DNA from: Armatimonadota bacterium | GTDB taxonomy: Bacteria > Sysuimicrobiota > Sysuimicrobiia > Sysuimicrobiales > Sysuimicrobiaceae | Direction: 5' to 3' | NCBI GenBank assembly: GCA_025059775.1 | Contig: JANXCW010000001.1 | Location: 221,549-285,548, forward strand | Length of the DNA stretch: 64,000 bases | Shown: one piece after another, positions 1 through 64,000 of the stretch | How positions within the stretch are numbered: the first letter of the stretch is position 1 | Layout of the letters: the number at the start of each line of letters is the position of its first letter | Position numbers and translations under genes: made by a program | Notes under the pieces: model-generated | The model's input: only the letters and a program-made list of their open reading frames with translations | What the model was told of the DNA's origin: nothing | Database searches by the model: none

Positions 1-678
1 GTGGAACGGGACCTGGGCGGACTTGGTGAAGGCCCCCAGGAAGACCAGACCCAGGATCCAGGGATAAAGGGGGCTTGTGCGGATGCGATCCGCGTGCCGC
101 TCCAGCTCCGAGAGCTGCAGACTCCCGCCCACAGCCCCGAGGAGCACCACCCCGCCCAGCAGCCCCAGCCCTCCCACCACCGTCACCAACAGAGCCCGGA
201 GGGCTGCCTGTCGGGCCTGAGCCTCCTCGTGGTGGAACCCGATGAGGAGGAAGCTGCTGAGGGAGGTGAGCTCCCAGAAGACGTACAGGACCACGAGGTC
301 GTCCGCCAGCACCACGCCCAGCATGGCCCCCATGAAGAGCAGGAGGAAAGCGAAGAAGGCGGGTGTGCGTCGCTCGTGTGCCATGTACGGCATGGCGTAC
401 AGGATGATGAGCACGCCCACCCCCGCCACCAGTAGGCTGAACAGCACGCCCAGTCCATCGGCCCGCAGGGCGTACCACACGCCGATCCCCGGGAACCACG
501 TCAGGGAGACCTCTATCGCACGCCCCTCCGCCACCGGGGGCACAAGACTCCCCACGGAGGCCAGGGTCGCCATGGAGACCAGCAGGCTCACCCAGCCCGC
601 ACTTCTGGGCGTTGTGGCGGAGGCCATTAGTCCCCCCAGGACGGGGAGGAGCGGAATCCAGGCCAGCGCACTCTCCAT
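1..678 (-). CDS. NuoL/MrpA-family proton-translocating membrane subunit, N-terminal ~225 aa; gene continues beyond the left edge of the window
   Basis: Manual translation of the minus strand starting at the ATG whose reverse complement lies at 676-678. It reads MESALAWIPLLPVLGGLMAS...FFAFLLLFMGAMLGVVLADDLVVLYVFWELTSLSSFLLIGFHHE...PWILGLVFLGAFTKSAQVPFH. These are hallmark NuoL/MrpA(MnhA) motifs. The gene is missing from the ORF track only because it runs off the edge; there is an in-frame stop at 721-723 upstream. Confidence 0.7.
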   Translation of the reverse strand, partial: MESALAWIPLLPVLGGLMASATTPRSAGWVSLLVSMATLASVGSLVPPVAEGRAIEVSLTWFPGIGVWYALRADGLGVLFSLLVAGVGVLIILYAMPYMAHERRTPAFFAFLLLFMGAMLGVVLADDLVVLYVFWELTSLSSFLLIGFHHEEAQARQAALRALLVTVVGGLGLLGGVVLLGAVGGSLQLSELERHADRIRTSPLYPWILGLVFLGAFTKSAQVPFH

Positions 679-767
679 GGTGGGATGCTGGAAAACCACC
701 CAGCCAAAACCGCTCCCAGGCTACCCGACAGACCTCCGGGCGTCAAACCGCATGCCAAGATAGAGGT

Positions 768-2714
768 GTGAGCACCCTCTTTGTGGACCTGGGACTGCTC
801 CTGGGCGCGGCGGTGGCGGGAGGATTGGTCGCCCACCTCCTGCACGCACCGCCCGTGGTAGGGTACATCCTCGCGGGCGTCCTGGTGGGACCCGCCACTC
901 CCGGACCCACCCTCCGCGCCCCTCAGACCTTCGAGCTCTTTGCCCAGATCGGATTGATCCTGTTGCTCTTCTGTGCGGGACTGGAGTTCTCCCTTCAGGA
1001 TCTGTGGCGGGTCCGGCGGGTGGCCCTGTACGGCACGCCCCTCGGCATGGCCGCCATCGTGCTGATGGCCACGGGATTCGGCGCCCTCGTGGGTTGGCCG
1101 CTCCCTTCCCGTCTCGCGGTGGGCGTAGCCCTCAGCGTGGCGAGTTCCACGGTCCTCCTCAAGTTCCTGCAGGATCGCCACGAGCTGGGATCCTTGCACG
1201 GCCGGATCCTGATGGGCATCAGCCTCGCCCAGGATCTCATCGTGGTGCTGGTGCCCGCGATCCTCCCCGCCCTCGCCCCTGCGGGCCAGACAGGAGCGGA
1301 TCTCCTGCTCCGGGGATTCCTGCAGGCCGCGGTGGTCCTGCTGCCGCTTCTGTGGCTGGCCCGGCGCGCGGTGCCCCACCTTCTCGCCCGGATCGCCCGC
1401 ACCCGCAGCGCGGAGCTCTTCCTGCTGGCGGTGGTTGCCCTGGCGGTGGGGACCGCGGCCTTCACCGCCCATATGGGGCTCTCCCTGGCCCTGGGGGCGT
1501 TTCTGGCTGGGCTGGTGGTGAGCGAATCGGAGTTCGCATACGAGACCCTGAGCCGGGTGCTGCCGCTTCGGGACGTGTTCGTGGCCGTGTTCTTTGTCTC
1601 CATGGGGATGTTGCTGGACCCCGCGACCCTGGTGGAGCAGGCTGGGGTGATCCTGGGACTGGTGCTCCTGGTGGCCGTGGGGAACGCCCTGGTGTGGGCC
1701 GTGGTGGTGCGGGCCGCGGGCTACCCCCGCGGGATCGCGGCGGTGTGCGGGGTGGGCCTCGCGCAGATGGGGGAGTTCTCGTACCTGGTGGCGGGCACAG
1801 CCCGCGCGCAGGGCCTTCTCCCCGAGTCCCTGTACGAGGCTGTGCTCGCCGCTTCCCTCCTCACCATCCTCCTCAACGCCGCGGCCTTCCGCCACCGCCC
1901 CGGCTGGATGGAGCGGATGGTGGGGATGCACGGTGTGACCCCGAGGGTGGTGGGCCGGGGAACGGACCGCCTGACCGAACACGTGGTTCTGTGCGGATTC
2001 GGCCGGGTGGGCCGGGAGGTGGCAGACGCTTTGGACGCCTTCGGAATCCCGTACGCGGTGGTGGACCTGGACCTCGAGGCCCTCCAGGCTGCCAGGGCCC
2101 GTGGGGCACGGGCGGTGTTCGGCGAAGTCGGCAACCCTCTTGCGCTCCGGCGGGCGGGGGCGGAGCGGGCGCGGATGGCGGTGGTGGCCGTCCCCGATTT
2201 CGGGGCCGCGTACCGGTGCGTGCGGGCCCTGCGGGAGCTCAACCCGAACCTGCCCATCCTCGCCCGGGTCCACGCATCCCGCCACCGGGCCCTCCTCCTC
2301 GAAGCCGGTGCCACGGAGGTGATCCAGCCGGAGGTGGAGGCGGCCCTCACCATGGTTCGGCACAGCCTGGATCGGCTCGGCATAGATCACGAGGCGGGGA
2401 GGGCGTACCTCAAGCGGGCCAGAGCCCACTGGCCGGAGGCCCTGCGGATGGAGGGGCTCCCGGAGGGTTTGCAGGTCCGGGAGGTGGTGGTGCGCAACCC
2501 GGACTTGATCCACCGATCCCTGCGCGGGGCGCGGCTCGCGGAGCGGACGGGCGCCCTGGTTGCCGCCCTCACCCATCCGGACGGCCAGGAGATCCGCAAT
2601 CCGGGACCGGAGGAGATCCTCCAGCAAGGCGACCGACTCCTGGCCATCGGGGAACCCGCGCAACTGGACGCCCTGGAGCGGATGTGCGACGAGAATCCGC
2701 GGGAGGATTCTTAA
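768..2714 (+). CDS. Kef-type K+/H+ antiporter (CPA2 family) with C-terminal TrkA-N (NAD-binding) and TrkA-C domains
   Basis: ORF 612..2714. The N-terminus LGLLLGAAVAGGLVAHLLHAPPVVGYILAGVLVGP and a polytopic TM core match CPA2. VVLCGFGRVGREVADALDAFGIPYAVVDLD is a Rossmann TrkA-N fold. REVVVRNPDLIHRSLRGARL...GDRLLAIGEPAQLDALE is TrkA-C. Likely start is GTG 768 or 783 (the protein then begins STLFVDLGLLL). The TTG at 612 would overlap the divergent mrpA-like start. Confidence 0.8.
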   Translation: MSTLFVDLGLLLGAAVAGGLVAHLLHAPPVVGYILAGVLVGPATPGPTLRAPQTFELFAQIGLILLLFCAGLEFSLQDLWRVRRVALYGTPLGMAAIVLMATGFGALVGWPLPSRLAVGVALSVASSTVLLKFLQDRHELGSLHGRILMGISLAQDLIVVLVPAILPALAPAGQTGADLLLRGFLQAAVVLLPLLWLARRAVPHLLARIARTRSAELFLLAVVALAVGTAAFTAHMGLSLALGAFLAGLVVSESEFAYETLSRVLPLRDVFVAVFFVSMGMLLDPATLVEQAGVILGLVLLVAVGNALVWAVVVRAAGYPRGIAAVCGVGLAQMGEFSYLVAGTARAQGLLPESLYEAVLAASLLTILLNAAAFRHRPGWMERMVGMHGVTPRVVGRGTDRLTEHVVLCGFGRVGREVADALDAFGIPYAVVDLDLEALQAARARGARAVFGEVGNPLALRRAGAERARMAVVAVPDFGAAYRCVRALRELNPNLPILARVHASRHRALLLEAGATEVIQPEVEAALTMVRHSLDRLGIDHEAGRAYLKRARAHWPEALRMEGLPEGLQVREVVVRNPDLIHRSLRGARLAERTGALVAALTHPDGQEIRNPGPEEILQQGDRLLAIGEPAQLDALERMCDENPREDS

Positions 2715-2788
2715 GCACGGGTGGCGTGCGGGCCCGATCCTGTGCCAACCTGGAGGTGCCCGGAGGCGGGCCGAAAGGAGGGGGAAGG

Positions 2789-3259
2789 ATGCTGTGCCGG
2801 GAGCGGCTCCAGCGGATGCTGGAGGAGGCAGGGATTTCCTACCAGGTGATGATACACCCTGTGGCGTACACCGCGCAGGAGGTGGCGGCCCAGCTGCACG
2901 TGAGCGGCTACCAGGTGGCCAAGGTGGTGATGGCGAAGGTGGACGACCGGCTCGTGATGCTGGTCCTGCCCGCTCCGTACCGGGTGGATCTGGAGCGGCT
3001 CCGCAGGGAGATGGGAGCCGCCTCCGCCCGGCTCGCGCACGAGGAGGAGTTCGCGGAGGTGTTCCCCGACTGCGAGGTGGGGGCCATGCCGCCGTTCGGG
3101 TACCTCTACGGGATCCCCGTGTATGTGGACCGCTCCCTTACCCGGGATCCGGAGATCGTGTTCAACGCGGGCACCCACCGGGAGACCATCCGCATGCGCT
3201 ACGCAGACTACGAGCGTCTGGTGCAGCCGCAGGTGCTGGACTTCGCGGTGGGCCCGTAG
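2789..3259 (+). CDS. YbaK/ProX-family aminoacyl-tRNA deacylase domain protein
   Basis: C-terminal 156 aa of ORF 1004..3259, beginning at ATG 2789 behind AAAGGAGGGGGAAGG. The sequence MLCRERLQRMLEEAGISYQVMIHPVAYTAQEVAAQLHVSGYQVAKVVMAKVDDRLVMLVLPA...EVGAMPPFGYLYGIPVYVDRSL is typical of the YbaK/EbsC fold. The 600-aa upstream extension of the ORF is G/P/R-rich junk. Confidence 0.75.
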   Translation: MLCRERLQRMLEEAGISYQVMIHPVAYTAQEVAAQLHVSGYQVAKVVMAKVDDRLVMLVLPAPYRVDLERLRREMGAASARLAHEEEFAEVFPDCEVGAMPPFGYLYGIPVYVDRSLTRDPEIVFNAGTHRETIRMRYADYERLVQPQVLDFAVGP

Positions 3260-3442
3260 ACGTCGTCATCCCCAGACCCGTTGCGCCGCAGGCTCCAGGC
3301 TGAAAAGCGTGGATCGTCTACCGGATCGAGCAGAGAGAACAGGCGGTGGAGGTGTTCACCGGGCCACCGGCCGTGGGCGTGCGCTCACGGAGCAGGCAGA
3401 ATGGGCGCTGCCTTCTGCGCTCGCTGCTTGACCGGTGGCGCG

Positions 3443-3471
3443 TTGACGGGTCGGCTCCGCCACCCTACACT
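3443..3471 (+). promoter_or_regulatory. putative sigmaA-type promoter TTGACG-N17-TACACT upstream of the S1-domain gene
   Basis: TTGACG (3443-3448), a 17-nt spacer, then TACACT (3466-3471). The -35 lies inside the inverted repeat GGTGGCG...CGCCACC. Pattern match only. Confidence 0.35.
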
Positions 3472-3510
3472 GGTGGCACGAAGCCCTTCGATGGGGGGGC
3501 GTTTGGGGCC

Positions 3511-3903
3511 ATGGACCCTGAGCTGCGGGTTGCGGCGGAGCCCGGGCAGATCCTGGAGGGTACTGTCGCCCGGATTGCAACCTACGGTGCGTTCGTGACC
3601 CTGCCCGACGGCCGCACGGGGCTTGTGCACATCTCCGAGATCGCGGATACCTTTGTCCGGGACGTCCGGGAGTACCTGAGGGAGGGCCAGCGCGTGCGGG
3701 TGAAGGTTCTCGGCACCGATGCACGGGGCCGGCTGGATCTTTCCCTCCGACAGGCCCTCCCGCCGGAGGAACGGACGAGAGCGCAGTACCACCGCACCAC
3801 TTTCGAGGAAAAGCTGCGGGCGTTCCTGCGCGAGAGCCAGGAGCGCCTCGCGGATCTCAAGCGGAACACCAGGGCCAAGAGGGGCGGCCGGCGTCGCCGC
3901 TAG
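3511..3903 (+). CDS. S1 RNA-binding domain protein (YabR/GSP13-like)
   Basis: In-frame ATG at 3511 inside ORF 3346..3903. EGTVARIATYGAFVTLPDGRTGLVHISEIADTFVRDVREYLREGQRVRVKVLGTDARGRLDLSLRQ is a canonical S1 OB-fold, followed by a basic tail. Confidence 0.7.
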   Translation: MDPELRVAAEPGQILEGTVARIATYGAFVTLPDGRTGLVHISEIADTFVRDVREYLREGQRVRVKVLGTDARGRLDLSLRQALPPEERTRAQYHRTTFEEKLRAFLRESQERLADLKRNTRAKRGGRRRR

Positions 3904-4250
3904 ACCTCCCCGTACCCCAGCAGGGTCAGGACGCGCTCGAAGGTCTGCCAGACTACCTCGTCGCGGGCGAGGCGGCGGGAGCTCTCGCGGATGTCCGTCC
4001 GGGCCTCGAGGTCCGCGAGGGCGGCCTGCATCTCCGCGAGGGCATCCCGGATTTGCACCAGCTCCGGGCGAAAGGCCGCTTCCGGCAGGAGCGCCGCCAC
4101 CCGCTCCAGGGCTTCCCGCTCCGTCTGGCGGGCCAGCTGGTCCATCTCCGCGGCTCCCAGCTGGGTGTACGCCACCAGGCCGCGCCGTTCCGCCACCGCC
4201 TCCCCGATGATGGCTCGGATTCGGGTCAGGATCTCCTGCTCGCTGTGCAT
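3900..4250 (-). CDS. hypothetical protein, 116 aa, predicted all-helical
   Basis: ORF 3900..4403 trimmed to the Met (MHSEQEILTRIRAIIGEAVAERRGL...) that follows an AGGAGGGAGG ribosome-binding site. It is the last gene of the fad/ABC operon. No family recognised by eye. Confidence 0.4.
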   Translation of the reverse strand: MHSEQEILTRIRAIIGEAVAERRGLVAYTQLGAAEMDQLARQTEREALERVAALLPEAAFRPELVQIRDALAEMQAALADLEARTDIRESSRRLARDEVVWQTFERVLTLLGYGEV

Positions 4251-4266
4251 CCTCCCTCCTCCCCCC

Positions 4267-6096
4267 CTATCGGATCCCCCCCGGGACCGGATGGGCCTGC
4301 AACCGGTACAGCTTGGCATAGATGCCGTCCCGGGCCAGGAGCCGCGCATGGGTCCCCTCCTCCACCACGCGGCCCCTGTGCAGCACCAGGATCCGGTCCA
4401 CATGCTGGACGGTGCTTAACCGGTGCGCGATGAGGAGCACGGTGCGGTTCCGGAGAGCTCCCCGCAGGGCCTCCCGGACGAGTCCCTCGGCCTCCGTGTC
4501 CACGTTGCTCGTAGCCTCGTCCAGGACCACCAGCACCTCCGGGTTGTAGGCGAGGGCGCGGGCCAGGGCCACCAGCTGCCGCTGCCCCGCGCTGAGCCGC
4601 ACCCCTCGCTCGCCCACCTCCGTCTGATAGCCGTTCGGGAGCTGGTCGATGAACCGATCTGCGCCCACCAACCGTGCCGCGGCCTCCACCTGGGTATCCG
4701 GGATGTCCGGATTGAACAACCGGATGTTGTCCGCGATGGTGCCGCTGAAGAGGAAAGTGTCCTGCAGGACCAGCCCCACGTGCCGCCGCAGGTCCCGCTG
4801 CCGCATCCGCCGGACGTCCACCCCGTCGAGGAGCACCTGCCCCCGCTGGGGATCATAGAACCGCAGCAGGAGGTTGACGAGGGAGGTCTTGCCCGCTCCC
4901 GTATAGCCTACTACGGCCACGTGCTCCCCCGGCGCGATGCGGAAGGACACCCCGCGCAGGGCCCATCCCGCACCGTCCCCGTCCACCGGAGCCTCCCCGT
5001 ATGCGAACCACACGTCCCGGAACTCGATCTCCCCCCGCACCCGCTCGAGCAGTACAGGGCTTGGGGGGTCCTGCACCGCCACGGGCTCGTCCAGCAGCCG
5101 GAAGATGCGCTCGCTGCTGGCCATGGCCTGCTGAAGGAGGTTGAATTTGTCCGCGAGCTCCCGCACGGGCTCGAAGAAACGCTCCGCGTACTGGATCATG
5201 GCCACCAGTACTCCCAGGGTCGTCACGCCCCGGATCACCTGCCCGCCCCCGTACCAGATCAGCAGGGCCACGGCCAGGACGCCCAGGAAGTGTACCGCGG
5301 GGTAGAATCGGGCCAGGGCCGCGAGGGAGCGCAGGCTTGCGTCCAGGTAATCCCGGCTCAGGGCATCGAAGCGCCTCAAGGCCCGGTCCTCCTGGGTGAA
5401 CAGCTGGACCACGGGCATCCCGCTGATGTGCTCGTTGAGGAAGGCATTGATCCGGCCCAGCTGTGTTCGCACCGCCCGGTACGCCTCCCGAGCCTGCCCG
5501 CGGAACCGACCCGTGACCCCGTACACCAAGGGGAGCACGCAGAAGGCGACCACGGCGAGGCGGACGTCCAGCCAGAGCATGGCGGCCATGATGCCCACCA
5601 GGGTCAGCACGTCCCCGAAGGCGGCCACCAGACCTGAGGTGAGCAGCTCGTTGAGGGTCTCCACGTCGCTCGTCACCCGGGTGACGAGCCGCCCCACGGG
5701 GTTTCCCTCGTAGAAGCGCAGGGGCAGCCGCTGGAGGTGGGAGAAGAGCTCCGAACGCAATTCCGCCATGGCCCGTTGGGCCACCGTCTGCATCAGGTAG
5801 TGCTGCAGCCACCGGGCGCCGAAGCCTGCGGCCAGGGCGAGGAGGTAGAGGAGGGCGAGGGCGGAGAGGGTCCCCCGATCCACGGTACCGCGCTCCAGGG
5901 AAGGAACGATGGCCCGGTCGATGGCAATCCGGTACAGCTGCGGGCCCGCCAGCTCCAGCAGGGAGGCGAGGAGGAGGAGCACGAGCGCTGCGGCCACGGT
6001 GGTCCGGTAGGGAAGCATGTAGGCCAGCAGCCTCCGCAGGAGCCGGTGGTCGTAGGGCCGATCCAGGAGCTCCTCCTCAGCCAGCCGTCCGCTCAC
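4267..6096 (-). CDS. ABC exporter, fused permease/ATPase half-transporter (second subunit of a heterodimeric MsbA/LmrCD-like pair)
   Basis: ORF 4267..6564, trimmed to GTG (VSGRLAEEELLDRPYDHRLLRRLLAYMLPY...). This start overlaps the upstream stop as GTGA. It has a six-TM exporter domain and an NBD with Walker A GYTGAGKTS, signature LSAGQRQ and Walker B VLVVLDEATS. The 156-aa G/P-rich N-terminal extension of the ORF is spurious. Confidence 0.85.
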   Translation of the reverse strand: MSGRLAEEELLDRPYDHRLLRRLLAYMLPYRTTVAAALVLLLLASLLELAGPQLYRIAIDRAIVPSLERGTVDRGTLSALALLYLLALAAGFGARWLQHYLMQTVAQRAMAELRSELFSHLQRLPLRFYEGNPVGRLVTRVTSDVETLNELLTSGLVAAFGDVLTLVGIMAAMLWLDVRLAVVAFCVLPLVYGVTGRFRGQAREAYRAVRTQLGRINAFLNEHISGMPVVQLFTQEDRALRRFDALSRDYLDASLRSLAALARFYPAVHFLGVLAVALLIWYGGGQVIRGVTTLGVLVAMIQYAERFFEPVRELADKFNLLQQAMASSERIFRLLDEPVAVQDPPSPVLLERVRGEIEFRDVWFAYGEAPVDGDGAGWALRGVSFRIAPGEHVAVVGYTGAGKTSLVNLLLRFYDPQRGQVLLDGVDVRRMRQRDLRRHVGLVLQDTFLFSGTIADNIRLFNPDIPDTQVEAAARLVGADRFIDQLPNGYQTEVGERGVRLSAGQRQLVALARALAYNPEVLVVLDEATSNVDTEAEGLVREALRGALRNRTVLLIAHRLSTVQHVDRILVLHRGRVVEEGTHARLLARDGIYAKLYRLQAHPVPGGIR

Positions 6097-7826
6097 GGTT
6101 CCTCCGCCTCCAGAACCTGCCGCAACCGCTGCTTCTCGTAGAGCTCCACAAACATCCCCCCGCGCCGCAGCAGTTCCTCCGGAGTGCCCTGCTCCACGAT
6201 CCGGCCGCCGTCCAGGACTACGATCCGATCCGCGTCCCGAAGGGTGGAGACCCGGTGGGAGACGAGCAGGACCGTCCGCGACCGCAGCACCGGCCGCAGG
6301 GCCTGCAGGATCTCCTCCTCTGTCTGGGCGTCCACGCTGCTCAGGGCGTCGTCCAGGATCAGAATCCGGGGATCCCGGGCCAGGGCCCGGGCCAGAGCCG
6401 CCCGCTGCCTCTGGCCGCCGGAAAGGGTGACCCCTCGTTCCCCCACCGCCGTCTCGAATCCGTGGGGGAACGCGGCCACATCCTGTACCAGGCGGGCGAT
6501 CCGGGCGGCCTCCTGCACCCGTTTTCCGTCCCCGGAGTCCGCCCCGTAGGCGATGTTCTCCCACAGGGTGTCGCTGAAGAGAAACGGGTCCTGGGACACG
6601 AGTCCCACGGCTTCCCGCACGGTCCGGAGCGGCAGCCGCCGGAGGTCCACCCCGTCCAGCAGGACCTGTCCGGAGGTGGGATCCAGCAGACGCGGGATCA
6701 GGAGGAGAAGCGTAGACTTGCCCGAACCTGTGGGACCCACGATGGCCACCGTGCTCCCTGCAGGGATCCTCAGACTGATCCCCTGCAGCACGGGCCTTCC
6801 CTCATACGAGACCCACACGTCCCGGAACTCGATCTCCCCCCGCACGGTCTCCAGCCGCACGGGATCCTCCGGGTCCGCGATGGCGGGCCGGATCCGGAAG
6901 ATCTCTTCCAGGCGCTCCATGGACGCCCGACCCTGTTGCCACAGGCTCAGCACCCACCCCGTGGCGATCACGGGGAAGCTCAGGCGGGCGAGGTAGTAGG
7001 AGAACTGCACCAGCTGGCCCAGGGTGATGCGTCCCCGGATCACCTCCCCTCCCCCAATCCACAACAGGAGGACCGCGGACCCGCCCAGGAGGAAGCCTAC
7101 TGCGGGCCACAAAAGACCCTGGATGCGACTGAGCCGCACGTTCGCGTGGGCGAGCGCCTCGCTCTCCCTCCGGAAGCGCGCCACCTCCGCCTCCTCCTGG
7201 GCAAAGGCCTTCACCACCCGGATGCCGCTGAAGTTCTCCTGTGCCCGGGAGGAGAGGCGGCCATAGAGCGCCTGGACCTCCTCGAACCGCCGGCGGATCT
7301 CCCGGCCCAGGATTCCAAACAGCCCGGGGATGAGGAGGAGGACGGGGAGGGTGGAGAGGGTGAGGAAGGTGCTCATGCGCAGCATGAAGGCCACGGAGAG
7401 GGCCACCATCACCGCAGTGTGCACGGCCCGCATGAGGCCCATTCCCACAAACCGCTGCACCGCCCGGAGGTCGTTCACCGCCCGGGCCATGAGGTCTCCC
7501 GTCTGCCACCGGTGGAAGAAAGCCGGATCCATGCGCTCCAGGTGCTGGAAGAGCTCCCGGCGGAGCTCGGTCTCAATGCAGAGCGCTGCTCCGAGGATCT
7601 GCATGCGCATGGCGTAGCTGAGGGCCGCCTCCAGGAGGGCAACCGTCGCCAGGCCCACCGCGGCTTCCAGCAGGCGGCCTTCCCCCCTCTGGATCCCATC
7701 CACCGCGGCCTTGAGGATCCAGGGGGCGAGCTGCGCCATGCCGATGGAGCCCAGGGCGGCCGCGTATCCGAGGAGGTACCGGCGGCGGTGGCGGTGGAGG
7801 GCAGCCCAGAACCGGGAGCGGAACAT
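6093..7826 (-). CDS. ABC exporter, fused permease/ATPase half-transporter (first subunit)
   Basis: ORF 6093..7982 trimmed to MFRSRFWAALHRHRRRYLLGYAAALG.... Walker A GPTGSGKST, signature LSGGQRQR, Walker B ILILDDALS. Confidence 0.85.
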   Translation of the reverse strand: MFRSRFWAALHRHRRRYLLGYAAALGSIGMAQLAPWILKAAVDGIQRGEGRLLEAAVGLATVALLEAALSYAMRMQILGAALCIETELRRELFQHLERMDPAFFHRWQTGDLMARAVNDLRAVQRFVGMGLMRAVHTAVMVALSVAFMLRMSTFLTLSTLPVLLLIPGLFGILGREIRRRFEEVQALYGRLSSRAQENFSGIRVVKAFAQEEAEVARFRRESEALAHANVRLSRIQGLLWPAVGFLLGGSAVLLLWIGGGEVIRGRITLGQLVQFSYYLARLSFPVIATGWVLSLWQQGRASMERLEEIFRIRPAIADPEDPVRLETVRGEIEFRDVWVSYEGRPVLQGISLRIPAGSTVAIVGPTGSGKSTLLLLIPRLLDPTSGQVLLDGVDLRRLPLRTVREAVGLVSQDPFLFSDTLWENIAYGADSGDGKRVQEAARIARLVQDVAAFPHGFETAVGERGVTLSGGQRQRAALARALARDPRILILDDALSSVDAQTEEEILQALRPVLRSRTVLLVSHRVSTLRDADRIVVLDGGRIVEQGTPEELLRRGGMFVELYEKQRLRQVLEAEEP

Positions 7827-7839
7827 CCCCGCGGGCGCC

Positions 7840-9531
7840 TCAAGCCCCCGCGGCCCGGGCCCGCTCCTCCTCCGCGAGGACCCGGCGCAGAACCTTTCCG
7901 ATAAGGCTCTTCGGGAGCTGGTCCCGGAACTCCACCATCCGGGGGACCTTGTAGGGCGCGAGTTCCCGTCGGCAGTGAGCAATCAGCTCCTCCGGGCTCA
8001 CCTGCATCCCCGGCCGGAGGACCAAGAAGGCCTTCACCACTTCTCCCCGTTCCGGGTCCGGTACGGGGATCGCGGCAGCCTCCTGCACCGCGGGGTGGCG
8101 ATACAGGACCTCTTCCACCTCCCGCGGGTACACCTTGAGCCCGCCCACGTTGATCATCTCCTTCTTGCGGTCCACGATATAGAAGAAGCCATCCGCATCC
8201 CGCCACGCCATATCGCCCGTAAACAACCACCCTTCCCGCAGGGCCGCCGCGGTCTCCTCCGGTCGGTTGAGGTAGCCCCGCATCACCTGCGGCCCCCGCA
8301 CCACGAGCTCCCCCACCTCCCCCGGCGGCACTTCCTCCCCGGTCTCCGGGTCCACGACCCGGGCATCCGTGTCCGGCAGCGGCACCCCGATGCTGCCGGG
8401 CCTGCGATGGCCGAGGATGGGATTGCAGTGGGTGACGGGCGAGGCTTCCGTGAGCCCGTAGCCCTCCACCAGCCTGCCGCCCGTGGCCTCCTCCCACCGC
8501 CGCTGCACCTCCTGGGGCAAGGCCATGGCCCCGCTGATGCACACCCGGATGCTGCGCAGGTCGTACCTCGCAAGCTCGGGGTTGCCGAGCAGGGCCATGT
8601 ACATGGTGGGGACTCCGTGGAACATGGTGGGCCGGTATCTGCGGATGGCCTCCAGCACCATCCGGGGCTCCCACCGAGGGAGTAGGATCACCGTCACCCC
8701 GCTCCAGATCCCATAGTTCATCACCGCGGTCATCCCGTAGCTGTGAAAGAAGGGAATCACCGCCAGGGCCCGCTCCTCCCCGGGACGGAAGTCGCTGTTC
8801 CACGCCGCGGTCTGGAGGCAGTTACAGACGAGGTTCCGGTGGGTCAGCACCGCGGCTTTAGGCGTTCCCGTGGTCCCGCCGGTGTACAGGTACACCGCGG
8901 GGTCGTCGGGAGCCACCTCCACAGGCCGCGGGGCTCCATCCCGCACCAGTTCCCCAAACGGCCGGACCCCTGCCTTCCGCGGGACCTCCACCCACTGCCC
9001 CTCCCGTCGGGCCTTGAGGGGATACAGCAGGCGAAGCAGCGGGGGCATGTACTCGTGAATCCCCGTGTACACGATCTCCCGCACGCGGCTTGTGCGGGAT
9101 GCGGCCGCCACCCTGGGGTACATCAGGGAGAGGGTGATGGCCACCTCCGCCCCGCTATCCTGAAGCTGATGGGCGATCTCCCGCTCTGTGTAGAGGGGGT
9201 TGTGGGGAACCACCACCCCGCCCGCCTTGAGGATCCCGTAGTAGGCGATCACGAATTGGGGGCAGTTGGGAAGATGCAAGGAGACGGGGGTTCCCTTGTG
9301 CACTCCAAGCCGCTGGAGGCCCGCGGCGAACCGATCCGTGAGGACATCGAGCTCCCGAAAGGAGATGCGCCGGCCGAAGAACACCAAAGCGGTGCGGTCC
9401 CCGTACTTCCGCGCCGCCTCCCGCAGCAGCGCCCCGAGCGGGAGATCCGGATACCCTAGGGTGGCCGGAACCCCGGGATCGTAGAACCGGATCCAAGGCC
9501 GTTCAAACCCCGCCTCCGCCTGAACCGCCAT
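7840..9531 (-). CDS. fadD: long-chain fatty acid--CoA ligase
   Basis: ORF 7840..9531. AMP-binding motif YLYTGGTTGTPKAAVLTHRN, plus GYGLTE and the C-terminal GWLFTGDMAWRDADGFFYIVDRKKEMINVGG. Confidence 0.9.
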   Translation of the reverse strand: MAVQAEAGFERPWIRFYDPGVPATLGYPDLPLGALLREAARKYGDRTALVFFGRRISFRELDVLTDRFAAGLQRLGVHKGTPVSLHLPNCPQFVIAYYGILKAGGVVVPHNPLYTEREIAHQLQDSGAEVAITLSLMYPRVAAASRTSRVREIVYTGIHEYMPPLLRLLYPLKARREGQWVEVPRKAGVRPFGELVRDGAPRPVEVAPDDPAVYLYTGGTTGTPKAAVLTHRNLVCNCLQTAAWNSDFRPGEERALAVIPFFHSYGMTAVMNYGIWSGVTVILLPRWEPRMVLEAIRRYRPTMFHGVPTMYMALLGNPELARYDLRSIRVCISGAMALPQEVQRRWEEATGGRLVEGYGLTEASPVTHCNPILGHRRPGSIGVPLPDTDARVVDPETGEEVPPGEVGELVVRGPQVMRGYLNRPEETAAALREGWLFTGDMAWRDADGFFYIVDRKKEMINVGGLKVYPREVEEVLYRHPAVQEAAAIPVPDPERGEVVKAFLVLRPGMQVSPEELIAHCRRELAPYKVPRMVEFRDQLPKSLIGKVLRRVLAEEERARAAGA

Positions 9532-9543
9532 CCCCTCACCCCC

Positions 9544-11313
9544 TCACAGCGGATACCCCTCCGCCGCCACCACGGCCTGTGCCACCTCCCGCCCCAGCCG
9601 CACGAGGTTCACGGGCGTGTACCGCAGCAGCCGGCGTAGCCCCGCGAGCGCGGTGCGCAGCTCGTCCCCTTCCTGCGACGCGGCGAGGATGCTCCGTGCG
9701 GTGGCCTCCACCCGAGGCAGGCTCAGGTGGAGGTAGGCGCGGGCCAGGGTGGCATGGATCGACGAGCGCGGGTGCTGCCGCAGCATAGCCTTCTGGGCCC
9801 GCAGCACCGCGCTCTCCGCGGCGAAGACCTCCATGGCGAGATCCGCCAGCCACCCCACGATCTCCTGCTGCTCCTCCAGTTCCATCAGGTACCTCCGCAC
9901 CGCCACCCCGGTGCTCAGCAGGGCCACCTGTTTGATCCCCTCCACAAGGGCCGCCTCCTCCGCGAGCGGTCCCTCCCCGGGGGCCTCCAACCCCTCCGGG
10001 GACGTGAGCCCCTCTGCCACCCGCTGGACTGCTGCCAGGAGGTCCAAACGTCCCCGCTGGGCACGCTTGCTGAGCATGTCCACGATGAGGAGCCGGTTGA
10101 TCTCGTTGGTCCCCTCCCAGATGCGGTTGATGCGGGCATCCCGGTAGGCCCGGGCCGCGGGGTAGTCCTCGATGTACCCGTAGCCGCCGTAGATCTGCAC
10201 CAGCTCGTCCACCGCCCGGCCCAGCATCTCCGAGGCGAAGACCTTGTTGATGGAGGACTCGATGGCGTACTCCTCCAGGGCCCGTACCACCTCCGCTCCG
10301 TCCCGGATGCCGCCGATGGAGCCCTCCACGAGCCCTCCGGTGCGGTACACCATGCTCTCCGTGGCGTAGATCTCCACCGCCATGCGGGCCAGTTTCTGGC
10401 GGATGAGTCCGAACTCCGCGATGGGCCGACCGAACTGAACACGCTGCAGGGCGTACTTGGTGGCCAGCTGCAGGGCGTACTTCGCCGCGCCCGCACAGGA
10501 GGCTCCGATCTTGAACCGGCCCAGATTGAGGATGTTGAAGGCGACGCGGTGTCCCTTGCCGATCTCTCCCAGGAGGTTCTCCACGGGCACCCGAGCGTTC
10601 TCGAAGAACACGCTGCGGGTGCTGGACCCCTTCATTCCCATCTTGTGCTCTTCCTCTCCCAGGCTCAGGCCCTCCGTGTCCCGATCCACGATGAAGGCGG
10701 TGAAGTGCTCACCGTTCACCTTCGCGTAGGTGATGAACACGTCCGCGATGGCCGCGTTGGTGATGAACTGCTTCTGGCCCACCAGGAGGTAGTGGCGGCC
10801 ATCGGGGCTGAGCACCGCCCGGGTCTGAATGGCCATGGCGTCCGATCCCGCCGTGGGCTCCGTGAGGGCATAGGCTCCGATCTTCTCGCCCCGGACCATG
10901 GCCGGGAGGTAGCGACGCTTCTGCTCCTCCGTGCCGAAGAAGGCGATGGGCAGCATTCCGATGCCCACGTGCCCCCCGAAGGTCACGGGGAAGGAGCCCA
11001 CGCAGATCTCCTCCGCGATCACCAGGGAGGTGAGGTGATCGAGGCCACTGCCGCCGTAGACCTCCGGGATCCCCACGCCCAGAAATCCCAGCTCCCCCAG
11101 CCGGCGCAGCAGCTGCCGGGTGACCTCCCAGTTCTGGTGCTCGATCTCCTCCACGCGGGGCAGGACCTCCCGCTGGAAGAACTCTGATGCGGTCCGTCGG
11201 ACCAGGTGGTGCTCCTCCCCCAGGTCCTCCGGGGTGAACACCGCCTCCGGGGGTGTGCGCGCGAGGAGAAACCCCCCTCCGGGAAGCGCCGCCTTGGCCT
11301 CCATCTCCCTCAC
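9544..11313 (-). CDS. long (FadE-like, 589 aa) acyl-CoA dehydrogenase
   Basis: ORF 9544..11313. ACAD N/M/C domains (GAYALTEPTAGSDA, GMKGSSTRSVFFENARVP, QIYGGYGYIEDYPAARAYRDARINRIWEGTNEI) with an extended C-terminus. Confidence 0.9.
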   Translation of the reverse strand: MREMEAKAALPGGGFLLARTPPEAVFTPEDLGEEHHLVRRTASEFFQREVLPRVEEIEHQNWEVTRQLLRRLGELGFLGVGIPEVYGGSGLDHLTSLVIAEEICVGSFPVTFGGHVGIGMLPIAFFGTEEQKRRYLPAMVRGEKIGAYALTEPTAGSDAMAIQTRAVLSPDGRHYLLVGQKQFITNAAIADVFITYAKVNGEHFTAFIVDRDTEGLSLGEEEHKMGMKGSSTRSVFFENARVPVENLLGEIGKGHRVAFNILNLGRFKIGASCAGAAKYALQLATKYALQRVQFGRPIAEFGLIRQKLARMAVEIYATESMVYRTGGLVEGSIGGIRDGAEVVRALEEYAIESSINKVFASEMLGRAVDELVQIYGGYGYIEDYPAARAYRDARINRIWEGTNEINRLLIVDMLSKRAQRGRLDLLAAVQRVAEGLTSPEGLEAPGEGPLAEEAALVEGIKQVALLSTGVAVRRYLMELEEQQEIVGWLADLAMEVFAAESAVLRAQKAMLRQHPRSSIHATLARAYLHLSLPRVEATARSILAASQEGDELRTALAGLRRLLRYTPVNLVRLGREVAQAVVAAEGYPL

Positions 11314-11316
11314 CTC

Positions 11317-12492
11317 CTAAGGCCGTAGGAACACGCCTGCGGCTCCCATACCTCCGCCCACGCACATGGTGACGATTCCGTAGCGGACGCCGCGCCGGCG
11401 CATCTCATGCAGCAGGGTGGCGGTAAGCCGGGCGCCCGTGGCGCCGAGCGGGTGCCCCAGGGCGATGGCCCCGCCGTTGGGATTGGTGCGGGCAGGGTCC
11501 AGTTCCAGCAGGCGCATCACCACCAGCGTCTGGGCCGCGAACGCCTCATTGAGCTCCACGAGGTCCACCTCCGAGGGGTCGATCCCCGCGAGCCGGCATG
11601 CCCTGGGCACGGCCTCCACCGGACCGATCCCCATCAGCTCGGGAGCCACCCCAGACAGCGCGAAGGACCGGAACACCCCCAGGGGCTGCAGCCCCAGGCT
11701 CTGCGCCTTCCGGTCGCTCATCACCACGCACGCGGCGGCCCCGTCGCTCATCTGGGAGGAGTTGCCCGCGGTCACGGTCCCTTCCTTCGCGAAGACGGGG
11801 GGGAGCTTCGCCAGAGCCTCCAGGGAGGTGTCGGGGCGCACGCCCTCATCCACCTCGAAGGTCACCTCCTCGGCCCGCGGCCGTCCGTCTGCCTCCGTCC
11901 ACCGCCGCACCCGCACGGGCACGATTTCCTCCCGGAACCGGCCCTCCCGGATCGCCCCCGCAGCCCGGCGGTGGCTTTCGAGGCTGTAGCGGTCCTGCTC
12001 CTCCCGCGAAACTCCGAACCTGCGGGCCAGCACTTCTGCGGTGTTGCCCATGGAGAGGTACACCTCCGGCCAGCTCTCCACAAGCCCTGGGTGCGGGGCG
12101 AAACGCCACCCCGTCATGGGAATGAGGCTCATGCTCTCCACCCCACCCGCCACCACCACCTCCGCCCAGCCTGCGCGGATCCGCGCGGCAGCTTCTGCGA
12201 TGGCCTGCAGTCCGGAAGCGCAGAACCGGTTCACGGTAACCCCGGGGACGGACTCCGGCAGCCCCGCCCGCAGCGCGGCAACCCGGGCCACGTTGAACCC
12301 CTGCTCGCCCTCGGGGAACGCGCACCCCAGGATGACGTCGTCCACCTCCCGCGGATCCAGCCCCGGGGTGCGCTCCAGAGCGGAGCGGATCACCTGGGCG
12401 GCGAGCTCGTCCGGCCGCGCGTCCTTCAGCGTGCCCCGGCGAGCCTTACCCACCGCGGATCGCACCGCGGTCACGATCACCGCTTCCCGCAT
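11317..12492 (-). CDS. fadA: acetyl-CoA C-acyltransferase (3-ketoacyl-CoA thiolase)
   Basis: ORF 11317..12891 trimmed to [20 protein letters not shown]. Active-site [12 protein letters not shown]-terminal NEAFAAQ...[17 protein letters not shown]...MCVGGGMG. Confidence 0.9.
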
Positions 12493-12503
12493 GGTCTCCC
12501 CTC

Positions 12504-14879
12504 CTAGTTGCGCAGGGGCCTTCCGGTGTTCAGCATGTGCCGAATCCGATCCTGGGTCTTCCGCTCCCCCAACAGGCTCAAAAACGCCTCCCGCTCCAGA
12601 TCCAGCAGGTACTCCTCCTCCACCCACGTGCCCTCCGGAGCATCTCCCCCCGTGATCACGTACGCCAGCTTGCGTCCGATGTGCTCGTCGTAGTCCGTGA
12701 TCTGTCCGCCTACCCGCAGGTTGTACAACCCCGCGCACAGGGCAGCCCGCACCCGCTCCCCGCCCACCCGGATCTTCCGGCGCAGGGTCGGCCGGTACCC
12801 CGTCTCCAGCAGGGTCAGGGCTACCCGCTTGGCGTCTGCCAGGAGCCGGTCGGGGTTCGCGGTGATCCCGTGCCCCTCCCGCAGGTACCACAGCCTCCGG
12901 GCCTCCTCCGCGGAGGTGGCCACCCGCGCAAGGGCGATGGTCTCGAAGGCGTACCGCACCAGGGGGAACAGGTCCACCTCCATCCCTTCCGGGAGGCGCT
13001 CGGAGGCCCGCAGGGCCATCTCCTTCGTCCCGCCGCCCGCGGGGATGAGGCCTACTCCGACCTCCACCAGCCCCAGATACGTCTCCTGCGCCGCCTGCAC
13101 CGCAGGAGCGTGCAGCACCAGCTCACACCCTCCCCCCAGCACGCGACCGTGCGGAGCCACCACCACGGGTCCGGGGGCGTACTTGATGGCCAAGTTGAGC
13201 TGCTGGAAGGTGCGCACCGCCCGCTCCAGCTCGTCCCAGTTCCCCTCCTGGGCCTCCAGCAGGAGCAACGCCAGGTTGGCGCCCGCGGAGAAGTCCGGGC
13301 CCTGGTTGCCGATCACCAAGGCCTCAAACCGGTTCCCGAGCTCCCGCAGGCCCCGGTGCAGCATCACCAGAGTATCCTCTCCGATGACGTTGCGCTTGCT
13401 GTGGAACTCCACGCAGCCTACGCCATCCCCCAGGTCCACCAGGCTCGCGCCCGCGTTGCTGGCCACCACGGCACCCTGCGCTTTTCGTTCCGAGAGCACG
13501 ATCACCCCCGGAGGCCAGAGAACCGGACGGTACGCCTTCTGCAGGGGATCGAAGACCTCGAGCATACCGTCCCGCCGCCGGTAAAACGTCCCCTCTCCGT
13601 GCTCCAGCACGTCCCGCGCGAGGGGGGGAACGGGGATGCCATGGCGTTCCAGGCGGCCGACGAGCTCCCGCCCCCCTAGGGCGTCCCACAGCTCGAACGG
13701 TCCCAGCTCCCACCCGAACCCCCACCGAATGGCCCGGTCCACGTCCACCACCTGATCCGCGATCTCCGGAATCCGGCGGGCGGTGTACGCCAGCACGCCC
13801 AGGAGAATCCGTTCCACAAACCGCGCCGCGCGATCGCCGGAGGCAAGCAGGGCCCGCAGCCGGCGGGGAAGGTCGTCCATGCCCCGCACCAGCTCCACGC
13901 TCCCGAGGTGCGGCCGCTTCCGCGGCCGGTAGGTCAGGGTGGTGTAGTCGAGGACGAGCATTTCCCCGTCCTCCCGACGATAGAACCCCTTTCCGGTCTT
14001 CTCCCCAAGCCATCCCCGCCGGATCATCTCCTCGAGGAACTCCGGCAGACGGAACACCTCTCGGGCCTCGTCTCCCCCTAGTCGCTCGTAGGCGTGGCGG
14101 GCCACGTGAGCCAGGACGTCCAGGCCCACGAGGTCCGCGGTGCGGAAGGTGGCGCTGCGGGGCCGTCCCAGCACGGGGCCGGTGAGCTCGTCCACTTCCT
14201 CTATGGAGAGTCCTTCTTCCACCATCACCCGCACCGTGTGTAGGAATGCGAAGGTGCCGATGCGGTTCGCGATGAAGTTGGGCGTGTCCTTCGCCCGCAC
14301 CACCCCCTTGCCAAGACGGCGGTGGGCCACCTCCTCGACCCACCGCAGCACTTCCGGATCGGTGTCCTCGGTTGGGATGACTTCGAGCAGCCTCAGGTAG
14401 CGGGGTGGGTTGAAGAAGTGGGTGCCGAGGAAGTGCGCCCGAAAGGCGGGCGAGCGCCCCTGCACCATCTCCCGGACGGGGAGGCCGCTGGTGTTGGTGC
14501 TCACCACGATCCCGGGCTTCCAGTACCGCTCCACGCGCTCCAGCACCGCCCGCTTTACCGCCAGATCCTCCACCACCGCCTCCACCACCCAGCCGCACTC
14601 CTGGATGCGGGGGAGGCCGTCCTCCAGATTGCCCACCTCCACCAGCCGCGCCCGCTCCGGGACCGTGAAGGCCGCGGGCCGCATGCGGAGGGCACGCTCG
14701 AGCCCTTCCCGGGCCAGCCGGTCGCGGGCCTCCGGGTCGCTGCTCTCCTCCTCGGAGAGCTCCGGGGGCAGGATGTCCAGCAGCAGCACCGGGACCCCCG
14801 CGTTCGCGAAGAGGGCCGCGAGCTGCGACCCCATGGTCCCGGCCCCCAACACCGCGGCGCGCTGGATGGCGACCCTCAT
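12504..14879 (-). CDS. bifunctional 3-hydroxyacyl-CoA dehydrogenase / enoyl-CoA hydratase (FadN/FadB-like; dehydrogenase N-terminal, crotonase C-terminal)
   Basis: ORF 12504..14969 trimmed to [35 protein letters not shown] (Rossmann fold). 3HCDH_N/C follow, and the C-terminal half is a crotonase fold ([19 protein letters not shown]...[13 protein letters not shown]). Confidence 0.9.
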
Positions 14880-15466
14880 GCCTCCCTCCTTTCCAGCCCC
14901 CGCAGGAAGAGGTCCGAAAACCACCGGGCGAAGTGGGCGTGCCCCTGTGGGCCGTCCGGCCGGAACCACTGGGTGAACCAGTTGCAGGCCCCGAGGAGGG
15001 CGAAACTGGCGGCCTTGACGTCCACCTCCCGGAACTCCCCGCGGGCAACACCCTCCTCCAGGACCTCCCGGAACAGGGCTTCGTACCGATCCCGGCGTGC
15101 CACCATCTCCCGGCGGCGTGCCGGAGAGAGGGACTTCAGCTCCACGTGGAGGATGGTGAGCTCATCCCGGAGGCTGGCGGCCACCGCCAGGTGGGCGGCG
15201 ATGGCGTCCTGGAGGCGACGGGCGGCGGAGGAGGGAGCTCTGGCGATGGGCTCTACCGCGCTCATCAGACGCGACATGGCCCGGTCCATGATCTCCCACA
15301 GCAGATCCTCCTTGGCCGCGATGTAGTGGTAGAGGCTTCCCCGCTGGATCCCGAGGGCCTCCGCGAGGTTCTGCATGGAGGTGGCGTGGTACCCGCGCTC
15401 CCGGAACAGCCGCACCGCCGCGGCCAGAAGCTCCTCGTGGCGGGGACGGACCAAGCTTTGGACCAC
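14876..15466 (-). CDS. TetR-family transcriptional repressor, probable fatty-acid-degradation regulator (FadR/YsiA-like)
   Basis: ORF 14876..15934 trimmed to GTG (VVQSLVRPRHEELLAAAVRLFRERGYHATSMQNLAEALGIQRGSLYHY is the TetR HTH). It is the first gene of the beta-oxidation operon. A palindromic operator abuts the start codon, and a TTG four codons downstream is an alternative start. Confidence 0.75.
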   Translation of the reverse strand: MVQSLVRPRHEELLAAAVRLFRERGYHATSMQNLAEALGIQRGSLYHYIAAKEDLLWEIMDRAMSRLMSAVEPIARAPSSAARRLQDAIAAHLAVAASLRDELTILHVELKSLSPARRREMVARRDRYEALFREVLEEGVARGEFREVDVKAASFALLGACNWFTQWFRPDGPQGHAHFARWFSDLFLRGLERREA

Positions 15467-15471
15467 GGTGT

Positions 15472-15504
15472 CTACCGAACGTTTGGTAGGACCATGGTAG
15501 GACC
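15472..15504. promoter_or_regulatory. putative TetR/FadR operator: imperfect 18-bp palindrome CTACCGAACGTTTGGTAG followed by tandem TGGTAGGACC direct repeats
   Basis: Read directly from the sequence. The palindrome lies at 15472-15489. The 10-bp repeats TGGTAGGACC lie at 15484-15493 and 15495-15504, giving GGTAG-type half-sites at one-helical-turn spacing. This is 6 bp upstream of the repressor start and in the divergent promoter region shared with the oxidase gene. Confidence 0.4.
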
Positions 15505-15596
15505 ACCCGGGGGTCGTGTCAAACACTGCAGACCTTTCCTGAGGCGCGGCTCCAGCCGGGCCCGCGCTACAATGGGCCGGAAGGCGGAGGGAAGAG

Positions 15597-16958
15597 ATGG
15601 AGTGCGGGGTGGTGGGAGCTCTCCGGGAGGCCCTGGGGCCCGAGAAGGTCAGCACCACGGACTCCGTGCTGGACGCCCACGGCCGGGACGAGGGGTACCC
15701 GGAGGCGCGGCCGCCCGTGGCCGTGGCGTTCGCGGAGCGGCTGGCGGATGTGCAGGCGGTGCTGCGGGTGGCGCGGGCGTTCCGGGTGCCCGTGATTCCC
15801 TTTGGGGCCGGCACGAGCCTGGAAGGCGCCCTGGTCCCATTGGGAGCCGCCATCAGCCTGGACCTCTCCCGCATGAACCGGATCCTGGAGGTGCGGCCCG
15901 AGGATTTCCTCGCGGTGGTAGAGCCCGGCGTCACCTACGTGGCTCTCAACCGGGCCGTGCGGCGGGCTGGGCTCTTCTTCCCCGTGGACCCCGGGGCCGA
16001 GGCAACGCTTGGGGGGATGGCGGCCACCAACGCCAGCGGCACCATGACGGTGCGATACGGCGGGATGCGGCAGAACGTCCTGAGCCTCCAGGTGGTGCTG
16101 GCCTCCGGGGAGGTGCTGGAGCTGGGACGGGGCGTGCGCAAGACAAGTTCCGGATACGACCTGAAGGACCTGTTCATCGGCTCGGAGGGGACCCTGGGGG
16201 TGATCACGCGCCTGGTGGTGCGCCTCCACCCCCTACCTGTCCATGTGCACACCGTGCGCGCATTTTTCCCCTCCGTGCTGGAAGCCGCTCAGGCTGCGTA
16301 CGCCCTCATGGCTTCGGGCCTGCCCGTGGCCCGGCTGGAGCTCCTGGATGCGGCGGCCATGGCGGCCATCAACGCCTTCCTCCACCGCAACTACCTGGAG
16401 CAGCCGGCCCTGTTCGTGGAGTTCCACGCCAGCAGCGAAGCGGCCATGCGCCAGGAAGCACAGACCGCGCTGGAGCTGGTGCGCAGCTGCGGGGCGACGT
16501 CTTTGGACGTGGCCCGCACACCGGAGGAGCGGTCGGCCCAGTGGGAGGCCCGGCACCGGGCGTATTGGGCATTTACGCACCAGTTCCCCGGCCACCGGTT
16601 CCTCACCACGGATGTGGCGGTGCCGCTCTCCCGACTGCCCGAGATGGTGGCCTTCGCCCAGGCCCTACTCCGGGAGTTCCGGCTGCCGGGCAGGATCGTG
16701 GGGCACGTGGGGGATGGCAACTTCCACGTGCTGGTGGCGGTGCGACCGGAGGAGTACGATCGGGCGGAGGCCTACAGCGAACGGCTCGTGCGCAGGGCTC
16801 TGGAGGTGGGCGGGACGGCCAGCGGGGAGCATGGGGTGGGGCTGCGCAAGCGGAAGTACCTGGAGGTGGAGCATGGGCCGGCGCGCGAGTGGATGCGGCG
16901 GATCAAAGCCCTCCTGGATCCTGATGGAATTCTGAATCCAGGCAAGGGTGCGGGGTAA
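15597..16958 (+). CDS. FAD-binding oxidoreductase of the GlcD / D-lactate dehydrogenase family
   Basis: ORF 15597..16958. A GGAGGGAAGAG ribosome-binding site precedes it. The FAD_binding_4 N-domain (VIPFGAGTSLEGALVP) and the FAD-oxidase C-domain (GHVGDGNFHVLV, EHGVGLRKRKYL) are both present. Confidence 0.85.
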   Translation: MECGVVGALREALGPEKVSTTDSVLDAHGRDEGYPEARPPVAVAFAERLADVQAVLRVARAFRVPVIPFGAGTSLEGALVPLGAAISLDLSRMNRILEVRPEDFLAVVEPGVTYVALNRAVRRAGLFFPVDPGAEATLGGMAATNASGTMTVRYGGMRQNVLSLQVVLASGEVLELGRGVRKTSSGYDLKDLFIGSEGTLGVITRLVVRLHPLPVHVHTVRAFFPSVLEAAQAAYALMASGLPVARLELLDAAAMAAINAFLHRNYLEQPALFVEFHASSEAAMRQEAQTALELVRSCGATSLDVARTPEERSAQWEARHRAYWAFTHQFPGHRFLTTDVAVPLSRLPEMVAFAQALLREFRLPGRIVGHVGDGNFHVLVAVRPEEYDRAEAYSERLVRRALEVGGTASGEHGVGLRKRKYLEVEHGPAREWMRRIKALLDPDGILNPGKGAG

Positions 16959-16999
16959 CTTGTGCCCTCCGGATTCCCAAGACCGGTCTCCCCAGCCTT

Positions 17000-18053
17000 C
17001 TAGGCTCCTTCCACCACCCGCAATCGGTCCGGGGGCACGTCTACGTACACCTCCTGCGCGGTCTGTAGCCGCAGGTCCCGCGGCACGTCCACCAACCACC
17101 GCGACCCGTCGGTCTCCACCGTGCATCGGCGGACCGAGCCCAAAAAGGTGATGGACCGGATGTGGCCGCGCAGGAGGTTGGGGCTTCCCTCGGGCGCGTC
17201 CACGTGGACACGGACCTCTTCGGGCCGGACCGCCAGCACCGCCCGTGCCCCCGGGGCTCCCACGTCGGCCACCTGCAGCACCACACCGCCGGTTTCAAAC
17301 CGTCCCGGCCCTACCCACCGCCCCTCGAGGAAGTTGGCGAGTCCGACGAACTCTGCCACGAACCGGTTGCGGGGTCGGAGGTACACGTCTTCCGGTGTCC
17401 CCACCTGCAGGATTCTCCCGTCGTTCATCACCGCGATACGGTCCGACAGGGCCAGTGCCTCCTCCTGATCGTGCGTGACGTAAATGGTGGTTTGCCCCAG
17501 TCGGCGCTGGAGCTCCCGTAACTCCTCCCGGACCCGGAGACGCAGCTTCGCGTCCAGGTTGCTCAGAGGCTCGTCCAGCAGCAGCACCTCGGGTTCCACC
17601 ACCAATGCGCGGGCGAGGGCCACCCGCTGCTGCTGGCCTCCGCTTAGCTGGTGGGGGTACTTGCGCTCCTGCCCGGTAAGGCCCACCAGATCGAGGATCT
17701 GGTGCACCCGTTCCCGCGCCTCCGTCCGGGGCACGCGGCGCATCCGCAGGCCGTAGCCCACGTTCTCCTCCACCGTCATGTGGGGAAACAGGGCATACTC
17801 CTGGAAGACCATAGCCGTCCCGCGTGTGTGGGGGGGGCAGCTGGGTGATGCGGCGGTCCCGCAAATATACGTCGCCCCCGTCCGGCAGGTGGAACCCGGC
17901 CACGATCCGCAACAGGGTCGTCTTCCCGCAGCCCGAGGGGCCGAGGAGGGTGAAAAAACACCCTTCCTCGATGTCCAGGGAGACCCCGTCCACCACGGTA
18001 GTCGCGCCGAACCGCTTGACCACGTCCACCAAGCTCAGGTGCGCGGCCACCAC
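17000..18053 (-). pseudogene. ABC importer ATPase (FbpC/PotA-like with C-terminal TOBE domain), interrupted by a frameshift at about 17813-17817
   Basis: N-terminal 79 aa in the frame of ORF 17295..18053 (Walker A GPSGCGKTT ... QLPPPHTRD). The remainder (MVFQEYALFPHMTV..., LSGGQQQRVALARAL, Walker B LLLDEPLSNLD, TOBE tail) is in the frame of ORF 17000..17812. The switch falls a few nt beside, not within, a G8 run at about 17829-17836. Confidence 0.6.
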
Positions 18054-19392
18054 TACCCCATCCCCACGGGTCGCAGCGCCCGCCCCGCAGCCAGGCGGGC
18101 CAAAGCCAGCCCGGTGAAGGTCACTACCAGCAGCATGGTGGTGAGTGCTGCAGCCCCACCCCAGATCCCGTTGCCGATCATGTTCAGGATCGCGAAGGTG
18201 GCTACCACATTCCCGGGAGAGACCAGGAACACCGCGATGCTTACGTTCGTCACCGCCCGCACGAAGGACAGCGTGAAGCCCTCTGCGAACGCTCGGGCCA
18301 GCAGAGGCACGTACACCTCCCGCGGCAGGTGCAGGCCTCGGGCCCCAAGATTGCTGGCAGCTTCCTCGATAGAACGGTCAACCTGCTGTAGTTGAGCCAT
18401 GGCCGCCTGGTAGCCCAACGGCAAATGCTAGAAGCTCACACTGCTGTGAACGCTCCCGCCAGCACTCCCAGGTAGACCAGTAATACAAGAAGGCTTACCC
18501 CGCTGCAGATCGCGAACGCAGCCCACTTCAACGGGGGGGGGAGGTGGGGGGTCTTTCGAGTCCGCCGCCACGGCCGGTGACGGTGGTATACCGCCTTTGC
18601 CCGACCCCGTAGCGCTCCAGCAGGAACAGCACGATGGTGGGGACGACGAGCATTGCCACTACCAGGGAGGCGCCTCTCAGATCGGCCATCCCCTCCATTC
18701 GAAACCACGCCTCGGTGGCCAGCAGAGGCCACCCGCCCGCGATGACGACGGCGTTCCCGAAATCCGCGAGCGCCGAGATGGCCACCACCAGAGCCGCTCC
18801 CGCGACACCCGGCCGAGCTAGAGCCAGGGTGATGGAGCGTGCTACCTGCCACTCGTCGGCGCCCAGGCTGCGGGCCGCATGCTCCAAGCTGGGGGGGATA
18901 CTCTCCAGCACGCCCGCGATGACGAGCATCGCCAGGGGGGAAGAACGCCACTGTCTGGACGAGCCAAAGCCCGTGGAGACCGAAGATGTTCGCCTCCAGC
19001 CCCAACAGATGACGCGTGACCAAGCCCTGGCGACCGAACAACAGGACGTACGAAAAGGCCACCATGAACGGCGGCGCAAACAGCGGCAACAGGGCTACGG
19101 CTCGGAAGAACCGCCGGCCGGGCATGTCCGTCCGCGTAGTGGCGAAGGCGAAGACCAAGCCCACCATTACCGCAGTGGGGGTGGACAGGACGGTGCTCAC
19201 AAGGGTGTTGCGGGCCGCCTGTATCCAGCGGGCGCCCTGGGGGAGGCTGAGGTAATCCGGAATGCTCGGGTAGACCAGCACCCGCACGGTGGGGTACAGC
19301 ACGAACAGGCCTAGGGCGGTCACCCCCACGAAAAAGGCCAGAGCCAGTCCCGGGTCTGCCAGCTGCCTCCTGGCCTCAGCTCCGGCTCCCAC
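18053..19392 (-). pseudogene. fused two-domain ABC permease (FbpB-like), degraded: two homopolymer-associated frameshifts plus an internal deletion of ~130 codons
   Basis: Domain 1 starts in the frame of ORF 18436..19392 (…LPLFAPPFMVAFSYVLLFGRQGLV…VAFFP). It then switches inside a 7-nt G/C run (~18934-18940) to the frame of ORF 18528..19079 (LAMLVIAGVLESIPPSLEHAARSLGADEW… = EAA loop, …RYTTVTGRGG). It switches back inside a G9 run (~18532-18542) for domain-2 TM1 (KWAAFAICSGVSLLVLLVYLGVLAGAFTAV, stop 18436). Only the last ~105 aa of domain 2 remain (ORF 18053..18424: second EAA loop DRSIEEAASNLGA + 2 TM). Confidence 0.55.
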
Positions 19393-19484
19393 GCAGCCCT
19401 CCCGCCCTGACCCGGGGTGACCGGCGCCGCCTCCTGGGGATCAGCGCTTGTGCTTGGCTGTCCTGAGACGCGGGCACCCTCTGT

Positions 19485-20498
19485 TCAGCGGCCAATCTCG
19501 CGAGACCACCGCTCCCGGACCCTCTCTATGTTCGCGATCGCCCACTCCCGGTCATACCGGACGAACTTCACCGAGTCAAAGGGCGGAGCTCCCGCGGGGG
19601 GTTCTACATCAGCCCGCACGGGGTAGCGGAACCCGTACTGGGCATTAATGTCCTGGGGCGTTCGGGTCATGAGGAAGTCTACATACGCCTGCGCGCCTTC
19701 GGGGTTCGGTCCACCGCGGAGGATGGAGACCGCACCGATCTCGAACGCGGTGTCCGGGGGCACGATCAACTCCAGGGGCTGGGAGCGCATCCGTCGGGCC
19801 CCGATGCCCTCGTGCGCCCACATCACAGCCACGATGGCCTCGCCGCGCTCCAGCAGGGTGACGGTGCCGGGCGCGGTGGGCGTGTACTGGACAGCATTCC
19901 GGTTCAGCTCCCGGAGATATGCCCACGCGCGGTCCTCCCCCAGCCGGAAGATCTGCCCAGCCACGAAGATGTACTCCGCTCCGGTCGTAACGGGACTCGG
20001 CATGATGAACTGACCGCCGAAGTCCGGCCGCAGCAGGTCATCCCATGTGGCCGGTTCGGGGACCCGGCGCGGCGTCATCTCCCGATCCCACCGCTCGGTG
20101 TTGATCAAGATGGAAAGGATGCCCAAGTACCAGCCATGCCAATAGCTATCCCGATCCAGGAACGCCGGGCTGATCCGCGCCTCGCGGGCTACGGGGGACC
20201 GGTAAGAGACCACCAGGCCCTCCCGAGCCAGAGGAGCATGGAAGTCCGCGGAACCTCCCACGAAGACGTCCGCCCGGGGCCGGTCCCGCTCCGCGCGAAT
20301 CCGGGCTGCCAGAGTCCCCGCAGCCGCGACACTGACGGCTTCCACGGCGATCCCGGTTCTGCGAGTAAACTCCCGGTTGATCAATGACGTCTCCAAGTCC
20401 GGCAGCGCGGAGCACACCACGATCCGTCTTGCCTGCCCGCTCGCAGGAACCGCGGACGCCACCAGAAGGAGCCACACGAGCGTCCACCACCGCCGCAC
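19485..20498 (-). CDS. Fe(3+)-type ABC transporter periplasmic/extracytoplasmic substrate-binding protein (FbpA/AfuA/FutA family), apparently intact
   Basis: ORF 19485..20498. Signal peptide MRRWWTLVWLLLVASAVPASG. Family pattern IVVCSALPDLE...TGIAVEAVSVAAAGTLAARIRAE...ADVFVGGSADFHA. An AAGAGGGAGGTGAG ribosome-binding site precedes it. Confidence 0.8.
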   Translation of the reverse strand: MRRWWTLVWLLLVASAVPASGQARRIVVCSALPDLETSLINREFTRRTGIAVEAVSVAAAGTLAARIRAERDRPRADVFVGGSADFHAPLAREGLVVSYRSPVAREARISPAFLDRDSYWHGWYLGILSILINTERWDREMTPRRVPEPATWDDLLRPDFGGQFIMPSPVTTGAEYIFVAGQIFRLGEDRAWAYLRELNRNAVQYTPTAPGTVTLLERGEAIVAVMWAHEGIGARRMRSQPLELIVPPDTAFEIGAVSILRGGPNPEGAQAYVDFLMTRTPQDINAQYGFRYPVRADVEPPAGAPPFDSVKFVRYDREWAIANIERVRERWSREIGR

Positions 20499-20856
20499 CC
20501 TCTCACCTCCCTCTTAGGTCGTTTCGCCTGACGGTCCAACGGGATTCGATGGGTCTCCCGCCCCTCTCCGGAGTGGACAATTTGGGCCATCCTGGAGCAA
20601 GACTCTCAGTCTGCTTCGCTGGCGAATTGTTCGTTGGAGAGGACCGTCACGGCCCTGCACGTACTCCGGCTGAGTGCTCGCAGGGGATCAACCCTCCACG
20701 GCTGTTCTGGCTATCTAGGCTCCCGGCGGGCCCGTCGGCCGGTACGAGGGAGTGACGAGAGGCCCACACCCGGCCCGCTGGCTTCCCGAATCGGCGAGCC
20801 GGGAAAAGCGAGGCCCGCGTCCCCTCCCCCACGGTCATCAGAGTCGCCCTCAGAGC

Positions 20857-20882
20857 GTCGGGAGGCCTAAGGCCTCCCCGTC
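20857..20882. repeat. perfect GC-rich hairpin GGGAGGCC-TAA-GGCCTCCC in the 600-nt gap between phr and the Fe-transporter operon
   Basis: Seen directly in the sequence. 8-bp stem, 3-nt loop, no U-tract. Candidate terminator or structured-RNA element. Confidence 0.3.
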
Positions 20883-21105
20883 CGCCGCGGCGCCACTCCA
20901 GGCATGGTCAAAGAGCAGGGGCCAGCTCGAGGAATGCGGCGCGCTGATCGGGAGTTGGGAGGGCCCTGCCCTTTCGCTCCGGAGGAATCCCGCAGGCCTA
21001 GCCCGCTGGGGTCGCGGCGATCCAAGACCGACCCCACTGTGCTGAGTCTCGCATGCGGTCCTCGACCGGCAGATGCCCCCGGGAGGGACCTGTGCCTCGG
21101 TGAAT

Positions 21106-22497
21106 CTACCGTGAGGGACGGCGCTGAGCCGCCCGGATAGCCCTGTAACGATCCAGGGCCCGTTGGCGGGAAGCGGCGAGGTCGACCACCGGCCTTGGAT
21201 AGTCGCGTCCGACGCGGCAGCGGTAGGCAATCTGGTCGTCCCGCGGAAGCGTCCAGGGAGCGTGGACGTACGGTGCGGGCACCCGTGCGAGCTCGGGGAT
21301 CCACCTTCGAACGTAGGCACCGGCAGGGTCGAACCTCAGCCCCTGGAGCACGGGGTTAAAGATTCGGAGGTAGGGCCTCCTATCGGTTCCAATCCCAGTC
21401 ACCCACTGCCAGTTGCCGCTGTTAGACGCAGGATCGCCGTCCAACAGGTGCTCGAAAAAGTACTGTTCCCCCCACCGCCAATCCAGGAGCAGGTTCTTCA
21501 CCAGGAAGGAGGCAACCACCATGCGGGCCCGGTTGTGCATCCATCCGGTTTCACGCAGCTCCCGCATGGCGGCATCGATCAGGGGATAGCCTGTCTGGCC
21601 CTCGCACCATGTCCGGAAGATCTGCTCGTCGTTGTCCCATTCGGGCTCCTGCAGGTCCTGCCGGAGGGGCTCTCGGCGACTGTGCGGATAGTGAAACAAC
21701 AGGTGTGCGAAGAACTCCCGCCACAGGAGCTCGTCCAGCCAGCGGGCAGCACCCTTCCGGGACTCGGAGTTGTGCGCGGCGTCCATCGCCTGACGGGCGA
21801 GATGGAAGGCCACGCGGGGGGAGAGCACTCCGAAGCGCAGATAGGGAGATAGACGGGAGGTGACCTCCAGATCGATCCGGTCACGTTCCCGGTGGTATTG
21901 AAAAATGGGACCTGCGATGAAGTCCTTGAGCCTCCGGAAGCCTGCCTCCTCACCGGGCGGCCATGGGGGCGGGACCTCCGGCAGGGGCTCCGAGACGACC
22001 CCGTGGGGCGGCAGCCGGGCAGGAGGGGGGAGGGGCTCAGGGAGGGTGAGGGAGCTCAGTCGCTGATAGAACTGTCTGTACACGGTATAGCCCCGCCCCC
22101 TCCCGGTCCGAATCGCAGGTGGCGGAACCATGCTCGGCCAGCCCACCAGCTGAAGACGCACGTGGCGAGCGACTTCGGACTCCTGTCGCCGAGCGAAGGG
22201 GGAAACGTCCGCGTGAGCATACACTGCCTGGGCCCCGGTCTGCTCGACGAGTCGGGGGAGGATCTGGGAGGGATCGCCGTGGCGGACAACCAGGGAGGAT
22301 CCGAGAGTGCGCAGAGCGCGATCCAGGGTGCGGAGGTTAGCGATCAGGAAGCTTGTTCTGCGCCGGCTGAGGGTGAGCAGGCGGGGATCTAAGATGAATA
22401 CGGGGATCACTCCGCCGCTCTGCAAGGCTGCATGGAGTGCGGGGTTGTCATGTAGCCGCAGATCCCTGCGGATCCACCAGAGGTTCACGGTTTCCAC
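21106..22497 (-). CDS. phr: deoxyribodipyrimidine (CPD) photolyase
   Basis: ORF 21106..22620. NLWWIRRDLRLHDNPALHAAL...VIPVFILDP is the photolyase N-domain. The FAD-binding domain carries WREFFAHLLFHYP, GYPLIDAAMRELRETGWMHNRARMVVASFLVKNL, GNWQWVTGIGTD and PYLRIFNPVLQG. Start trimmed to GTG/TTG near 22497 (the ORF-track start at 22620 is possible). Confidence 0.9.
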   Translation of the reverse strand: METVNLWWIRRDLRLHDNPALHAALQSGGVIPVFILDPRLLTLSRRRTSFLIANLRTLDRALRTLGSSLVVRHGDPSQILPRLVEQTGAQAVYAHADVSPFARRQESEVARHVRLQLVGWPSMVPPPAIRTGRGRGYTVYRQFYQRLSSLTLPEPLPPPARLPPHGVVSEPLPEVPPPWPPGEEAGFRRLKDFIAGPIFQYHRERDRIDLEVTSRLSPYLRFGVLSPRVAFHLARQAMDAAHNSESRKGAARWLDELLWREFFAHLLFHYPHSRREPLRQDLQEPEWDNDEQIFRTWCEGQTGYPLIDAAMRELRETGWMHNRARMVVASFLVKNLLLDWRWGEQYFFEHLLDGDPASNSGNWQWVTGIGTDRRPYLRIFNPVLQGLRFDPAGAYVRRWIPELARVPAPYVHAPWTLPRDDQIAYRCRVGRDYPRPVVDLAASRQRALDRYRAIRAAQRRPSR

Positions 22498-22663
22498 CAA
22501 CTCGTCCCCGTCCGCTCCTTCCGGTTCGTCCACAGGGTACCGTATCTGGAGCCTCCTTGCGGCGGCCGGCACCGGGACCCTTCGTCGGTGTTTCCGCCCG
22601 GGAGGATCCGCCGCGGACAATGCACATCCCGCAGCCGATCCCCCGACGTCTGGAGAGAGACAC

Positions 22664-23077
22664 CTAGGGGACCCTTAGGCCCCAACGGGGAAACAGCCAC
22701 AGGCAGGCGAGGGCGGGGGGGATGTGGAGCAGCGCCAGTCCCATGGCTAGTGGCCACGTGGCCTGGGGGAATCGTGGAGAGCCGGGGAGGAGGATATTAG
22801 GTACCCACGAGACGAGCAACGCTGCCAATGCCAGCCATCGGTAGGTCCGGACGGGTTCTCTGGCCCACCGGACCACCAGGACGAAGGTCAACGCGCCCGC
22901 TGTTACCCCGACCGCTGTCAAAAACAGCACCGCCGGCCGCGTGAAGGGCTCGAACGTGGGTGGAATGTCCAGCAGTCCTTCCAGGATCGACCGGAGCAGC
23001 TCGTTCACCGATGCGGAGGCGACCAAAGCCACTCCCCAAGCCCGCACGATTCCTCCTGGTACGAGCACCCTTCGCAT
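22664..23077 (-). CDS. small hydrophobic membrane protein (4 predicted TM), hypothetical
   Basis: ORF 22664..23077. GGAAGGGAG precedes the ATG. Co-directional and contiguous with phr. No family recognised. Confidence 0.45.
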   Translation of the reverse strand: MRRVLVPGGIVRAWGVALVASASVNELLRSILEGLLDIPPTFEPFTRPAVLFLTAVGVTAGALTFVLVVRWAREPVRTYRWLALAALLVSWVPNILLPGSPRFPQATWPLAMGLALLHIPPALACLWLFPRWGLRVP

Positions 23078-23238
23078 GGCTCCCTTCCACGCCCAGCCCC
23101 TGTGCCTCGAGTACTCTTACGCGAGATTCTTCACAAAGTCTTCCGCTTCCTCCTGCGGCCTTCCCGTGTCCTTTCAGCGCCGTCCCCTCCGGCCAGATTG
23201 GACTCTCACCCCCTGGATACCTCGTAGACTCCCGGGAG

Positions 23239-23254
23239 TGGCACGGAGTGTGCA
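23239..23254 (+). promoter_or_regulatory. sigma-54 (-24/-12) promoter-like element TGGCAC-N5-GTGCA
   Basis: TGGCACGGAGTGTGCA at 23239-23254. The GG and GC dinucleotides are 12 nt apart. It lies 24 nt upstream of an ATG with a strong ribosome-binding site (GGAGGTGATTCC-ATG). Confidence 0.45.
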
Positions 23255-23278
23255 GGGCGAGGGAGCGGAGGTGATTCC

Positions 23279-23575
23279 ATGCAGGTCCGTCCTGTGGATT
23301 ATGAGCCGCAGCCACCCGGCCCTGCTTCCGGCCCCGGATTCCTCTACGCCCTGCAGCGGGTGCGGGCTGTGGGAACCGTCGGTCTTGTCCCGTCCTCCAG
23401 CACCCCTCGCACCGGGCCTGGAGCCCCCCAGTTCACCACCCCTCCCACCCCACAGTCCCCCGCACCCCCCGTATTTTTGGATCGGCTGCTGAGCTGGCTC
23501 TACCAGACGGTTCGGGGCGCCCTGGGCCTGGTGTGGTCCGGACTCGGGGAACTGGCTCGCTGGCTCCGGAAGTAG
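23279..23575 (+). CDS. small Pro-rich protein (98 aa) with C-terminal amphipathic/hydrophobic helix; hypothetical
   Basis: ORF 23279..23575. GGAGGTGA sits 5 nt before the ATG and the sigma-54-like promoter is just upstream. The gene is convergent with fliA. The low-complexity composition lowers confidence. Confidence 0.35.
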   Translation: MQVRPVDYEPQPPGPASGPGFLYALQRVRAVGTVGLVPSSSTPRTGPGAPQFTTPPTPQSPAPPVFLDRLLSWLYQTVRGALGLVWSGLGELARWLRK

Positions 23576-23603
23576 GCCGTGTGGCGTTCCCCCTCTGTCT
23601 CAC

Positions 23604-24314
23604 CTATCGGCCGAACCCACGCTGCACGAGGTAGGTTCGCAGCCGGAGCAGGGCCTGTGCGTGGATCTGGCAGACCCGGGACTCCGTGAGGTCCAGAATC
23701 TCTCCGATCTCCGCCAGGGTCAGGTCCTCGTAGTAGTACAGGCCCACCACCAGCCGCTCGCGCTCGGAGAGCGCTCCCAGGCCCTGACGCAGGGCCTCCA
23801 GCAGCTCCCGCTGCTCTGTTGCCTCCTCCGGTCCAGCGTCCGACGCCGCAGGCTCCCCCCGCTCCGTGGCCCGCCGGACCAGGTCCTCGAAGGAGGCCAC
23901 CACGTATCCGTGCAGCCGCTCCAAGTCTGCGAGGATCTCCTGCGGGGAGCAGCCCACCTCCGCTGCGAGCTCTTCCCGGGTGGGTTCTCGGCCCAGGGAG
24001 GTCACGAGCCGTTCGTGCGCCCGCTCCAACTCCCGGGCCCGCTGCCGGTCCGCTCGGCTGGCGGGGTCCAGGCTGCGGAGGTAATCCAGGATGGCACCGC
24101 GGATGCGATACCAGGCGAAGGTCTCGAACCGTACCCCGTGGGAGGGATCGTAGCGGTCCAGGGCCTCCAGCAACCCCAGCATCCCACAGCTCTCCAGATC
24201 CTCCCGGGGCACGTGGGAGGGAAGCCCCGGAGCGAGTTGCTGTACGACCGCGCGCACGAGCCCCGCATACCGCAGAACCTGCGCCTCTCGCTCCGGGGAA
24301 GCCGGCCGCGGCAT
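23604..24314 (-). CDS. fliA: flagellar sigma factor sigma-28 (FliA/SigD/WhiG family)
   Basis: ORF 23604..24710 trimmed to MPRPASPEREAQVLRYAGLVRAVV. Region 2 is YRIRGAILDYLRS. The region 4 HTH is LSERERLVVGLYYYEDLTLAEIGEILDLTESRVCQIHAQAL. It is the last gene of the fla/che operon, as in Bacillus. Confidence 0.9.
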   Translation of the reverse strand: MPRPASPEREAQVLRYAGLVRAVVQQLAPGLPSHVPREDLESCGMLGLLEALDRYDPSHGVRFETFAWYRIRGAILDYLRSLDPASRADRQRARELERAHERLVTSLGREPTREELAAEVGCSPQEILADLERLHGYVVASFEDLVRRATERGEPAASDAGPEEATEQRELLEALRQGLGALSERERLVVGLYYYEDLTLAEIGEILDLTESRVCQIHAQALLRLRTYLVQRGFGR

Positions 24315-24316
24315 GT

Positions 24317-24802
24317 CTACAGCTCCCGCTCCGGCCCGCCCGCGGTGCGCACCACCAGCCGGCCCGTGCCCACGTGCAGGGCCACCGTCCGGCTCACGCT
24401 TCCGCCCACGTCCTCCGCATGGGGCCGCAGGCCTTGCTTTCGCAGGGCTTCCCGGACCGCCTCCACGTTTCGGGCGCCCAGGTTCAGGACGCTGCTGGCT
24501 GCCATCCCGAACATCCCAGCGCCCCCTACAACCCAAACCACCGCGGAGGCCGGGTCTCCGCCGGCCCGCCGGAAGGACTCCAGCAGGGCGGGGATCGCGG
24601 TGTCCGCGAACTTGAAGGGCGCCGTGTCCCATCCGAAGGATTGAGGGAGCATCACGTGGGCCATGGCGCCCACGCGGGGGCATGGAGTGTGCAGCACCAC
24701 GGCCACACACGAACCCAACCCGCCCGCTAGGAGCACCGCCCCCGCATCCCGCTCCACCACCCCTTCCCCCATGCCGACCCGGATCACCCGCCCCTCACGC
24801 AC
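24317..24802 (-). CDS. cheD: chemoreceptor glutamine deamidase CheD
   Basis: ORF 24317..24853 trimmed to GTG (GGAGGAG ribosome-binding site). IRVGMGEGVV...LLAGGLGSCVAVVLH matches CheD. Confidence 0.85.
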   Translation of the reverse strand: MREGRVIRVGMGEGVVERDAGAVLLAGGLGSCVAVVLHTPCPRVGAMAHVMLPQSFGWDTAPFKFADTAIPALLESFRRAGGDPASAVVWVVGGAGMFGMAASSVLNLGARNVEAVREALRKQGLRPHAEDVGGSVSRTVALHVGTGRLVVRTAGGPEREL

Positions 24803-25586
24803 CGCTTCTCCTCCCCTGGGCCTTTCGGTAGAAGAAGGGGTACAGCGGCTCAAATCCCATCTCCCGCGCGGCGAAGATCTGCTCCGCGGCGCCCACGAAG
24901 AGGTACCCGCCGGGCGCCAGGGCCTGGTGGAACCGGCGGTACAGGTCCTGTTTGGCCTCCTCCGTGAAGTAGATGACCACGTTCCGGCAGAGGATGAGGT
25001 GCCAGGGGCCGTTGAAGGGGTCGGAGAGGAGATCGTGGCGCCGGAACCGCACCCTTTGCCGGAGCTCCGGGCTTACCCGCCACCGATTCTGCTCCCGTAC
25101 GAAAAACCGTGCCCGCCGCGGTGGCGACACGTTCCGGATGTCCGACTCCTCGTAGAACCCCTCTTCGGCCTGCCGCAGGACGCGGCCATCGATGTCCGTG
25201 CCCAGCACGGACCATCCTCCCGAGGGGTTCAGCTCCAGGAGGAGGATCCCCACACTGTAGGCCTCCGCGCCGTGGGAGCAGCCCGCGCTCCACACCCGCA
25301 GCTCCCGGAAACGGGCCAGCAGCTCCGGGAGGACCCGACGCTGGAGCACCGCAAAGAGTTCCGGATTCCGGAAGAACTCGGAGACGTGGACGGTGAGGCG
25401 ATCCACCAGGTCCGCGAGCAGAGCAGGGTCCTGCCGGGCCCGGGACACGAACTCCTCCGCGGAGCGCAGGCCCATGCGGTGCAGGGCACCCACCAGCCGC
25501 CGCTCAATCTGGTCGGGTCGGTATCGAGCGAGGTCCAGGCCCGTGCGCTGCTTCAGGAGATGCATCAGGGTCGCGTACTCACGCAT
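24795..25586 (-). CDS. cheR: chemotaxis protein methyltransferase CheR
   Basis: ORF 24795..25586. CheR_N (LLKQRTGLDLARYRPDQIERRL) and the SAM-dependent MTase fold (VSEFFRNPELF...LRVWSAGCSHGAEAYS...ILCRNVVIYF). Confidence 0.9.
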   Translation of the reverse strand: MREYATLMHLLKQRTGLDLARYRPDQIERRLVGALHRMGLRSAEEFVSRARQDPALLADLVDRLTVHVSEFFRNPELFAVLQRRVLPELLARFRELRVWSAGCSHGAEAYSVGILLLELNPSGGWSVLGTDIDGRVLRQAEEGFYEESDIRNVSPPRRARFFVREQNRWRVSPELRQRVRFRRHDLLSDPFNGPWHLILCRNVVIYFTEEAKQDLYRRFHQALAPGGYLFVGAAEQIFAAREMGFEPLYPFFYRKAQGRRSGA

Positions 25587-25986
25587 GGGGAGCTCCCAGG
25601 GCGCGCGCCAGCTCCTCCGCCGCGGCCCGCACTGCCCGTTCCTCCGCCTCCGTGAAGACCCCTCCCACCCGTCCCAGCACCACCACCGCCACCCGCTGCC
25701 CGGCGTGCTCCGCGGGGACCGCGAGGAACCCCCGGAGGGAACCGGCGCGAAGGCCTCGGCCCCGGGAGGGGACGCGGATGGTCTGCCCGGTCTCGAGGAT
25801 CCACGCCCGGAGGCCCATCCCGGCCTGGAAGGGGATCTGCTCCAGGAGGTCCAGGGGACGCCCTATGGAGACCGCGGGGATGGTGCCCGCGTGCGTGCGG
25901 AGCCAGACGGTCCCCAGGTCGAAGGGCACCTCCGCCCGCAGGCGCCGTAGGGCTTCCCGACACGCGCGGACCGCGCGCTCCCTCAT
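25579..25986 (-). CDS. small stand-alone GAF-domain protein (135 aa)
   Basis: ORF 25579..26286 trimmed to the ATG overlapping the cheB stop. GAF-like pattern (...GLRAWILETGQTIRVPS...FLAVPAEHAGQRVAVVVLGRVGGVFTEAEERAV). It sits between cheB and cheR, a slot normally occupied by cheA/cheW/cheC in Bacillus-type operons. Confidence 0.55.
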   Translation of the reverse strand: MRERAVRACREALRRLRAEVPFDLGTVWLRTHAGTIPAVSIGRPLDLLEQIPFQAGMGLRAWILETGQTIRVPSRGRGLRAGSLRGFLAVPAEHAGQRVAVVVLGRVGGVFTEAEERAVRAAAEELARALGAPHA

Positions 25987-26960
25987 ACCCCCTCTCCCAC
26001 GATCCGGGCCACCTCCTCCCCGATGCGCTCCAGGGGCAGCACGAAGTCCGCGAGCCCCGCTTCCACCACGGCCCGCGGCATCCCGTACACCACGCTGGTC
26101 TCCTCGTTCTGGGCGATTACGAGCCCGCCCGTCCGCTTGATGCGCCGGCAGCCCTCCAGCCCGTCCCGCCCCATGCCTGTGAGCACCACCCCCAGGACCG
26201 GGGAGTAGGTCTCCGCGAGGGAGGAGAAGGTGATGTCCGCGGATGGTCGGAGGATCTCCGAAGGTTCTGGCTCCACCACGGCCCACCGACCGTCCCGCAC
26301 CACCAGCTGCCGTCCGCCGGGTGCCACGTAAGCCACTCCGGGCTGCGGTGCGACCCCGTCCTCCGCCTCCTCTACCCGGATCCGGCCCACCTCGTGGAGC
26401 CGCCGCGCCAGGCTCGCGGTGAACCCGGGGGGCATATGCTGCACCACCACCAAGGGGAGCGGGAGGGGCGGGAGGTGGGAGAAGAATACGGTGAGGGCCG
26501 CGGGACCCCCCGTGGAGGCGGCCACGGCCACCACCCGCACCCGGGCCTTCTTCTGCCGCCGGGGAAGGCGGGCCTGGGCCGCGGCCTTCACCTTCTGCAC
26601 CAGCGGGTGGAGATCCCGCACCGACAGGGGGCCCGAAGGTTTCGCCTCCACCTCCACTGCCCCCGCTTCCAGGGCCTTGAGGGCGAGATCCGCCCCCCGG
26701 ACGGTGTGGGCGCTCAGCACCACCACGGGAGTCCAGAGCTCGCGGGCAAGGGTTCGCAGGGCCACCAACCCGTCCATTACCGGCATCTCCAGATCCAGGG
26801 TTACCACGTCCGGTCGCAGCCTCCGGACCAGCTCCACGGCCTGGGCACCGTGGGCGGCTAAGCCCACTACCTCCACCTCTGGATCCTGCTCCAGGGCGGA
26901 GCAGAGCAGTCCTCGAAAGGTAGGGGAGTCGTCGACCACCACCACCCGGACCCGCCTCAT
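25983..26960 (-). CDS. cheB: protein-glutamate methylesterase/deamidase CheB (REC + methylesterase)
   Basis: ORF 25983..27749 trimmed to MRRVRVVVVDDSPTFRGLL (REC with DD, D-phosphosite, T, K). The methylesterase domain carries AVAASTGGP, VVQHMPPGFT and GMGRDG. Confidence 0.9.
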   Translation of the reverse strand: MRRVRVVVVDDSPTFRGLLCSALEQDPEVEVVGLAAHGAQAVELVRRLRPDVVTLDLEMPVMDGLVALRTLARELWTPVVVLSAHTVRGADLALKALEAGAVEVEAKPSGPLSVRDLHPLVQKVKAAAQARLPRRQKKARVRVVAVAASTGGPAALTVFFSHLPPLPLPLVVVQHMPPGFTASLARRLHEVGRIRVEEAEDGVAPQPGVAYVAPGGRQLVVRDGRWAVVEPEPSEILRPSADITFSSLAETYSPVLGVVLTGMGRDGLEGCRRIKRTGGLVIAQNEETSVVYGMPRAVVEAGLADFVLPLERIGEEVARIVGEGV

Positions 26961-27568
26961 CTCCTGGACCGCCACATCTCCTCCCGCGTCGTGAGAACCC
27001 TCCGGGCCGCGGCCGCGCTTAAGGGATCCCACTGGATGCCCACCGCGAAGGACCGAGCCCGATCGAACTGCGGCCGGCTCCACACCACCCGGCCTACGAG
27101 GGAAGCCCCCGCCCGTCCCGGAACCGTGACGAGCACCTGCTCGCCGGGTCTGGGCTCCGGCCAGGGGTTCACGAGCTCCAGGCGACACCCTCCCGCGGAG
27201 AGATCCACCAGCCACGCCTCTACGAGTCGCGTGGGGTGCTGATCCAGGCGGGCCATGTACACACGGGCGGACAGAGGCCGACGGGGCAGAGCCCGCCGAT
27301 CCACGGGGCGCAGCGGTCCCGCCAGTCGCACGCACACCGCCTCCACGGGCAGCCGCACGCACTCCGTTACGGTCCCCTCGAACTCCCAGGCCCCACCCTC
27401 CCCGTACAGCCGACCCCGCACCCGGGTTCCGGCGGGCAGCAGGAAGGGCTGTCCTCGCTCCATGGGGGCGCTGAGGAGAACCTGGCCCGCGCCCACTTCC
27501 TCCACCCGCACGGGGTAGGCTCTCCCGCCCACCCACAGCTCCACCCGCTGGTTCTCCCGCAGCTCCAT
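26957..27568 (-). CDS. YcgR/MotI-like PilZ-domain protein (PilZN + PilZ), predicted c-di-GMP-binding flagellar brake
   Basis: ORF 26957..27568. The RxxxR motif (RRALPRRPLSAR) and DxSxGG motif (DLSAGGCRL) of PilZ are both present. It occupies the flhF/flhG position between flhA and cheB. Confidence 0.75.
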   Translation of the reverse strand: MELRENQRVELWVGGRAYPVRVEEVGAGQVLLSAPMERGQPFLLPAGTRVRGRLYGEGGAWEFEGTVTECVRLPVEAVCVRLAGPLRPVDRRALPRRPLSARVYMARLDQHPTRLVEAWLVDLSAGGCRLELVNPWPEPRPGEQVLVTVPGRAGASLVGRVVWSRPQFDRARSFAVGIQWDPLSAAAARRVLTTREEMWRSRR

Positions 27569-27571
27569 GGC

Positions 27572-29584
27572 TTATCCGTCTATGCTGACCATCCCCAGCT
27601 TGTGGAGGTTCAGGTCCGGCTCCAGCTCCTCGAAGGCAATCACCGGGATCTGCGGGACCACGTGCTCCACGAGCCGCCGCACCGCGCTGCGCACGACCCC
27701 GGAGCACAGGAGCACGGGGTGGGGGCTTCCTCGAGAGGCGGCCTCCCACGCGGTTCGGATGGCTTGTTGCAGCCGATGCAGGACCTCCGCATCCACCCGC
27801 TTGCCCTGGGCGCCATCCACGAGCGCGGCCTCCGCACTGGGGTCCAAGACCAGCACGTGCAGGCGGCGTGCTTCATCCAGCAGGTGCTGGTAGAGGCCCC
27901 GACCCAGGGCCCGCCGCACGAGCTCCACAAGTCGTTCAGGCTCCTTCACGGATCGTCCATGATCCGCCAGGGTCTCCAGGATGGTGACGAGGTCCCGGAT
28001 GGGCACACCTTCCTGCAGGAGCAGCTGCAGCACCCGCTGCACCTCGCCCACGCTCAGGACTTGAGGCACCAGCTCCTCCACCAGGGCCTTCTGCCGCTCC
28101 CGCAGCCGATCCAGCATCTCCTGGACATCCTGCCGGCTCAGCAGGCGCCACCCGTGGCGCCGCACCACCTCCGCGAGGTGGGTGGCCACCACCACGGAGG
28201 GCTCCACCACGGTGTAGCCGCTCGCCTCCGCCACCGCCCGCTCGTGCTCCGAGATCCACACCGCGGGGGTACCGAAGGTAGGATCCGTGGTCTGTACGCC
28301 GGGCAGTTCCGGTGCCTCCGGGGCGGTCCGGATGGCCAGTAACCCCCCGGGCATTACCTCCCCCCGGGCCACCTCTACGCCCCGGAGGAGAATCCGGTAC
28401 TCCCGGGAACCCAGGGTGGGTTCATCCCGCACCCGGACGGGCGGGATCACGAGGCCCATCTGAGCGGCCACCTGCCTGCGCAGGGCCACGATGCGCTGCA
28501 ATAGATCCCCACCCCGGGTGGGCTCCACCAGCTCGATGAGGCCGTAGCCGATCTCCACGCAGAGGGGATCCACCTCTGTGAGGCCGTGCACGGCCTCCTG
28601 GGGGGGCGCGCTCGGCGCCTGCGGCTCGGGCGGGTTCTGCGGGGCCCGCAGTGCCCACCCCACCGCGGCCAGAACCCCTCCCACGAGCAGAAACGCCAGT
28701 TTGGGGAGGCCTGGAAACAGCCCTACTGCGGCCACGATGCCGCCCGCGGCCAGAAGCGGTCGCCACCGGGCCGTGAGCTGGGCCACGAGGTCCGCACCCA
28801 GGTGGTCCCCACCCGCGGTGCGGGTGAGGATGAGGCCGCTTGCGGCGGAGAGCAACAAGGAAGGGATCTGGAGCGCGAGCCCGGCCCCCACCGCCTGGAG
28901 GGCGAAGGCCTGCGCGGCCTCCCCGGGCGAGAGGCCGCGGCCCAGGCCGACTCCGAACCCGCCCAGGAGGTTGATGGCGGTGATCAACAGGCCCGCGATG
29001 GCATCCCCCCGCACAAACTTGCTGGCCCCGTCCATGGAGCCGAAGAAGTCGGACTGTCGCTCCACCTGCCGCCGCCGCTCTCGGGCCGCCTCCTCCGTGA
29101 GGGTACCCGCGTTGAGCTCCGCGTCGATGCTCATCTGCTTGCCGGGCATGGCGTCCAGGGCGAACCGGGCCGCCACCTCCGCCATGCGGCTGGTGCCGTT
29201 GGTGACCACCAGGAACTGCACGAGGAGCAGGATGGTGAAGATCACCAGGCCTACCACGAGGTTTCCGCCCACCACGAGGCCCCCGAAGGCGGCCACCACA
29301 CTCCCCGCGGATCCCTGGGTGAGGATGAGGCGGGCCATGGCCACGTTGAGACCCAGCCGTCCCAGGGCCGCGGCCAACAGCAGGGAGGGAAACACCGATA
29401 GCTGCAGGGGATCCGTGACGTACGCGGTGGCGAGCAGCACCACCACGGAGAGGGCCAGGTTCGCGATGAGCAGGACGTCCACGAGCGGGGTGGGAAGGGG
29501 AACCACCAGGGTGGCGGTGATCAGCAGCAGGCACGCCACCAGTCCCAGGTCGCTGCTCTGCACGAGCCGCCGGCCGAAGGTCAC
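27572..29584 (-). CDS. flhA: flagellar biosynthesis protein FlhA
   Basis: ORF 27572..29701 trimmed to the GTG that overlaps the flhB stop (GTGA). Motifs FPSLLLAAALGRLGLNVA, RFALDAMPGKQMSIDAELNAG and GSMDGASKFVRGDAIAGLLI. Confidence 0.9.
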   Translation of the reverse strand: MTFGRRLVQSSDLGLVACLLLITATLVVPLPTPLVDVLLIANLALSVVVLLATAYVTDPLQLSVFPSLLLAAALGRLGLNVAMARLILTQGSAGSVVAAFGGLVVGGNLVVGLVIFTILLLVQFLVVTNGTSRMAEVAARFALDAMPGKQMSIDAELNAGTLTEEAARERRRQVERQSDFFGSMDGASKFVRGDAIAGLLITAINLLGGFGVGLGRGLSPGEAAQAFALQAVGAGLALQIPSLLLSAASGLILTRTAGGDHLGADLVAQLTARWRPLLAAGGIVAAVGLFPGLPKLAFLLVGGVLAAVGWALRAPQNPPEPQAPSAPPQEAVHGLTEVDPLCVEIGYGLIELVEPTRGGDLLQRIVALRRQVAAQMGLVIPPVRVRDEPTLGSREYRILLRGVEVARGEVMPGGLLAIRTAPEAPELPGVQTTDPTFGTPAVWISEHERAVAEASGYTVVEPSVVVATHLAEVVRRHGWRLLSRQDVQEMLDRLRERQKALVEELVPQVLSVGEVQRVLQLLLQEGVPIRDLVTILETLADHGRSVKEPERLVELVRRALGRGLYQHLLDEARRLHVLVLDPSAEAALVDGAQGKRVDAEVLHRLQQAIRTAWEAASRGSPHPVLLCSGVVRSAVRRLVEHVVPQIPVIAFEELEPDLNLHKLGMVSIDG

Positions 29585-30627
29585 CAGGGCACCTCCCGCA
29601 GCTGGCCCGAGCGGTACAGCGCCGCGAGCAGTTCCGCCACCGCGTGGTACAGGGCGGGTGGGATCATGCGGCCCAGCGCGACACCCCGGTAGAGGGCCCA
29701 CGCGAGGGGCGGATTCTCCACGACCGGCACCCGGTGGCGGACTGCCTCTTCCCGGATGCGGTCCGCCATCTTCCGAGCCCCCTTCGCGACCACCACGGGC
29801 GCGGGCGCTTCCCGCGGAGCGTACCGGAGGGCCACGGCCACGTGCACGGGGTTGGTGACCACTACCGTGGCCCGGGCCACGTCCCGCAGCATCCGGCGTC
29901 GCGCGAGTTCCCGGGCCCGGGCCCGCTGTCGGGACCGCACGAGGGGATCGCCCTCCGTCTCCCGCAGCTCCTCCCGCACCTCCTGCTTGGTCATGCGCAG
30001 GGCGCGCTCGTGTTCAAAGCGCTGGTAGAGATAGTCCAATCCCCCAAGAAAGGCCAGGGCAATAGCCCCCCGCAGGGCCACCGCGTACACCGTCCTTCCT
30101 ATCCAAACGGCAAGTGCCGAGGGAGAGAGGATCGCGGGAGGTGTCTCCAATACAGCCTTCTGGAGCGGCCCCCACACCGCCACGGCCACCGCGGCCACCT
30201 TGAGCAGGGCCTTCAAGCCCTCCACCACGGAGCGCAGGGAGAAAAGCCGCTCCAGGGCTCGCAGGGGGTTGAGGCGGTCCAGGCTCGGCTCCAGGGGCTT
30301 GCCGCTGAACAATCCCCCGGTCTGCGCCACGCCCGCCGCGAGCCCGGCTGCAAGGGCCGCGCCCACCACGGGACCCATAAGCCACACAGCGGCCACCACG
30401 CCCTCGGCCACCAGGGCCGGGAGCTGATGCGGATCCGGGGAGCTCAGCACGCGCCGGGTGTACTCCGCATACGCTCCGAACCCACCCGGAAGGGCAAGAG
30501 CCCCCGTCGCCACCGCAGCCAGGAGGGCCGCGCCCTGTGTGAGGTCGTGGCTCCGGGCCACCTGCCCCCGGCGTCGGGCCTCCTGGCGCCGCCTCGGGGT
30601 CGCGGGTTCCGTGCGCTGGCTCGCCAT
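29581..30627 (-). CDS. flhB: flagellar biosynthesis protein FlhB
   Basis: ORF 29581..30627. MASQRTEPATPRRRQEARRRGQVARS and the NPVH autocleavage site (VVVTNPVHVAVAL). Confidence 0.9.
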   Translation of the reverse strand: MASQRTEPATPRRRQEARRRGQVARSHDLTQGAALLAAVATGALALPGGFGAYAEYTRRVLSSPDPHQLPALVAEGVVAAVWLMGPVVGAALAAGLAAGVAQTGGLFSGKPLEPSLDRLNPLRALERLFSLRSVVEGLKALLKVAAVAVAVWGPLQKAVLETPPAILSPSALAVWIGRTVYAVALRGAIALAFLGGLDYLYQRFEHERALRMTKQEVREELRETEGDPLVRSRQRARARELARRRMLRDVARATVVVTNPVHVAVALRYAPREAPAPVVVAKGARKMADRIREEAVRHRVPVVENPPLAWALYRGVALGRMIPPALYHAVAELLAALYRSGQLREVPW

Positions 30628-30644
30628 GGCACCTTAAAGGGGTA

Positions 30645-30660
30645 TGCAAAGGTCGTGCCG
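30645..30660 (-). promoter_or_regulatory. sigma-54 promoter GGCAC-N5-TTGCA immediately upstream of flhB
   Basis: Minus-strand reading cGGCACgacctTTGCAtacccctttaaggtgccATG. The -12 TTGCA is the reverse complement of 30645-30649 and the -24 GGCAC is the reverse complement of 30655-30659. The ATG of flhB lies 18 nt downstream. Confidence 0.55.
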
Positions 30661-30664
30661 GGAC

Positions 30665-31513
30665 CTAGGCGAGGTCCTCGGTGGCAAAGCTCGAGACCTC
30701 CACGAGCAGGTCCGCGAGCCCCACCAGCAGGAGGGGGATCTCGTCCGCGCTGAGCCCCAGACGCCGGAGGGCTCCCTCGCTGCACCGATGCAGCAGCTGA
30801 TCCGCCCCCACGCCCACTCCCAGCATGAGGCACAGGATGTCCGCCACATGCACCGCATCCGCAAGCCCGGGATCTTCTGACTCATCGGGCCGATGGTGGT
30901 ACGCGATGGCGGTGATGAGGGAATCCGGTAGGTTCCACCGCCGGGCTGCCTCCGCGCCCACCTGGGCATGGTCGCAGCCCAGCACAGCCCGCTCCGCCTC
31001 TACGAAGTCCATGCCGCTTGCCACGGCTTCCAGCACCGCCGGGTATTGCTCCTGGAGGGCGCTGCTGAGGGCCAGCTTGCCGATGTCGTGCAGCAGCCCC
31101 GCTACGAAGGCGGCCTCCCCATCCCGTCCCCGGCTTCCCCCCAGGTGGCGCGCCACGGTGGCCACCGCCAGGGAGTGCTGCCACAGCTGCACCCGGTCCA
31201 GGCCGTAGCCGGGGGCCCCGGATCGGAAAACATCGTAGGCCACTGCACTCGCCAGCAGGCTACGCACCGCGGCGAACCCCACCAGCACCACCGCCTCCCG
31301 CAGGGTCGCCACGCGTCTGGCGCGGAGGTACAGGGCGGAGTTCGCCAATCGGAGCATCCGGGCCGCCAGCACGGGATCCCTCCCGAGCACCGAGGCCACC
31401 TCCTCCGCGGAGGTGTTGAGATCGTCAAGGAGCCGCATCGCCTCCACCACGTGCGCGGGAAAGGGCTTCAGGGTCTCGAACGCCATCAGGATCCGGTCGG
31501 GGATGCGGCTCAC
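30665..31513 (-). CDS. HDOD-domain protein (HD-related output domain, c-di-GMP-network associated)
   Basis: ORF 30665..32140 trimmed to the GTG overlapping the fliR stop. Typical HDOD pattern with HDIGK (FVAGLLHDIGKLAL). It is inserted between fliR and flhB. Confidence 0.7.
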   Translation of the reverse strand: MSRIPDRILMAFETLKPFPAHVVEAMRLLDDLNTSAEEVASVLGRDPVLAARMLRLANSALYLRARRVATLREAVVLVGFAAVRSLLASAVAYDVFRSGAPGYGLDRVQLWQHSLAVATVARHLGGSRGRDGEAAFVAGLLHDIGKLALSSALQEQYPAVLEAVASGMDFVEAERAVLGCDHAQVGAEAARRWNLPDSLITAIAYHHRPDESEDPGLADAVHVADILCLMLGVGVGADQLLHRCSEGALRRLGLSADEIPLLLVGLADLLVEVSSFATEDLA

Positions 31514-32265
31514 GGCCCCCTCCGCAGGAGCTGTGCCGCGGCCCACAGGGTCCGGGTGAACTCCGCTTCCATGCCCCCGAACAGGTACGGCAAAAACAGC
31601 CCCACCAGCACCAGTCCCACTCCCACCTTGAGGGGGAGGCTTGTAAGGAACACATTCACCTGCGGGGCCGCCCTCGCCACCAGGGCAATCCCCACCTCCA
31701 CCGCGAGGGAGGCCACGAGGAACGGCGCGGCGAGCTGCACCCCGCTCAAAAAGCTCGCGGCGGCCACCTCTACGGCCCACCTCCCCACCGGGCCCGCGGG
31801 CAGGAAGGCCGTGGGGGGAAGCCGGTGGAAGCTGGTCCCCACCAGGCGCAGGGCATGGTGGTGGGCGTCCGTGGCGAGGTACAGGGCAGTGGCCAGGACC
31901 GTCCACAGCTGTGCGAGGACCGTGGACTCCGTACCGTGTACCGGATCCACGAGGTGCCCCGTGCCGAGCCCCAGGCTCAACTCCGCCACCTGGGCCGCCA
32001 CCTGGACCGCGGCGAAGGCCAGGGCCACCCCCCATCCCAAGAAGAGGCCTACGCTCACCTCCTTTACCACCAGGGCCCCGAACACCGAAGCGGCCTCCGG
32101 GACCGGTACCCGGGCCGCGGGAACGGTGGCGGCCAAGCATAGGCCGAGCCCTACCCGGGCCGGGACAGGCACCCGGGGTCCCCCAAGGATCGGAAGGGCC
32201 AGGAGAAAGCCAGACACCCGGGCGGCCCCCAGCAGCAGCGGCAGCAACCCTCCCGAATCCGGCAT
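31510..32265 (-). CDS. fliR: flagellar biosynthetic protein FliR
   Basis: ORF 31510..32550 trimmed to MPDSGGLLPLLLGAARVSGFLLALPIL. The start overlaps the fliQ stop. Confidence 0.85.
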   Translation of the reverse strand: MPDSGGLLPLLLGAARVSGFLLALPILGGPRVPVPARVGLGLCLAATVPAARVPVPEAASVFGALVVKEVSVGLFLGWGVALAFAAVQVAAQVAELSLGLGTGHLVDPVHGTESTVLAQLWTVLATALYLATDAHHHALRLVGTSFHRLPPTAFLPAGPVGRWAVEVAAASFLSGVQLAAPFLVASLAVEVGIALVARAAPQVNVFLTSLPLKVGVGLVLVGLFLPYLFGGMEAEFTRTLWAAAQLLRRGP

Positions 32266-32534
32266 CACCGCACCAGCTCCGGAAGCGCCCGAAGGAGCGC
32301 AGCGGTGAACCCCAAGAGCCGCTGAGCCATCCACGGCCCCAAGAGGACTGCCACCACGCCCACCGCCACCATCTTGGGGACGAAGGATAAGGTAGCCTCC
32401 TGCACCTGGGTGAGCACCTGCAGGAGGCTCACCGCCACTCCCACCAGGAGGGCGGTGAGCAGCATGGGCAGGGCCACCAGGGCAGCCACCGTAGCGGCTT
32501 GCTGGGCAAGGGCCATCAGGGTGTCCAGGCTCAT
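32265..32534 (-). CDS. fliQ: flagellar biosynthetic protein FliQ
   Basis: ORF 32265..32534, 89 aa, two TM segments. MSLDTLMALAQQAATVAALVALPMLLTALLVGVAVSLLQVLTQVQEATLSFVPKM. Confidence 0.9.
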   Translation of the reverse strand: MSLDTLMALAQQAATVAALVALPMLLTALLVGVAVSLLQVLTQVQEATLSFVPKMVAVGVVAVLLGPWMAQRLLGFTAALLRALPELVR

Positions 32535-33268
32535 CGGAAGCTCCCCACAAGGGCCCGGGCCACTAGGTGCCAGCCGTCCACGAAGACGAACAGGAGCAGC
32601 TTGAAGGGCAGGGAGATGAGCACGGGGGGTAGCATGAGCATGCCCAGAGAGAGCAGCACGCTGCTGACCACCATGTCCACCACCAGGAAGGGGAGGAACA
32701 GCAGGGAGCCCAGCAGGAAGGCGGTGCGCAGCTCGCTCACCACGAAGGCGGGGATGAGCACGTAGGTGGGCACGTCGTCTGGCCGGCGGGGGCGCGGAAA
32801 GCGCCCCATGGAGAGGAAGAGGGCCAGATCCTCCTCCCGGGTCTGCCGCAGCATGAACTCCCGGAAGGGCCGGAGGGTCCGGTCCAAGGCCGCTTGCTGG
32901 CCCAGTTCCCCCCGGAGGTAGGGCTGCAGGCCCTCTCGGTTCGCGCGGTCCAGGGTAGGCGCCATGGTAAAGAGGGTTAAAAACAGCGCCAGCCCTACCA
33001 CCACCTGGTTGGGCGGGATCGTGGGCACCCCGATGGCGCTGCGCACCAGGGAGAGCACGATCACGATGCGGGTGAAGGAGGTCATGAGGATGAGGAGGGC
33101 GGGGGCTGTGGCGAGCACGGTGAGCAGCAGGAGCACCTGCAGGGTGCCGGAGACCTGTTGCGGGGAGTCCGAAGCTCCCACCCGCAGCTCCACCACAGGG
33201 AGCGGCGCAGCAAAGGCGGGCGCTGAGAGGACCAGTACGCTCAGGAGCACGAGAACCCCTCGTCTCAC
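32531..33268 (-). CDS. fliP: flagellar biosynthetic protein FliP
   Basis: ORF 32531..33268. Signal peptide, then LLILMTSFTRIVIVLSLVRSAIGVPTIPPNQVVVGLALFLT and the FliP signature. Confidence 0.9.
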   Translation of the reverse strand: MRRGVLVLLSVLVLSAPAFAAPLPVVELRVGASDSPQQVSGTLQVLLLLTVLATAPALLILMTSFTRIVIVLSLVRSAIGVPTIPPNQVVVGLALFLTLFTMAPTLDRANREGLQPYLRGELGQQAALDRTLRPFREFMLRQTREEDLALFLSMGRFPRPRRPDDVPTYVLIPAFVVSELRTAFLLGSLLFLPFLVVDMVVSSVLLSLGMLMLPPVLISLPFKLLLFVFVDGWHLVARALVGSFR

Positions 33269-33624
33269 CGTGGCTCTCCTCCCACCCGCCGCAGACGTCG
33301 CGCGGCCGCCCGCAGCTTCTCCCCGAAGCTCTCCGTCTCTTGGGCAGGCGCGGGCCCCAGCTCCGCGAGCACGGAGAGGTGGCTTCCGAGCAGCAGCCGC
33401 CTCTCGCCCACCTCCACCACGTACAGCACGTGGTGAGGGCTCAACCGGGCCACCTCCCGCAGCCGCACCGTGGAGGAATGCCCCCCGGGCCCCATCCGCA
33501 TCAGGAGGTAGCGGGTAAGGAGCACAAGCCCCACCACCAGGACAAGACCCGCCAGGGCCCGGAGGAGCAGGGAGGCCGGGTGGATCTCCGGGGCAGGGGG
33601 TGAGGCCGCAAGCAGCAGGCTCAC
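33265..33624 (-). CDS. fliO: flagellar biosynthesis protein FliO/FliZ (single TM)
   Basis: C-terminal 119 codons of ORF 33265..34419, from the GTG overlapping the fliY stop. LLLRALAGLVLVVGLVLLTRYLLMRMGPG...LREVARLSPHHVLYVVEVGERRLLLG. It keeps the position between fliY and fliP seen in Bacillus. Confidence 0.55.
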   Translation of the reverse strand: MSLLLAASPPAPEIHPASLLLRALAGLVLVVGLVLLTRYLLMRMGPGGHSSTVRLREVARLSPHHVLYVVEVGERRLLLGSHLSVLAELGPAPAQETESFGEKLRAAARRLRRVGGEPR

Positions 33625-34604
33625 GGACGGTCCTCCGGGCCTCGGCTCAGGGTGCGCAGGCGCTGCTCGGGGCTGAGGATCTCCGTAACCCGGACCCCGA
33701 AGTTCTCCTCGATGACCACCACCTCGCCCCGGGCAAAGAGCCGATCGTTCACATACAGGTCCACGGGCTCCCCCGCGGCCCGCTCGAGCTCGATCACCGC
33801 CCCGATCCCCAGGGAGAGCACGTCGCGGATCCGCATCCGGGTGCGGCCCAGCTCCACGGTGACCTGGAGGGGGACGTCCAGCAGCAGGTCCAGGTTTCGG
33901 TCGGGGCTGGTGGTGCGCCGCGGTTCCAGGGGTTCGAACTCCACGGGCCGCACCGCAGGGGTATGAGGTGCCGCAGGGACCTGTGGGGGAGGCGAAGGAG
34001 AGCCCGCCACGCGTCGGGCAGCTTGGGCGCTCCGCTCCACCAGCTGCGGGAGCACGGAGGCCTCGTAGATCTGGTAGAAGGTGGTCTCCAGAAACCCCTC
34101 CATGTCCAGGCGGAAGGTCACCAGGACCACCTGGTCTGCCGGCTGGAGGAGCCGCTCCACCGCTTCCTCGGTTTCCAGCACCACCACTTGAGGCGGTGAG
34201 ATGGTGACGGGGGAACCCAGAAATTCCGCGAGGGCGGTGCTCGCGGAGCCCATCATCTGGTTCATGGCCTCCCCGGCCCCGCTCAGCAGGAGCTCCTGAT
34301 CCAAAGGCCGGGCCACGGATCCATCCCCGCCCATCATGAGATCCACGAGCACCCGGACGTCCTCCTCCCGCAGGAGCAGGTAGCTGCGGCTCGTGACGGC
34401 TCCGGAGGTGTGCACGCATACCCCCACGTGTCCCACCAGGGAGCTCCGATCCACCTCGGACCAGCGGAGGAGCTCCGCCCTGGGCGCGGTGATGCGCACC
34501 CGCCGCCGCACCAGTTGCGAGAGGGTGGTGGCCGCGGAGCCCATGCCGATGTTGGAGAGCTCCGCCAGCAGGTCCAGGGGGTCCACCGGGTACGGATTAG
34601 CCAT
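33621..34604 (-). CDS. fliY: flagellar motor switch phosphatase FliY (CheC-like domains + FliN C-terminus)
   Basis: ORF 33621..34604. CheC-like N-terminus LLAELSNIGMGSAATTLSQL. The C-terminal FliN/SpoA domain is VPLQVTVELGRTRMRIRDVLSLGIGAVIELERAAGEPVDLYVNDRLFARGEVVVIEENFGVRV. Confidence 0.85.
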   Translation of the reverse strand: MANPYPVDPLDLLAELSNIGMGSAATTLSQLVRRRVRITAPRAELLRWSEVDRSSLVGHVGVCVHTSGAVTSRSYLLLREEDVRVLVDLMMGGDGSVARPLDQELLLSGAGEAMNQMMGSASTALAEFLGSPVTISPPQVVVLETEEAVERLLQPADQVVLVTFRLDMEGFLETTFYQIYEASVLPQLVERSAQAARRVAGSPSPPPQVPAAPHTPAVRPVEFEPLEPRRTTSPDRNLDLLLDVPLQVTVELGRTRMRIRDVLSLGIGAVIELERAAGEPVDLYVNDRLFARGEVVVIEENFGVRVTEILSPEQRLRTLSRGPEDRP

Positions 34605-35577
34605 GGCGGGAGCTTGCCTCCTGCGCCAGGATCTGCACCGCGAGCCGGCCTCCCATCCGGCCCGGCCTAGCGGAGAACACCGGGATTCCCTCCACCAGCA
34701 CCTCCAGGGGATCGTGGGCCCGGCGGTCCAAGCGGATCACGTCGTTGGGCCCCAGGCTCAGGAGGTCTCCCAGGGGAACCCACGCCCGGCCCAGCTCCAC
34801 CTGCACGGGGACGTGGGTGTCCTCCACCGCCCGCTGCAGCAGCTCCGTCTGAACAGAGCGGGAAGGCGCCCGGAACAGGGTAGTGGCGCTCAGCAGGCTC
34901 AGGATGGGCTGCAGCAGGAGATACGGGAGGCACAGGTTCATGCGGTAGGACTGATGGGAGGTGTCTACCTGGAAGTACACGAGCAGTACCACATCCGTGG
35001 GGCCCGCGATGTGGGCGAACTGCGGGTTCGTCTCCAGCCCCAAAAGGACGGGCCGCACGTCCGCCACGGACTGCCACGCGTCGTGCAGCAGCGGGAGCAG
35101 CCGCTGCATGAGCCGCTCCACCAAGCCCCGCTCCAGCTCCGTGAGGGGCCGCAGGGGCTGATCCGCCCGACCGGGGCCGCCCAGGAGCCGGTCCACCATG
35201 GCCAGGGCCAGGCTGTTGCTGAACTCCAGCAGCGCCCGCCCCTCCAGGGGCTCCAGCCGGAACAGCACGATGACCGTGGGGGAGGGGATGGAGCGCACGA
35301 ACTCCTCATAGCTGAGCTGCTCCACGGATCGCACGCTGACCGCGATGGGGCTCCGGAGGTGCACGGAGAGGGCCATGCCCGCCATCCGGGCGAAGGCCCC
35401 GTGGAGGACGGACACCGTGCGGAGCTGATCCTTGGAGAACCGGTCCGGACGGCGGAAGTCGTAGGGCCGGATCCGGCGCTCTTCCTGGGGAGTCGTGGAT
35501 TCCGGGGCCACCTGACCCGATCGGAGAGCCGAGATGAGTTGATCGATCTCCGCCTGCGAGAGGAGTTCGTCCGTCAT
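34597..35577 (-). CDS. fliM: flagellar motor switch protein FliM
   Basis: ORF 34597..35745 trimmed to MTDELLSQAEIDQLISAL. The CheY-P binding N-terminus and FliM middle/C domains are present. Confidence 0.9.
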   Translation of the reverse strand: MTDELLSQAEIDQLISALRSGQVAPESTTPQEERRIRPYDFRRPDRFSKDQLRTVSVLHGAFARMAGMALSVHLRSPIAVSVRSVEQLSYEEFVRSIPSPTVIVLFRLEPLEGRALLEFSNSLALAMVDRLLGGPGRADQPLRPLTELERGLVERLMQRLLPLLHDAWQSVADVRPVLLGLETNPQFAHIAGPTDVVLLVYFQVDTSHQSYRMNLCLPYLLLQPILSLLSATTLFRAPSRSVQTELLQRAVEDTHVPVQVELGRAWVPLGDLLSLGPNDVIRLDRRAHDPLEVLVEGIPVFSARPGRMGGRLAVQILAQEASSRHG

Positions 35578-36017
35578 TGGGCCACGAACTCCGAGAAGTA
35601 CACGGCCTTCACGTGGAACCGATCGGCCTGAGCTTCCTCGTTGAGCCGGCGCACCAGCTCCTGCTCCATGCGCTCCTGGCCCTCCGGGGTGCGGAGGGCG
35701 GAGTACCGTTTCCCGGTAAGGGTCCGGACCACCACGTCCGACCACCGGTACCGCGCTTCCGCCGCGGCCTCCTTAAGGGCTTCTCCGCCGAGCGGGGTTT
35801 CCACCTCGAGGGCGAGGGTGACCTTAAGGTAGCGGAACCCGTCACCGGGATCCAGGTTCACCACGAAGCTTCCAAGGGGGACCGTGGCGTGGTTCAGTTT
35901 GGGCTTGGTCTCCCCCCGGGGTCGTGCGAGCAGAGCCCCTGCGGCCACGGCCCCTGCCAGGAGCACCACCATGCCCGCCACGAGCCCCAGCTTCGCGGCA
36001 CCGCGCTCGGACCGCAT
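35574..36017 (-). CDS. fliL: flagellar basal-body-associated protein FliL
   Basis: ORF 35574..36017. N-terminal TM, then VPLGSFVVNLDPGDGFRYLKVTLALEV. Confidence 0.8.
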   Translation of the reverse strand: MRSERGAAKLGLVAGMVVLLAGAVAAGALLARPRGETKPKLNHATVPLGSFVVNLDPGDGFRYLKVTLALEVETPLGGEALKEAAAEARYRWSDVVVRTLTGKRYSALRTPEGQERMEQELVRRLNEEAQADRFHVKAVYFSEFVAQ

Positions 36018-36040
36018 CCCTTCCCTCCGGCCCGAGACTA

Positions 36041-36056
36041 TGCAACTTCCGTGCCG
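36041..36056 (-). promoter_or_regulatory. sigma-54 promoter GGCAC-N5-TTGCA upstream of fliL
   Basis: Minus-strand reading cGGCACggaagTTGCAtagtctcgggccggagggaagggATG. The TTGCA is the reverse complement of 36041-36045 and the GGCAC is the reverse complement of 36051-36055. A GGAGGGAAGGG ribosome-binding site lies between the predicted start and the ATG. Confidence 0.6.
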
Positions 36057-36095
36057 GACCTAGTCCATGCTCTCCCCTGTCAGTCCGGTCCCCCC

Positions 36096-37097
36096 TTACC
36101 GTACCCGGTAGAGGAGCCAGACACCTAGCCCGTAGGCTGCGAGCATAAGCAGGCTACCCCATTCGAGGAGAAGAAAGCGCCTCTCCGCGCGGTAGACGAC
36201 GGCGACGAGACCGAGGCTCATGAGCGTGATCCCCACAAGCCCCGAGAGAACGTGGTCGGGATCCGCAGCCGCAAAGAGGCTTGCCGGCTGAACCAGGTCC
36301 AGCGGCAGGAAGAGGGCCATGTTGAACGCGTTGGAGCCGAAGAGGTTGCCGATCGCGAGGTCGACCGCACCCATCCGAACTGCCACGATAGAGGTGACCA
36401 GCTCTGGCATCGATGTGGTCAGACCCACAAGCCATGTCCCTATGAACGTGTCCCCTAGACCGGTGATCTCGGCGATCCCATGGGCGGACCAGACGAAGAC
36501 CGGGGCCACCCCCAGCAGCCCGATCGCGGCGAGAGTCCACCCGACCACAGCACGCCGCAATACTAGCTGCGTTTCTACTTGCCAGCCGGGCGCATACAGC
36601 TCTGTCCTCGCGCTCTGGTACCTGACGTGGTGATGGATGGCCCGGGCCCCGGCCAGGTAGACAAGGAACAGCAACAGCGAAGCAAGGTCGATCCAGAAAA
36701 CCAAGAGCTCAGGGCGTGCGAGCACGAACACCGTAGCTAGTGCGGTGAGGAGTATCGCGAGACTCACCGTCAGCACGTGATCAAGGGTCGCTCGCCTCAG
36801 CACCTCTTTTCGCGGAAAGAGCAGATCGAGCACCGCGAGGATCAGCATGTTGGCCATGCTGGAACCAAAGAGGTCGCCCACGGCAAGGTCAACCGCGTCC
36901 AGCCTGACCGCAAAGATATCCGTAGTGAGTTCCGGGAGTGATGTTGCCCCAGCCAGGAGCACTGCTCCCACCCACATCCGGCCAAGCCCGGTCGTCTCTG
37001 CGATGGTCTCTGAATACCAGGCGATAGCCACTCCGGCTAGGACGATGAGGCCACCGCTGGCCACGAACGCAAGCACGGAAGTCAATGGGATCTCCAT
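36096..37097 (-). CDS. Ca2+/cation antiporter (CaCA family, YrbG-like, two alpha-repeats)
   Basis: ORF 36096..37097. Alpha-repeat motifs GATSLPELTTDIFAV and GLTTSMPELVTSIVAV. It has visibly lower GC and lower third-position G/C than the flanking flagellar genes. It sits between motB and fliL. Confidence 0.8.
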   Translation of the reverse strand: MEIPLTSVLAFVASGGLIVLAGVAIAWYSETIAETTGLGRMWVGAVLLAGATSLPELTTDIFAVRLDAVDLAVGDLFGSSMANMLILAVLDLLFPRKEVLRRATLDHVLTVSLAILLTALATVFVLARPELLVFWIDLASLLLFLVYLAGARAIHHHVRYQSARTELYAPGWQVETQLVLRRAVVGWTLAAIGLLGVAPVFVWSAHGIAEITGLGDTFIGTWLVGLTTSMPELVTSIVAVRMGAVDLAIGNLFGSNAFNMALFLPLDLVQPASLFAAADPDHVLSGLVGITLMSLGLVAVVYRAERRFLLLEWGSLLMLAAYGLGVWLLYRVR

Positions 37098-37191
37098 AAC
37101 GCTTTTGTCGCAACCCTCTGGCTCGATCCCTCCTGCATCCCCCTGCCTGTCTAAGTATATCCCGCTCGGACACGGTGCCTGCGTTCTGCGG

Positions 37192-37214
37192 GGACCTGGT
37201 CATAGACCAGGTCC
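37192..37214. promoter_or_regulatory. perfect 23-bp palindrome GGACCTGGTC-ATA-GACCAGGTCC between motB and the CaCA gene
   Basis: Read directly: a 10-bp perfect inverted repeat with a 3-nt spacer, with no flanking T-tract. Candidate operator or intrinsic hairpin. Confidence 0.4.
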
Positions 37215-37321
37215 AAGGAGTCTCCCTGTACTAAGTCCCTGCTCCAATTTTGGCCGACGAGTGAACCGGGGAAAGCCCGGTGGGAGCGCCACGGGTGACC
37301 CTCAGGCCCGGGGCGGAGCGG

Positions 37322-38071
37322 CTAGGGGCGCAGGAGGAGGATCTCCACCCGGCGGTTGCGGGCCAAGTCCTCTGAGGAGGTGCCGCGGCGGACGGGGCGG
37401 CTGTCCCCGTAGCCCACGATGGTGAACCGGGTGCCGTCCGCGCCGGAGAGCTGCATCAGCCGCCGCACCACGGCTCCGGCCCGGGCGCTGCTGAGCTCCC
37501 AGTTGGAGGGGTATCGAAAGGTACGGATGGGGCGGACGTCTGCGTGTCCTTCCACCCGCACGAGGAGCTCGGGTCGGGTCCGGATGGCCCGGGCCACCGC
37601 CCGCAGTACGGGCTCTGCCTCGGGCCGCAGCTCCGCACTCGCGGTGTCGAAGAGCAGCGGTCCTGCCATGGAAACCCGCACCCCTTCCGGCGTCACCCGC
37701 ACCTCCACCTGCGCGCCTAGGCCCGCGGCGGTAACCTGCTGAAGGATTCCGCTCGCCAGGGCCCGGAAGCTCTCGGAGACCGGATCGGCTGCAGGGGCGG
37801 GACTGGGAACATCGAGTTCCAGAACCCCGCTTCCTCCCGGCAGCACGCCCTGACTCCCGTCCAGCATGCCCAGGGAGGCGGTAGCTGCCCGGAACCCCGC
37901 CACCACCTTCCGGAACTTTGCGAGGTCCAGCTGGGAGAGGGAGTACACCATAATGAAGTAGGCCATGAGCAGGGTGATGAGATCCGCGTAGGTGATGAGC
38001 CATCGTTCATGGCCACCCCCCCCGTGGCCGTGCCCCCCTCCCGCCGGCGCGCTGCTCCGTCTGCGCCTCAC
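37322..38071 (-). CDS. motB: flagellar motor stator protein MotB (OmpA-like C-terminus)
   Basis: ORF 37322..38071. WLITYADLITLLMAYFIM carries the plug/TM and the conserved Asp. The OmpA domain is VEGHADVRPIRTFRYPSNWELSSARA. Confidence 0.9.
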   Translation of the reverse strand: MRRRRSSAPAGGGHGHGGGGHERWLITYADLITLLMAYFIMVYSLSQLDLAKFRKVVAGFRAATASLGMLDGSQGVLPGGSGVLELDVPSPAPAADPVSESFRALASGILQQVTAAGLGAQVEVRVTPEGVRVSMAGPLLFDTASAELRPEAEPVLRAVARAIRTRPELLVRVEGHADVRPIRTFRYPSNWELSSARAGAVVRRLMQLSGADGTRFTIVGYGDSRPVRRGTSSEDLARNRRVEILLLRP

Positions 38072-38895
38072 CGTGCGCCCACCGTCGCCGCTCCCGGGCT
38101 TCGGGCGGTTCCTTCCTGCATCGCCGCCTCCCGGCCCACCTTGGCGCGGAGAGCAGGTGGCAGGAAGGCCCGCAGCTTCTCCTCCACCAGGCGCGGGTTC
38201 TCCCCCGCCTGGATGGCGAGAACCCCTTCTGTGACGATCTGCCGCAGTAGGGCCTCTTCCTGGGAGCGGGCCCGGAGTTTGTTGGAGAGGGGAAGAAACA
38301 CAAGGTTCGCGAGGGCCACACCGTAGAGAGTGGCGATGAAGGCTGCCGCCAGCATGTGGCCGAGCTTAGACGGGTCATCGAGCTTCTGCATCATGTTGAT
38401 GAGACTGATCACGGTGCCAATGATGCCCAGGGTGGGCGCGAATCCTGCCATGGTGCTGTAGATCCCCTCGCCCACCCGGTGCCGTTCCTCCATGAGCTCG
38501 ATCTCCGTCTCGAGGATCTCCCGCACCACCGCAGAGTCCGTGCCGTCCACCACCAGCCGCACGCCCTTGGTGAGGAACGGATCATCGCCCTCCCGCAGCT
38601 CACCCTCCAGGCTCAGCAGTCCCTCCCGGCGAGCCCGGTCCGCGAACCGGATGAGGCGGTTCATAGTGCCCAGCACATCCGGAGGCCGGTGGAAGAAGGC
38701 CCGCAGGGTCACCCGGGGCAGATCCAGGATCTGCTTGAGGGAGTAGGAGACCATGGTGGCGCCCAGAGTACCCCCGAACACGAGGAGGAAGGCGGGGATG
38801 CTGATGTAGTACTCGGGCTTGCCCCCCTTCAGGATGGCTCCTGCGCCCACGCTGGCCCACCCCACCACCAGGCCCAGCAACGTTGCGAGATCCAC
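38068..38895 (-). CDS. motA: flagellar motor stator protein MotA
   Basis: ORF 38068..38895. MotA/TolQ/ExbB channel, TLGIIGTVISLINMM. Confidence 0.9.
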   Translation of the reverse strand: MDLATLLGLVVGWASVGAGAILKGGKPEYYISIPAFLLVFGGTLGATMVSYSLKQILDLPRVTLRAFFHRPPDVLGTMNRLIRFADRARREGLLSLEGELREGDDPFLTKGVRLVVDGTDSAVVREILETEIELMEERHRVGEGIYSTMAGFAPTLGIIGTVISLINMMQKLDDPSKLGHMLAAAFIATLYGVALANLVFLPLSNKLRARSQEEALLRQIVTEGVLAIQAGENPRLVEEKLRAFLPPALRAKVGREAAMQEGTARSPGAATVGAR

Positions 38896-38901
38896 GGCCC
38901 A

Positions 38902-39135
38902 TCACCCCATGGGATCCGGTACGCATTCCGCCGAATCGCTGGAACGACAGCAGGCCTTCCGGTACGCGAGGACCCGGGCCACCACCTCGTCCACGGACTC
39001 CTGGACCACGTACCGGTGTCCCGTGGTGAGGGAGATGACGGTATCCGGGGTCCCCTCCACGGACTCGATGAGCTCCGCGTTGATGACGGTCTCCGTGCCG
39101 TTGAGCCGTGTGACCTTGATCATGGCCTCCGCCAC
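38902..39135 (-). CDS. flbD: flagellar protein FlbD
   Basis: ORF 38902..39135. MIKVTRLNGTETVINAELIESVEGTPDTVISLTTGHRYVVQESVDEVV matches FlbD. A Cys-rich tail is unusual. Confidence 0.7.
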   Translation of the reverse strand: MAEAMIKVTRLNGTETVINAELIESVEGTPDTVISLTTGHRYVVQESVDEVVARVLAYRKACCRSSDSAECVPDPMG

Positions 39136-39140
39136 TCCGG

Positions 39141-40364
39141 TTATCGGCGCAGGGAGATCAACTCTTGAAGGAGCTCGTCCGAGGCGGTGATCACCCGGGC
39201 GTTGGCCTGGAAGCCCCGCTGGGCCGTGATCATGTTCGTGAACTCCTGCGCGAGATCCACGTTGGACATCTCCAGGGCCCCCGCCACGAGCGTCCCCCGG
39301 CCCCCCGTGCCCGCGGCCCCGATGGAAGGGGCTCCGGAGTTGGCGGACTCCGCGTACAGGTTGTTCCCCGCCTTGAGCAATCCCCCGGGGTTGGTGAACA
39401 GGGCCAGGGCCACCTGTCCGATGACTTGGGTGCGGCCGTTGGAGTACAGGCCCGTGATGACCCCGTTGCCATCGATGGCGAAGGACTCCAGGCTGCCGCT
39501 GGGGTACCCGTCCTGACTACGGAGGGTGGCGGTGGACGGCGCGGCGTACTGGGTGAGCTGGGAGAAGTCCAGCTTCAGCTCCAGATCCGCGGAGCCCAGC
39601 TCATCCGGGAGGTCCACGGTGACCTCCTCGGGCTCCGTGGGCGAGGTGAGCTTCCCGGTTTCGTCGAACTCCAGGCTCCCGCTGGCCACCTCATCGTCCC
39701 CGTAGAAGAGCTGCCAGTCCCACTGGTTCGCATCCGTCTTGGTGAACACCAGCCGGAGCTGGACGGCGTTCCCGAGGGAGTCGTACACGGTAATGGTGGT
39801 GGTCCAGGTGCCGTCCACCTCCATGGCAGCGTCCAGGTTCCCGCCGAACACCACGTTCTCCGTGGCCTTGGGCGGGATCTCGACCCCCACGGGGATCTGG
39901 ATGGGCACCAGCTCCCCACTCGTATCCACCTCCCCCGCCTCGTTCGCCCGCCAGCCCATCAGCCGCAGGCCCGTGCTGGCGTGCACGAGGTTGCCGGTGC
40001 TGTCCAGCACGAGGGCTCCGTCCCGGGTGTAGAACCGCCGCAGCCCATCCCCCACCACGAAGAACCCGTCGCCCTGGATGGCGAGGTCCGTAAGGACTCC
40101 CGTGTACTGGAGGTTGCCCTGGGTGAAGAGGGTGTCCACGCTCGCCACCTGGACCCCGAGCCCTACCTGCATGGGGTTCATCCCACCCCGGGCCTCCGAG
40201 GGTGCCTGGGCGCCCCGGATGGTCTGCGCCAGCATCTCCGCGAAGTTCACCCGGCTGGCCTTAAACCCTACGGTGTTCACGTTCGCGATGTTGTTGCCGA
40301 TCACGTCCATGCGGACCTGATGGCTCCGCAATCCCGACACACCCGCAAACAGACTCCGCAGCAT
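39141..40364 (-). CDS. flgE: flagellar hook protein FlgE
   Basis: ORF 39141..40364. N-terminal rod/hook motif SLFAGVSGLRSHQVRMDVIGNNIANVNTVGFK. C-terminal EMSNVDLAQEFTNMITAQRGFQANARVITASDELLQELI. Confidence 0.9.
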   Translation of the reverse strand: MLRSLFAGVSGLRSHQVRMDVIGNNIANVNTVGFKASRVNFAEMLAQTIRGAQAPSEARGGMNPMQVGLGVQVASVDTLFTQGNLQYTGVLTDLAIQGDGFFVVGDGLRRFYTRDGALVLDSTGNLVHASTGLRLMGWRANEAGEVDTSGELVPIQIPVGVEIPPKATENVVFGGNLDAAMEVDGTWTTTITVYDSLGNAVQLRLVFTKTDANQWDWQLFYGDDEVASGSLEFDETGKLTSPTEPEEVTVDLPDELGSADLELKLDFSQLTQYAAPSTATLRSQDGYPSGSLESFAIDGNGVITGLYSNGRTQVIGQVALALFTNPGGLLKAGNNLYAESANSGAPSIGAAGTGGRGTLVAGALEMSNVDLAQEFTNMITAQRGFQANARVITASDELLQELISLRR

Positions 40365-40391
40365 GCGCTCTCCCTCCTTTCGGTTCTCTCC

Positions 40392-40784
40392 TTACCCAGC
40401 GACTTCCACCAGCTGGTCCAGGGTGTACTCCTCCCCTCCCACCAGCAGCACGAACCGGCCCTCCCGGTGGCGGACGCCCGCCACCACGTCCTCCGTCGTG
40501 GTGCCGTCCGCGTTCTGCACCACCACCCGCCGACCCACGAGCTGCACCGCGGTGGCGGCCTCCTGCCGCCACCGGAGCTCCTGTACCGCCTGGCTCACGT
40601 TGTACATCTGCTCCAGGGCGCTGAACTGGGCGAGCTGGGCGATGAACTCCCGGTCGTTCATGGGCTCGAGGGGATCCTGGTTGCGCAGTTGGGTCACCAG
40701 GAGCCGCAGGAAGTCGTCCTTCCCGAGGACGCTGGACCCCACCCGCACCCCCGTGTCCTGCTGTACTGCCCGGATCTCCATCAC
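40392..40784 (-). CDS. flgD: flagellar hook capping/assembly protein FlgD
   Basis: ORF 40392..40784. LGKDDFLRLLVTQLRNQDPLEPMNDREFIAQLAQFSALEQ. Confidence 0.85.
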   Translation of the reverse strand: MMEIRAVQQDTGVRVGSSVLGKDDFLRLLVTQLRNQDPLEPMNDREFIAQLAQFSALEQMYNVSQAVQELRWRQEAATAVQLVGRRVVVQNADGTTTEDVVAGVRHREGRFVLLVGGEEYTLDQLVEVAG

Positions 40785-40793
40785 CGCACCTCC

Positions 40794-42308
40794 TCACACC
40801 ACGTAGTCCACGGCTCCCGCCATCCCCCGCCCCGGCCGGCCCGGGCGCGGGGTGCGGGCCGGCCGGATCCGCCAGCCTTCGGGGGGTTCTGGCACGCCCG
40901 GGGGCCGGCCGTCTTCCCGGGCCAGCACGCCCACCTCCAGCCCCACCAGAGCAACGCCCCGCTCGCTCAAGGCTTGGTGGAGGGCGGATTCGTGCACGCG
41001 CACCGCCCGGGCCACCTCCGGGCCTCCCTCCACTCTCGCCCACACCGCGTCCGACCGGCCCCGCACCTCCACCCGCACCGGCTCTCCCCACCGGTCCGAG
41101 AACTCCAGCCGAAGGCGGTTGGGAAGTGGCGCGTACTCCGGTCGCTCTCCGGGAATCTGGACCCCCTCCGTCCGGCCCTGCACCTCCACCCGATCGCCTC
41201 CCCGGGCCTGCCTCTCAGGGGCGCTGGCCGGAGGGACCTCGTGGGGCCTAGCTCCGACGTCTTCCCGGAATCCAGCCTTGCCACTAGGGGGGTCTGACCG
41301 CGGCTCCTTCCGCATTCCGCTCGGACGCTCAAACCCGCGCTCGCCTTCCCCCTTTTCCCCCCCAAAAACCGCCGGCACGCCCTCAGACGGTGGAGGCGGT
41401 TGCGTGCGGCCTCCCTCGGTCCCTTCTACCCTCGGGACTGCGGACACCCCCCGGGGCACTACCTCCGGCTTCTCACCCTCCCACTCCCCCCCAGGCTCTC
41501 GCGCGGCCTCTCCTGGGCGCACCGGGGGAAATCCCCCGGAGATGGGTGTCGGGGAGTTCTGCCTCCCGGGGATTGAGGAGTCCGGCACCCTGGCTTCGGC
41601 CGGACGCCTGCTCGCAGGTGACACCGGTTCCCTGTGGGGCGCATGAGGAGCATCTTTCCCGGATCCCGCAGGAAACTGAGGGGGGAGTGCTGTTCCGGGA
41701 ACTAAAGGCTGGGCCGGCAGTTTCCCAGAGGCTCCATCCGGCTCCTCGGCTTTCGGCCTCCCGGAGGGCCGCCCGGACTTCTCCGTCTCCCGGACCTCGA
41801 AGAAGGGCTGGACCGCCGCTGGGGCTCCGGTGGGGGCTGTGGTCTCCGGGGCAGGAAGCGGGTCTTTGCCCACCACCGTGGGCGGACCTGTGAGGGCCTC
41901 CGGAGGCGGTTCCGGAGCTCCCCTGCCAGACGGAATAGCCCGCGGAACTGAGGTATCCCCGGTTTGCGGCTGCGGGGTTTCCGATCCATCCGAAGCCTGC
42001 AGGTCTGGCGGTCCCCCGGTGAGCTCCTTCCTTTCGGTTCCCCCCAGTGCCCGCCGGACCTCCTCAGCTTCCTCTGCCTCCGGCGCCTGGAGGCGCTCCT
42101 CCCTGCTCGACGCGGGAAGGACCCACGCGAGCGGCTCCTCCGACCCTGGGAGGACGGCCGGGGGCAGTTCGTGGCCGGGATGGACCCGTGGATCCCCCAG
42201 GAGGACCACCCGGGCCAGCACCGAGGGGAAGGCCGCGGCGTACATCTCCGCCACGAGTCCCGTCAGGGTCGTCTCCGGGGGGAGAGCGTCCTTGGGCAGC
42301 AACCTCAC
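40794..42308 (-). CDS. fliK: flagellar hook-length control protein FliK (Pro-rich, C-terminal Flg_hook domain)
   Basis: ORF 40794..42308. A long Pro/Glu-rich linker, then the C-terminal domain ...RLEFSDRWGEPVRVEVRGRSDAVWARVEGGPEVARAV. Position between fliJ/SLT and flgD as in Bacillus. Confidence 0.7.
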   Translation of the reverse strand: MRLLPKDALPPETTLTGLVAEMYAAAFPSVLARVVLLGDPRVHPGHELPPAVLPGSEEPLAWVLPASSREERLQAPEAEEAEEVRRALGGTERKELTGGPPDLQASDGSETPQPQTGDTSVPRAIPSGRGAPEPPPEALTGPPTVVGKDPLPAPETTAPTGAPAAVQPFFEVRETEKSGRPSGRPKAEEPDGASGKLPAQPLVPGTALPPQFPAGSGKDAPHAPHREPVSPASRRPAEARVPDSSIPGRQNSPTPISGGFPPVRPGEAAREPGGEWEGEKPEVVPRGVSAVPRVEGTEGGRTQPPPPSEGVPAVFGGEKGEGERGFERPSGMRKEPRSDPPSGKAGFREDVGARPHEVPPASAPERQARGGDRVEVQGRTEGVQIPGERPEYAPLPNRLRLEFSDRWGEPVRVEVRGRSDAVWARVEGGPEVARAVRVHESALHQALSERGVALVGLEVGVLAREDGRPPGVPEPPEGWRIRPARTPRPGRPGRGMAGAVDYVV

Positions 42309-42826
42309 GGGTTCCCTCCGGATTCCACGGAGCGCATCCGCTGCCAGGTACCAAGCACCCGCTCCACGTAGTTCCGGGTCTCCGGGTAGGGCGGCACCCC
42401 GCGGTAGCGCTCCACGGCTCCAGGGCCCGCGTTGTACGCGGCGAGGGCCAGCCGCACGTCCCCGAACCGATCGAGCAGTCCCCGGAGGTACCGGGTGCCC
42501 GCCTCCACGTTCTGGGCGGGGTCGTAGGGATCCCGGACGCCCAGGGCCCGGGCGGTGGCGGGCATGAGCTGCATGAGGCCCTGGGCTCCCGCCGGGGAGG
42601 TGGCGGAGAGGTTGTAGCCCGACTCCGCGTGAATCACCGCGTGCACCAGGGCGGGATCCAGCCCGTAGCGGCGGGCCGCCTCCTCCACCAGCTCCCGGAA
42701 GGGCTGCTGGTTTCTCCGCGCTTGCGGCCGGGGGGGAGAGAAGCCCGAGCCAATCCCCTCGGGTCCGCCCAACCGCCGCTCGATGGCGCGGATACGGCTC
42801 AGGGTAAGCAGCAGGTTCGGGCTCAT
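42305..42826 (-). CDS. lytic transglycosylase (SLT domain), flagellum-associated
   Basis: ORF 42305..43267 trimmed to MSPNLLLTLSRIRAIERR; the ATG overlaps the fliJ stop as ATGA. SLT catalytic motif ESGYNLSATSPAGAQGLMQLMP...AYNAGPGAV. It occupies the ylxF slot between fliJ and fliK. Confidence 0.75.
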   Translation of the reverse strand: MSPNLLLTLSRIRAIERRLGGPEGIGSGFSPPRPQARRNQQPFRELVEEAARRYGLDPALVHAVIHAESGYNLSATSPAGAQGLMQLMPATARALGVRDPYDPAQNVEAGTRYLRGLLDRFGDVRLALAAYNAGPGAVERYRGVPPYPETRNYVERVLGTWQRMRSVESGGNP

Positions 42827-43254
42827 GGTCTGCGCATCGAGCGCAGCAGGGCGGCTTCGTCCGCCTGTACCTGCTCGCGCCGCTCCTCCTCCCGGCGGTG
42901 CTGCAGCAGCCGCCGCTCCCGCAGCCGCTCCACCACCTGCCGCTCCGTCCTGACCTGCAAAAACCGTGCCCAAGCCGCCTCCACCTGGGTCCTCCATTCC
43001 ACCATCCTCTGCTCCGCGGTTACGGCCCCCAGCCGGGCTCGCTCGAGAACCGCGGCGGCCACGCGCAGGGCCCGGGCATCCTGGGCCTCCCGCACGCGCG
43101 CCTCCGCCTCCCGAACCTCGCTGCGGGCCCGCTCCAGCCGCACCTCTGCCTCCCGGAGGGCCCGGAGGAGGTCGCTGAGTTCCCGGCGGGCCTGCCGCTC
43201 CCGGATCATCCGCAGCCGCCGCAGGCCCTCCAGCCGGAACCGGAACCGCCGCAT
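42823..43254 (-). CDS. fliJ: flagellar export chaperone FliJ (coiled coil)
   Basis: ORF 42823..43464 trimmed to MRRFRFRLEGLRRLRMIRERQARRELSDLLRAL. Size (143 aa) and position after fliI fit FliJ. Confidence 0.65.
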   Translation of the reverse strand: MRRFRFRLEGLRRLRMIRERQARRELSDLLRALREAEVRLERARSEVREAEARVREAQDARALRVAAAVLERARLGAVTAEQRMVEWRTQVEAAWARFLQVRTERQVVERLRERRLLQHRREEERREQVQADEAALLRSMRRP

Positions 43255-43256
43255 GC

Positions 43257-44570
43257 CTACTCCGCAAGGCCCCGGAGCTGTTCGAGGGTCTGCTCGAAGG
43301 GCGTGCGCTCGTGGGGGAGCTGACGGAGGAACGCGCGGATGGCCTCGATGCGGTCCAGAGCCGCGTCCACCCTGGGATTCGTACCCCGGGTGTACGCCCC
43401 CAGGTTCACCAGATCCTCCACCTCCCGGTAGGCGGCCAGGTACGCCCGCACCGTCTGAGCCCACCGAAGGTGCTCGGGACGGACCACGGAGGGCATCACG
43501 CGGCTTGTGGACTCCAGCACGTCGATGGGCGGGTAGTGCCCCTGGGCCGCGAGGGCCCGGGAGAGGACGATGTGGCCGTCGAGGATGCTGCGGGCGTGGT
43601 CCGCCACGGGCTCCATGAGGTCGTCCCCCTCCACCAGCACCGTGTACAGGGCGGTGATGGAGCCTCGTTCAGAGGTCCCTGCCCGCTCCATGAGCTGCGG
43701 CAGGAGGGCGAAGACGCTGGGGGTATAGCCCCGGCTGGTGGGAGGTTCACCGACCGCGAGCCCGATTTCCCGCTGGGCCATGCAGAACCGGGTGACGGAA
43801 TCCATCATGAGCATCACGTCCATCCCCTGGTCCCGGAAGGCCTCCGCCATCGCCGTGGCCACGAAGGGCGCCCTCGCCCGCACGAGGGGCGGCTGGTCCG
43901 AGGTGGCCACCACCACGACGGAGCGCACAATGCCCTCCCCCAGGTCGTTCTCGATGAAATCCAGCACCTCCCGGCCCCGCTCGCCCACCAGGGCGATGAC
44001 GTTCACGTCCGCGCTGCTGTGCCGGGCGATCATCCCCAGCAGCGTGCTCTTCCCGACCCCGCTTCCCGCGAAGATCCCGATCCGCTGGCCCCGGCCGAGG
44101 GTCAGCAATCCGTCGATGGCCCGCACGCCTGTGGCAAGGGGGGTGGTGATGCGGGGCCGGTGGAGGGGATTGGGGGGATCCGCATGCAGCGGCCGAAAGC
44201 CCTCCGGGGAAAGGGGCCGGCCATCGAGTGGTCTTCCCAGCCCGTCCGTCACCCGACCCAGCAGGGACCGGCCCACGGGCACCCGCATGGCCCGGCCGGA
44301 GGGGATCACCGCGCTCCCGGGGCTTAGACCGCTGAGAGGCCCCAGGACCATCATGAGGAAGCGGTCGTCCCGGAACCCTACCACCTCCGCGGGCACCTCC
44401 CCCTGGGGGGTTTGGACCGTGCACCACTCGCCTACGTGCACCCGGGGTCCTCTGGCCTCAGCCACCAAGCCCACCACCTGCACCACCCGGCCCACGACCC
44501 GCACGGGATCCGTCTGGTGCACCGCGCGGATCAGGTCCTCCAGGGGGAGCTCAAGGAAGCGGTTACCCAC
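43257..44570 (-). CDS. fliI: flagellum-specific ATP synthase FliI
   Basis: ORF 43257..44717 trimmed to the GTG behind GGAGGAGG, which overlaps the fliH stop. Walker [18 protein letters not shown]. Walker [12 protein letters not shown]. Confidence 0.9.
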
Positions 44571-45219
44571 CGAGCACCTCCTCCAGCCGCTCCCGCAAGC
44601 TGGTGAGCTGGGTCGGCAGGCTCGCGTCCACGGTCCCCGCGTCGGACTCCACCACGCACCCTCCTTCCACCTGGGGATCCGGCACCCACCGCACCCGCAG
44701 CCCGGGTCGTTCCACACCCCCGGCCCGATCGCCCAGCAGCGCCAGATCCCGGGGGTTCAGCCGCACCACGAGCTCCACGAACCCGTGGAGACGCCCCGCG
44801 GCCTCCTGAACCCACTGCAGGAGGATCTCCGGTTCCAGCTCCACCGCCCGACGCACGATGCGGCGAGCCACCTCCAGGCTCAACCGCACCACCGCGGGCG
44901 CGGCGAAGGAAGCGAGGGCCGCGGGCCCCTGGCTGGCCAAGTCGTCCACCACCCGATCCAGCCGCCTGAGCCGTTCCTGCCAGGCGGCTTCCCCCTCCGC
45001 GCGGGCTTCCTCCCGGGCCTGCACCACGGCCCGGGCCACCTCCACCCGGGCCTCCTCCCGGATCCGCCGGGCCGCTTCATAGGCGCTGCGCAGGACCTCC
45101 GCGGCCCGCACCTCCGCTTCCTCCGCTCCCGACTCCGGACGACCGACGGCGGTGGTGATGCGCACCAGGGCCTCTTCCCGGGGCGCCTGCTTGATCACCG
45201 CGCGCACCGTCTCCCGCAC
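44563..45219 (-). CDS. fliH: flagellar assembly protein FliH
   Basis: ORF 44563..45219. Glu/Ala/Arg-rich coiled coil, then a FliH C-domain. Position between fliG and fliI. Confidence 0.75.
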
Positions 45220-45228
45220 CGCCGCCTC

Positions 45229-46239
45229 CTAGACCAGGATCTCCTCCGATCCACCCCGCACCAGCACGATCTGCCCGCTCTCCTCCAGCTGCCGCACCAC
45301 GGTAACGATGCGGCCCTGGGCCTCCTCCACATCCCGCCGCCGCACCGGCCCCATGAGCTGCAGATCCTCCCGCAGGGCCTCCGCGGCCCGCTGGCTCATG
45401 TTGCGGAAGATCTTCTCCCGCAGCTCCTCGCTGGCCCCCTTGAGCGCGAGCGCGAGGTCCTTGCTGTCCACGTTGCGCAGAACGAGTTGGATGGAGCGGT
45501 CGTCAAGGCTCAGGAGGTCCTCGAACACGAACATGAGCTTCTTCACCTGGGACGCCAGCTCCGGATCCCGCTCCTCCAGGGCCTCCAGGATGGCACGCTC
45601 CGTGGCCCGGTCGGACTGGTTGATGATGGAGACCAGGGCCTGCACTCCGCCTACTGCGGTGAACTCCTGCGTGGGCAGGCTCACCAGCTTGCTCTCCAGG
45701 GCCATCTCCACCTCCCGGATGGTCTCCGGGGTGGTGCGGTCCATCACCGCCACCCGCTGCGCCACCTCCACCTGCAGCTCCCGGGGGAGGGAGGCGAGAA
45801 CCGCGGCTGCCTGTGCGGGCCTCAGGTAGGCCACCACGAGCGCGATGGTCTGCGGGTGCTCCTGCTGCAGGAGGCTACTGAGCTGTGCAGGATCCATGCG
45901 GCGGAAGGCATCGAAGGGCGTGATCTGGAGGGAGGAGGTGAGGCGCTCCAGGATCTCCGCGGCGCGCTGCGGCCCGAGAGAACGTTCCAGCAGCTCCCGT
46001 GCGTACTGCAGCCCGCCCAGGGAGACGTACCCCCGGGCAAGGGCCAGTTGATAGCACTCCTGGATAACCTCCTCCCGCTCCTCCGGGGTGACCTGCTGGA
46101 GGCTGGCGATCTCGAAGGTGAGGGCCTCGATCTCCTCGTCGCCTAGGTGCCGCAACACGTTCGCGGCCGCCTCCGGGCCCAGGGACACCAGGAGCATGGC
46201 CGCCTTCTGACGTCCGGACAGGGTGTTCCGGCCGGGCAT
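45229..46239 (-). CDS. fliG: flagellar motor switch protein FliG
   Basis: ORF 45229..46239. LSGRQKAAMLLVSLGPEAAANVLRHLGDEEIEALTFEIA. C-terminal torque helix region. Confidence 0.9.
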   Translation of the reverse strand: MPGRNTLSGRQKAAMLLVSLGPEAAANVLRHLGDEEIEALTFEIASLQQVTPEEREEVIQECYQLALARGYVSLGGLQYARELLERSLGPQRAAEILERLTSSLQITPFDAFRRMDPAQLSSLLQQEHPQTIALVVAYLRPAQAAAVLASLPRELQVEVAQRVAVMDRTTPETIREVEMALESKLVSLPTQEFTAVGGVQALVSIINQSDRATERAILEALEERDPELASQVKKLMFVFEDLLSLDDRSIQLVLRNVDSKDLALALKGASEELREKIFRNMSQRAAEALREDLQLMGPVRRRDVEEAQGRIVTVVRQLEESGQIVLVRGGSEEILV

Positions 46240-46242
46240 GGC

Positions 46243-47769
46243 CTACTTCTCCGCAAGCCAGCTCTTGATCACCGCGGCCACCTCCGCGGGCCGCTCCTGC
46301 GCCAACCGTTGCAGCTCCTGCCGGGCCGCGCTCTCCTCCTCCTCCTGCCGCTCCCGCAGCACCTGGAGCACCCGTTCCTCCTCGTCCTCCTGGGGCTCGG
46401 GCAAAGCCGGCGGGAGGGGATGTTGCACCGCCTCCACGGTGACCGACCACCGCCTGCGCCGCAGGAGTAACAGGGCCAGCAACAGGAGCAGGAGCAAGGC
46501 CCCGCCCGCGGCCGCCAGCAGGAGGGTCAGGGAGAGTTTTCTGCGCGCCTCGGCCGGAGCAGCAGAAGCCTGGGTTTCGGAAGGAGCCCGGGCAACGGGG
46601 AACTCCACCGCCTGCACCACCAGCACATCTCCCCGACGCCGGTCCAAGCCCACCGCGGCCGCGATGGAGGGCTCTAGTGCCCGAACCGCCTCCAGGGGAA
46701 CGCGGCTGTCGACCAGCACCGCAACCGAAAGCCGGCGGATCCCGCCCGTGCTCACCGCCCGTTCCAAGCGCCGGGTCACCTGGTAGGTGGCGCGGGATTC
46801 CCGCCTTCGGTACTCAGCCCCGCCCTGTGCCGCGGGGTTCGTGGCGTAGGAGGGGATCGAGCTGGTGGCGGGCCCGCCAGGCGGAAGCCCTCCACGGCCC
46901 GTGTAGGACTCCTCCACGGACACCTCGGAGGTCGGGGCCCGCTGCTCCGGACTGAAGCTCTCCTGCTCCACCTGCCGGCGGCTCAGGTCCACCTCCGCGC
47001 TTACCCGGGCGATGGCCCGGCCCGGACCGAGGAGCTGGTCCAGCATGGTCTGCAGCCGCCCCTGCAGGGCGGCCTCCACCTGCGCCCGCTCGTCCAGCTG
47101 GGTGGCGATGGCCCCCGTGGGATCCTCCTGCCCCGGGGAGAGCAGGCGGCCCTCCGTATCCACCACCGTCACCCGATCGGGAGAGAGCCCCGCCACCGCG
47201 CTTGCCACCAGGTGTCGGATGGCGCGCACCTGCGCCCCGGCCAGGTGCGCGCCAGGGCGCAGCCGCAGCACCACGGAGGCGCTGGGCTGGATGCTCTCCT
47301 CCTGGAACAGCCGATCCTCAGGCAGGGTAAGGTGCACCCGGGCGGATTCCACGACCTCCAGGGTCTCGATGCTGCGCACGAGTTCCCCGGCCAGGGCCCG
47401 CTGCAGGTTCACCCGTTGCACGAGCTCCGTGGCGGCGAAGGAGCTCCGATCAAACAGCTCCCACCCCGCGCCCCCGCTTCGGGGGAGCCCCTGGGATGCG
47501 AGCTGCAACCGCGCGGAATACAAGCGTTCCCGCGGGACCTCCACCGTGGTGCCTGCCCCCGACAACCGGTATGGGATTCCCAACTTCTGGAGGGCCTCCA
47601 CCACCCGGGCGGCCTCCTCCACCTCCAGCCGGCCGTACAGCGGCACGTACTCCGGCCGGCGCAGGAAACTCCAGGCGCTTATGAGGGCCACCACCCCCAG
47701 GCCCACCGCCACCAGAATCCGCCGGTGGCTTTGGAGCTCGGTGGACCACAACCGCCGCAACGCCTCCAT
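46243..47769 (-). CDS. fliF: flagellar M-ring protein FliF
   Basis: ORF 46243..47769. Two TM helices flanking YscJ/FliF ring-building motifs (LYGRLEVEEAARVVEALQKLGIPYRL). Confidence 0.9.
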   Translation of the reverse strand: MEALRRLWSTELQSHRRILVAVGLGVVALISAWSFLRRPEYVPLYGRLEVEEAARVVEALQKLGIPYRLSGAGTTVEVPRERLYSARLQLASQGLPRSGGAGWELFDRSSFAATELVQRVNLQRALAGELVRSIETLEVVESARVHLTLPEDRLFQEESIQPSASVVLRLRPGAHLAGAQVRAIRHLVASAVAGLSPDRVTVVDTEGRLLSPGQEDPTGAIATQLDERAQVEAALQGRLQTMLDQLLGPGRAIARVSAEVDLSRRQVEQESFSPEQRAPTSEVSVEESYTGRGGLPPGGPATSSIPSYATNPAAQGGAEYRRRESRATYQVTRRLERAVSTGGIRRLSVAVLVDSRVPLEAVRALEPSIAAAVGLDRRRGDVLVVQAVEFPVARAPSETQASAAPAEARRKLSLTLLLAAAGGALLLLLLLALLLLRRRRWSVTVEAVQHPLPPALPEPQEDEEERVLQVLRERQEEEESAARQELQRLAQERPAEVAAVIKSWLAEK

Positions 47770-47785
47770 CGGGCAGGTGCCTCCC

Positions 47786-48067
47786 TCACACCTGCATCCG
47801 GATCAGCTCCTGGTAGGCCTCCAGCAAGCGGTTGCGCACCTGGATGGCGAGTTGCAACGCCAGGTTCGCCTCCTCCATGGCCACCATCACCGCGTGTACA
47901 TCGTCCGTGCGGCCGTCCGCGAGGGCCGCGGCCGCGGCATCCGCGCGGCGCTGCAGCTCGTCCGCGCTGCGTACTGCCCGCTCCAAGGCCTCCGCGAACG
48001 CGGAGAGGGCCTCCCGGAGCGGAGAGAAGGAAGCCGGGGAGAGGGGGCCGACCCCTTGAAGCTCCAT
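47786..48067 (-). CDS. fliE: flagellar hook-basal body protein FliE
   Basis: ORF 47786..48067, 93 aa. C-terminal VMVAMEEANLALQLAIQVRNRLLEAYQELIRMQV. Confidence 0.85.
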   Translation of the reverse strand: MELQGVGPLSPASFSPLREALSAFAEALERAVRSADELQRRADAAAAALADGRTDDVHAVMVAMEEANLALQLAIQVRNRLLEAYQELIRMQV

Positions 48068-48069
48068 TT

Positions 48070-48501
48070 CTACCTCCTGCCGATCTCCAGGGCCTTCAGG
48101 ATGGCCTGCTTAGTGGTGTTGAGCGCGACCACGTTGGCCTCGTAGGCCCGGGCAGAGGCGATGAGGTCGACCATCTCCACCGCGGGGTTCACGTTGGGCA
48201 GGGTCACGAATCCCTCCGGGTCCGCATCGGGATGCCCGGGATCGTACACCCGGCGGGGCGGGCTGAGGTCCTCCACGATCCCCGCCACCACCACGCCCCG
48301 GGCCTCTCCTACGGCCACGGGGCCCAGGGAGGCCAGGAACCGGTTCACGAGAGGCGCGAAGAGCACCACCTTCCGCCGGTACGGGCCTTCAGGACCGCGG
48401 GTGGTGTTCGCGTTGGCGAGGTTACCGGCGATCACCTCCATGCGCACCCGCTCCGCGGTGAGGGCGCTGGCGCTTGTCTCCATGGCCCGGAAGAGGGACA
48501 C
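48070..48501 (-). CDS. flgC: flagellar basal-body rod protein FlgC
   Basis: ORF 48070..48876 trimmed to the GTG behind GGAGGTG. SLFRAMETSASALTAERVRMEVIAGNLANANTTRG. C-terminal VNPAVEMVDLIASARAYEANVVALNTTKQ. Confidence 0.9.
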   Translation of the reverse strand: MSLFRAMETSASALTAERVRMEVIAGNLANANTTRGPEGPYRRKVVLFAPLVNRFLASLGPVAVGEARGVVVAGIVEDLSPPRRVYDPGHPDADPEGFVTLPNVNPAVEMVDLIASARAYEANVVALNTTKQAILKALEIGRR

Positions 48502-48515
48502 GGCACACCTCCGTC

Positions 48516-48860
48516 CTACCGCCGGCCCTCCAGGATGGCCGACCGCAGCATCTCCAACTTCGCGGAGAGCAGGGTGGTGAGGGCCATCATCAGGAGGCCC
48601 GTGCGTGCGATCTCCACGCTCTCCAGTTCCGGGTCCACCTCCGTCCCGTCCTGGCGGACGAAGGCCACCCCCTCCGACGGCGCCCCGTCCGCAGGCACCT
48701 CCTCCCACAGGGCCCGGAGGGTGGCCCCGAAGTCCACGTCCGCCCGCACGTAGCCCGGGGTGTGGGCATTGGCCAGGTTCGAGGCGAGAAGGGCCTGCCT
48801 GCGGCCCAGAGTCCGCAGGGAGGCCAGCAGGTACCGGCCCGTGGGATCCAACATAGCCAC
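48516..48860 (-). CDS. flgB: flagellar basal-body rod protein FlgB
   Basis: ORF 48516..48860. RQALLASNLANAHTPGYVRAD rod motif. First gene of the operon. Confidence 0.9.
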   Translation of the reverse strand: MAMLDPTGRYLLASLRTLGRRQALLASNLANAHTPGYVRADVDFGATLRALWEEVPADGAPSEGVAFVRQDGTEVDPELESVEIARTGLLMMALTTLLSAKLEMLRSAILEGRR

Positions 48861-48871
48861 CTTCGAAGCCT

Positions 48872-48887
48872 TGCAAGATCGGTGCCG
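48872..48887 (-). promoter_or_regulatory. sigma-54 promoter GGCAC-N5-TTGCA upstream of flgB
   Basis: Minus-strand reading tccGGCACcgatcTTGCAaggcttcgaagGTGgctATG. The -12 element ends only 11 nt before the first start codon, which implies a leaderless or very short-leader mRNA. Confidence 0.6.
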
Positions 48888-48917
48888 GAAATCCTAGAGT
48901 CTACGCAGGCGCGGGCG

Positions 48918-48946
48918 GGAAATTGCGGCAGGGATCTTGCAATTCC
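48918..48946. promoter_or_regulatory. AT-richer inverted repeat GGAAATTGC-N12-GCAATTCC upstream of the flgB sigma-54 promoter, overlapping the first possible start of the divergent GGDEF gene
   Basis: Seen directly. The centre is about 70 nt upstream of the predicted flgB start. Candidate enhancer/regulator site or the promoter of the cyclase gene. Confidence 0.3.
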
Positions 48947-48972
48947 GCGGCCACAAAGCGCTGGAGGCGAGG

Positions 48973-50913
48973 GTGAAACGCGCAGCTTCTTCCCAGGACC
49001 GTCTACGGATCCTCCTTGCGGTGGCGGAGCACCTGAACCGGCACACGGAGCTCCAGCCCATGCTGGATTCCGTCCTTCCCTTGATCCTGGGTCTCGTGGG
49101 GGTACCCGCGGGGTGGATCTCCCTGCGAACCGAGGAGGGGTTTCAGCTCGCGGCCGCGGCAGGCCTCCCGTCTGGACTGGAGGCAGAGGACCGCGCCGCC
49201 CTGCGCTGGTCCCCTTGCGCATGTCAGCGGATGGCCCTGGAGGGGCGGCTCGTGGAGCCCGTGAATCTCCTGGAGTGCGAGCGGCTCCTGGGCCTGGCTG
49301 AGAAGGCGGAGGGGCTGCGCCTGCACGTCTCGGTCCCTCTTCGAGCCAGGGACCGCATCCTCGGCATCCTCAACCTCGCGAAGGCCGATCCAAAACCCCT
49401 CCACCAGGCGGAGCGAGACCTGCTGTGGATGATCGGGGAGCAGCTCGGGGTGGCGGTGGATCGGGCCCGGCTCCTCGCGCGGATGCAGGAGATGCGGGAG
49501 CGGGAGGAGGAGCGGATCTCCCGCTTAGCCCAGGAGCTCGTGGACGCGAACACCCTGGAAGAAGTGGCCCAGGCGGTGTTCGAGGTGTTGCGGGAGGTCC
49601 TCGCGCCCGACCGCTTGGCCCTCCTGGTGGTGGATCCCTCGCAGACCTACCTGGAGCCGGTAGCGGGGTGGGGTTGGCCGGGGGAGCGGTTGGAGTTCGT
49701 CCGGCTCCCCATGCGGCCGCCGGACGCCAACGGTCCGGCGTGGGCCTTGCACACGGGCAAACCCCTCCTCGTGGATCTGGACAGCGCCCCCTATCGGGTC
49801 CCGGAGCGGTTGCGCCAGGCCGGGGTGCAGGCCGTTCTGCTCCTCCCCATGCTCTCCGGGAAGGAGCCCATCGGGGTTCTGACGGCCCACTACTTCTCCC
49901 GCCGGGAGGTTCCGGATTCGGTTCTGCAGTTCTGCATGCTCATCGGTCGCATCGCCGCGGGGGCCGTGGCTCGCGTACGGGAGCATCTCCGCTACCGCCT
50001 GCTCTTCGAACGGGTCCCGGTGGGGCTGTACCGGTCCACGCCCGCAGGAGAGATCCTGGACGCCAACGAAGCGCTCGTGCACCTTCTCCGATACCCAGAC
50101 CGGGAGACCCTCCTGCAGACGAACGCCGTCCAGCTCTACGTGGACCCCACGGATCGAAAGCGGTGGCGGCAACTCGTGGACGAGCATGGGGTGATCTCAG
50201 GGTTCGAGACGCGGTGGCGCCGCTACGACGGGTCAGAGATCTGGATCCGGGAGAGCGCCCGCGCCATCCGCGACGCCTCCGGGACCCCGGTGTACTACGA
50301 AGGGAGCGTGGAGGACATCACGGAGCAGAAGCGCTACGAGCTGGAGGTCACCTACCTCGCGAGCCACGACCCCCTCACGGGTGCTCTCAACCGTCGGAGC
50401 TTCCAGGAGGCCCTGGAGCGCAGGATCTCCCTGGGCCGGAACACAGCTCAGAAGGTTGCCCTGCTGTTCCTGGACCTGGACGGATTCAAACACGTGAACG
50501 ACCGGCTCGGACACCAGACCGGGGATACGGTACTCCGGGTGGTGGTCCACTGCATCCGCACCCGGCTGCGGGAGGCGGATCTCCTGGGGCGGCTGGGTGG
50601 GGATGAGTTCGGGGTTCTCCTCTACCCCGCGGATGAGGCAAGGGCCTGGACCGTCGCAGAGCGGATCGTGCGGGCGGTGCGGGAGTGGGCGCAGGCGGAG
50701 CTCGATGCCCGCCTACGGATCACCTGCAGCTGCGGCATCGCCCTTTTCCCGGACCACGCCCCCACCGCGGACGGCCTCCTCACCGCCGCGGACGCCGCCA
50801 TGTACGCGGTGAAGGTCCGGGGCGGGGATGGGGTGGCGGTGTTCGCCCAGGAGAACCCGGTTTTCACCGGCCCCCTCTGGAAGGACTCTGAGCCACAAAG
50901 CCCCCCTCCCTGA
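48973..50913 (+). CDS. GAF-GAF-PAS-GGDEF diguanylate cyclase (active GGDEF motif and RxxD inhibitory site present)
   Basis: ORF 48937..50913. Preferred start is GTG 48973 behind GGAGGCGAGG (TTG 48937 is possible). Two GAF domains, a PAS domain, then LTGALNRRSF...RLGGDEFGVLL, with READ five residues upstream of GGDEF. Confidence 0.85.
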   Translation: MKRAASSQDRLRILLAVAEHLNRHTELQPMLDSVLPLILGLVGVPAGWISLRTEEGFQLAAAAGLPSGLEAEDRAALRWSPCACQRMALEGRLVEPVNLLECERLLGLAEKAEGLRLHVSVPLRARDRILGILNLAKADPKPLHQAERDLLWMIGEQLGVAVDRARLLARMQEMREREEERISRLAQELVDANTLEEVAQAVFEVLREVLAPDRLALLVVDPSQTYLEPVAGWGWPGERLEFVRLPMRPPDANGPAWALHTGKPLLVDLDSAPYRVPERLRQAGVQAVLLLPMLSGKEPIGVLTAHYFSRREVPDSVLQFCMLIGRIAAGAVARVREHLRYRLLFERVPVGLYRSTPAGEILDANEALVHLLRYPDRETLLQTNAVQLYVDPTDRKRWRQLVDEHGVISGFETRWRRYDGSEIWIRESARAIRDASGTPVYYEGSVEDITEQKRYELEVTYLASHDPLTGALNRRSFQEALERRISLGRNTAQKVALLFLDLDGFKHVNDRLGHQTGDTVLRVVVHCIRTRLREADLLGRLGGDEFGVLLYPADEARAWTVAERIVRAVREWAQAELDARLRITCSCGIALFPDHAPTADGLLTAADAAMYAVKVRGGDGVAVFAQENPVFTGPLWKDSEPQSPPP

Positions 50914-51895
50914 GCCCGCTCCCCTCGATGAACTGAGGCTCACCCCCTCGGAGAGTCGGGTCGGACTCTTTAGCGCGCGGTGGGCGCGGTCTACTTCCGG
51001 ACGAGGAAGGGGGCGTGAGGGGCAGGTGCTTCACGGCCTGCGGGAGGGGAGGAGGAGGCGGAAGGGACGTGGGGGTGGTACGGTTCAGGATTGCAGACGG
51101 CTTTGGGGTGGCATGAGGAGCCTGCGACCCCCGGAGGATGTCCGGAAGGCCCGCCATGGGTCCTCCTTCCTTCGTCTCCACCTGCGGCTCCCGTGAGGAT
51201 CGGGCCACCAGGGTGACCTTCCCGGAGTGCTGGGCCAGCACGACCCGGGGGACCGAGGAAGCCGGCACCTCCAGGGTCACCGCCACGGTGCCCGGCACAC
51301 TCGGTTCCTGTCCTGTGGACCGGTCCACCCGGATCACCCTGGCTCCCCGGACAAGAACCCGGGTGACCGGGGAGGGCCGCGTGAAGGTGCCGAGCACGTC
51401 CACCCGATCCCCCGGGAGAAGCCGGCCCATGACCGCGTCCGTGGCGGGCACCACCACGGTGACTGCCTGCATCCCCTCCTCCACGGAGCCTGCCACGTCC
51501 ACCACTCCTCCGGGTCGCTGGAGGGCGTCCGTGGTGAGGATCTCTCCGGGCGCGATGGGGCGCCTCGCTGCCATGCCCGCGACCTCCTCGAACCCCGAGA
51601 CCGCGTTCGGAGGCACCCGGTCGCGCGGCAACCGCTCCTGCCGCACGGCTTGAGGAAGGATTGCTTCACCCGGGGAGATCCCGGATGCTGCCACGAGCAC
51701 CTGAGCCTCTGTGGGCGGTTCGTGGGCCGGCGAGGCCAGCATCCACACCCCGGCTGCCGAGAGGGCCAACACGAGGCCCGAGAGGGCCATCCCTGCGGGC
51801 ACCAGCACCTTGTCCAGCAGGGGGCCGAGTCCGTCGGTCCGCCTGGGCACCGGCTTCACCTTTCCGCCTTCCCGCTTCGCCCCATCCAAACCCAT
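50864..51895 (-). CDS. CpaB/RcpC-like (SAF-domain) protein with N-terminal TM anchor; FlgA-like alternative
   Basis: ORF 50864..52324 trimmed to MGLDGAKREGG... with TM MALSGLVLALSAAGVWML. SAF domain (VLVAASGISPGEAILPQAV...VAGMAARRPIAPGEILTTDAL) followed by the RcpC-like domain (GDRVDVLGTF...VLVRGARVIRVD). The 3' end overlaps the convergent cyclase gene by about 50 nt. Confidence 0.6.
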   Translation of the reverse strand: MGLDGAKREGGKVKPVPRRTDGLGPLLDKVLVPAGMALSGLVLALSAAGVWMLASPAHEPPTEAQVLVAASGISPGEAILPQAVRQERLPRDRVPPNAVSGFEEVAGMAARRPIAPGEILTTDALQRPGGVVDVAGSVEEGMQAVTVVVPATDAVMGRLLPGDRVDVLGTFTRPSPVTRVLVRGARVIRVDRSTGQEPSVPGTVAVTLEVPASSVPRVVLAQHSGKVTLVARSSREPQVETKEGGPMAGLPDILRGSQAPHATPKPSAILNRTTPTSLPPPPPLPQAVKHLPLTPPSSSGSRPRPPRAKESDPTLRGGEPQFIEGSGLREGGFVAQSPSRGGR

Positions 51896-51897
51896 CC

Positions 51898-53364
51898 TCA
51901 CTGCCCTCCGGGTTGGGAGTCCTTCCAGGGCCGGATCTGGGCGATCACCCTCCCGTCCACGTACACGAGGATCACGCACGGCCCCGGGCAGGAGACGGGT
52001 ACCCGCACAGAGGTCGCGCCCCGGTGCTCTGCCTCGTACAGCACCCGGGAGCCTTCTCCCTCTGCCACCACCACCCGAACCCGGGCCGTCCGGCCTACCT
52101 CGAGTTCTATCTCCCCGGTTCCCGCACGGCCCCCGGGCCTCCAGGCCACCCTTTCCCCCAAGCCCTCCCCGGGCCTGCCCGCCGAATCGGAGGGGGGACG
52201 AGGTTGGCCCAGGGGGAGAGCAGGTGCCTGCTCTACGGCCCGGGCCGCGGCATCCGCGAGCCTCACTCCCGAGCCCTCCAGGGCCGCCCGGAGCTTCGAG
52301 AGGGCTTCTGACCGGCTCTGCCACCCGAACACCACCACGCCCTCATATATCCCAACACCTCCCTCCTGCCCGACCCGATACAGCTCCCCCCTGCCGTAGA
52401 CGCCCTCGAAGGCTCCAGCCCCGGCCGCGGGATCCATCTCCATCTGCAGCCGCTCTCCCTCCCCCCACACCCGCAGGAGGATCCTCCCCGCGGGCAACCG
52501 GACCTCCAGGGTCCCTTCCGGAGGGCCCTGCTTTGTCATCATCACGTACCGCTGCCGCATGGCTAACCGCCCCGACGCCTGCATTCCCAGGAGTTCCACC
52601 GTGGCCTCGTGCTCATAGATCAGGGTGGCCGGCAGCACCGGGAGCCCGATCAGCAAAATCGAGACCGCGGAGGGCGCCCAGGCCTCCGACCAGTTGGTCC
52701 CCGTATACCGGAGGCGGAGCCGTACCAACAGGCCAAGCCCTTGCCCAGGGGGCACCACGTCCTCTTGGGCCCGGGCCTCCGGTTGGGGAGAGGGTTGCAC
52801 AACCGGTGCCGCAGGCGGGGAGGCCGTGGGTTGAGGGAGCGGGACCGGCGTGGGAGTGGGGGGTGGAGGTTGCGGGCTTGGAGGAGGGGCGAGAGGCCTC
52901 TGGGCCCGCGGCCGATGGGTAGCCGCAGCGCTCGGGGTCTTCTGGGGCGGGGAGGTCCGGGGGGCAGCAGGCCGGGGCGGAGCGATCTCTACCACGTCCG
53001 CGGTGCGGCGGCGGCCCACCTTCACCCAGAACACCAGGAGTTGTCCCCCCACCCGCACATGGAGGTTCGTGGCGCCGGCCCGTCCCACCGCGTACAGGGC
53101 CACGGTTCCCTCCCGGGCCCGCACCCACGCCCGCACCACCCGCTGGTTTCCCACCGCGATGTACTCCACGGGGCGTGGGAAAAGCAAAAACAGCGTGTAG
53201 CCGGGCTGGACCGTAAGAGGGACGCGCTGGCCGGGCGAAATGGCGAGCCTGAGCCGGGCCGGAGGCTCCGGGGGCGGGGCGGCCAGCACGGGAATGGCCA
53301 GCAAGAACGCGGCAACCACGGCCGCGGCCCGGAGGCCGGTGCGCCGGTTTCTCAGCCCTCCCAT
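51898..53364 (-). CDS. secreted protein with two CpaC/secretin-N-type beta domains flanking a Pro-rich linker, but no secretin domain
   Basis: ORF 51898..53364. Signal peptide. N-terminal domain RLRLAISPGQRVPLTVQPGYTLFLLFPRPVEYIAVGNQRVVRAWVRAREGTVALYAVGRAGATNLHVRVGGQLLVFWVKV resembles the pilus-formation N-terminal region of CpaC. A similar C-terminal domain follows (GEIELEVGRTARVRVVVAEGEGSRVLYEAEHRGATSVRVPV...ILVYVDGRVIAQI). Confidence 0.5.
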   Translation of the reverse strand: MGGLRNRRTGLRAAAVVAAFLLAIPVLAAPPPEPPARLRLAISPGQRVPLTVQPGYTLFLLFPRPVEYIAVGNQRVVRAWVRAREGTVALYAVGRAGATNLHVRVGGQLLVFWVKVGRRRTADVVEIAPPRPAAPRTSPPQKTPSAAATHRPRAQRPLAPPPSPQPPPPTPTPVPLPQPTASPPAAPVVQPSPQPEARAQEDVVPPGQGLGLLVRLRLRYTGTNWSEAWAPSAVSILLIGLPVLPATLIYEHEATVELLGMQASGRLAMRQRYVMMTKQGPPEGTLEVRLPAGRILLRVWGEGERLQMEMDPAAGAGAFEGVYGRGELYRVGQEGGVGIYEGVVVFGWQSRSEALSKLRAALEGSGVRLADAAARAVEQAPALPLGQPRPPSDSAGRPGEGLGERVAWRPGGRAGTGEIELEVGRTARVRVVVAEGEGSRVLYEAEHRGATSVRVPVSCPGPCVILVYVDGRVIAQIRPWKDSQPGGQ

Positions 53365-53374
53365 GGCGGTCCCC

Positions 53375-54385
53375 TCACGGGGTGGTGTACGTCACCTGCA
53401 GGGAGGGGGCGAAGAACTGCTCAAGGTCGTCAGCACCGCCGGGGGTCGGGATCACCGCGAAACGGAAACGAATCCCGATGTGGCTCCGGGAGAGCTGAGC
53501 CCGCACGAGGCTCGTGGCGTCGAAGGAGAAGGAAACCGGTGCAAGCGCCTGCACTCCCCCGAAGACCGCGATCGCGGAGGCAAGGGGAGAAGCGAGGTAG
53601 TCGTCCGGAGCCAGGATCCCGGGGGAGGAATCATCGAGCCAGGCCACCCCATCGGCCCAGAGGTTGTTTCCGGCACCCCATGGATTGCCAGTGACCGTCT
53701 GCCGCTGGCCGGTATAGACCGCGCTCACCACGTTCGCCCCGGGAACCTGGAGCTCCGGAGGGACCCGGAAGGCAACAAAGGCCGCGGCAAGGGCGTTCGC
53801 CCCCCCGCACGGGTTCTGCCCCGCAGCGTCAAAATCCTCTCCCGCCATCATCACAGGGGAGACCGCTCCGTTGCTGCACACTGTTCCCGCCACCACGGGC
53901 CCAAGCACCACGGTGACAGGGGCAGAGGGAGCCCGGGTGGTGAACCGCCACGTGTACGGCTGCAGCAGGACCCGGCCGTCTACGGCTTCCACCCCCGGCT
54001 CCACGGTCACCGTGTAGGAGGTGCTGTTCGCGAGCCGCAGCCCACTCAGCCGCACGCCCTGCCCGCCGGAGGTGAGGGTGCAGGAAGTTGGGCCCGCGAG
54101 GGGAGGGGGGTCGATGCTGATGGACAGGCACGCGGTGGTGCGTCGGATGATGTCGCTGAAGAGCACCACGATCTCCGTGAGCGGAGAAACTCCCGTCTCC
54201 CCGTCCCGAGGTACCGTGGAAACCACCTGAAGGAAGGGTGGGGGAGCCGGGGTGATGGGAGAGGCGGTGGGGGTTGGGGTGGGTGCGGGGGGCGGATTCG
54301 TCGCCGCCAGAAGCGGCAGGAGCCCACACCCAGACGTCAGGAGAACCGCAAGCAGGGCCAGGGAAAGCCTTCCGGTGCGGTGCAC
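53375..54385 (-). CDS. lipoprotein with Ig-like (SbsA/Big-type) domain
   Basis: ORF 53375..54535 trimmed to the GTG behind AAGGGGGCGAG. Lipobox LLTSGC. A Pro/Thr-rich linker, then Ig-like beta domains. Confidence 0.55.
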   Translation of the reverse strand: MHRTGRLSLALLAVLLTSGCGLLPLLAATNPPPAPTPTPTASPITPAPPPFLQVVSTVPRDGETGVSPLTEIVVLFSDIIRRTTACLSISIDPPPLAGPTSCTLTSGGQGVRLSGLRLANSTSYTVTVEPGVEAVDGRVLLQPYTWRFTTRAPSAPVTVVLGPVVAGTVCSNGAVSPVMMAGEDFDAAGQNPCGGANALAAAFVAFRVPPELQVPGANVVSAVYTGQRQTVTGNPWGAGNNLWADGVAWLDDSSPGILAPDDYLASPLASAIAVFGGVQALAPVSFSFDATSLVRAQLSRSHIGIRFRFAVIPTPGGADDLEQFFAPSLQVTYTTP

Positions 54386-54422
54386 CTCGCCCCCTTGAAC
54401 CTTTTTACGGTTATCGTCCGAA

Positions 54423-54451
54423 ATCTTACGAGTGACCCCGGCGTGCGTCAA
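54423..54451 (-). promoter_or_regulatory. putative sigmaA promoter TTGACG-N17-TAAGAT for the lipoprotein gene
   Basis: Minus strand cgcTTGACGcacgccggggtcactcgTAAGATttcgg. The -35 overlaps the rpoN stop codon. Confidence 0.35.
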
Positions 54452-55839
54452 GCGGACCGCATCCGACGCCGCACCCGTGCGGAGGGGATCCCCGCCAGTT
54501 CCCGGTACTTGGTCACCGTCCGCCGCGCCAGGCAATACCCTTCCGCCCGCAGCCGCGCCACCAGATCCTCGTCCGTGAGGGGCCGGTCCAGGGGCTCTGC
54601 GGCCACCAGTTCCCGGATCCGCTCCCGCACGGGGAGGCTTGCGTCGAAGAACACCTCGAAGGAGACCACGCGACCATCGGGCATCTGCACGAACTTGCCC
54701 GTAACCGCCCGGCTCACCGTGGATTCACAAACTCCCAGTTCCCGAGCCACCTGCGTGAGGGTGAGGGGGCGGAGGTACCGGGGGCCGTGGTCGAGGAATG
54801 CCCGCTGGTAGCGGGCGAGGAACTCCGCACACCGGTAGAGCATGGTGTTGCGCCGGCGCACCGCCTCGATAAAGAGCCGGCCCCGGCGCAGGTGAGCCCG
54901 CAGCCGATCCCGCTCTTCAGGCGTGAGGTTCGCGGCCAGGAGCGCCCGCCGCACGAGGGGGTTAATGCGGAGGGTGAGGGCACCGCTGGCCACGAGTTCC
55001 ACCCGGTAGCCCTCCTCCGTGCGGGTGATCACCACGTCCGGAACCGCCAGTTCCTCAGGCCGTACCTCGCGCCCCTCATGCTCCGCGTGGAAGGCCTCCG
55101 CGGGCGCGGGAACCGTGTGGGTCCGCAGGTAGCGAAGGATCTCGTGCACGGTCTCCGGCCGCACCCCCAATCGCGCGGCCACCGCCTCGTGCCGCCCCCG
55201 GGCCAGATCCTCCAGGTGGTGAGCCACCAGGGCCTCGGCCAGCCCGCGGAGCGGGTGGTCCGGAAGCCGCTCCAGTTGCAGCAGCAGGCACTCCCGCAGG
55301 TCCCGGGCCCCGACGCCCGCGGGCTCCAGGGCCTGCACGGCCCGCAGGGCCTGCTCCGCGAGCGCCTCGGGGATCCCGAGCTCCGCGGCCACGTACCGGA
55401 GCTCCCCGTCGAGGTAGCCCCGGGGATCCAGGTAGCCCAGCAGGTGCAGGGCCACCCGTTGGATCTTCGGGTCCCGCACGCTCACCCGCAGCTGTGCCTC
55501 CAGGTGGTCCAGGAGGTTCGTGGGCGCCCGGGCAAACTCCAGGGGGGATGGACGTTCCTCCCGGGCGCCCGGATCCCTCCGCTCCCACCCGAACCGGGCC
55601 GAGCCGCCCAGGAGGCTGTAGCCGCACCGGCCGCACGAGATGCCCTCCGCTTCCATGCCACACTGGGGGCAGATCCACGGCACCCGCTCCAGCACCGGGT
55701 TCTCCGAGAGCTCCTGCTCCACCCGACTCACCAGCTCCTGAAGGGAGAGGGGCAGGATGGCGTTCGCCGCGAGCACCACTTGCAGGGCTCGGGCCTCAGG
55801 CTGAACCACCGCTACGGGTGCGAGCTCCAGGCTGACCAT
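54448..55839 (-). CDS. rpoN: RNA polymerase sigma-54 factor RpoN
   Basis: ORF 54448..55839. Region I (Q/L-rich). Core-binding region. HTH and RpoN box ARRTVTKYRE near the C-terminus. Confidence 0.9.
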   Translation of the reverse strand: MVSLELAPVAVVQPEARALQVVLAANAILPLSLQELVSRVEQELSENPVLERVPWICPQCGMEAEGISCGRCGYSLLGGSARFGWERRDPGAREERPSPLEFARAPTNLLDHLEAQLRVSVRDPKIQRVALHLLGYLDPRGYLDGELRYVAAELGIPEALAEQALRAVQALEPAGVGARDLRECLLLQLERLPDHPLRGLAEALVAHHLEDLARGRHEAVAARLGVRPETVHEILRYLRTHTVPAPAEAFHAEHEGREVRPEELAVPDVVITRTEEGYRVELVASGALTLRINPLVRRALLAANLTPEERDRLRAHLRRGRLFIEAVRRRNTMLYRCAEFLARYQRAFLDHGPRYLRPLTLTQVARELGVCESTVSRAVTGKFVQMPDGRVVSFEVFFDASLPVRERIRELVAAEPLDRPLTDEDLVARLRAEGYCLARRTVTKYRELAGIPSARVRRRMRSA

Positions 55840-55850
55840 ACCTTCCTCCG

Positions 55851-56213
55851 CTACCGAAGGGCCCTCCGGATGGCCTCCACCAGGCGTGCCTGATCGAAGG
55901 GCTTTACTACGAAGTCCCGGGCACCCGCCTGGATGGCCTCCACCACCAGGGCCTGCTGTCCCATGGCGCTCACCATGACGATGCGGGCCGCGGGATCCCG
56001 GCGCAGGATCTCCCGCACCGCCCGCACTCCATCCATCTCCGGCATGGTGATGTCCATGGTGACCACGTCGGGTTTGGTCTCCTCGTACCGCTCGATGGCT
56101 TCCAAGCCGTTGCTGGCCTCCCCCACCACCTGGAAACCACTGTTGGTGAGGACCTCGCGGAGCATGGCCCGCATGAAGGCCGCGTCGTCCACTACCAGGA
56201 CCCTAGCCGACAT
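55851..56213 (-). CDS. cheY: chemotaxis response regulator CheY
   Basis: ORF 55851..56213, 120 aa. Canonical receiver (VLVVDDAAFMR, MDITMPEMDG, MVSAMGQ, FVVKPF). Confidence 0.9.
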   Translation of the reverse strand: MSARVLVVDDAAFMRAMLREVLTNSGFQVVGEASNGLEAIERYEETKPDVVTMDITMPEMDGVRAVREILRRDPAARIVMVSAMGQQALVVEAIQAGARDFVVKPFDQARLVEAIRRALR

Positions 56214-58131
56214 GCGCCAGTTCCTCCTCTCGTACCGCGAGGCGCACCAACCGCGCGGGGTCCAGGATGAGGGCCACCCGCCCGTCCCCTAGGATGGTGG
56301 CCCCCAGCACCCCGGGCACCTCGCCGAGGTAGTTCCCCAAGGGTTTCACCACGACCTCCCCCTCGCCCACCACCCCGTCCACCCACAGCCCCACCCGCCG
56401 CCGGCCGAAGCTCACCACCACGCACAGGAGCCGGTCTGGGTCCGGAGGTACGGGAAGATCCAGGATCTCGTGCACGGACACCAGGGGGAGCACCGAACCC
56501 CGCAGCACCGTGGTGCGGCACGCACCCACCCGGTGTACCCGGGAGGCCGGGATCTCCACGATCTCGTGCACCGACGAGATGGGGACCACATAGCGCTCCC
56601 CCCCGCAGGTCACCGTCACAGCCCGCACGATGGCCAGGGTGAGGGGAAGCCGCAGGAGGAATCGGGTGCCCCGGCTCCGCTCCGTCTCCACCTCCAGGCT
56701 TCCGCCCACCGCCTGCACGCCAGCCCGCACCGCATCCATGCCCACGCCCCGGCCGGAGACGTCCGTGACCACCGCGGCGGTGCTGAGCCCCGGGTGGAAG
56801 ATGAGTTCCACCGCCTCCCGCTCCGTCAGGCGCGCGGCGGCCTCTGGGCTGAGGATGCGCAGCTCCACGGCCCGGCGGCGCACCCGATCCGTGTCGATCC
56901 CCCGACCATCGTCCTCCACCACCACCACGATCCCGTCCTCCTGGTAGGCCGCCAGGCGCAGCCGGCCCGTCCGCGGCTTTCCGAGCCGCTCCCGCTCCTC
57001 CGGGGACTCGATGCCGTGGTCCACCGCGTTGCGCACGAGGTGCATGAGCGGGCCGCCGATCTGCTCCAGGATGGACCGGTCCAGCTCTACGTCCTGCCCC
57101 TCCAGCACCACCTCCACCTCCTTGCCGGACCGTCGTGCCAGGTCCCGCACGTACCGGGGGAAGCGGCTGAAGAGGTGCTCCATGGGCAGCATGCGGGTCT
57201 TGAGCACCTGGGCCTGCAGGTCCGTGGCCACGCGGCCCAGGTGAGCCGTGGCGTCCAGGATCTCCTCTAGGAGGCCGTGGGCCCTCTCGCCCGCGCGCAG
57301 TCGGTGGGCGATCTGCTGGAACCGGATGCGATCCACCACCAGTTCCCCCACCAGGTTCATGATCCGGTCCAACCGCTCCACATCCACCCGCACGGTGCGC
57401 AGGGCGGCCCGCCGGCTCACCTCCGGATCCTGCAGGAGCTTGCCCCGAGCCTGCGGGCCCAGATCCAGCCACCGTTCGTCCCGCGGGGCCTCCGAAGCGG
57501 GCAGGACCCGTACGGATTCCACGTCTGCGCCCGAGAGGAGCTCCAGGAGGACCTCTGGCTCCCGCACCCGGGCCCGGCAGCTCAGCTCCAGATCCAAGGC
57601 CCCCCCACGGATCTCCTCCTCGGAGGGCACCACCTGTTCGACCTCGCCTTCCCGGCGAAGTATCTGCAGCAGGGCGAGTGCCCGGGCTGCCCGCATGGGG
57701 CAGTCCTCCCGCAGCCGGATCCGCACCTCCACGGGGTGGAGCGTCTCCGCGGAGGCTCCCTCCTGCCAGGCCTCCAACTGCCGCACCAGCTCCCCCACCT
57801 CCGTGCGCTCCTCGCCTGTCTCCGCCACCTCCTGCCGCAGGGATCGGAGCGCATCCACGCACGCGAGCAGGAGGTCCGCCAAGCCCTCCGCGCTCCGGCG
57901 TCCCCCTCGCAGCGCGTCCAGCACCTCCTCCATGCGGTGCGTGAGTTCCGCCATGCGTCGGAACCCGAGCGCCGCCGCACTTCCCTTGAGGGTGTGGGCG
58001 CTGCGAAAGAGGCTCTGCACGAGCCCTGCATCCGCGCCCTCGCGCTCCAGCTGCAGCACCCCCTCCTCCAGGATCTGCAGGTGCTCCTCTGCCTCCGCGA
58101 GGAAGGTGGGGAGGAGCTTAGCGAGGTGCAC
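56203..58131 (-). CDS. cheA: chemotaxis histidine kinase CheA
   Basis: ORF 56203..58131. The HPt domain carries the SAHTLKGSAAALG motif. Dimerisation and HATPase_c domains (HLVRNAVDHGIE, DDGRGID, GRGVGMD) and a C-terminal CheW-like domain follow. Confidence 0.9.
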   Translation of the reverse strand: MHLAKLLPTFLAEAEEHLQILEEGVLQLEREGADAGLVQSLFRSAHTLKGSAAALGFRRMAELTHRMEEVLDALRGGRRSAEGLADLLLACVDALRSLRQEVAETGEERTEVGELVRQLEAWQEGASAETLHPVEVRIRLREDCPMRAARALALLQILRREGEVEQVVPSEEEIRGGALDLELSCRARVREPEVLLELLSGADVESVRVLPASEAPRDERWLDLGPQARGKLLQDPEVSRRAALRTVRVDVERLDRIMNLVGELVVDRIRFQQIAHRLRAGERAHGLLEEILDATAHLGRVATDLQAQVLKTRMLPMEHLFSRFPRYVRDLARRSGKEVEVVLEGQDVELDRSILEQIGGPLMHLVRNAVDHGIESPEERERLGKPRTGRLRLAAYQEDGIVVVVEDDGRGIDTDRVRRRAVELRILSPEAAARLTEREAVELIFHPGLSTAAVVTDVSGRGVGMDAVRAGVQAVGGSLEVETERSRGTRFLLRLPLTLAIVRAVTVTCGGERYVVPISSVHEIVEIPASRVHRVGACRTTVLRGSVLPLVSVHEILDLPVPPDPDRLLCVVVSFGRRRVGLWVDGVVGEGEVVVKPLGNYLGEVPGVLGATILGDGRVALILDPARLVRLAVREEELAHVG

Positions 58132-58630
58132 CGTCCCCCTCCGGGTGCGTAAGGGCGGGCTCGAGGTCCCGCAGGGCCTGCTGCTCAGCGATCTCCAGTA
58201 CCCGGTGCAGGTCCAGCAGGAGGATGAGCCCCTCCCCGTGCTTGGCGACGCCCCGAAGGAACGCCACCTGGCCTGTGGCCAGCAGCTCCTCCGGGGGCAC
58301 CACGCTGCGAGCGGGAATCCGCAACACCTCCAGCACCGCGTCCACCACCACGCCCACCCGGCTTCCGTTCATCTCCACCACCACGATGCGGGTCGCGCCG
58401 TCCCGCTCCCCCGCGGGGAGCCCGAACCGCCGCCGCAGGTCCAGCACGGGGATCACCTGCCCCCGGAGGTTGATGACCCCCTCTACGAACTCGGGTGCCC
58501 GGGGGATGCGGGTCACCTCCTGCATCCGGATGATCTCGTGCACGTGCTCGATGGCGAAGCCGTACCGCTCCCGGTCGAGCCGCACCACCACCAGGTGCTG
58601 CTCCAGCTCACCCGTGGCTTTCCGGTCCAC
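58118..58630 (-). CDS. cheW: chemotaxis coupling protein CheW
   Basis: ORF 58118..59137 trimmed to the GTG behind GGGAGGTGA. QHLVVVRLDRERYGFAIEHVHEIIRMQEVTRIPRAPEFVEGVINLRGQVIPVLDLRRRFGL. Confidence 0.85.
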   Translation of the reverse strand: MDRKATGELEQHLVVVRLDRERYGFAIEHVHEIIRMQEVTRIPRAPEFVEGVINLRGQVIPVLDLRRRFGLPAGERDGATRIVVVEMNGSRVGVVVDAVLEVLRIPARSVVPPEELLATGQVAFLRGVAKHGEGLILLLDLHRVLEIAEQQALRDLEPALTHPEGDGAPR

Positions 58631-58635
58631 CGCAC

Positions 58636-60063
58636 TCACCTCCCTGACTCCAGCTCCACGCGGACCTCGCCGCTTTGGAGGGCCTCCACGAAGACATCCA
58701 CCACCTCCGGATCGAACTGCCGTTCCCGCTGGGCCCGCAGCTCCTCCATCGCGGCCTCCACGGGAACCGGGGGGCGGTAGATGCGGCCCGCGGTCATCAC
58801 CTCGAAGGCGTCCACCACGGCCAGGATGCGGGCCCCCACCGGGATCTCCTTTCCCGCAAGCCCCATGGGGTATCCGCGGCCGTCCCACCGTTCGTGGTGG
58901 TGCAGGACCCAGCGCACCACGTCCTCCCCGAATCCCGCCGCGGAGAGGATCTCCGCGCCCATCACCGTGTGCCGCTTGACGACCTCGTACTCCTCCGGGG
59001 TGAGGGGTCCGGGCTTGAGCAGGATGGCGTCGCGGATGCCGATCTTGCCCACATCGTGCAGCATCCCCGCCACCCGCAACTCCTGCAGGCTGAGCTCCGA
59101 AAACCCCAACCGCCGGCCCACGGCCACCGCGTAGCACGCGAGCCGTTCACTGTGCCCCCGCAGGGTGGCCTCATGGAGCTCACAGGCATAGGCCAGGGCG
59201 TTCACGAGGCTCTGGTTCGCCTGCTGGACCCGGCGCACGAGATCCACCTGGAGGAGCGGAAGAGCCCCCAGCACACCCAGCAGGTTCAACAGCTCCCGGT
59301 GCACGGGGCCGAAGGGTTCGCGGGACCGGGTTCGGAAGACGGTGAGGGCTCCCAGGGTACGGCCCGCGGTGGCCAGCGTCGCGGTAAGCACCTCCCCCGA
59401 GTCCTCTGCGGGTAGGCGCGCATGGGTCAGGCGGTCGGGCAGGAGCGTCCACAGGTGTTCCGCCAGCGAGCCGCCCGCCTGCTGCACCGTGGCCACCACC
59501 AGGTCCTGGGCCTGCGGGTTCAGGGTCACCACCGCGGCCCGATCCGCGCCCAGGCTGTGCCGGGCGATCTCCACCAGCCGCCGCAGCACCTCCTCCGGGC
59601 TGCCGTCTGCGGGCACCAGCTCCCGCAACCGCTGGAGCGGCCGCAGCACCGCAAGCTGCAGCTCTTCCCGGAAGATCCGGTGAGCGCGCACCGCGGAGTG
59701 TACCTCCTCCGCGAGAGCCTCGCCCGTAACAGGCGGTGCCAGCAGGGCCCGCGCGCCCTGTCGCACCGCCTCTGGCATCCGCGCGGGCGGGGCCACGGCC
59801 ACCACGGGGAGGTGCGGGTACGTCCGGGCGAGCACGGCCACGGCCTCCAGGCCCTCCTCGCCCATGGCCGCCACGTCCACCGCGAGGGCGTCTGCCTCCC
59901 CGCTCAGAAGCGCGGCCCGCGCCGCGTCCAGGGTGGGGACCCAGCGGAAGGCCACCGCGTTTCCGCCCCCCTCCAGGGGATCCGGCCTCAGCACCACGCA
60001 CCGCAGCGGCTCCACGCGGCTGCCTCCTACCCGTGGGATTGCAACTCCCGTGCCGTGCACCAC
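58636..60063 (-). CDS. HD-GYP c-di-GMP phosphodiesterase with N-terminal degenerate receiver and GAF domains
   Basis: ORF 58636..60063. HD-GYP motifs MLHDVGKIGI and HHERWDGRGYP. The N-terminal REC-like domain keeps the Asp (ALAVDV) but lacks the conserved Thr and Lys (VVAVAPP, ALLAPPV). Confidence 0.8.
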   Translation of the reverse strand: MVHGTGVAIPRVGGSRVEPLRCVVLRPDPLEGGGNAVAFRWVPTLDAARAALLSGEADALAVDVAAMGEEGLEAVAVLARTYPHLPVVAVAPPARMPEAVRQGARALLAPPVTGEALAEEVHSAVRAHRIFREELQLAVLRPLQRLRELVPADGSPEEVLRRLVEIARHSLGADRAAVVTLNPQAQDLVVATVQQAGGSLAEHLWTLLPDRLTHARLPAEDSGEVLTATLATAGRTLGALTVFRTRSREPFGPVHRELLNLLGVLGALPLLQVDLVRRVQQANQSLVNALAYACELHEATLRGHSERLACYAVAVGRRLGFSELSLQELRVAGMLHDVGKIGIRDAILLKPGPLTPEEYEVVKRHTVMGAEILSAAGFGEDVVRWVLHHHERWDGRGYPMGLAGKEIPVGARILAVVDAFEVMTAGRIYRPPVPVEAAMEELRAQRERQFDPEVVDVFVEALQSGEVRVELESGR

Positions 60064-61242
60064 TCAGGAAGCCCCGTCCAGCCGGATGTCCGCGGCGCCG
60101 ATCCACTCGTCCTGGGTCAGGATGACGGCCCGGTGGATCACCGCCTCCAGTTCCCGCACGTTCCCGGGCCACGAGTACTCCAGGAGCTTGCGCAGGGCCG
60201 CTTCCCGCAGGCCCCGCACGGGCTTGCCCATCTGTTTCCGGTACTTCTGCACGAAGAACTCCGCGAGCAGGGGCACGTCCTCCACCCGCTCCCGGAGGGG
60301 CGGAAGCCGCAGGGTCACCACGTTGAGCCGGTAGTACAGGTCCTCCCGGAAGGTCCCCTCCTGCACCATCCGCACAAGGTCCCGGTTGGTGGCCGCCACC
60401 ACCCGGCAATCCACCTTGATGGGTCGGGTGCCGCCCACCCGTTCCACCACCCGTTCCTGCAGCACCCGCAGCAGCTTCACCTGCATCCGGGGTGACATCT
60501 CACCCACCTCGTCCAGGAAAATGGTGCCCCCATGGGCCTGCTCGAACTTCCCCGGTCGGGAGGTGAGCGCATGGGTGTAGGCACCTTTCTCGTGGCCGAA
60601 GATCTCCGTCTCCAGCAGGGTTTCGGGGATGGCGCCGCAGTGCATCACCACCAGCGGCCCGCTGGCTCTGCGGCTCTGCAGGTGGATGGACCGGGCCACC
60701 AGCTCCTTGCCTGTGCCGCTCTCACCCACCAGCAGCACCGTGGCGTCCGTGGGAGCCACGATGGAGGCCACCCGCAGGACCTCCAGCATGGCAGGGCTCG
60801 TCCCCACCACCCCGTCGAACCGGTACGCCCGAGCTAGATCCGCCTGCAGGCGGGCCCGTTCCTCCCGCAGCCGCCGCTCCTGGGCCAGCTCCAGTACCCG
60901 GACGAAGAGCCGCTCCTCCCACCCGGGCCCGGCAAGGAAGTCCAGGGCGCCGTTGCGCACCGCGACCACCGCCTCCTCCACGGTGCCTTCGGGACGCACC
61001 ACGAGCACCGGGCAACCCGGGAAGGCGGCCACCAGTTCCGGCACCGCCCTCGGATCCACGGTGACCACCACGTGGGCCGAGCCCGGATCCTTCCCCCGGC
61101 TCATCAGAACATCCGCCCCCTCCTGCTCCAACCGCACCCCCACGGCCTCCAACAGGCCCTGCCCGTCCACCAGGAGGACGGTGAGGCCCCGCAAGGGGCT
61201 CGCGAAGGATTCCGCGGTGCTCGTGATGGCGGCAGCCGGCAT
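60064..61242 (-). CDS. sigma-54-dependent AAA+ activator (bEBP) with degenerate receiver domain and no C-terminal HTH DNA-binding domain
   Basis: ORF 60064..61317. The start is uncertain: ATG at 61242 is preferred, and TTG 61317 or ATG 61296 are alternatives. Walker A GESGTGKELVARSIH. GAFTGA-equivalent EIFGHEKGAYTHA. R-finger/sensor II ...LPPLRERVEDVPLLAEFF...NVRELE. The protein stops about 25 aa after sensor II with no Fis-type HTH. The REC-like N-domain lacks the DD pair and the conserved Lys (VLLVDGQG..., FLAGP). Confidence 0.8.
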   Translation of the reverse strand: MPAAAITSTAESFASPLRGLTVLLVDGQGLLEAVGVRLEQEGADVLMSRGKDPGSAHVVVTVDPRAVPELVAAFPGCPVLVVRPEGTVEEAVVAVRNGALDFLAGPGWEERLFVRVLELAQERRLREERARLQADLARAYRFDGVVGTSPAMLEVLRVASIVAPTDATVLLVGESGTGKELVARSIHLQSRRASGPLVVMHCGAIPETLLETEIFGHEKGAYTHALTSRPGKFEQAHGGTIFLDEVGEMSPRMQVKLLRVLQERVVERVGGTRPIKVDCRVVAATNRDLVRMVQEGTFREDLYYRLNVVTLRLPPLRERVEDVPLLAEFFVQKYRKQMGKPVRGLREAALRKLLEYSWPGNVRELEAVIHRAVILTQDEWIGAADIRLDGAS

Positions 61243-61326
61243 CGCGCCCGATCCGTTCCGGTTGCGAGGATCCCAAGGGGACTCGCGTCCGAACATTATG
61301 CAAAAACCGTGCCGCAAGTCCGGACG

Positions 61327-63096
61327 CTACACGGTGAACCGGGCCACGAGCCGCTCCAGCTCCCCGGCCGCCTGCGCCAGGCGTTGAGCGCTTTGGGAGA
61401 CCTCCCGGGTGCTGCTGGCGATCTGCTCCGTGGCGGCACTCCCCTCCTCCGCGGAGGCGCTGTTCTGCTGCGCCAGTTGCAGCAGCTGCGCCACGATCCC
61501 CTCAATCTGCTGGGCGCTCGCCGCCAGCTGCTGGGTGGCCGCGGAGATCCCCTCCACCCGGGCGGTGACATCGTGGACGCTGGCGCGGATCCGCTGGAAG
61601 GCCTCCCCGGCCTCGTCCACGAGTTTCACCCCACTCGCCACCTCCCGCGCGCCCTGCTCCATGGTTCGCACAGCCCGCTCCGTCTCCCCCTGGATCTCCT
61701 CCAGGATCCCCGCGATCTGCTCTGCTGCCTGCGCGCTCTCCTGCGCCAACTTCCGCACCTCCTCCGCCACCACCGCAAACCCCCGCCCCTGCTCCCCAGC
61801 CCGCGCCGCCTCAATGGCCGCGTTCAGCGCCAAAAGATTCGTCTGCGACGCAATCTCCGTGATCAACTTCACGATCCGCCCGATGTTCCGCCCTCGCTCC
61901 CCCAGCGCCCCGATCACCCGACCCATCTCCTCCGCGGCCCGTCGGATCTCGCCCATGGCCTGCACGACCCGTTCCACCCGCAGGGCTCCCTCCACCGCGG
62001 CCTCCCGGGCCTGCTGGGCCAGGGAGGCCGTACGTCCCGTGTTCTGGGCCACCTCCTCCAAGCTCTGGCTGATCTGTCGCACGGTCTCCGTGGTCTCCGT
62101 CACGCTCCGGACCTGCTGCTCCGCCCCACCCGCCACCTGCTGTACCACCCGGCTGATCTCCTCCGCGCTCCGGCTCACCTGCTCGCTGCCTGCGGCCACC
62201 TGCTGAGCAGCGCTCGCCACCTCCCCCGCGGTGGCGGCGATCCGGTGGACGAGGGTGAGTAGCTGCTCCGCGGTCTGGTTGAAGCAGTGAGCCACCCGAC
62301 CGAGCTCGTCCTCCCCCCGCACGGGGATCCGCACCCGAAGGTCTCCGTCCGCCAGGGCCATGAGGGCGGAGCGAACCGCGGCCACCTGGCTCCCTATCCC
62401 CCGCGCGGAGAACACCGCCAGTCCCCCGCCCACCACGAACCCGAGCAGCAGCACAGTCCACAGGGCCCTGCGCATCCCCGCGGCGCGGGCCCCGGCGGCG
62501 CTCAATTGGGCCCGGGTGGCACTTTCAAAGGCATCCTGCACCTGGCCGATGTACTGTCGGGTCGGCTCCAAGGTGCTGAGCACCGTGGTCCGCGCCCGCT
62601 GGAGGGCGGTGTATGTAGGAAGCTCTCCCCGCTCGTACAGCTTCCACACCGCGGTGATCTCCTGCCGCCACCGGTGCACCCCGTCCGCAAATCCGTCCAG
62701 CAGCACGACGATCCCCTGTTCGGGTACGAGCTGCTTGGCCTGGGTTGCCCGCGCCACCGCGCGGTTCAGGTTCTCATCCACCGCCTGGGCCAGCTCCCGA
62801 TAGCTGGCCTGCCAGGTCGGCGTGGCCAGCAGGAGGTAGAAAGCCGAAAGGGCCCGGTACAGGTCCCGGTCCGCCTGGAGCACCAAGGCCAGGGCCGCGG
62901 CCCTCCGGTTCCCCAGGGTCTCCAGGTCCCGGTGCACCGTGCCCACGCTCCGCAGCCCTACTAGACCCACCGCAAGCCCCAGGAGCGTGGGAACAACCGC
63001 CAGGGCCAGCAGCTTCGTGCGCATGGACCAGTTGGAGACGCGCAGCCGGTGCTTCCATCCGTGCTCCATGCCCGCTCCCTCCTGCCCGTACCTCAC
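61327..63096 (-). CDS. methyl-accepting chemotaxis protein (TM - periplasmic 4-helix-bundle sensor - TM - HAMP - MCP signalling domain)
   Basis: ORF 61327..63096. Conserved signalling hairpin [51 protein letters not shown]. Confidence 0.85.
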
Positions 63097-64000
63097 ACCT
63101 GGAAGGCCGCCACGAGCCGCTGGAGATCCGTGGCGAGCTGGGCCAAGGACTGCCCGTGTCGGGCGAGCTCGTGGCTACTGGCGGAGATCTGCTCCGTGGC
63201 CGCGCTCACCTGCTGGGCAGACGCGCTGTTCTCCTCGCTCAGGCCCGCAAGATCCCCCGCGGCCGCGTCCACCTGCCGGGCCGCGCCCGCCAGCTCCTCC
63301 AGGAATCCCCGCACGTGCTCCACCCGCCGCACCAGCCCCTCCACGCTGCGCAGGATCTCGCTGAAGGCCTCGTCCGCCCGGCCGATGACCTCCGCGCCCC
63401 GGGCCACCTCCCTGCTCGTGTGCTCCATGGTTCGCACGGCCCGCTCCGTCTCCCCCTGGATCTCCTCCAGGATCCCCGCGATCTGCTCTGCTGCCTGCGC
63501 GCTCTCCTGCGCCAACTTCCGCACCTCCTCCGCCACCACCGCAAACCCCCGCCCCTGCTCCCCAGCCCGGGCTGCCTCAATGGCCGCGTTCAGCGCCAGC
63601 AGGTTCGTCTGCGACGCAATCTCCGTGATCAACTTCACGATCCGCCCGATGTTCCGCCCCCGCTCCCCCAGCGCCCCGATCACCCGACCCATCTCCTCCG
63701 CGGCCTCCTGGATCCCCGCCATGGCAGCCCGGGCTTCCTCCACCTGCTCCCGGCCGCGCACCGCGGCTCGCGAGGCCTGGTCCGCGGCCTGGGCAGCGTC
63801 CGTGGCCTCCCGGGCCGCCTCGCCCAGGGATTGGGTCATGTGCTGGATGGCCTGCACCACCTCTCCTACCCTCCGGGCCTGCACTTCCGCCCCCTGGGAG
63901 ACACCTTGGACCGCGGTGGCGATCTCAGACACGCTGCGGTTAGTTTGCTCGCTGGTGGCCGCCATCTCCTCGGCGGAGGCAGTGAGGGTGCTCGAGACCC
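63093..64000 (-). CDS. second methyl-accepting chemotaxis protein, C-terminal signalling part only; the 5' end lies beyond the right edge
   Basis: ORF 63093..63965 continues upstream without a stop. It has the same MCP signalling hairpin. Its stop overlaps the downstream MCP start. Confidence 0.8.

Follow-up and report, generated by a model that had tools for sequence, protein, structure and literature searches.

We found that the window (the whole 64,000-nucleotide stretch of DNA that was analysed) probably carries the regulatory genes that head a flagellar and chemotaxis regulon which depends on sigma-54 and contains its own sigma factor and activator, a reading to which we assign a probability of about 0.7 because the cassette in question heads a flagellar cluster, is accompanied by six promoter motifs, and recurs in relatives. 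All cassette genes lie on the minus strand, in the order MCP, MCP, bEBP (the AAA+ sigma-54 activator), pseudoREC-GAF-HD-GYP, CheW, CheA, CheY, and RpoN, and Pfam domain calls confirmed the gene order and domain architectures from MCP to RpoN given in an initial annotation. The cassette forms the head of a ~40-kb flagellar/chemotaxis supercluster that extends from flgB at 48.9 kb to a fliA-like sigma gene at 23.6 kb, with flgB and the following flagellar genes located 5.6 kb downstream of the cassette. The type of signalling pathway is itself not new; what is new is the combination of known parts, to which FlgR, FleT, FleQ, and the Xanthomonas rpoN2-vemR-fleQ operon are the nearest known kinds.

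Table 1. Coordinates of the cassette, the putative promoters, and the downstream flagellar genes in the window.
Feature	Position	Strand	Basis or context
MCP fragment, C-terminal signalling part only	63093-64000	-	Pfam MCPsignal, E 1e-45
MCP, 580 aa, 4HB_MCP_1 + HAMP + MCPsignal	61327-63069	-	Pfam; ATG at 63069
Putative sigma-54 promoter GGCACGGTTTTTGCA	61299-61313	-	84-nt gap, MCP stop to bEBP start
bEBP: pseudo-receiver, coiled-coil linker, AAA+ sigma-54 activation domain, lid	60064-61242	-	Pfam, family alignment
Putative sigma-54 promoter GGCACGGGAGTTGCA	60040-60054	-	48-nt gap, bEBP stop to HD-GYP start
Pseudo-receiver, GAF, HD-GYP protein, 459 aa from GTG at 60015	58636-60015	-	Pfam
CheW	58118-58630	-	Pfam CheW, E 7.5e-40
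CheA: Hpt, P2, dimerisation, HATPase_c, CheW domains	56203-58131	-	Pfam
CheY, canonical receiver	55851-56213	-	Pfam Response_reg, E 2e-34
RpoN (sigma-54), AID + CBD + DBD	54448-55839	-	Pfam
Putative sigma-54 promoter, 5' of flgB	48872-48886	-	Exact motif
flgB, flgC, fliE, fliF, fliG, fliH	44575-48854	-	tblastn with L002 proteins, 66-90% identity
fliI, after fliH	43257-44756		Pfam
Putative sigma-54 promoter, 5' of SLT (FlgJ-like) gene; flgD, flgE farther downstream	42956-42970	-	Exact motif
Putative sigma-54 promoter, 5' of fliL, fliM, fliY	36041-36055	-	Exact motif
Putative sigma-54 promoter, 5' of flhB, flhA, ycgR-like PilZ gene, cheB, cheR, fliA-like sigma gene	30645-30659	-	Exact motif
FliA-like sigma-70-family sigma factor gene, stop-to-stop ORF	23604-24794	-	Pfam Sigma70_r2, r3, r4

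An exact-motif scan of the window for GGCAC-N5-TTGCA returned six matches versus 0.09 expected, all of them on the coding strand and none in the ~23-kb non-flagellar part. The six sit in short gaps, 17-60 nt 5' of start codons, and precede the bEBP gene, the HD-GYP-cheWAY-rpoN unit, flgB, the SLT/hook unit, fliL, and flhB. In the initial annotation, the HD-GYP frame began immediately after the bEBP stop; the gene in fact starts at the downstream GTG (relatives begin V/MEPLRCV), and the gap between the two genes holds the putative GGCACGGGAGTTGCA promoter that heads the HD-GYP-cheW-cheA-cheY-rpoN unit. The cassette genes probably fall into three or more transcription units, not the single operon proposed earlier. 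Co-transcription of rpoN with the che genes was supported. The gene cheW starts with a GTG 5 nt past the HD-GYP stop, cheA overlaps the end of cheW by 14 nt, and rpoN starts 11 nt past the cheY stop. The motif matches suggest that all six sites serve as promoters, while the flgB and flhB motifs come within 17-18 nt of the start codon, so that the 5'UTRs would measure ~7 nt, which counts against promoter use. At the bEBP gene, the motif is kept in place in 7 related loci with diverged flanks.

The host is an uncultivated hot-spring bacterium of the candidate phylum Sysuimicrobiota/CSP1-3; older NCBI records label members of Candidatus Sysuimicrobiota (CSP1-3) as 'Armatimonadota'. Relatives that represent at least five further species-level genomes share the promoters and the gene order of the cassette: the three promoters and the order were found at L005 (whose MCP is 88% identical to the complete MCP here), L007, L013-L016, and L018, and partly on the short contig L021, with the flanks diverged. 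In relatives, a putative sigma-54 promoter also lies 5' of the MCP gene, and the cassette stands between fliD-fliS-fliT (before the MCP gene) and flgB-fliI, with a rpoN-flgB gap of 31 nt.

This setting bears on the earlier view of the cassette as a Che-like pathway with alternative outputs resembling Myxococcus Che3/CrdA. The likeness is that of a che cluster adjoining an NtrC-like sigma-54 activator; CrdA, however, combines a receiver that can be phosphorylated with a DNA-binding domain, and Che3 stands apart from motility structures, neither of which applies here, where the cassette is contiguous with flagellar structural genes. In such a pathway, MCP-CheA-CheY signalling would be read out as transcription through the bEBP and as c-di-GMP hydrolysis through the HD-GYP protein, with protein contact replacing phosphotransfer. 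The genes are indeed adjacent and partly co-transcribed, cheY lies immediately 5' of rpoN in all relatives, and Xanthomonas VemR, encoded between rpoN2 and fleQ, offers a precedent (PMC9218911): CheA phosphorylates VemR, VemR binds a FleQ-like protein (PMC9218911), and a VemR-RpoN2 interaction is attributed there to Wu et al. 2019. As in our cassette, the Xanthomonas operon places rpoN next to genes for a single-domain CheY-like regulator and for a bEBP whose receiver-like domain is not phosphorylated, and it is tied to flagellar regulation; its gene order differs, its FleQ has a DNA-binding domain, and here cheY belongs to a full cheW-cheA-cheY unit, with an HD-GYP protein in the module. Against a chemosensory readout, the che genes are the flagellar cluster's own chemotaxis set, with CheB, CheR, FliM, FliY, and the fliA-like sigma gene encoded in the same cluster; at L017, bEBP, HD-GYP, and rpoN occur without intervening che genes, indicating that this trio is independent of them; both pseudo-receivers lack the residues for phosphotransfer; and shared sigma-54 promoters, together with descent from a two-component arrangement with a PAS kinase, account for the adjacency. 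We consider such a readout quite unlikely, the bEBP and HD-GYP genes being better explained as members of the sigma-54 flagellar regulon, with the bEBP as its regulator.

From its sequence, the bEBP is predicted to be an ATPase-competent AAA+ activator without a DNA-binding domain. It has 392 aa from its ATG, the start that NCBI also uses (P0001), and, in the numbering of the 417-aa ORF, Pfam placed Sigma54_activat at 171-336 and AAA_lid_14 at 342-412, with the stop 5 aa farther on and no match to HTH_8 or Response_reg. The absence of a DNA-binding domain, already noted in the initial annotation, is not due to a mis-called stop that hides an HTH, as 20/20 family members from different MAGs stop 5-10 residues past the lid, whereas canonical relatives have 50-60 extra residues after it, bearing a Fis-type HTH. 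The family conserves Walker A, Walker B, the arginine-finger region, and a GAFTGA-like loop, which throughout the family reads GAYTHA and not GAFTGA as first given; F3-to-Y is known from TouR, FlgR has a substitution at G5 (position 5), and H at this position is among the changes listed as putatively tolerable (PMC3162934). While the AAA+ part of the AF2 model had low confidence, its N-terminal domain showed a (beta-alpha)5 fold (pLDDT 75-89) and is a receiver homologue (hhalign probability 97.7% against canonical REC). Aligned to canonical receivers, it proved even more degenerate than claimed, with the acidic pair absent or variable, the phospho-Asp loop removed by a 7-residue deletion, Thr changed to Arg/Ala, and Lys to Gly. 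The N-terminal domain of the HD-GYP protein, also a receiver homologue (hhalign 98%, backed by its AF2 model), retains the Asp and has lost Thr (to Ala) and Lys (to Pro) as described initially, and the acidic pair is absent too. Lacking the residues for phosphotransfer, neither pseudo-receiver can be a conventional phospho-acceptor, as had been proposed, while CheY keeps DD, D, S, and K, in line with its canonical assignment, and is 89-99% identical across relatives.

Could the truncated bEBP and the degenerate receivers be decaying remnants devoid of any regulatory function, with the flagellar genes on sigma-70/sigma-28 as in Bacillus? The N-terminal domains evolve fast (42% mean pairwise identity) and are invisible to Pfam, and the fliA-like sigma gene is present. 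Yet ~20 bEBP sequence clusters, with loci from at least six species-level genomes, share the same length and near-invariant AAA+ motifs (87% mean pairwise identity in this domain), the beta4-alpha4-beta5 residues of the pseudo-receiver are ≥90% conserved, and the sigma-54 motifs are conserved where their flanks are not. We regard decay as extremely improbable.

With no linked kinase and with the phospho-Asp loop, Thr, and Lys missing, the bEBP is not controllable by phosphorylation. The initial annotation had advised looking beyond position 64000 for a cognate FlgS-like kinase; in four relatives, the 10 kb upstream contained none. In other lineages of the phylum, the same position is taken by a PAS kinase, a REC-only protein, a canonical REC-bEBP whose tail is HTH-like, and a plain 334-aa REC-HD-GYP protein that, unlike the one in this clade, has no GAF match. 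The version with PAS kinase, canonical REC-bEBP, and REC-HD-GYP looks ancestral, and the kinase and canonical receivers in those lineages indicate that this clade lost phospho-control. FlgR and CtcC, invoked initially, remain fair comparators. Like Helicobacter pylori FlgR, the bEBP has a variant loop and no DNA-binding domain, and it would share FlgR's role as a sigma-54 activator of flagellar genes and its enhancer independence (PMC3162934); unlike FlgR, which has a phosphorylatable receiver and the kinase FlgS, it has a receiver without phospho-Asp loop, Thr, and Lys and no linked kinase, and here rpoN and activator lie inside the flagellar cluster, behind putative sigma-54 promoters. With Pseudomonas FleQ and Vibrio FlrA it shares the predicted role of a flagellar class-II sigma-54 activator, an unphosphorylated receiver-like N-terminal domain, and a c-di-GMP link. 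FleQ differs by its HTH_8 DNA-binding domain and its FleN partner; no FlhG/FleN was found among the scanned window ORFs, and the Pfam FleQ domain did not match the bEBP. FleQ-like nucleotide binding, suggested earlier, fits poorly: the FleQ c-di-GMP pocket residues R138, R144, R151, R185, E330, and R334 (PMC10723142) align to A, D, P, R, F, and K, that is, four of the six contacts are non-conservatively replaced and a fifth changes from R to K, and by this alignment the pocket is not conserved.

Several bEBPs per genome, if present, would raise a specificity problem for an activator without a DNA-binding domain. Rhodobacter (Cereibacter) sphaeroides has such a flagellar bEBP, FleT, which acts jointly with FleQ, alongside a dedicated flagellar-associated rpoN (rpoN2). 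FleT lacks the N-terminal domain as well (PMC3162934), whereas pseudo-receiver and linker are retained here. On the FleT precedent (PMC3162934), our bEBP might assemble into mixed rings together with a bEBP that binds DNA, is encoded at another place in the genome, and gives promoter specificity, and the phylum does encode canonical REC-AAA-HTH bEBPs that are ~60% identical in the AAA+ domain. However, the canonical relatives that we looked up belong to other assemblies, neither the 64-kb window nor the 20 kb surrounding each relative showed a second bEBP, and the promoters lie directly behind upstream genes in gaps of 48-84 nt, with upstream sequence that is not conserved. Mixed rings thus appear unlikely.

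For the sigma-54 flagellar regulon, we propose that RpoN-holoenzyme would bind GGCACG-N4-TTGCA before the MCP gene (in relatives), the bEBP gene, the HD-GYP-cheW-cheA-cheY-rpoN unit, and at least four flagellar units, where the bEBP would remodel closed complexes from solution without an enhancer, as do FlgR and Chlamydia CtcC. Since putative promoters of this kind also stand before the bEBP gene and the unit that ends in rpoN, the module would be self-reinforcing (positive feedback), and an on/off motility switch would be expected; no basal promoter, as needed for such feedback, was found in sigma-70 consensus scans, which are weak at 70% GC. The FliA-like sigma factor encoded at the distal cluster end (sigma domains at residues 174-386 of the ORF) would serve late genes. 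As the pseudo-receiver has retained the beta4-alpha4-beta5 face, along with the long coiled-coil linker found in NtrC1/DctD-type activators, it may still gate AAA+ ring assembly, via a non-phospho input. CheY or the HD-GYP protein might control the bEBP through protein contact; the latter, whose gene is always adjacent to that of the bEBP, would be the leading candidate partner, and constitutive bEBP activity is about equally likely.

The HD-GYP protein is a predicted c-di-GMP phosphodiesterase: Pfam matched HD_5 (E 1e-40) and, weakly, GAF (E 1.8e-4), the HD and HHExxDGxGYP motifs are intact, and its AF2 model (mean pLDDT 86) had PmGH 4mcw, DvhD, and PA4781 as top Foldseek matches. It resembles RpfG-type REC-HD-GYP proteins in having the same catalytic domain behind a receiver-fold domain (canonical REC-(GAF)-HD-GYP relatives are ~30% identical in full-length alignment), and departs from them in its receiver. 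Most simply, the enzyme would lower c-di-GMP with the regulon on, relieving the brake of the cluster-encoded YcgR-like PilZ protein. The cluster contains a PilZ/YcgR-like gene, a GGDEF gene, and an HDOD gene. At the window's end, the MCP fragment has no stop codon upstream of its listed ATG, and its frame runs past the edge. RpoN reads ARRTVTKYR at the RpoN box and, by alignment, carries a Cys4 zinc-ribbon-like insert following region I.

Upon assigning domains with Pfam and checking start codons and gene junctions, we recovered the gene order proposed in the initial annotation, MCP-MCP-bEBP-HD-GYP-cheW-cheA-cheY-rpoN, with all cassette genes on the minus strand of a window that is 69-72% G+C (see the table). 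From the HD-GYP gene to rpoN, the genes overlap or lie at most 11 nt apart, and upstream of them are gaps of 84 nt (MCP-bEBP) and 48 nt (bEBP-HD-GYP). The latter gap lies where the bEBP stop had been thought to abut the HD-GYP start, which is instead a GTG at 60015, the codon at which the HD-GYP relatives of 457-482 aa begin with V/MEPLRCV. The window RpoN has the domains that identify a sigma-54 factor, namely the region I AID (PF00309, 25.4 bits at a cut-off of 23.8), the core-binding domain (PF04963, E 2.6e-41), and the DNA-binding domain (PF04552, E 1.5e-35) with the RpoN box ARRTVTKYR. A sigma-70 promoter scan returned one site only, at the rpoN stop (54451-54423, minus strand), and a terminator scan found none that was convincing inside the cassette.

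Features of the cassette, the flagellar cluster and the related loci (window positions unless a locus is named)
Feature	Position	Strand	Remarks
MCP fragment	63093-64000	-	Pfam; reading frame continues past window end
MCP (4HB, HAMP, MCPsignal)	61327-63069	-	Pfam
bEBP, sigma-54 activator	60064-61242	-	Pfam
GAF/HD-GYP protein	58636-60015	-	Pfam
CheW	58118-58630	-	Pfam
CheA	56203-58131	-	Pfam
CheY	55851-56213	-	Pfam
RpoN (AID, core-binding, DNA-binding domains)	54448-55839	-	Pfam
rpoN-flgB insert, whole	48898-54301		gap of 31 nt in relatives
Big_5	~53378-54301		insert
Pro-rich 488-aa protein, weak pilus-N match	51898-53364		insert
SAF/RcpC (CpaB- or FlgA-like) protein	50885-51883		insert
GAF-GAF-PAS-GGDEF gene	48898-50913	+	insert; opposite strand
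flgB to fliH, then fliI	48854-44575		past insert
SLT gene, flgD, flgE			after fliI
motA, motB, fliL, fliM, fliY			after flgE
Na/Ca exchanger	36096-37199	-	between motB and fliL
fliP, fliR			after fliY
HDOD-domain protein	30665-31470	-	between fliR and flhB
flhB, flhA			after HDOD protein
YcgR-like PilZN-PilZ protein	26957-27571	-	after flhA
cheB, cheR, fliA-like sigma gene			sigma gene at 23.6-24.8 kb
Motif upstream of bEBP	61299-61313	-	exact match
Motif upstream of HD-GYP	60040-60054	-	exact match
Motif upstream of flgB	48872-48886	-	exact match
Motif upstream of SLT/hook unit	42956-42970	-	exact match
Motif upstream of fliL	36041-36055	-	exact match
Motif upstream of flhB	30645-30659	-	exact match
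Hairpin-bearing bEBP 5'UTRs	L014 9669-9730, L015 4403-4460, L016 5526-5585, L018 9878-9940		distant relatives
PAS kinase, REC-only, canonical REC-bEBP, REC-HD-GYP module	L010 1923-6575		next to fliT and cheW

The cassette was found to be part of a flagellar supercluster. Genes outside it were located by tblastn against annotated relatives and by Pfam scans of minus-strand ORFs in this 70% GC DNA, with relatives of 94% and 68-77% identity used for context. In L002, a related locus with a 68%-identical orthologue, an MCP-bEBP-HD-GYP-CheW-CheA-CheY-RpoN cassette is preceded by flgN, flgK, flgL, fliW, csrA, flagellin, flaG, fliD, fliS, and fliT and followed, 31 nt past rpoN, by flgB, flgC, fliE, fliF, fliG, fliH, and fliI, an arrangement that recurs in L007. 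An insertion of 5.6 kb separates rpoN from flgB in the window and in L005, L006, and L013, its closest relatives; past it, the flagellar genes of the window continue. Three non-structural genes are embedded among them, encoding an HDOD protein, a Na/Ca exchanger, and a YcgR-like protein. Genes for metabolism and transport fill the remaining 23 kb of the window, where the ORFs scanned include neither a kinase nor a bEBP, and the cognate FlgS-like kinase that the initial annotation had proposed to look for was found neither in the window nor in the upstream 10 kb of four relatives (L002, L005, L006, and L007).

As the cassette runs on into flagellar genes, with cheB and cheR further along in the cluster, we take cheW, cheA, and cheY to be the chemotaxis genes that belong to the flagellar system and not a separate Che-like system. 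This departs from the earlier reading of a Che pathway with alternative outputs, similar to Che3/CrdA: that type comprises a separate Che cluster and a phosphorylatable response-regulator output, neither of which is present in the window, where the cassette adjoins flagellar genes and the outputs lack phospho-sites. Xanthomonas offers a partial precedent for an alternative-output pathway in VemR, whose gene lies between rpoN2 and fleQ: CheA phosphorylates this protein, which also binds a FleQ-like partner (PMC9218911), but the che set is plainly flagellar and a groundwater MAG (L017, 1-4013) has a bEBP (REC, no HTH_8 match), an HD-GYP gene, and rpoN without che genes between them, and we consider such a pathway very unlikely.

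Putative sigma-54 promoters are distributed along the whole cluster. Six exact copies of the motif GGCAC-N5-TTGCA occur in the window, compared with 0.09 expected from shuffles, all on the minus strand and each placed in a short gap right after the preceding stop, 17-60 nt before a start codon. Judged by sequence, the sites share the consensus GGCACGG-N3-TTGCA, a textbook example of a -24/-12 element, and at the motif level they precede genes on their own strand and have their GG and GC elements spaced by 10 nt (TGGCACG-N4-TTGCW). Across L005, L007, L013-L016, and L018 (L006 being a duplicate of L013 and L002 of L018), the motif stands before the MCP, bEBP, and HD-GYP genes while the flanking intergenic sequence has diverged; the short contig L021 has the MCP and bEBP sites only, and in L017 the motif is present before HD-GYP. 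Hence, what had been described as a single operon appears to comprise at least three sigma-54-type units, since motifs precede the MCP (in relatives), bEBP, and HD-GYP genes. In the flagella-embedded loci, the motif before HD-GYP would in effect be the promoter of the whole HD-GYP-che-rpoN-flgB operon and beyond. Both the bEBP gene and rpoN thus lie behind sigma-54-type motifs, and, because the two genes are located inside their own regulon, positive feedback would be expected. We infer promoter use, enhancer independence, and this feedback from sequence.

Several features of the leaders and gaps were also observed. In the minus-strand stretches 48854-48886 and 30633-30659, the motifs before flgB and flhB, respectively, end only 17-18 nt from the ATG, which predicts 5'UTRs of ~7 nt that start within an AAGGTG Shine-Dalgarno-like sequence. 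The divergent flgB-GGDEF gap contains a plus-strand near-match, CGGCAGGGATCTTGCA (GGCAG-N5-TTGCA, 48926-48941), and the sigma-54 regulon might thereby include the diguanylate cyclase as well. In distant relatives (L014, L015, L016, and L018), the bEBP 5'UTR holds a GC-rich hairpin, GGGTCCC-loop-GGGACCC, downstream of the promoter and followed by ATCGGGGGGAGC, which may together form a conserved 5'UTR element or a ribosome-binding region; the bEBP leader in the window and in L013 differs from this hairpin leader.

The bEBP carries an AAA+ module and ends shortly after it. It matched PF00158 (Sigma54_activat, E 6.7e-70) and AAA_lid_14, and GESGTGKE, FLDEVGE, and the REDLYYRL region are kept across the family and in comparison with PDB bEBPs, accounting for Walker A, Walker B, and the arginine fingers. 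A database search yielded ~20 sequence clusters of equal domain content (391-414 aa), all from 'Armatimonadota' MAGs, and the next-best matches after this family were canonical REC-AAA-HTH proteins that are ~60% identical. The window protein stops 5 residues past the AAA+ lid and all 20 family members end 5-10 residues past it, whereas their canonical relatives run 50-60 residues further with a Fis-type HTH; Pfam found no HTH_8 and no Response_reg match in the window protein. As all members are equally short, the absent DNA-binding domain is a family trait, and a mis-called stop hiding an HTH, which the initial annotation had named as the way in which its HTH-less bEBP could prove wrong, is ruled out by 20 of 20 orthologues. 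The sigma-54-contacting loop reads GAYTHA in all 20 members, not GAFTGA as annotated. According to Francke et al., the F3-to-Y exchange occurs, functionally, in TouR, and G5 is replaced in FlgR, with H at G5 only listed as putatively tolerated (PMC3162934). The AF2 model of the bEBP was poor in its AAA+ part (mean pLDDT 61), and the fold search was confined to the model of the HD-GYP protein.

Taken at the level of sequence and analogy, the best-supported reading is a sigma-54 flagellar and chemotaxis regulon that would be activated from solution by the DBD-less bEBP, in the manner of H. pylori FlgR or Chlamydia CtcC; this class, the type Ic activators, makes up about 4% of bEBPs (PMC3162934). 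[quoted passage not shown] A FleT-like dependence on a DNA-binding partner bEBP encoded elsewhere seems unlikely. That the bEBP and the receivers have decayed to a functionless state is extremely improbable and is contradicted by their conservation.

The N-terminal domains of both output proteins proved to be degenerate receivers, as had been described. Their REC homology required profile-profile comparison to detect, because Pfam gave nothing for the isolated bEBP domain, even at E <= 10, and only E 0.012 (Response_reg) for the isolated HD-GYP N-terminus; with hhalign, the two domains matched canonical REC at probabilities of 97.7% (E 2e-12) and 98%, respectively. The N-terminal ~120 residues of the bEBP align with the receivers of its canonical relatives and with the window CheY, but its acidic pair is absent or variable, its phospho-acceptor loop is gone through a seven-residue deletion, Thr is replaced by Arg or Ala, and Lys by Gly. 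The HD-GYP domain keeps the Asp and has no acidic pair, with Thr replaced by Ala and Lys by Pro. Neither therefore retains the full canonical set (acidic pair, Asp, Thr/Ser, Lys), and on these residues phosphorylation control of the bEBP can be excluded. Both domains nevertheless have a (beta-alpha)5 REC-homologous fold, on which hhalign and the AF2 topologies agree; in the bEBP model, a 30-residue helix leads from this domain (pLDDT 75-89) to the AAA+ domain. Within the family, mean identity is 87% in the AAA+ part and 42% in the N-terminal domain, in which the residues at least 90% conserved along beta4-alpha4-beta5 are P75, P78, V79, V81, T87, V88, E90, V92, A94, R96, G98, A99, and D101.

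In NtrC1- and DctD-type activators, the receiver dimer represses assembly of the AAA+ ring. The bEBP resembles those activators in its conserved beta4-alpha4-beta5 face and its coiled-coil linker, and a PDB sequence match to NtrC1 (1ny5) begins at residue 74, within the receiver. On the strength of this resemblance, the pseudo-receiver may still gate ring assembly, through a non-phospho input. One such input had been suggested to be nucleotide binding as in FleQ, in which c-di-GMP is contacted by R138, R144, R151, R185, E330, and R334 (PMC10723142). In a phmmer alignment to FleQ (8pb9), these positions are A, D, P, R, F, and K in the window bEBP, which makes FleQ-like binding unlikely, and we rejected it; unlike FleQ and FlrA, the bEBP also has no PF06490 match, even at E <= 10, and no HTH_8. 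Overall, the observations of the initial annotation were confirmed, while its interpretation gained support only in part, a separate Che pathway and FleQ-like binding being the parts that did not stand.

The leading candidate for the gating input is the invariably adjacent pseudoREC-GAF-HD-GYP protein. Over its full length, it is ~30% identical to canonical REC-(GAF)-HD-GYP proteins, with whose receivers its N-terminus aligns. HD_5 was detected at E 1.3e-40, the HD and HHExxDGxGYP motifs are invariant in the family alignment, and the AF2 model is of good quality (mean pLDDT 86), with the phosphodiesterases PmGH, DvhD, and PA4781 as best Foldseek matches (4mcw, E 2e-18; 9rbz; 4r8z) and with NtrC1 and PleD also among the structural matches, consistent with a receiver-like N-terminal part. 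Sequence and fold are thus those of a c-di-GMP phosphodiesterase, and the predicted enzyme would most simply lower c-di-GMP while the regulon is on; PilZ/YcgR-like, GGDEF, and HDOD genes share the flagellar cluster with its gene. The public annotation of the source MAG includes only the C-terminal 287 aa (P0125), leaving out the pseudo-receiver along with most of the GAF domain.

A constitutive bEBP, controlled purely by expression, is about as likely as gating by the HD-GYP partner. In a more elaborate scheme, which we regard as quite unlikely, both pseudo-receivers would serve as docking modules whose partner, either the GAF-HD-GYP protein responding to a small ligand or CheY/CheA reporting the activity of the chemoreceptors, gates sigma-54 flagellar transcription, together with a self-activating rpoN/bEBP loop. 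If true, docking gate and loop would form a phosphorylation- and enhancer-independent bistable motility switch, wired directly to the chemosensory or c-di-GMP state.

The closest genome-collection matches were Candidatus Sysuimicrobium calidum (94%), of the candidate phylum Sysuimicrobiota, and Ca. Tepidifontimicrobium thermophilum (77%). Sysuimicrobiota is the renamed CSP1-3, whose description notes flagellar and chemotaxis genes in two families and nothing further on them (PMC11604079), and a literature search on sigma-54 flagellar control in Armatimonadota returned nothing. At the cassette position, three loci from 'Armatimonadota'-labelled MAGs (L010-L012) have fliD-fliS-fliT, a PAS-HisKA-HATPase kinase, a REC-only protein, a 451-aa bEBP whose receiver is canonical and whose tail is HTH-like, a REC-HD-GYP protein of 334 aa, CheW, and CheA. 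In L008 (4001-6866), where no flagellar genes are visible, rpoN is immediately preceded by a canonical REC-AAA-HTH bEBP gene. These arrangements, together with that of L017, mark the bEBP/HD-GYP/rpoN trio as the older unit. Kinase, phospho-sites, and DNA-binding domain have all disappeared in the window's clade, whose HD-GYP protein includes a GAF domain that is absent from the 334-aa version. The PAS kinase, canonical REC-bEBP, and REC-HD-GYP protein at the equal position in sister lineages provide a clear evolutionary intermediate.

These results offer an initial, testable view of the possible control of flagellar genes in Sysuimicrobiota/CSP1-3, a phylum that is widespread and uncultivated, and a natural example of a sigma-54 activator stripped of both usual control handles, phosphorylation and enhancer binding. 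As all parts of the module are of known kinds, the finding is an extension and no surprise for specialists, and it provides a useful comparative system both for the gating of AAA+ assembly by bEBP receiver domains and for the start-up of a sigma factor whose gene lies within the regulon that it serves.

Right after region I, the window RpoN contains a Cys4 motif, CPQCG-x7-CGRC (residues 57-72; 55624-55671, minus strand), that looks like a zinc ribbon placed within region II. Five RpoN sequences of the phylum, among them one whose locus shows no flagellar genes, share it without change, and of the 120 best sigma-54 homologues, many of them from Chloroflexota, 100 have a C..C-x(5-25)-C..C pattern. 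A literature search turned up no mention of the motif; in H. pylori, RpoN is stabilised by a separate zinc-ribbon protein, FlgZ (PMC3372290).
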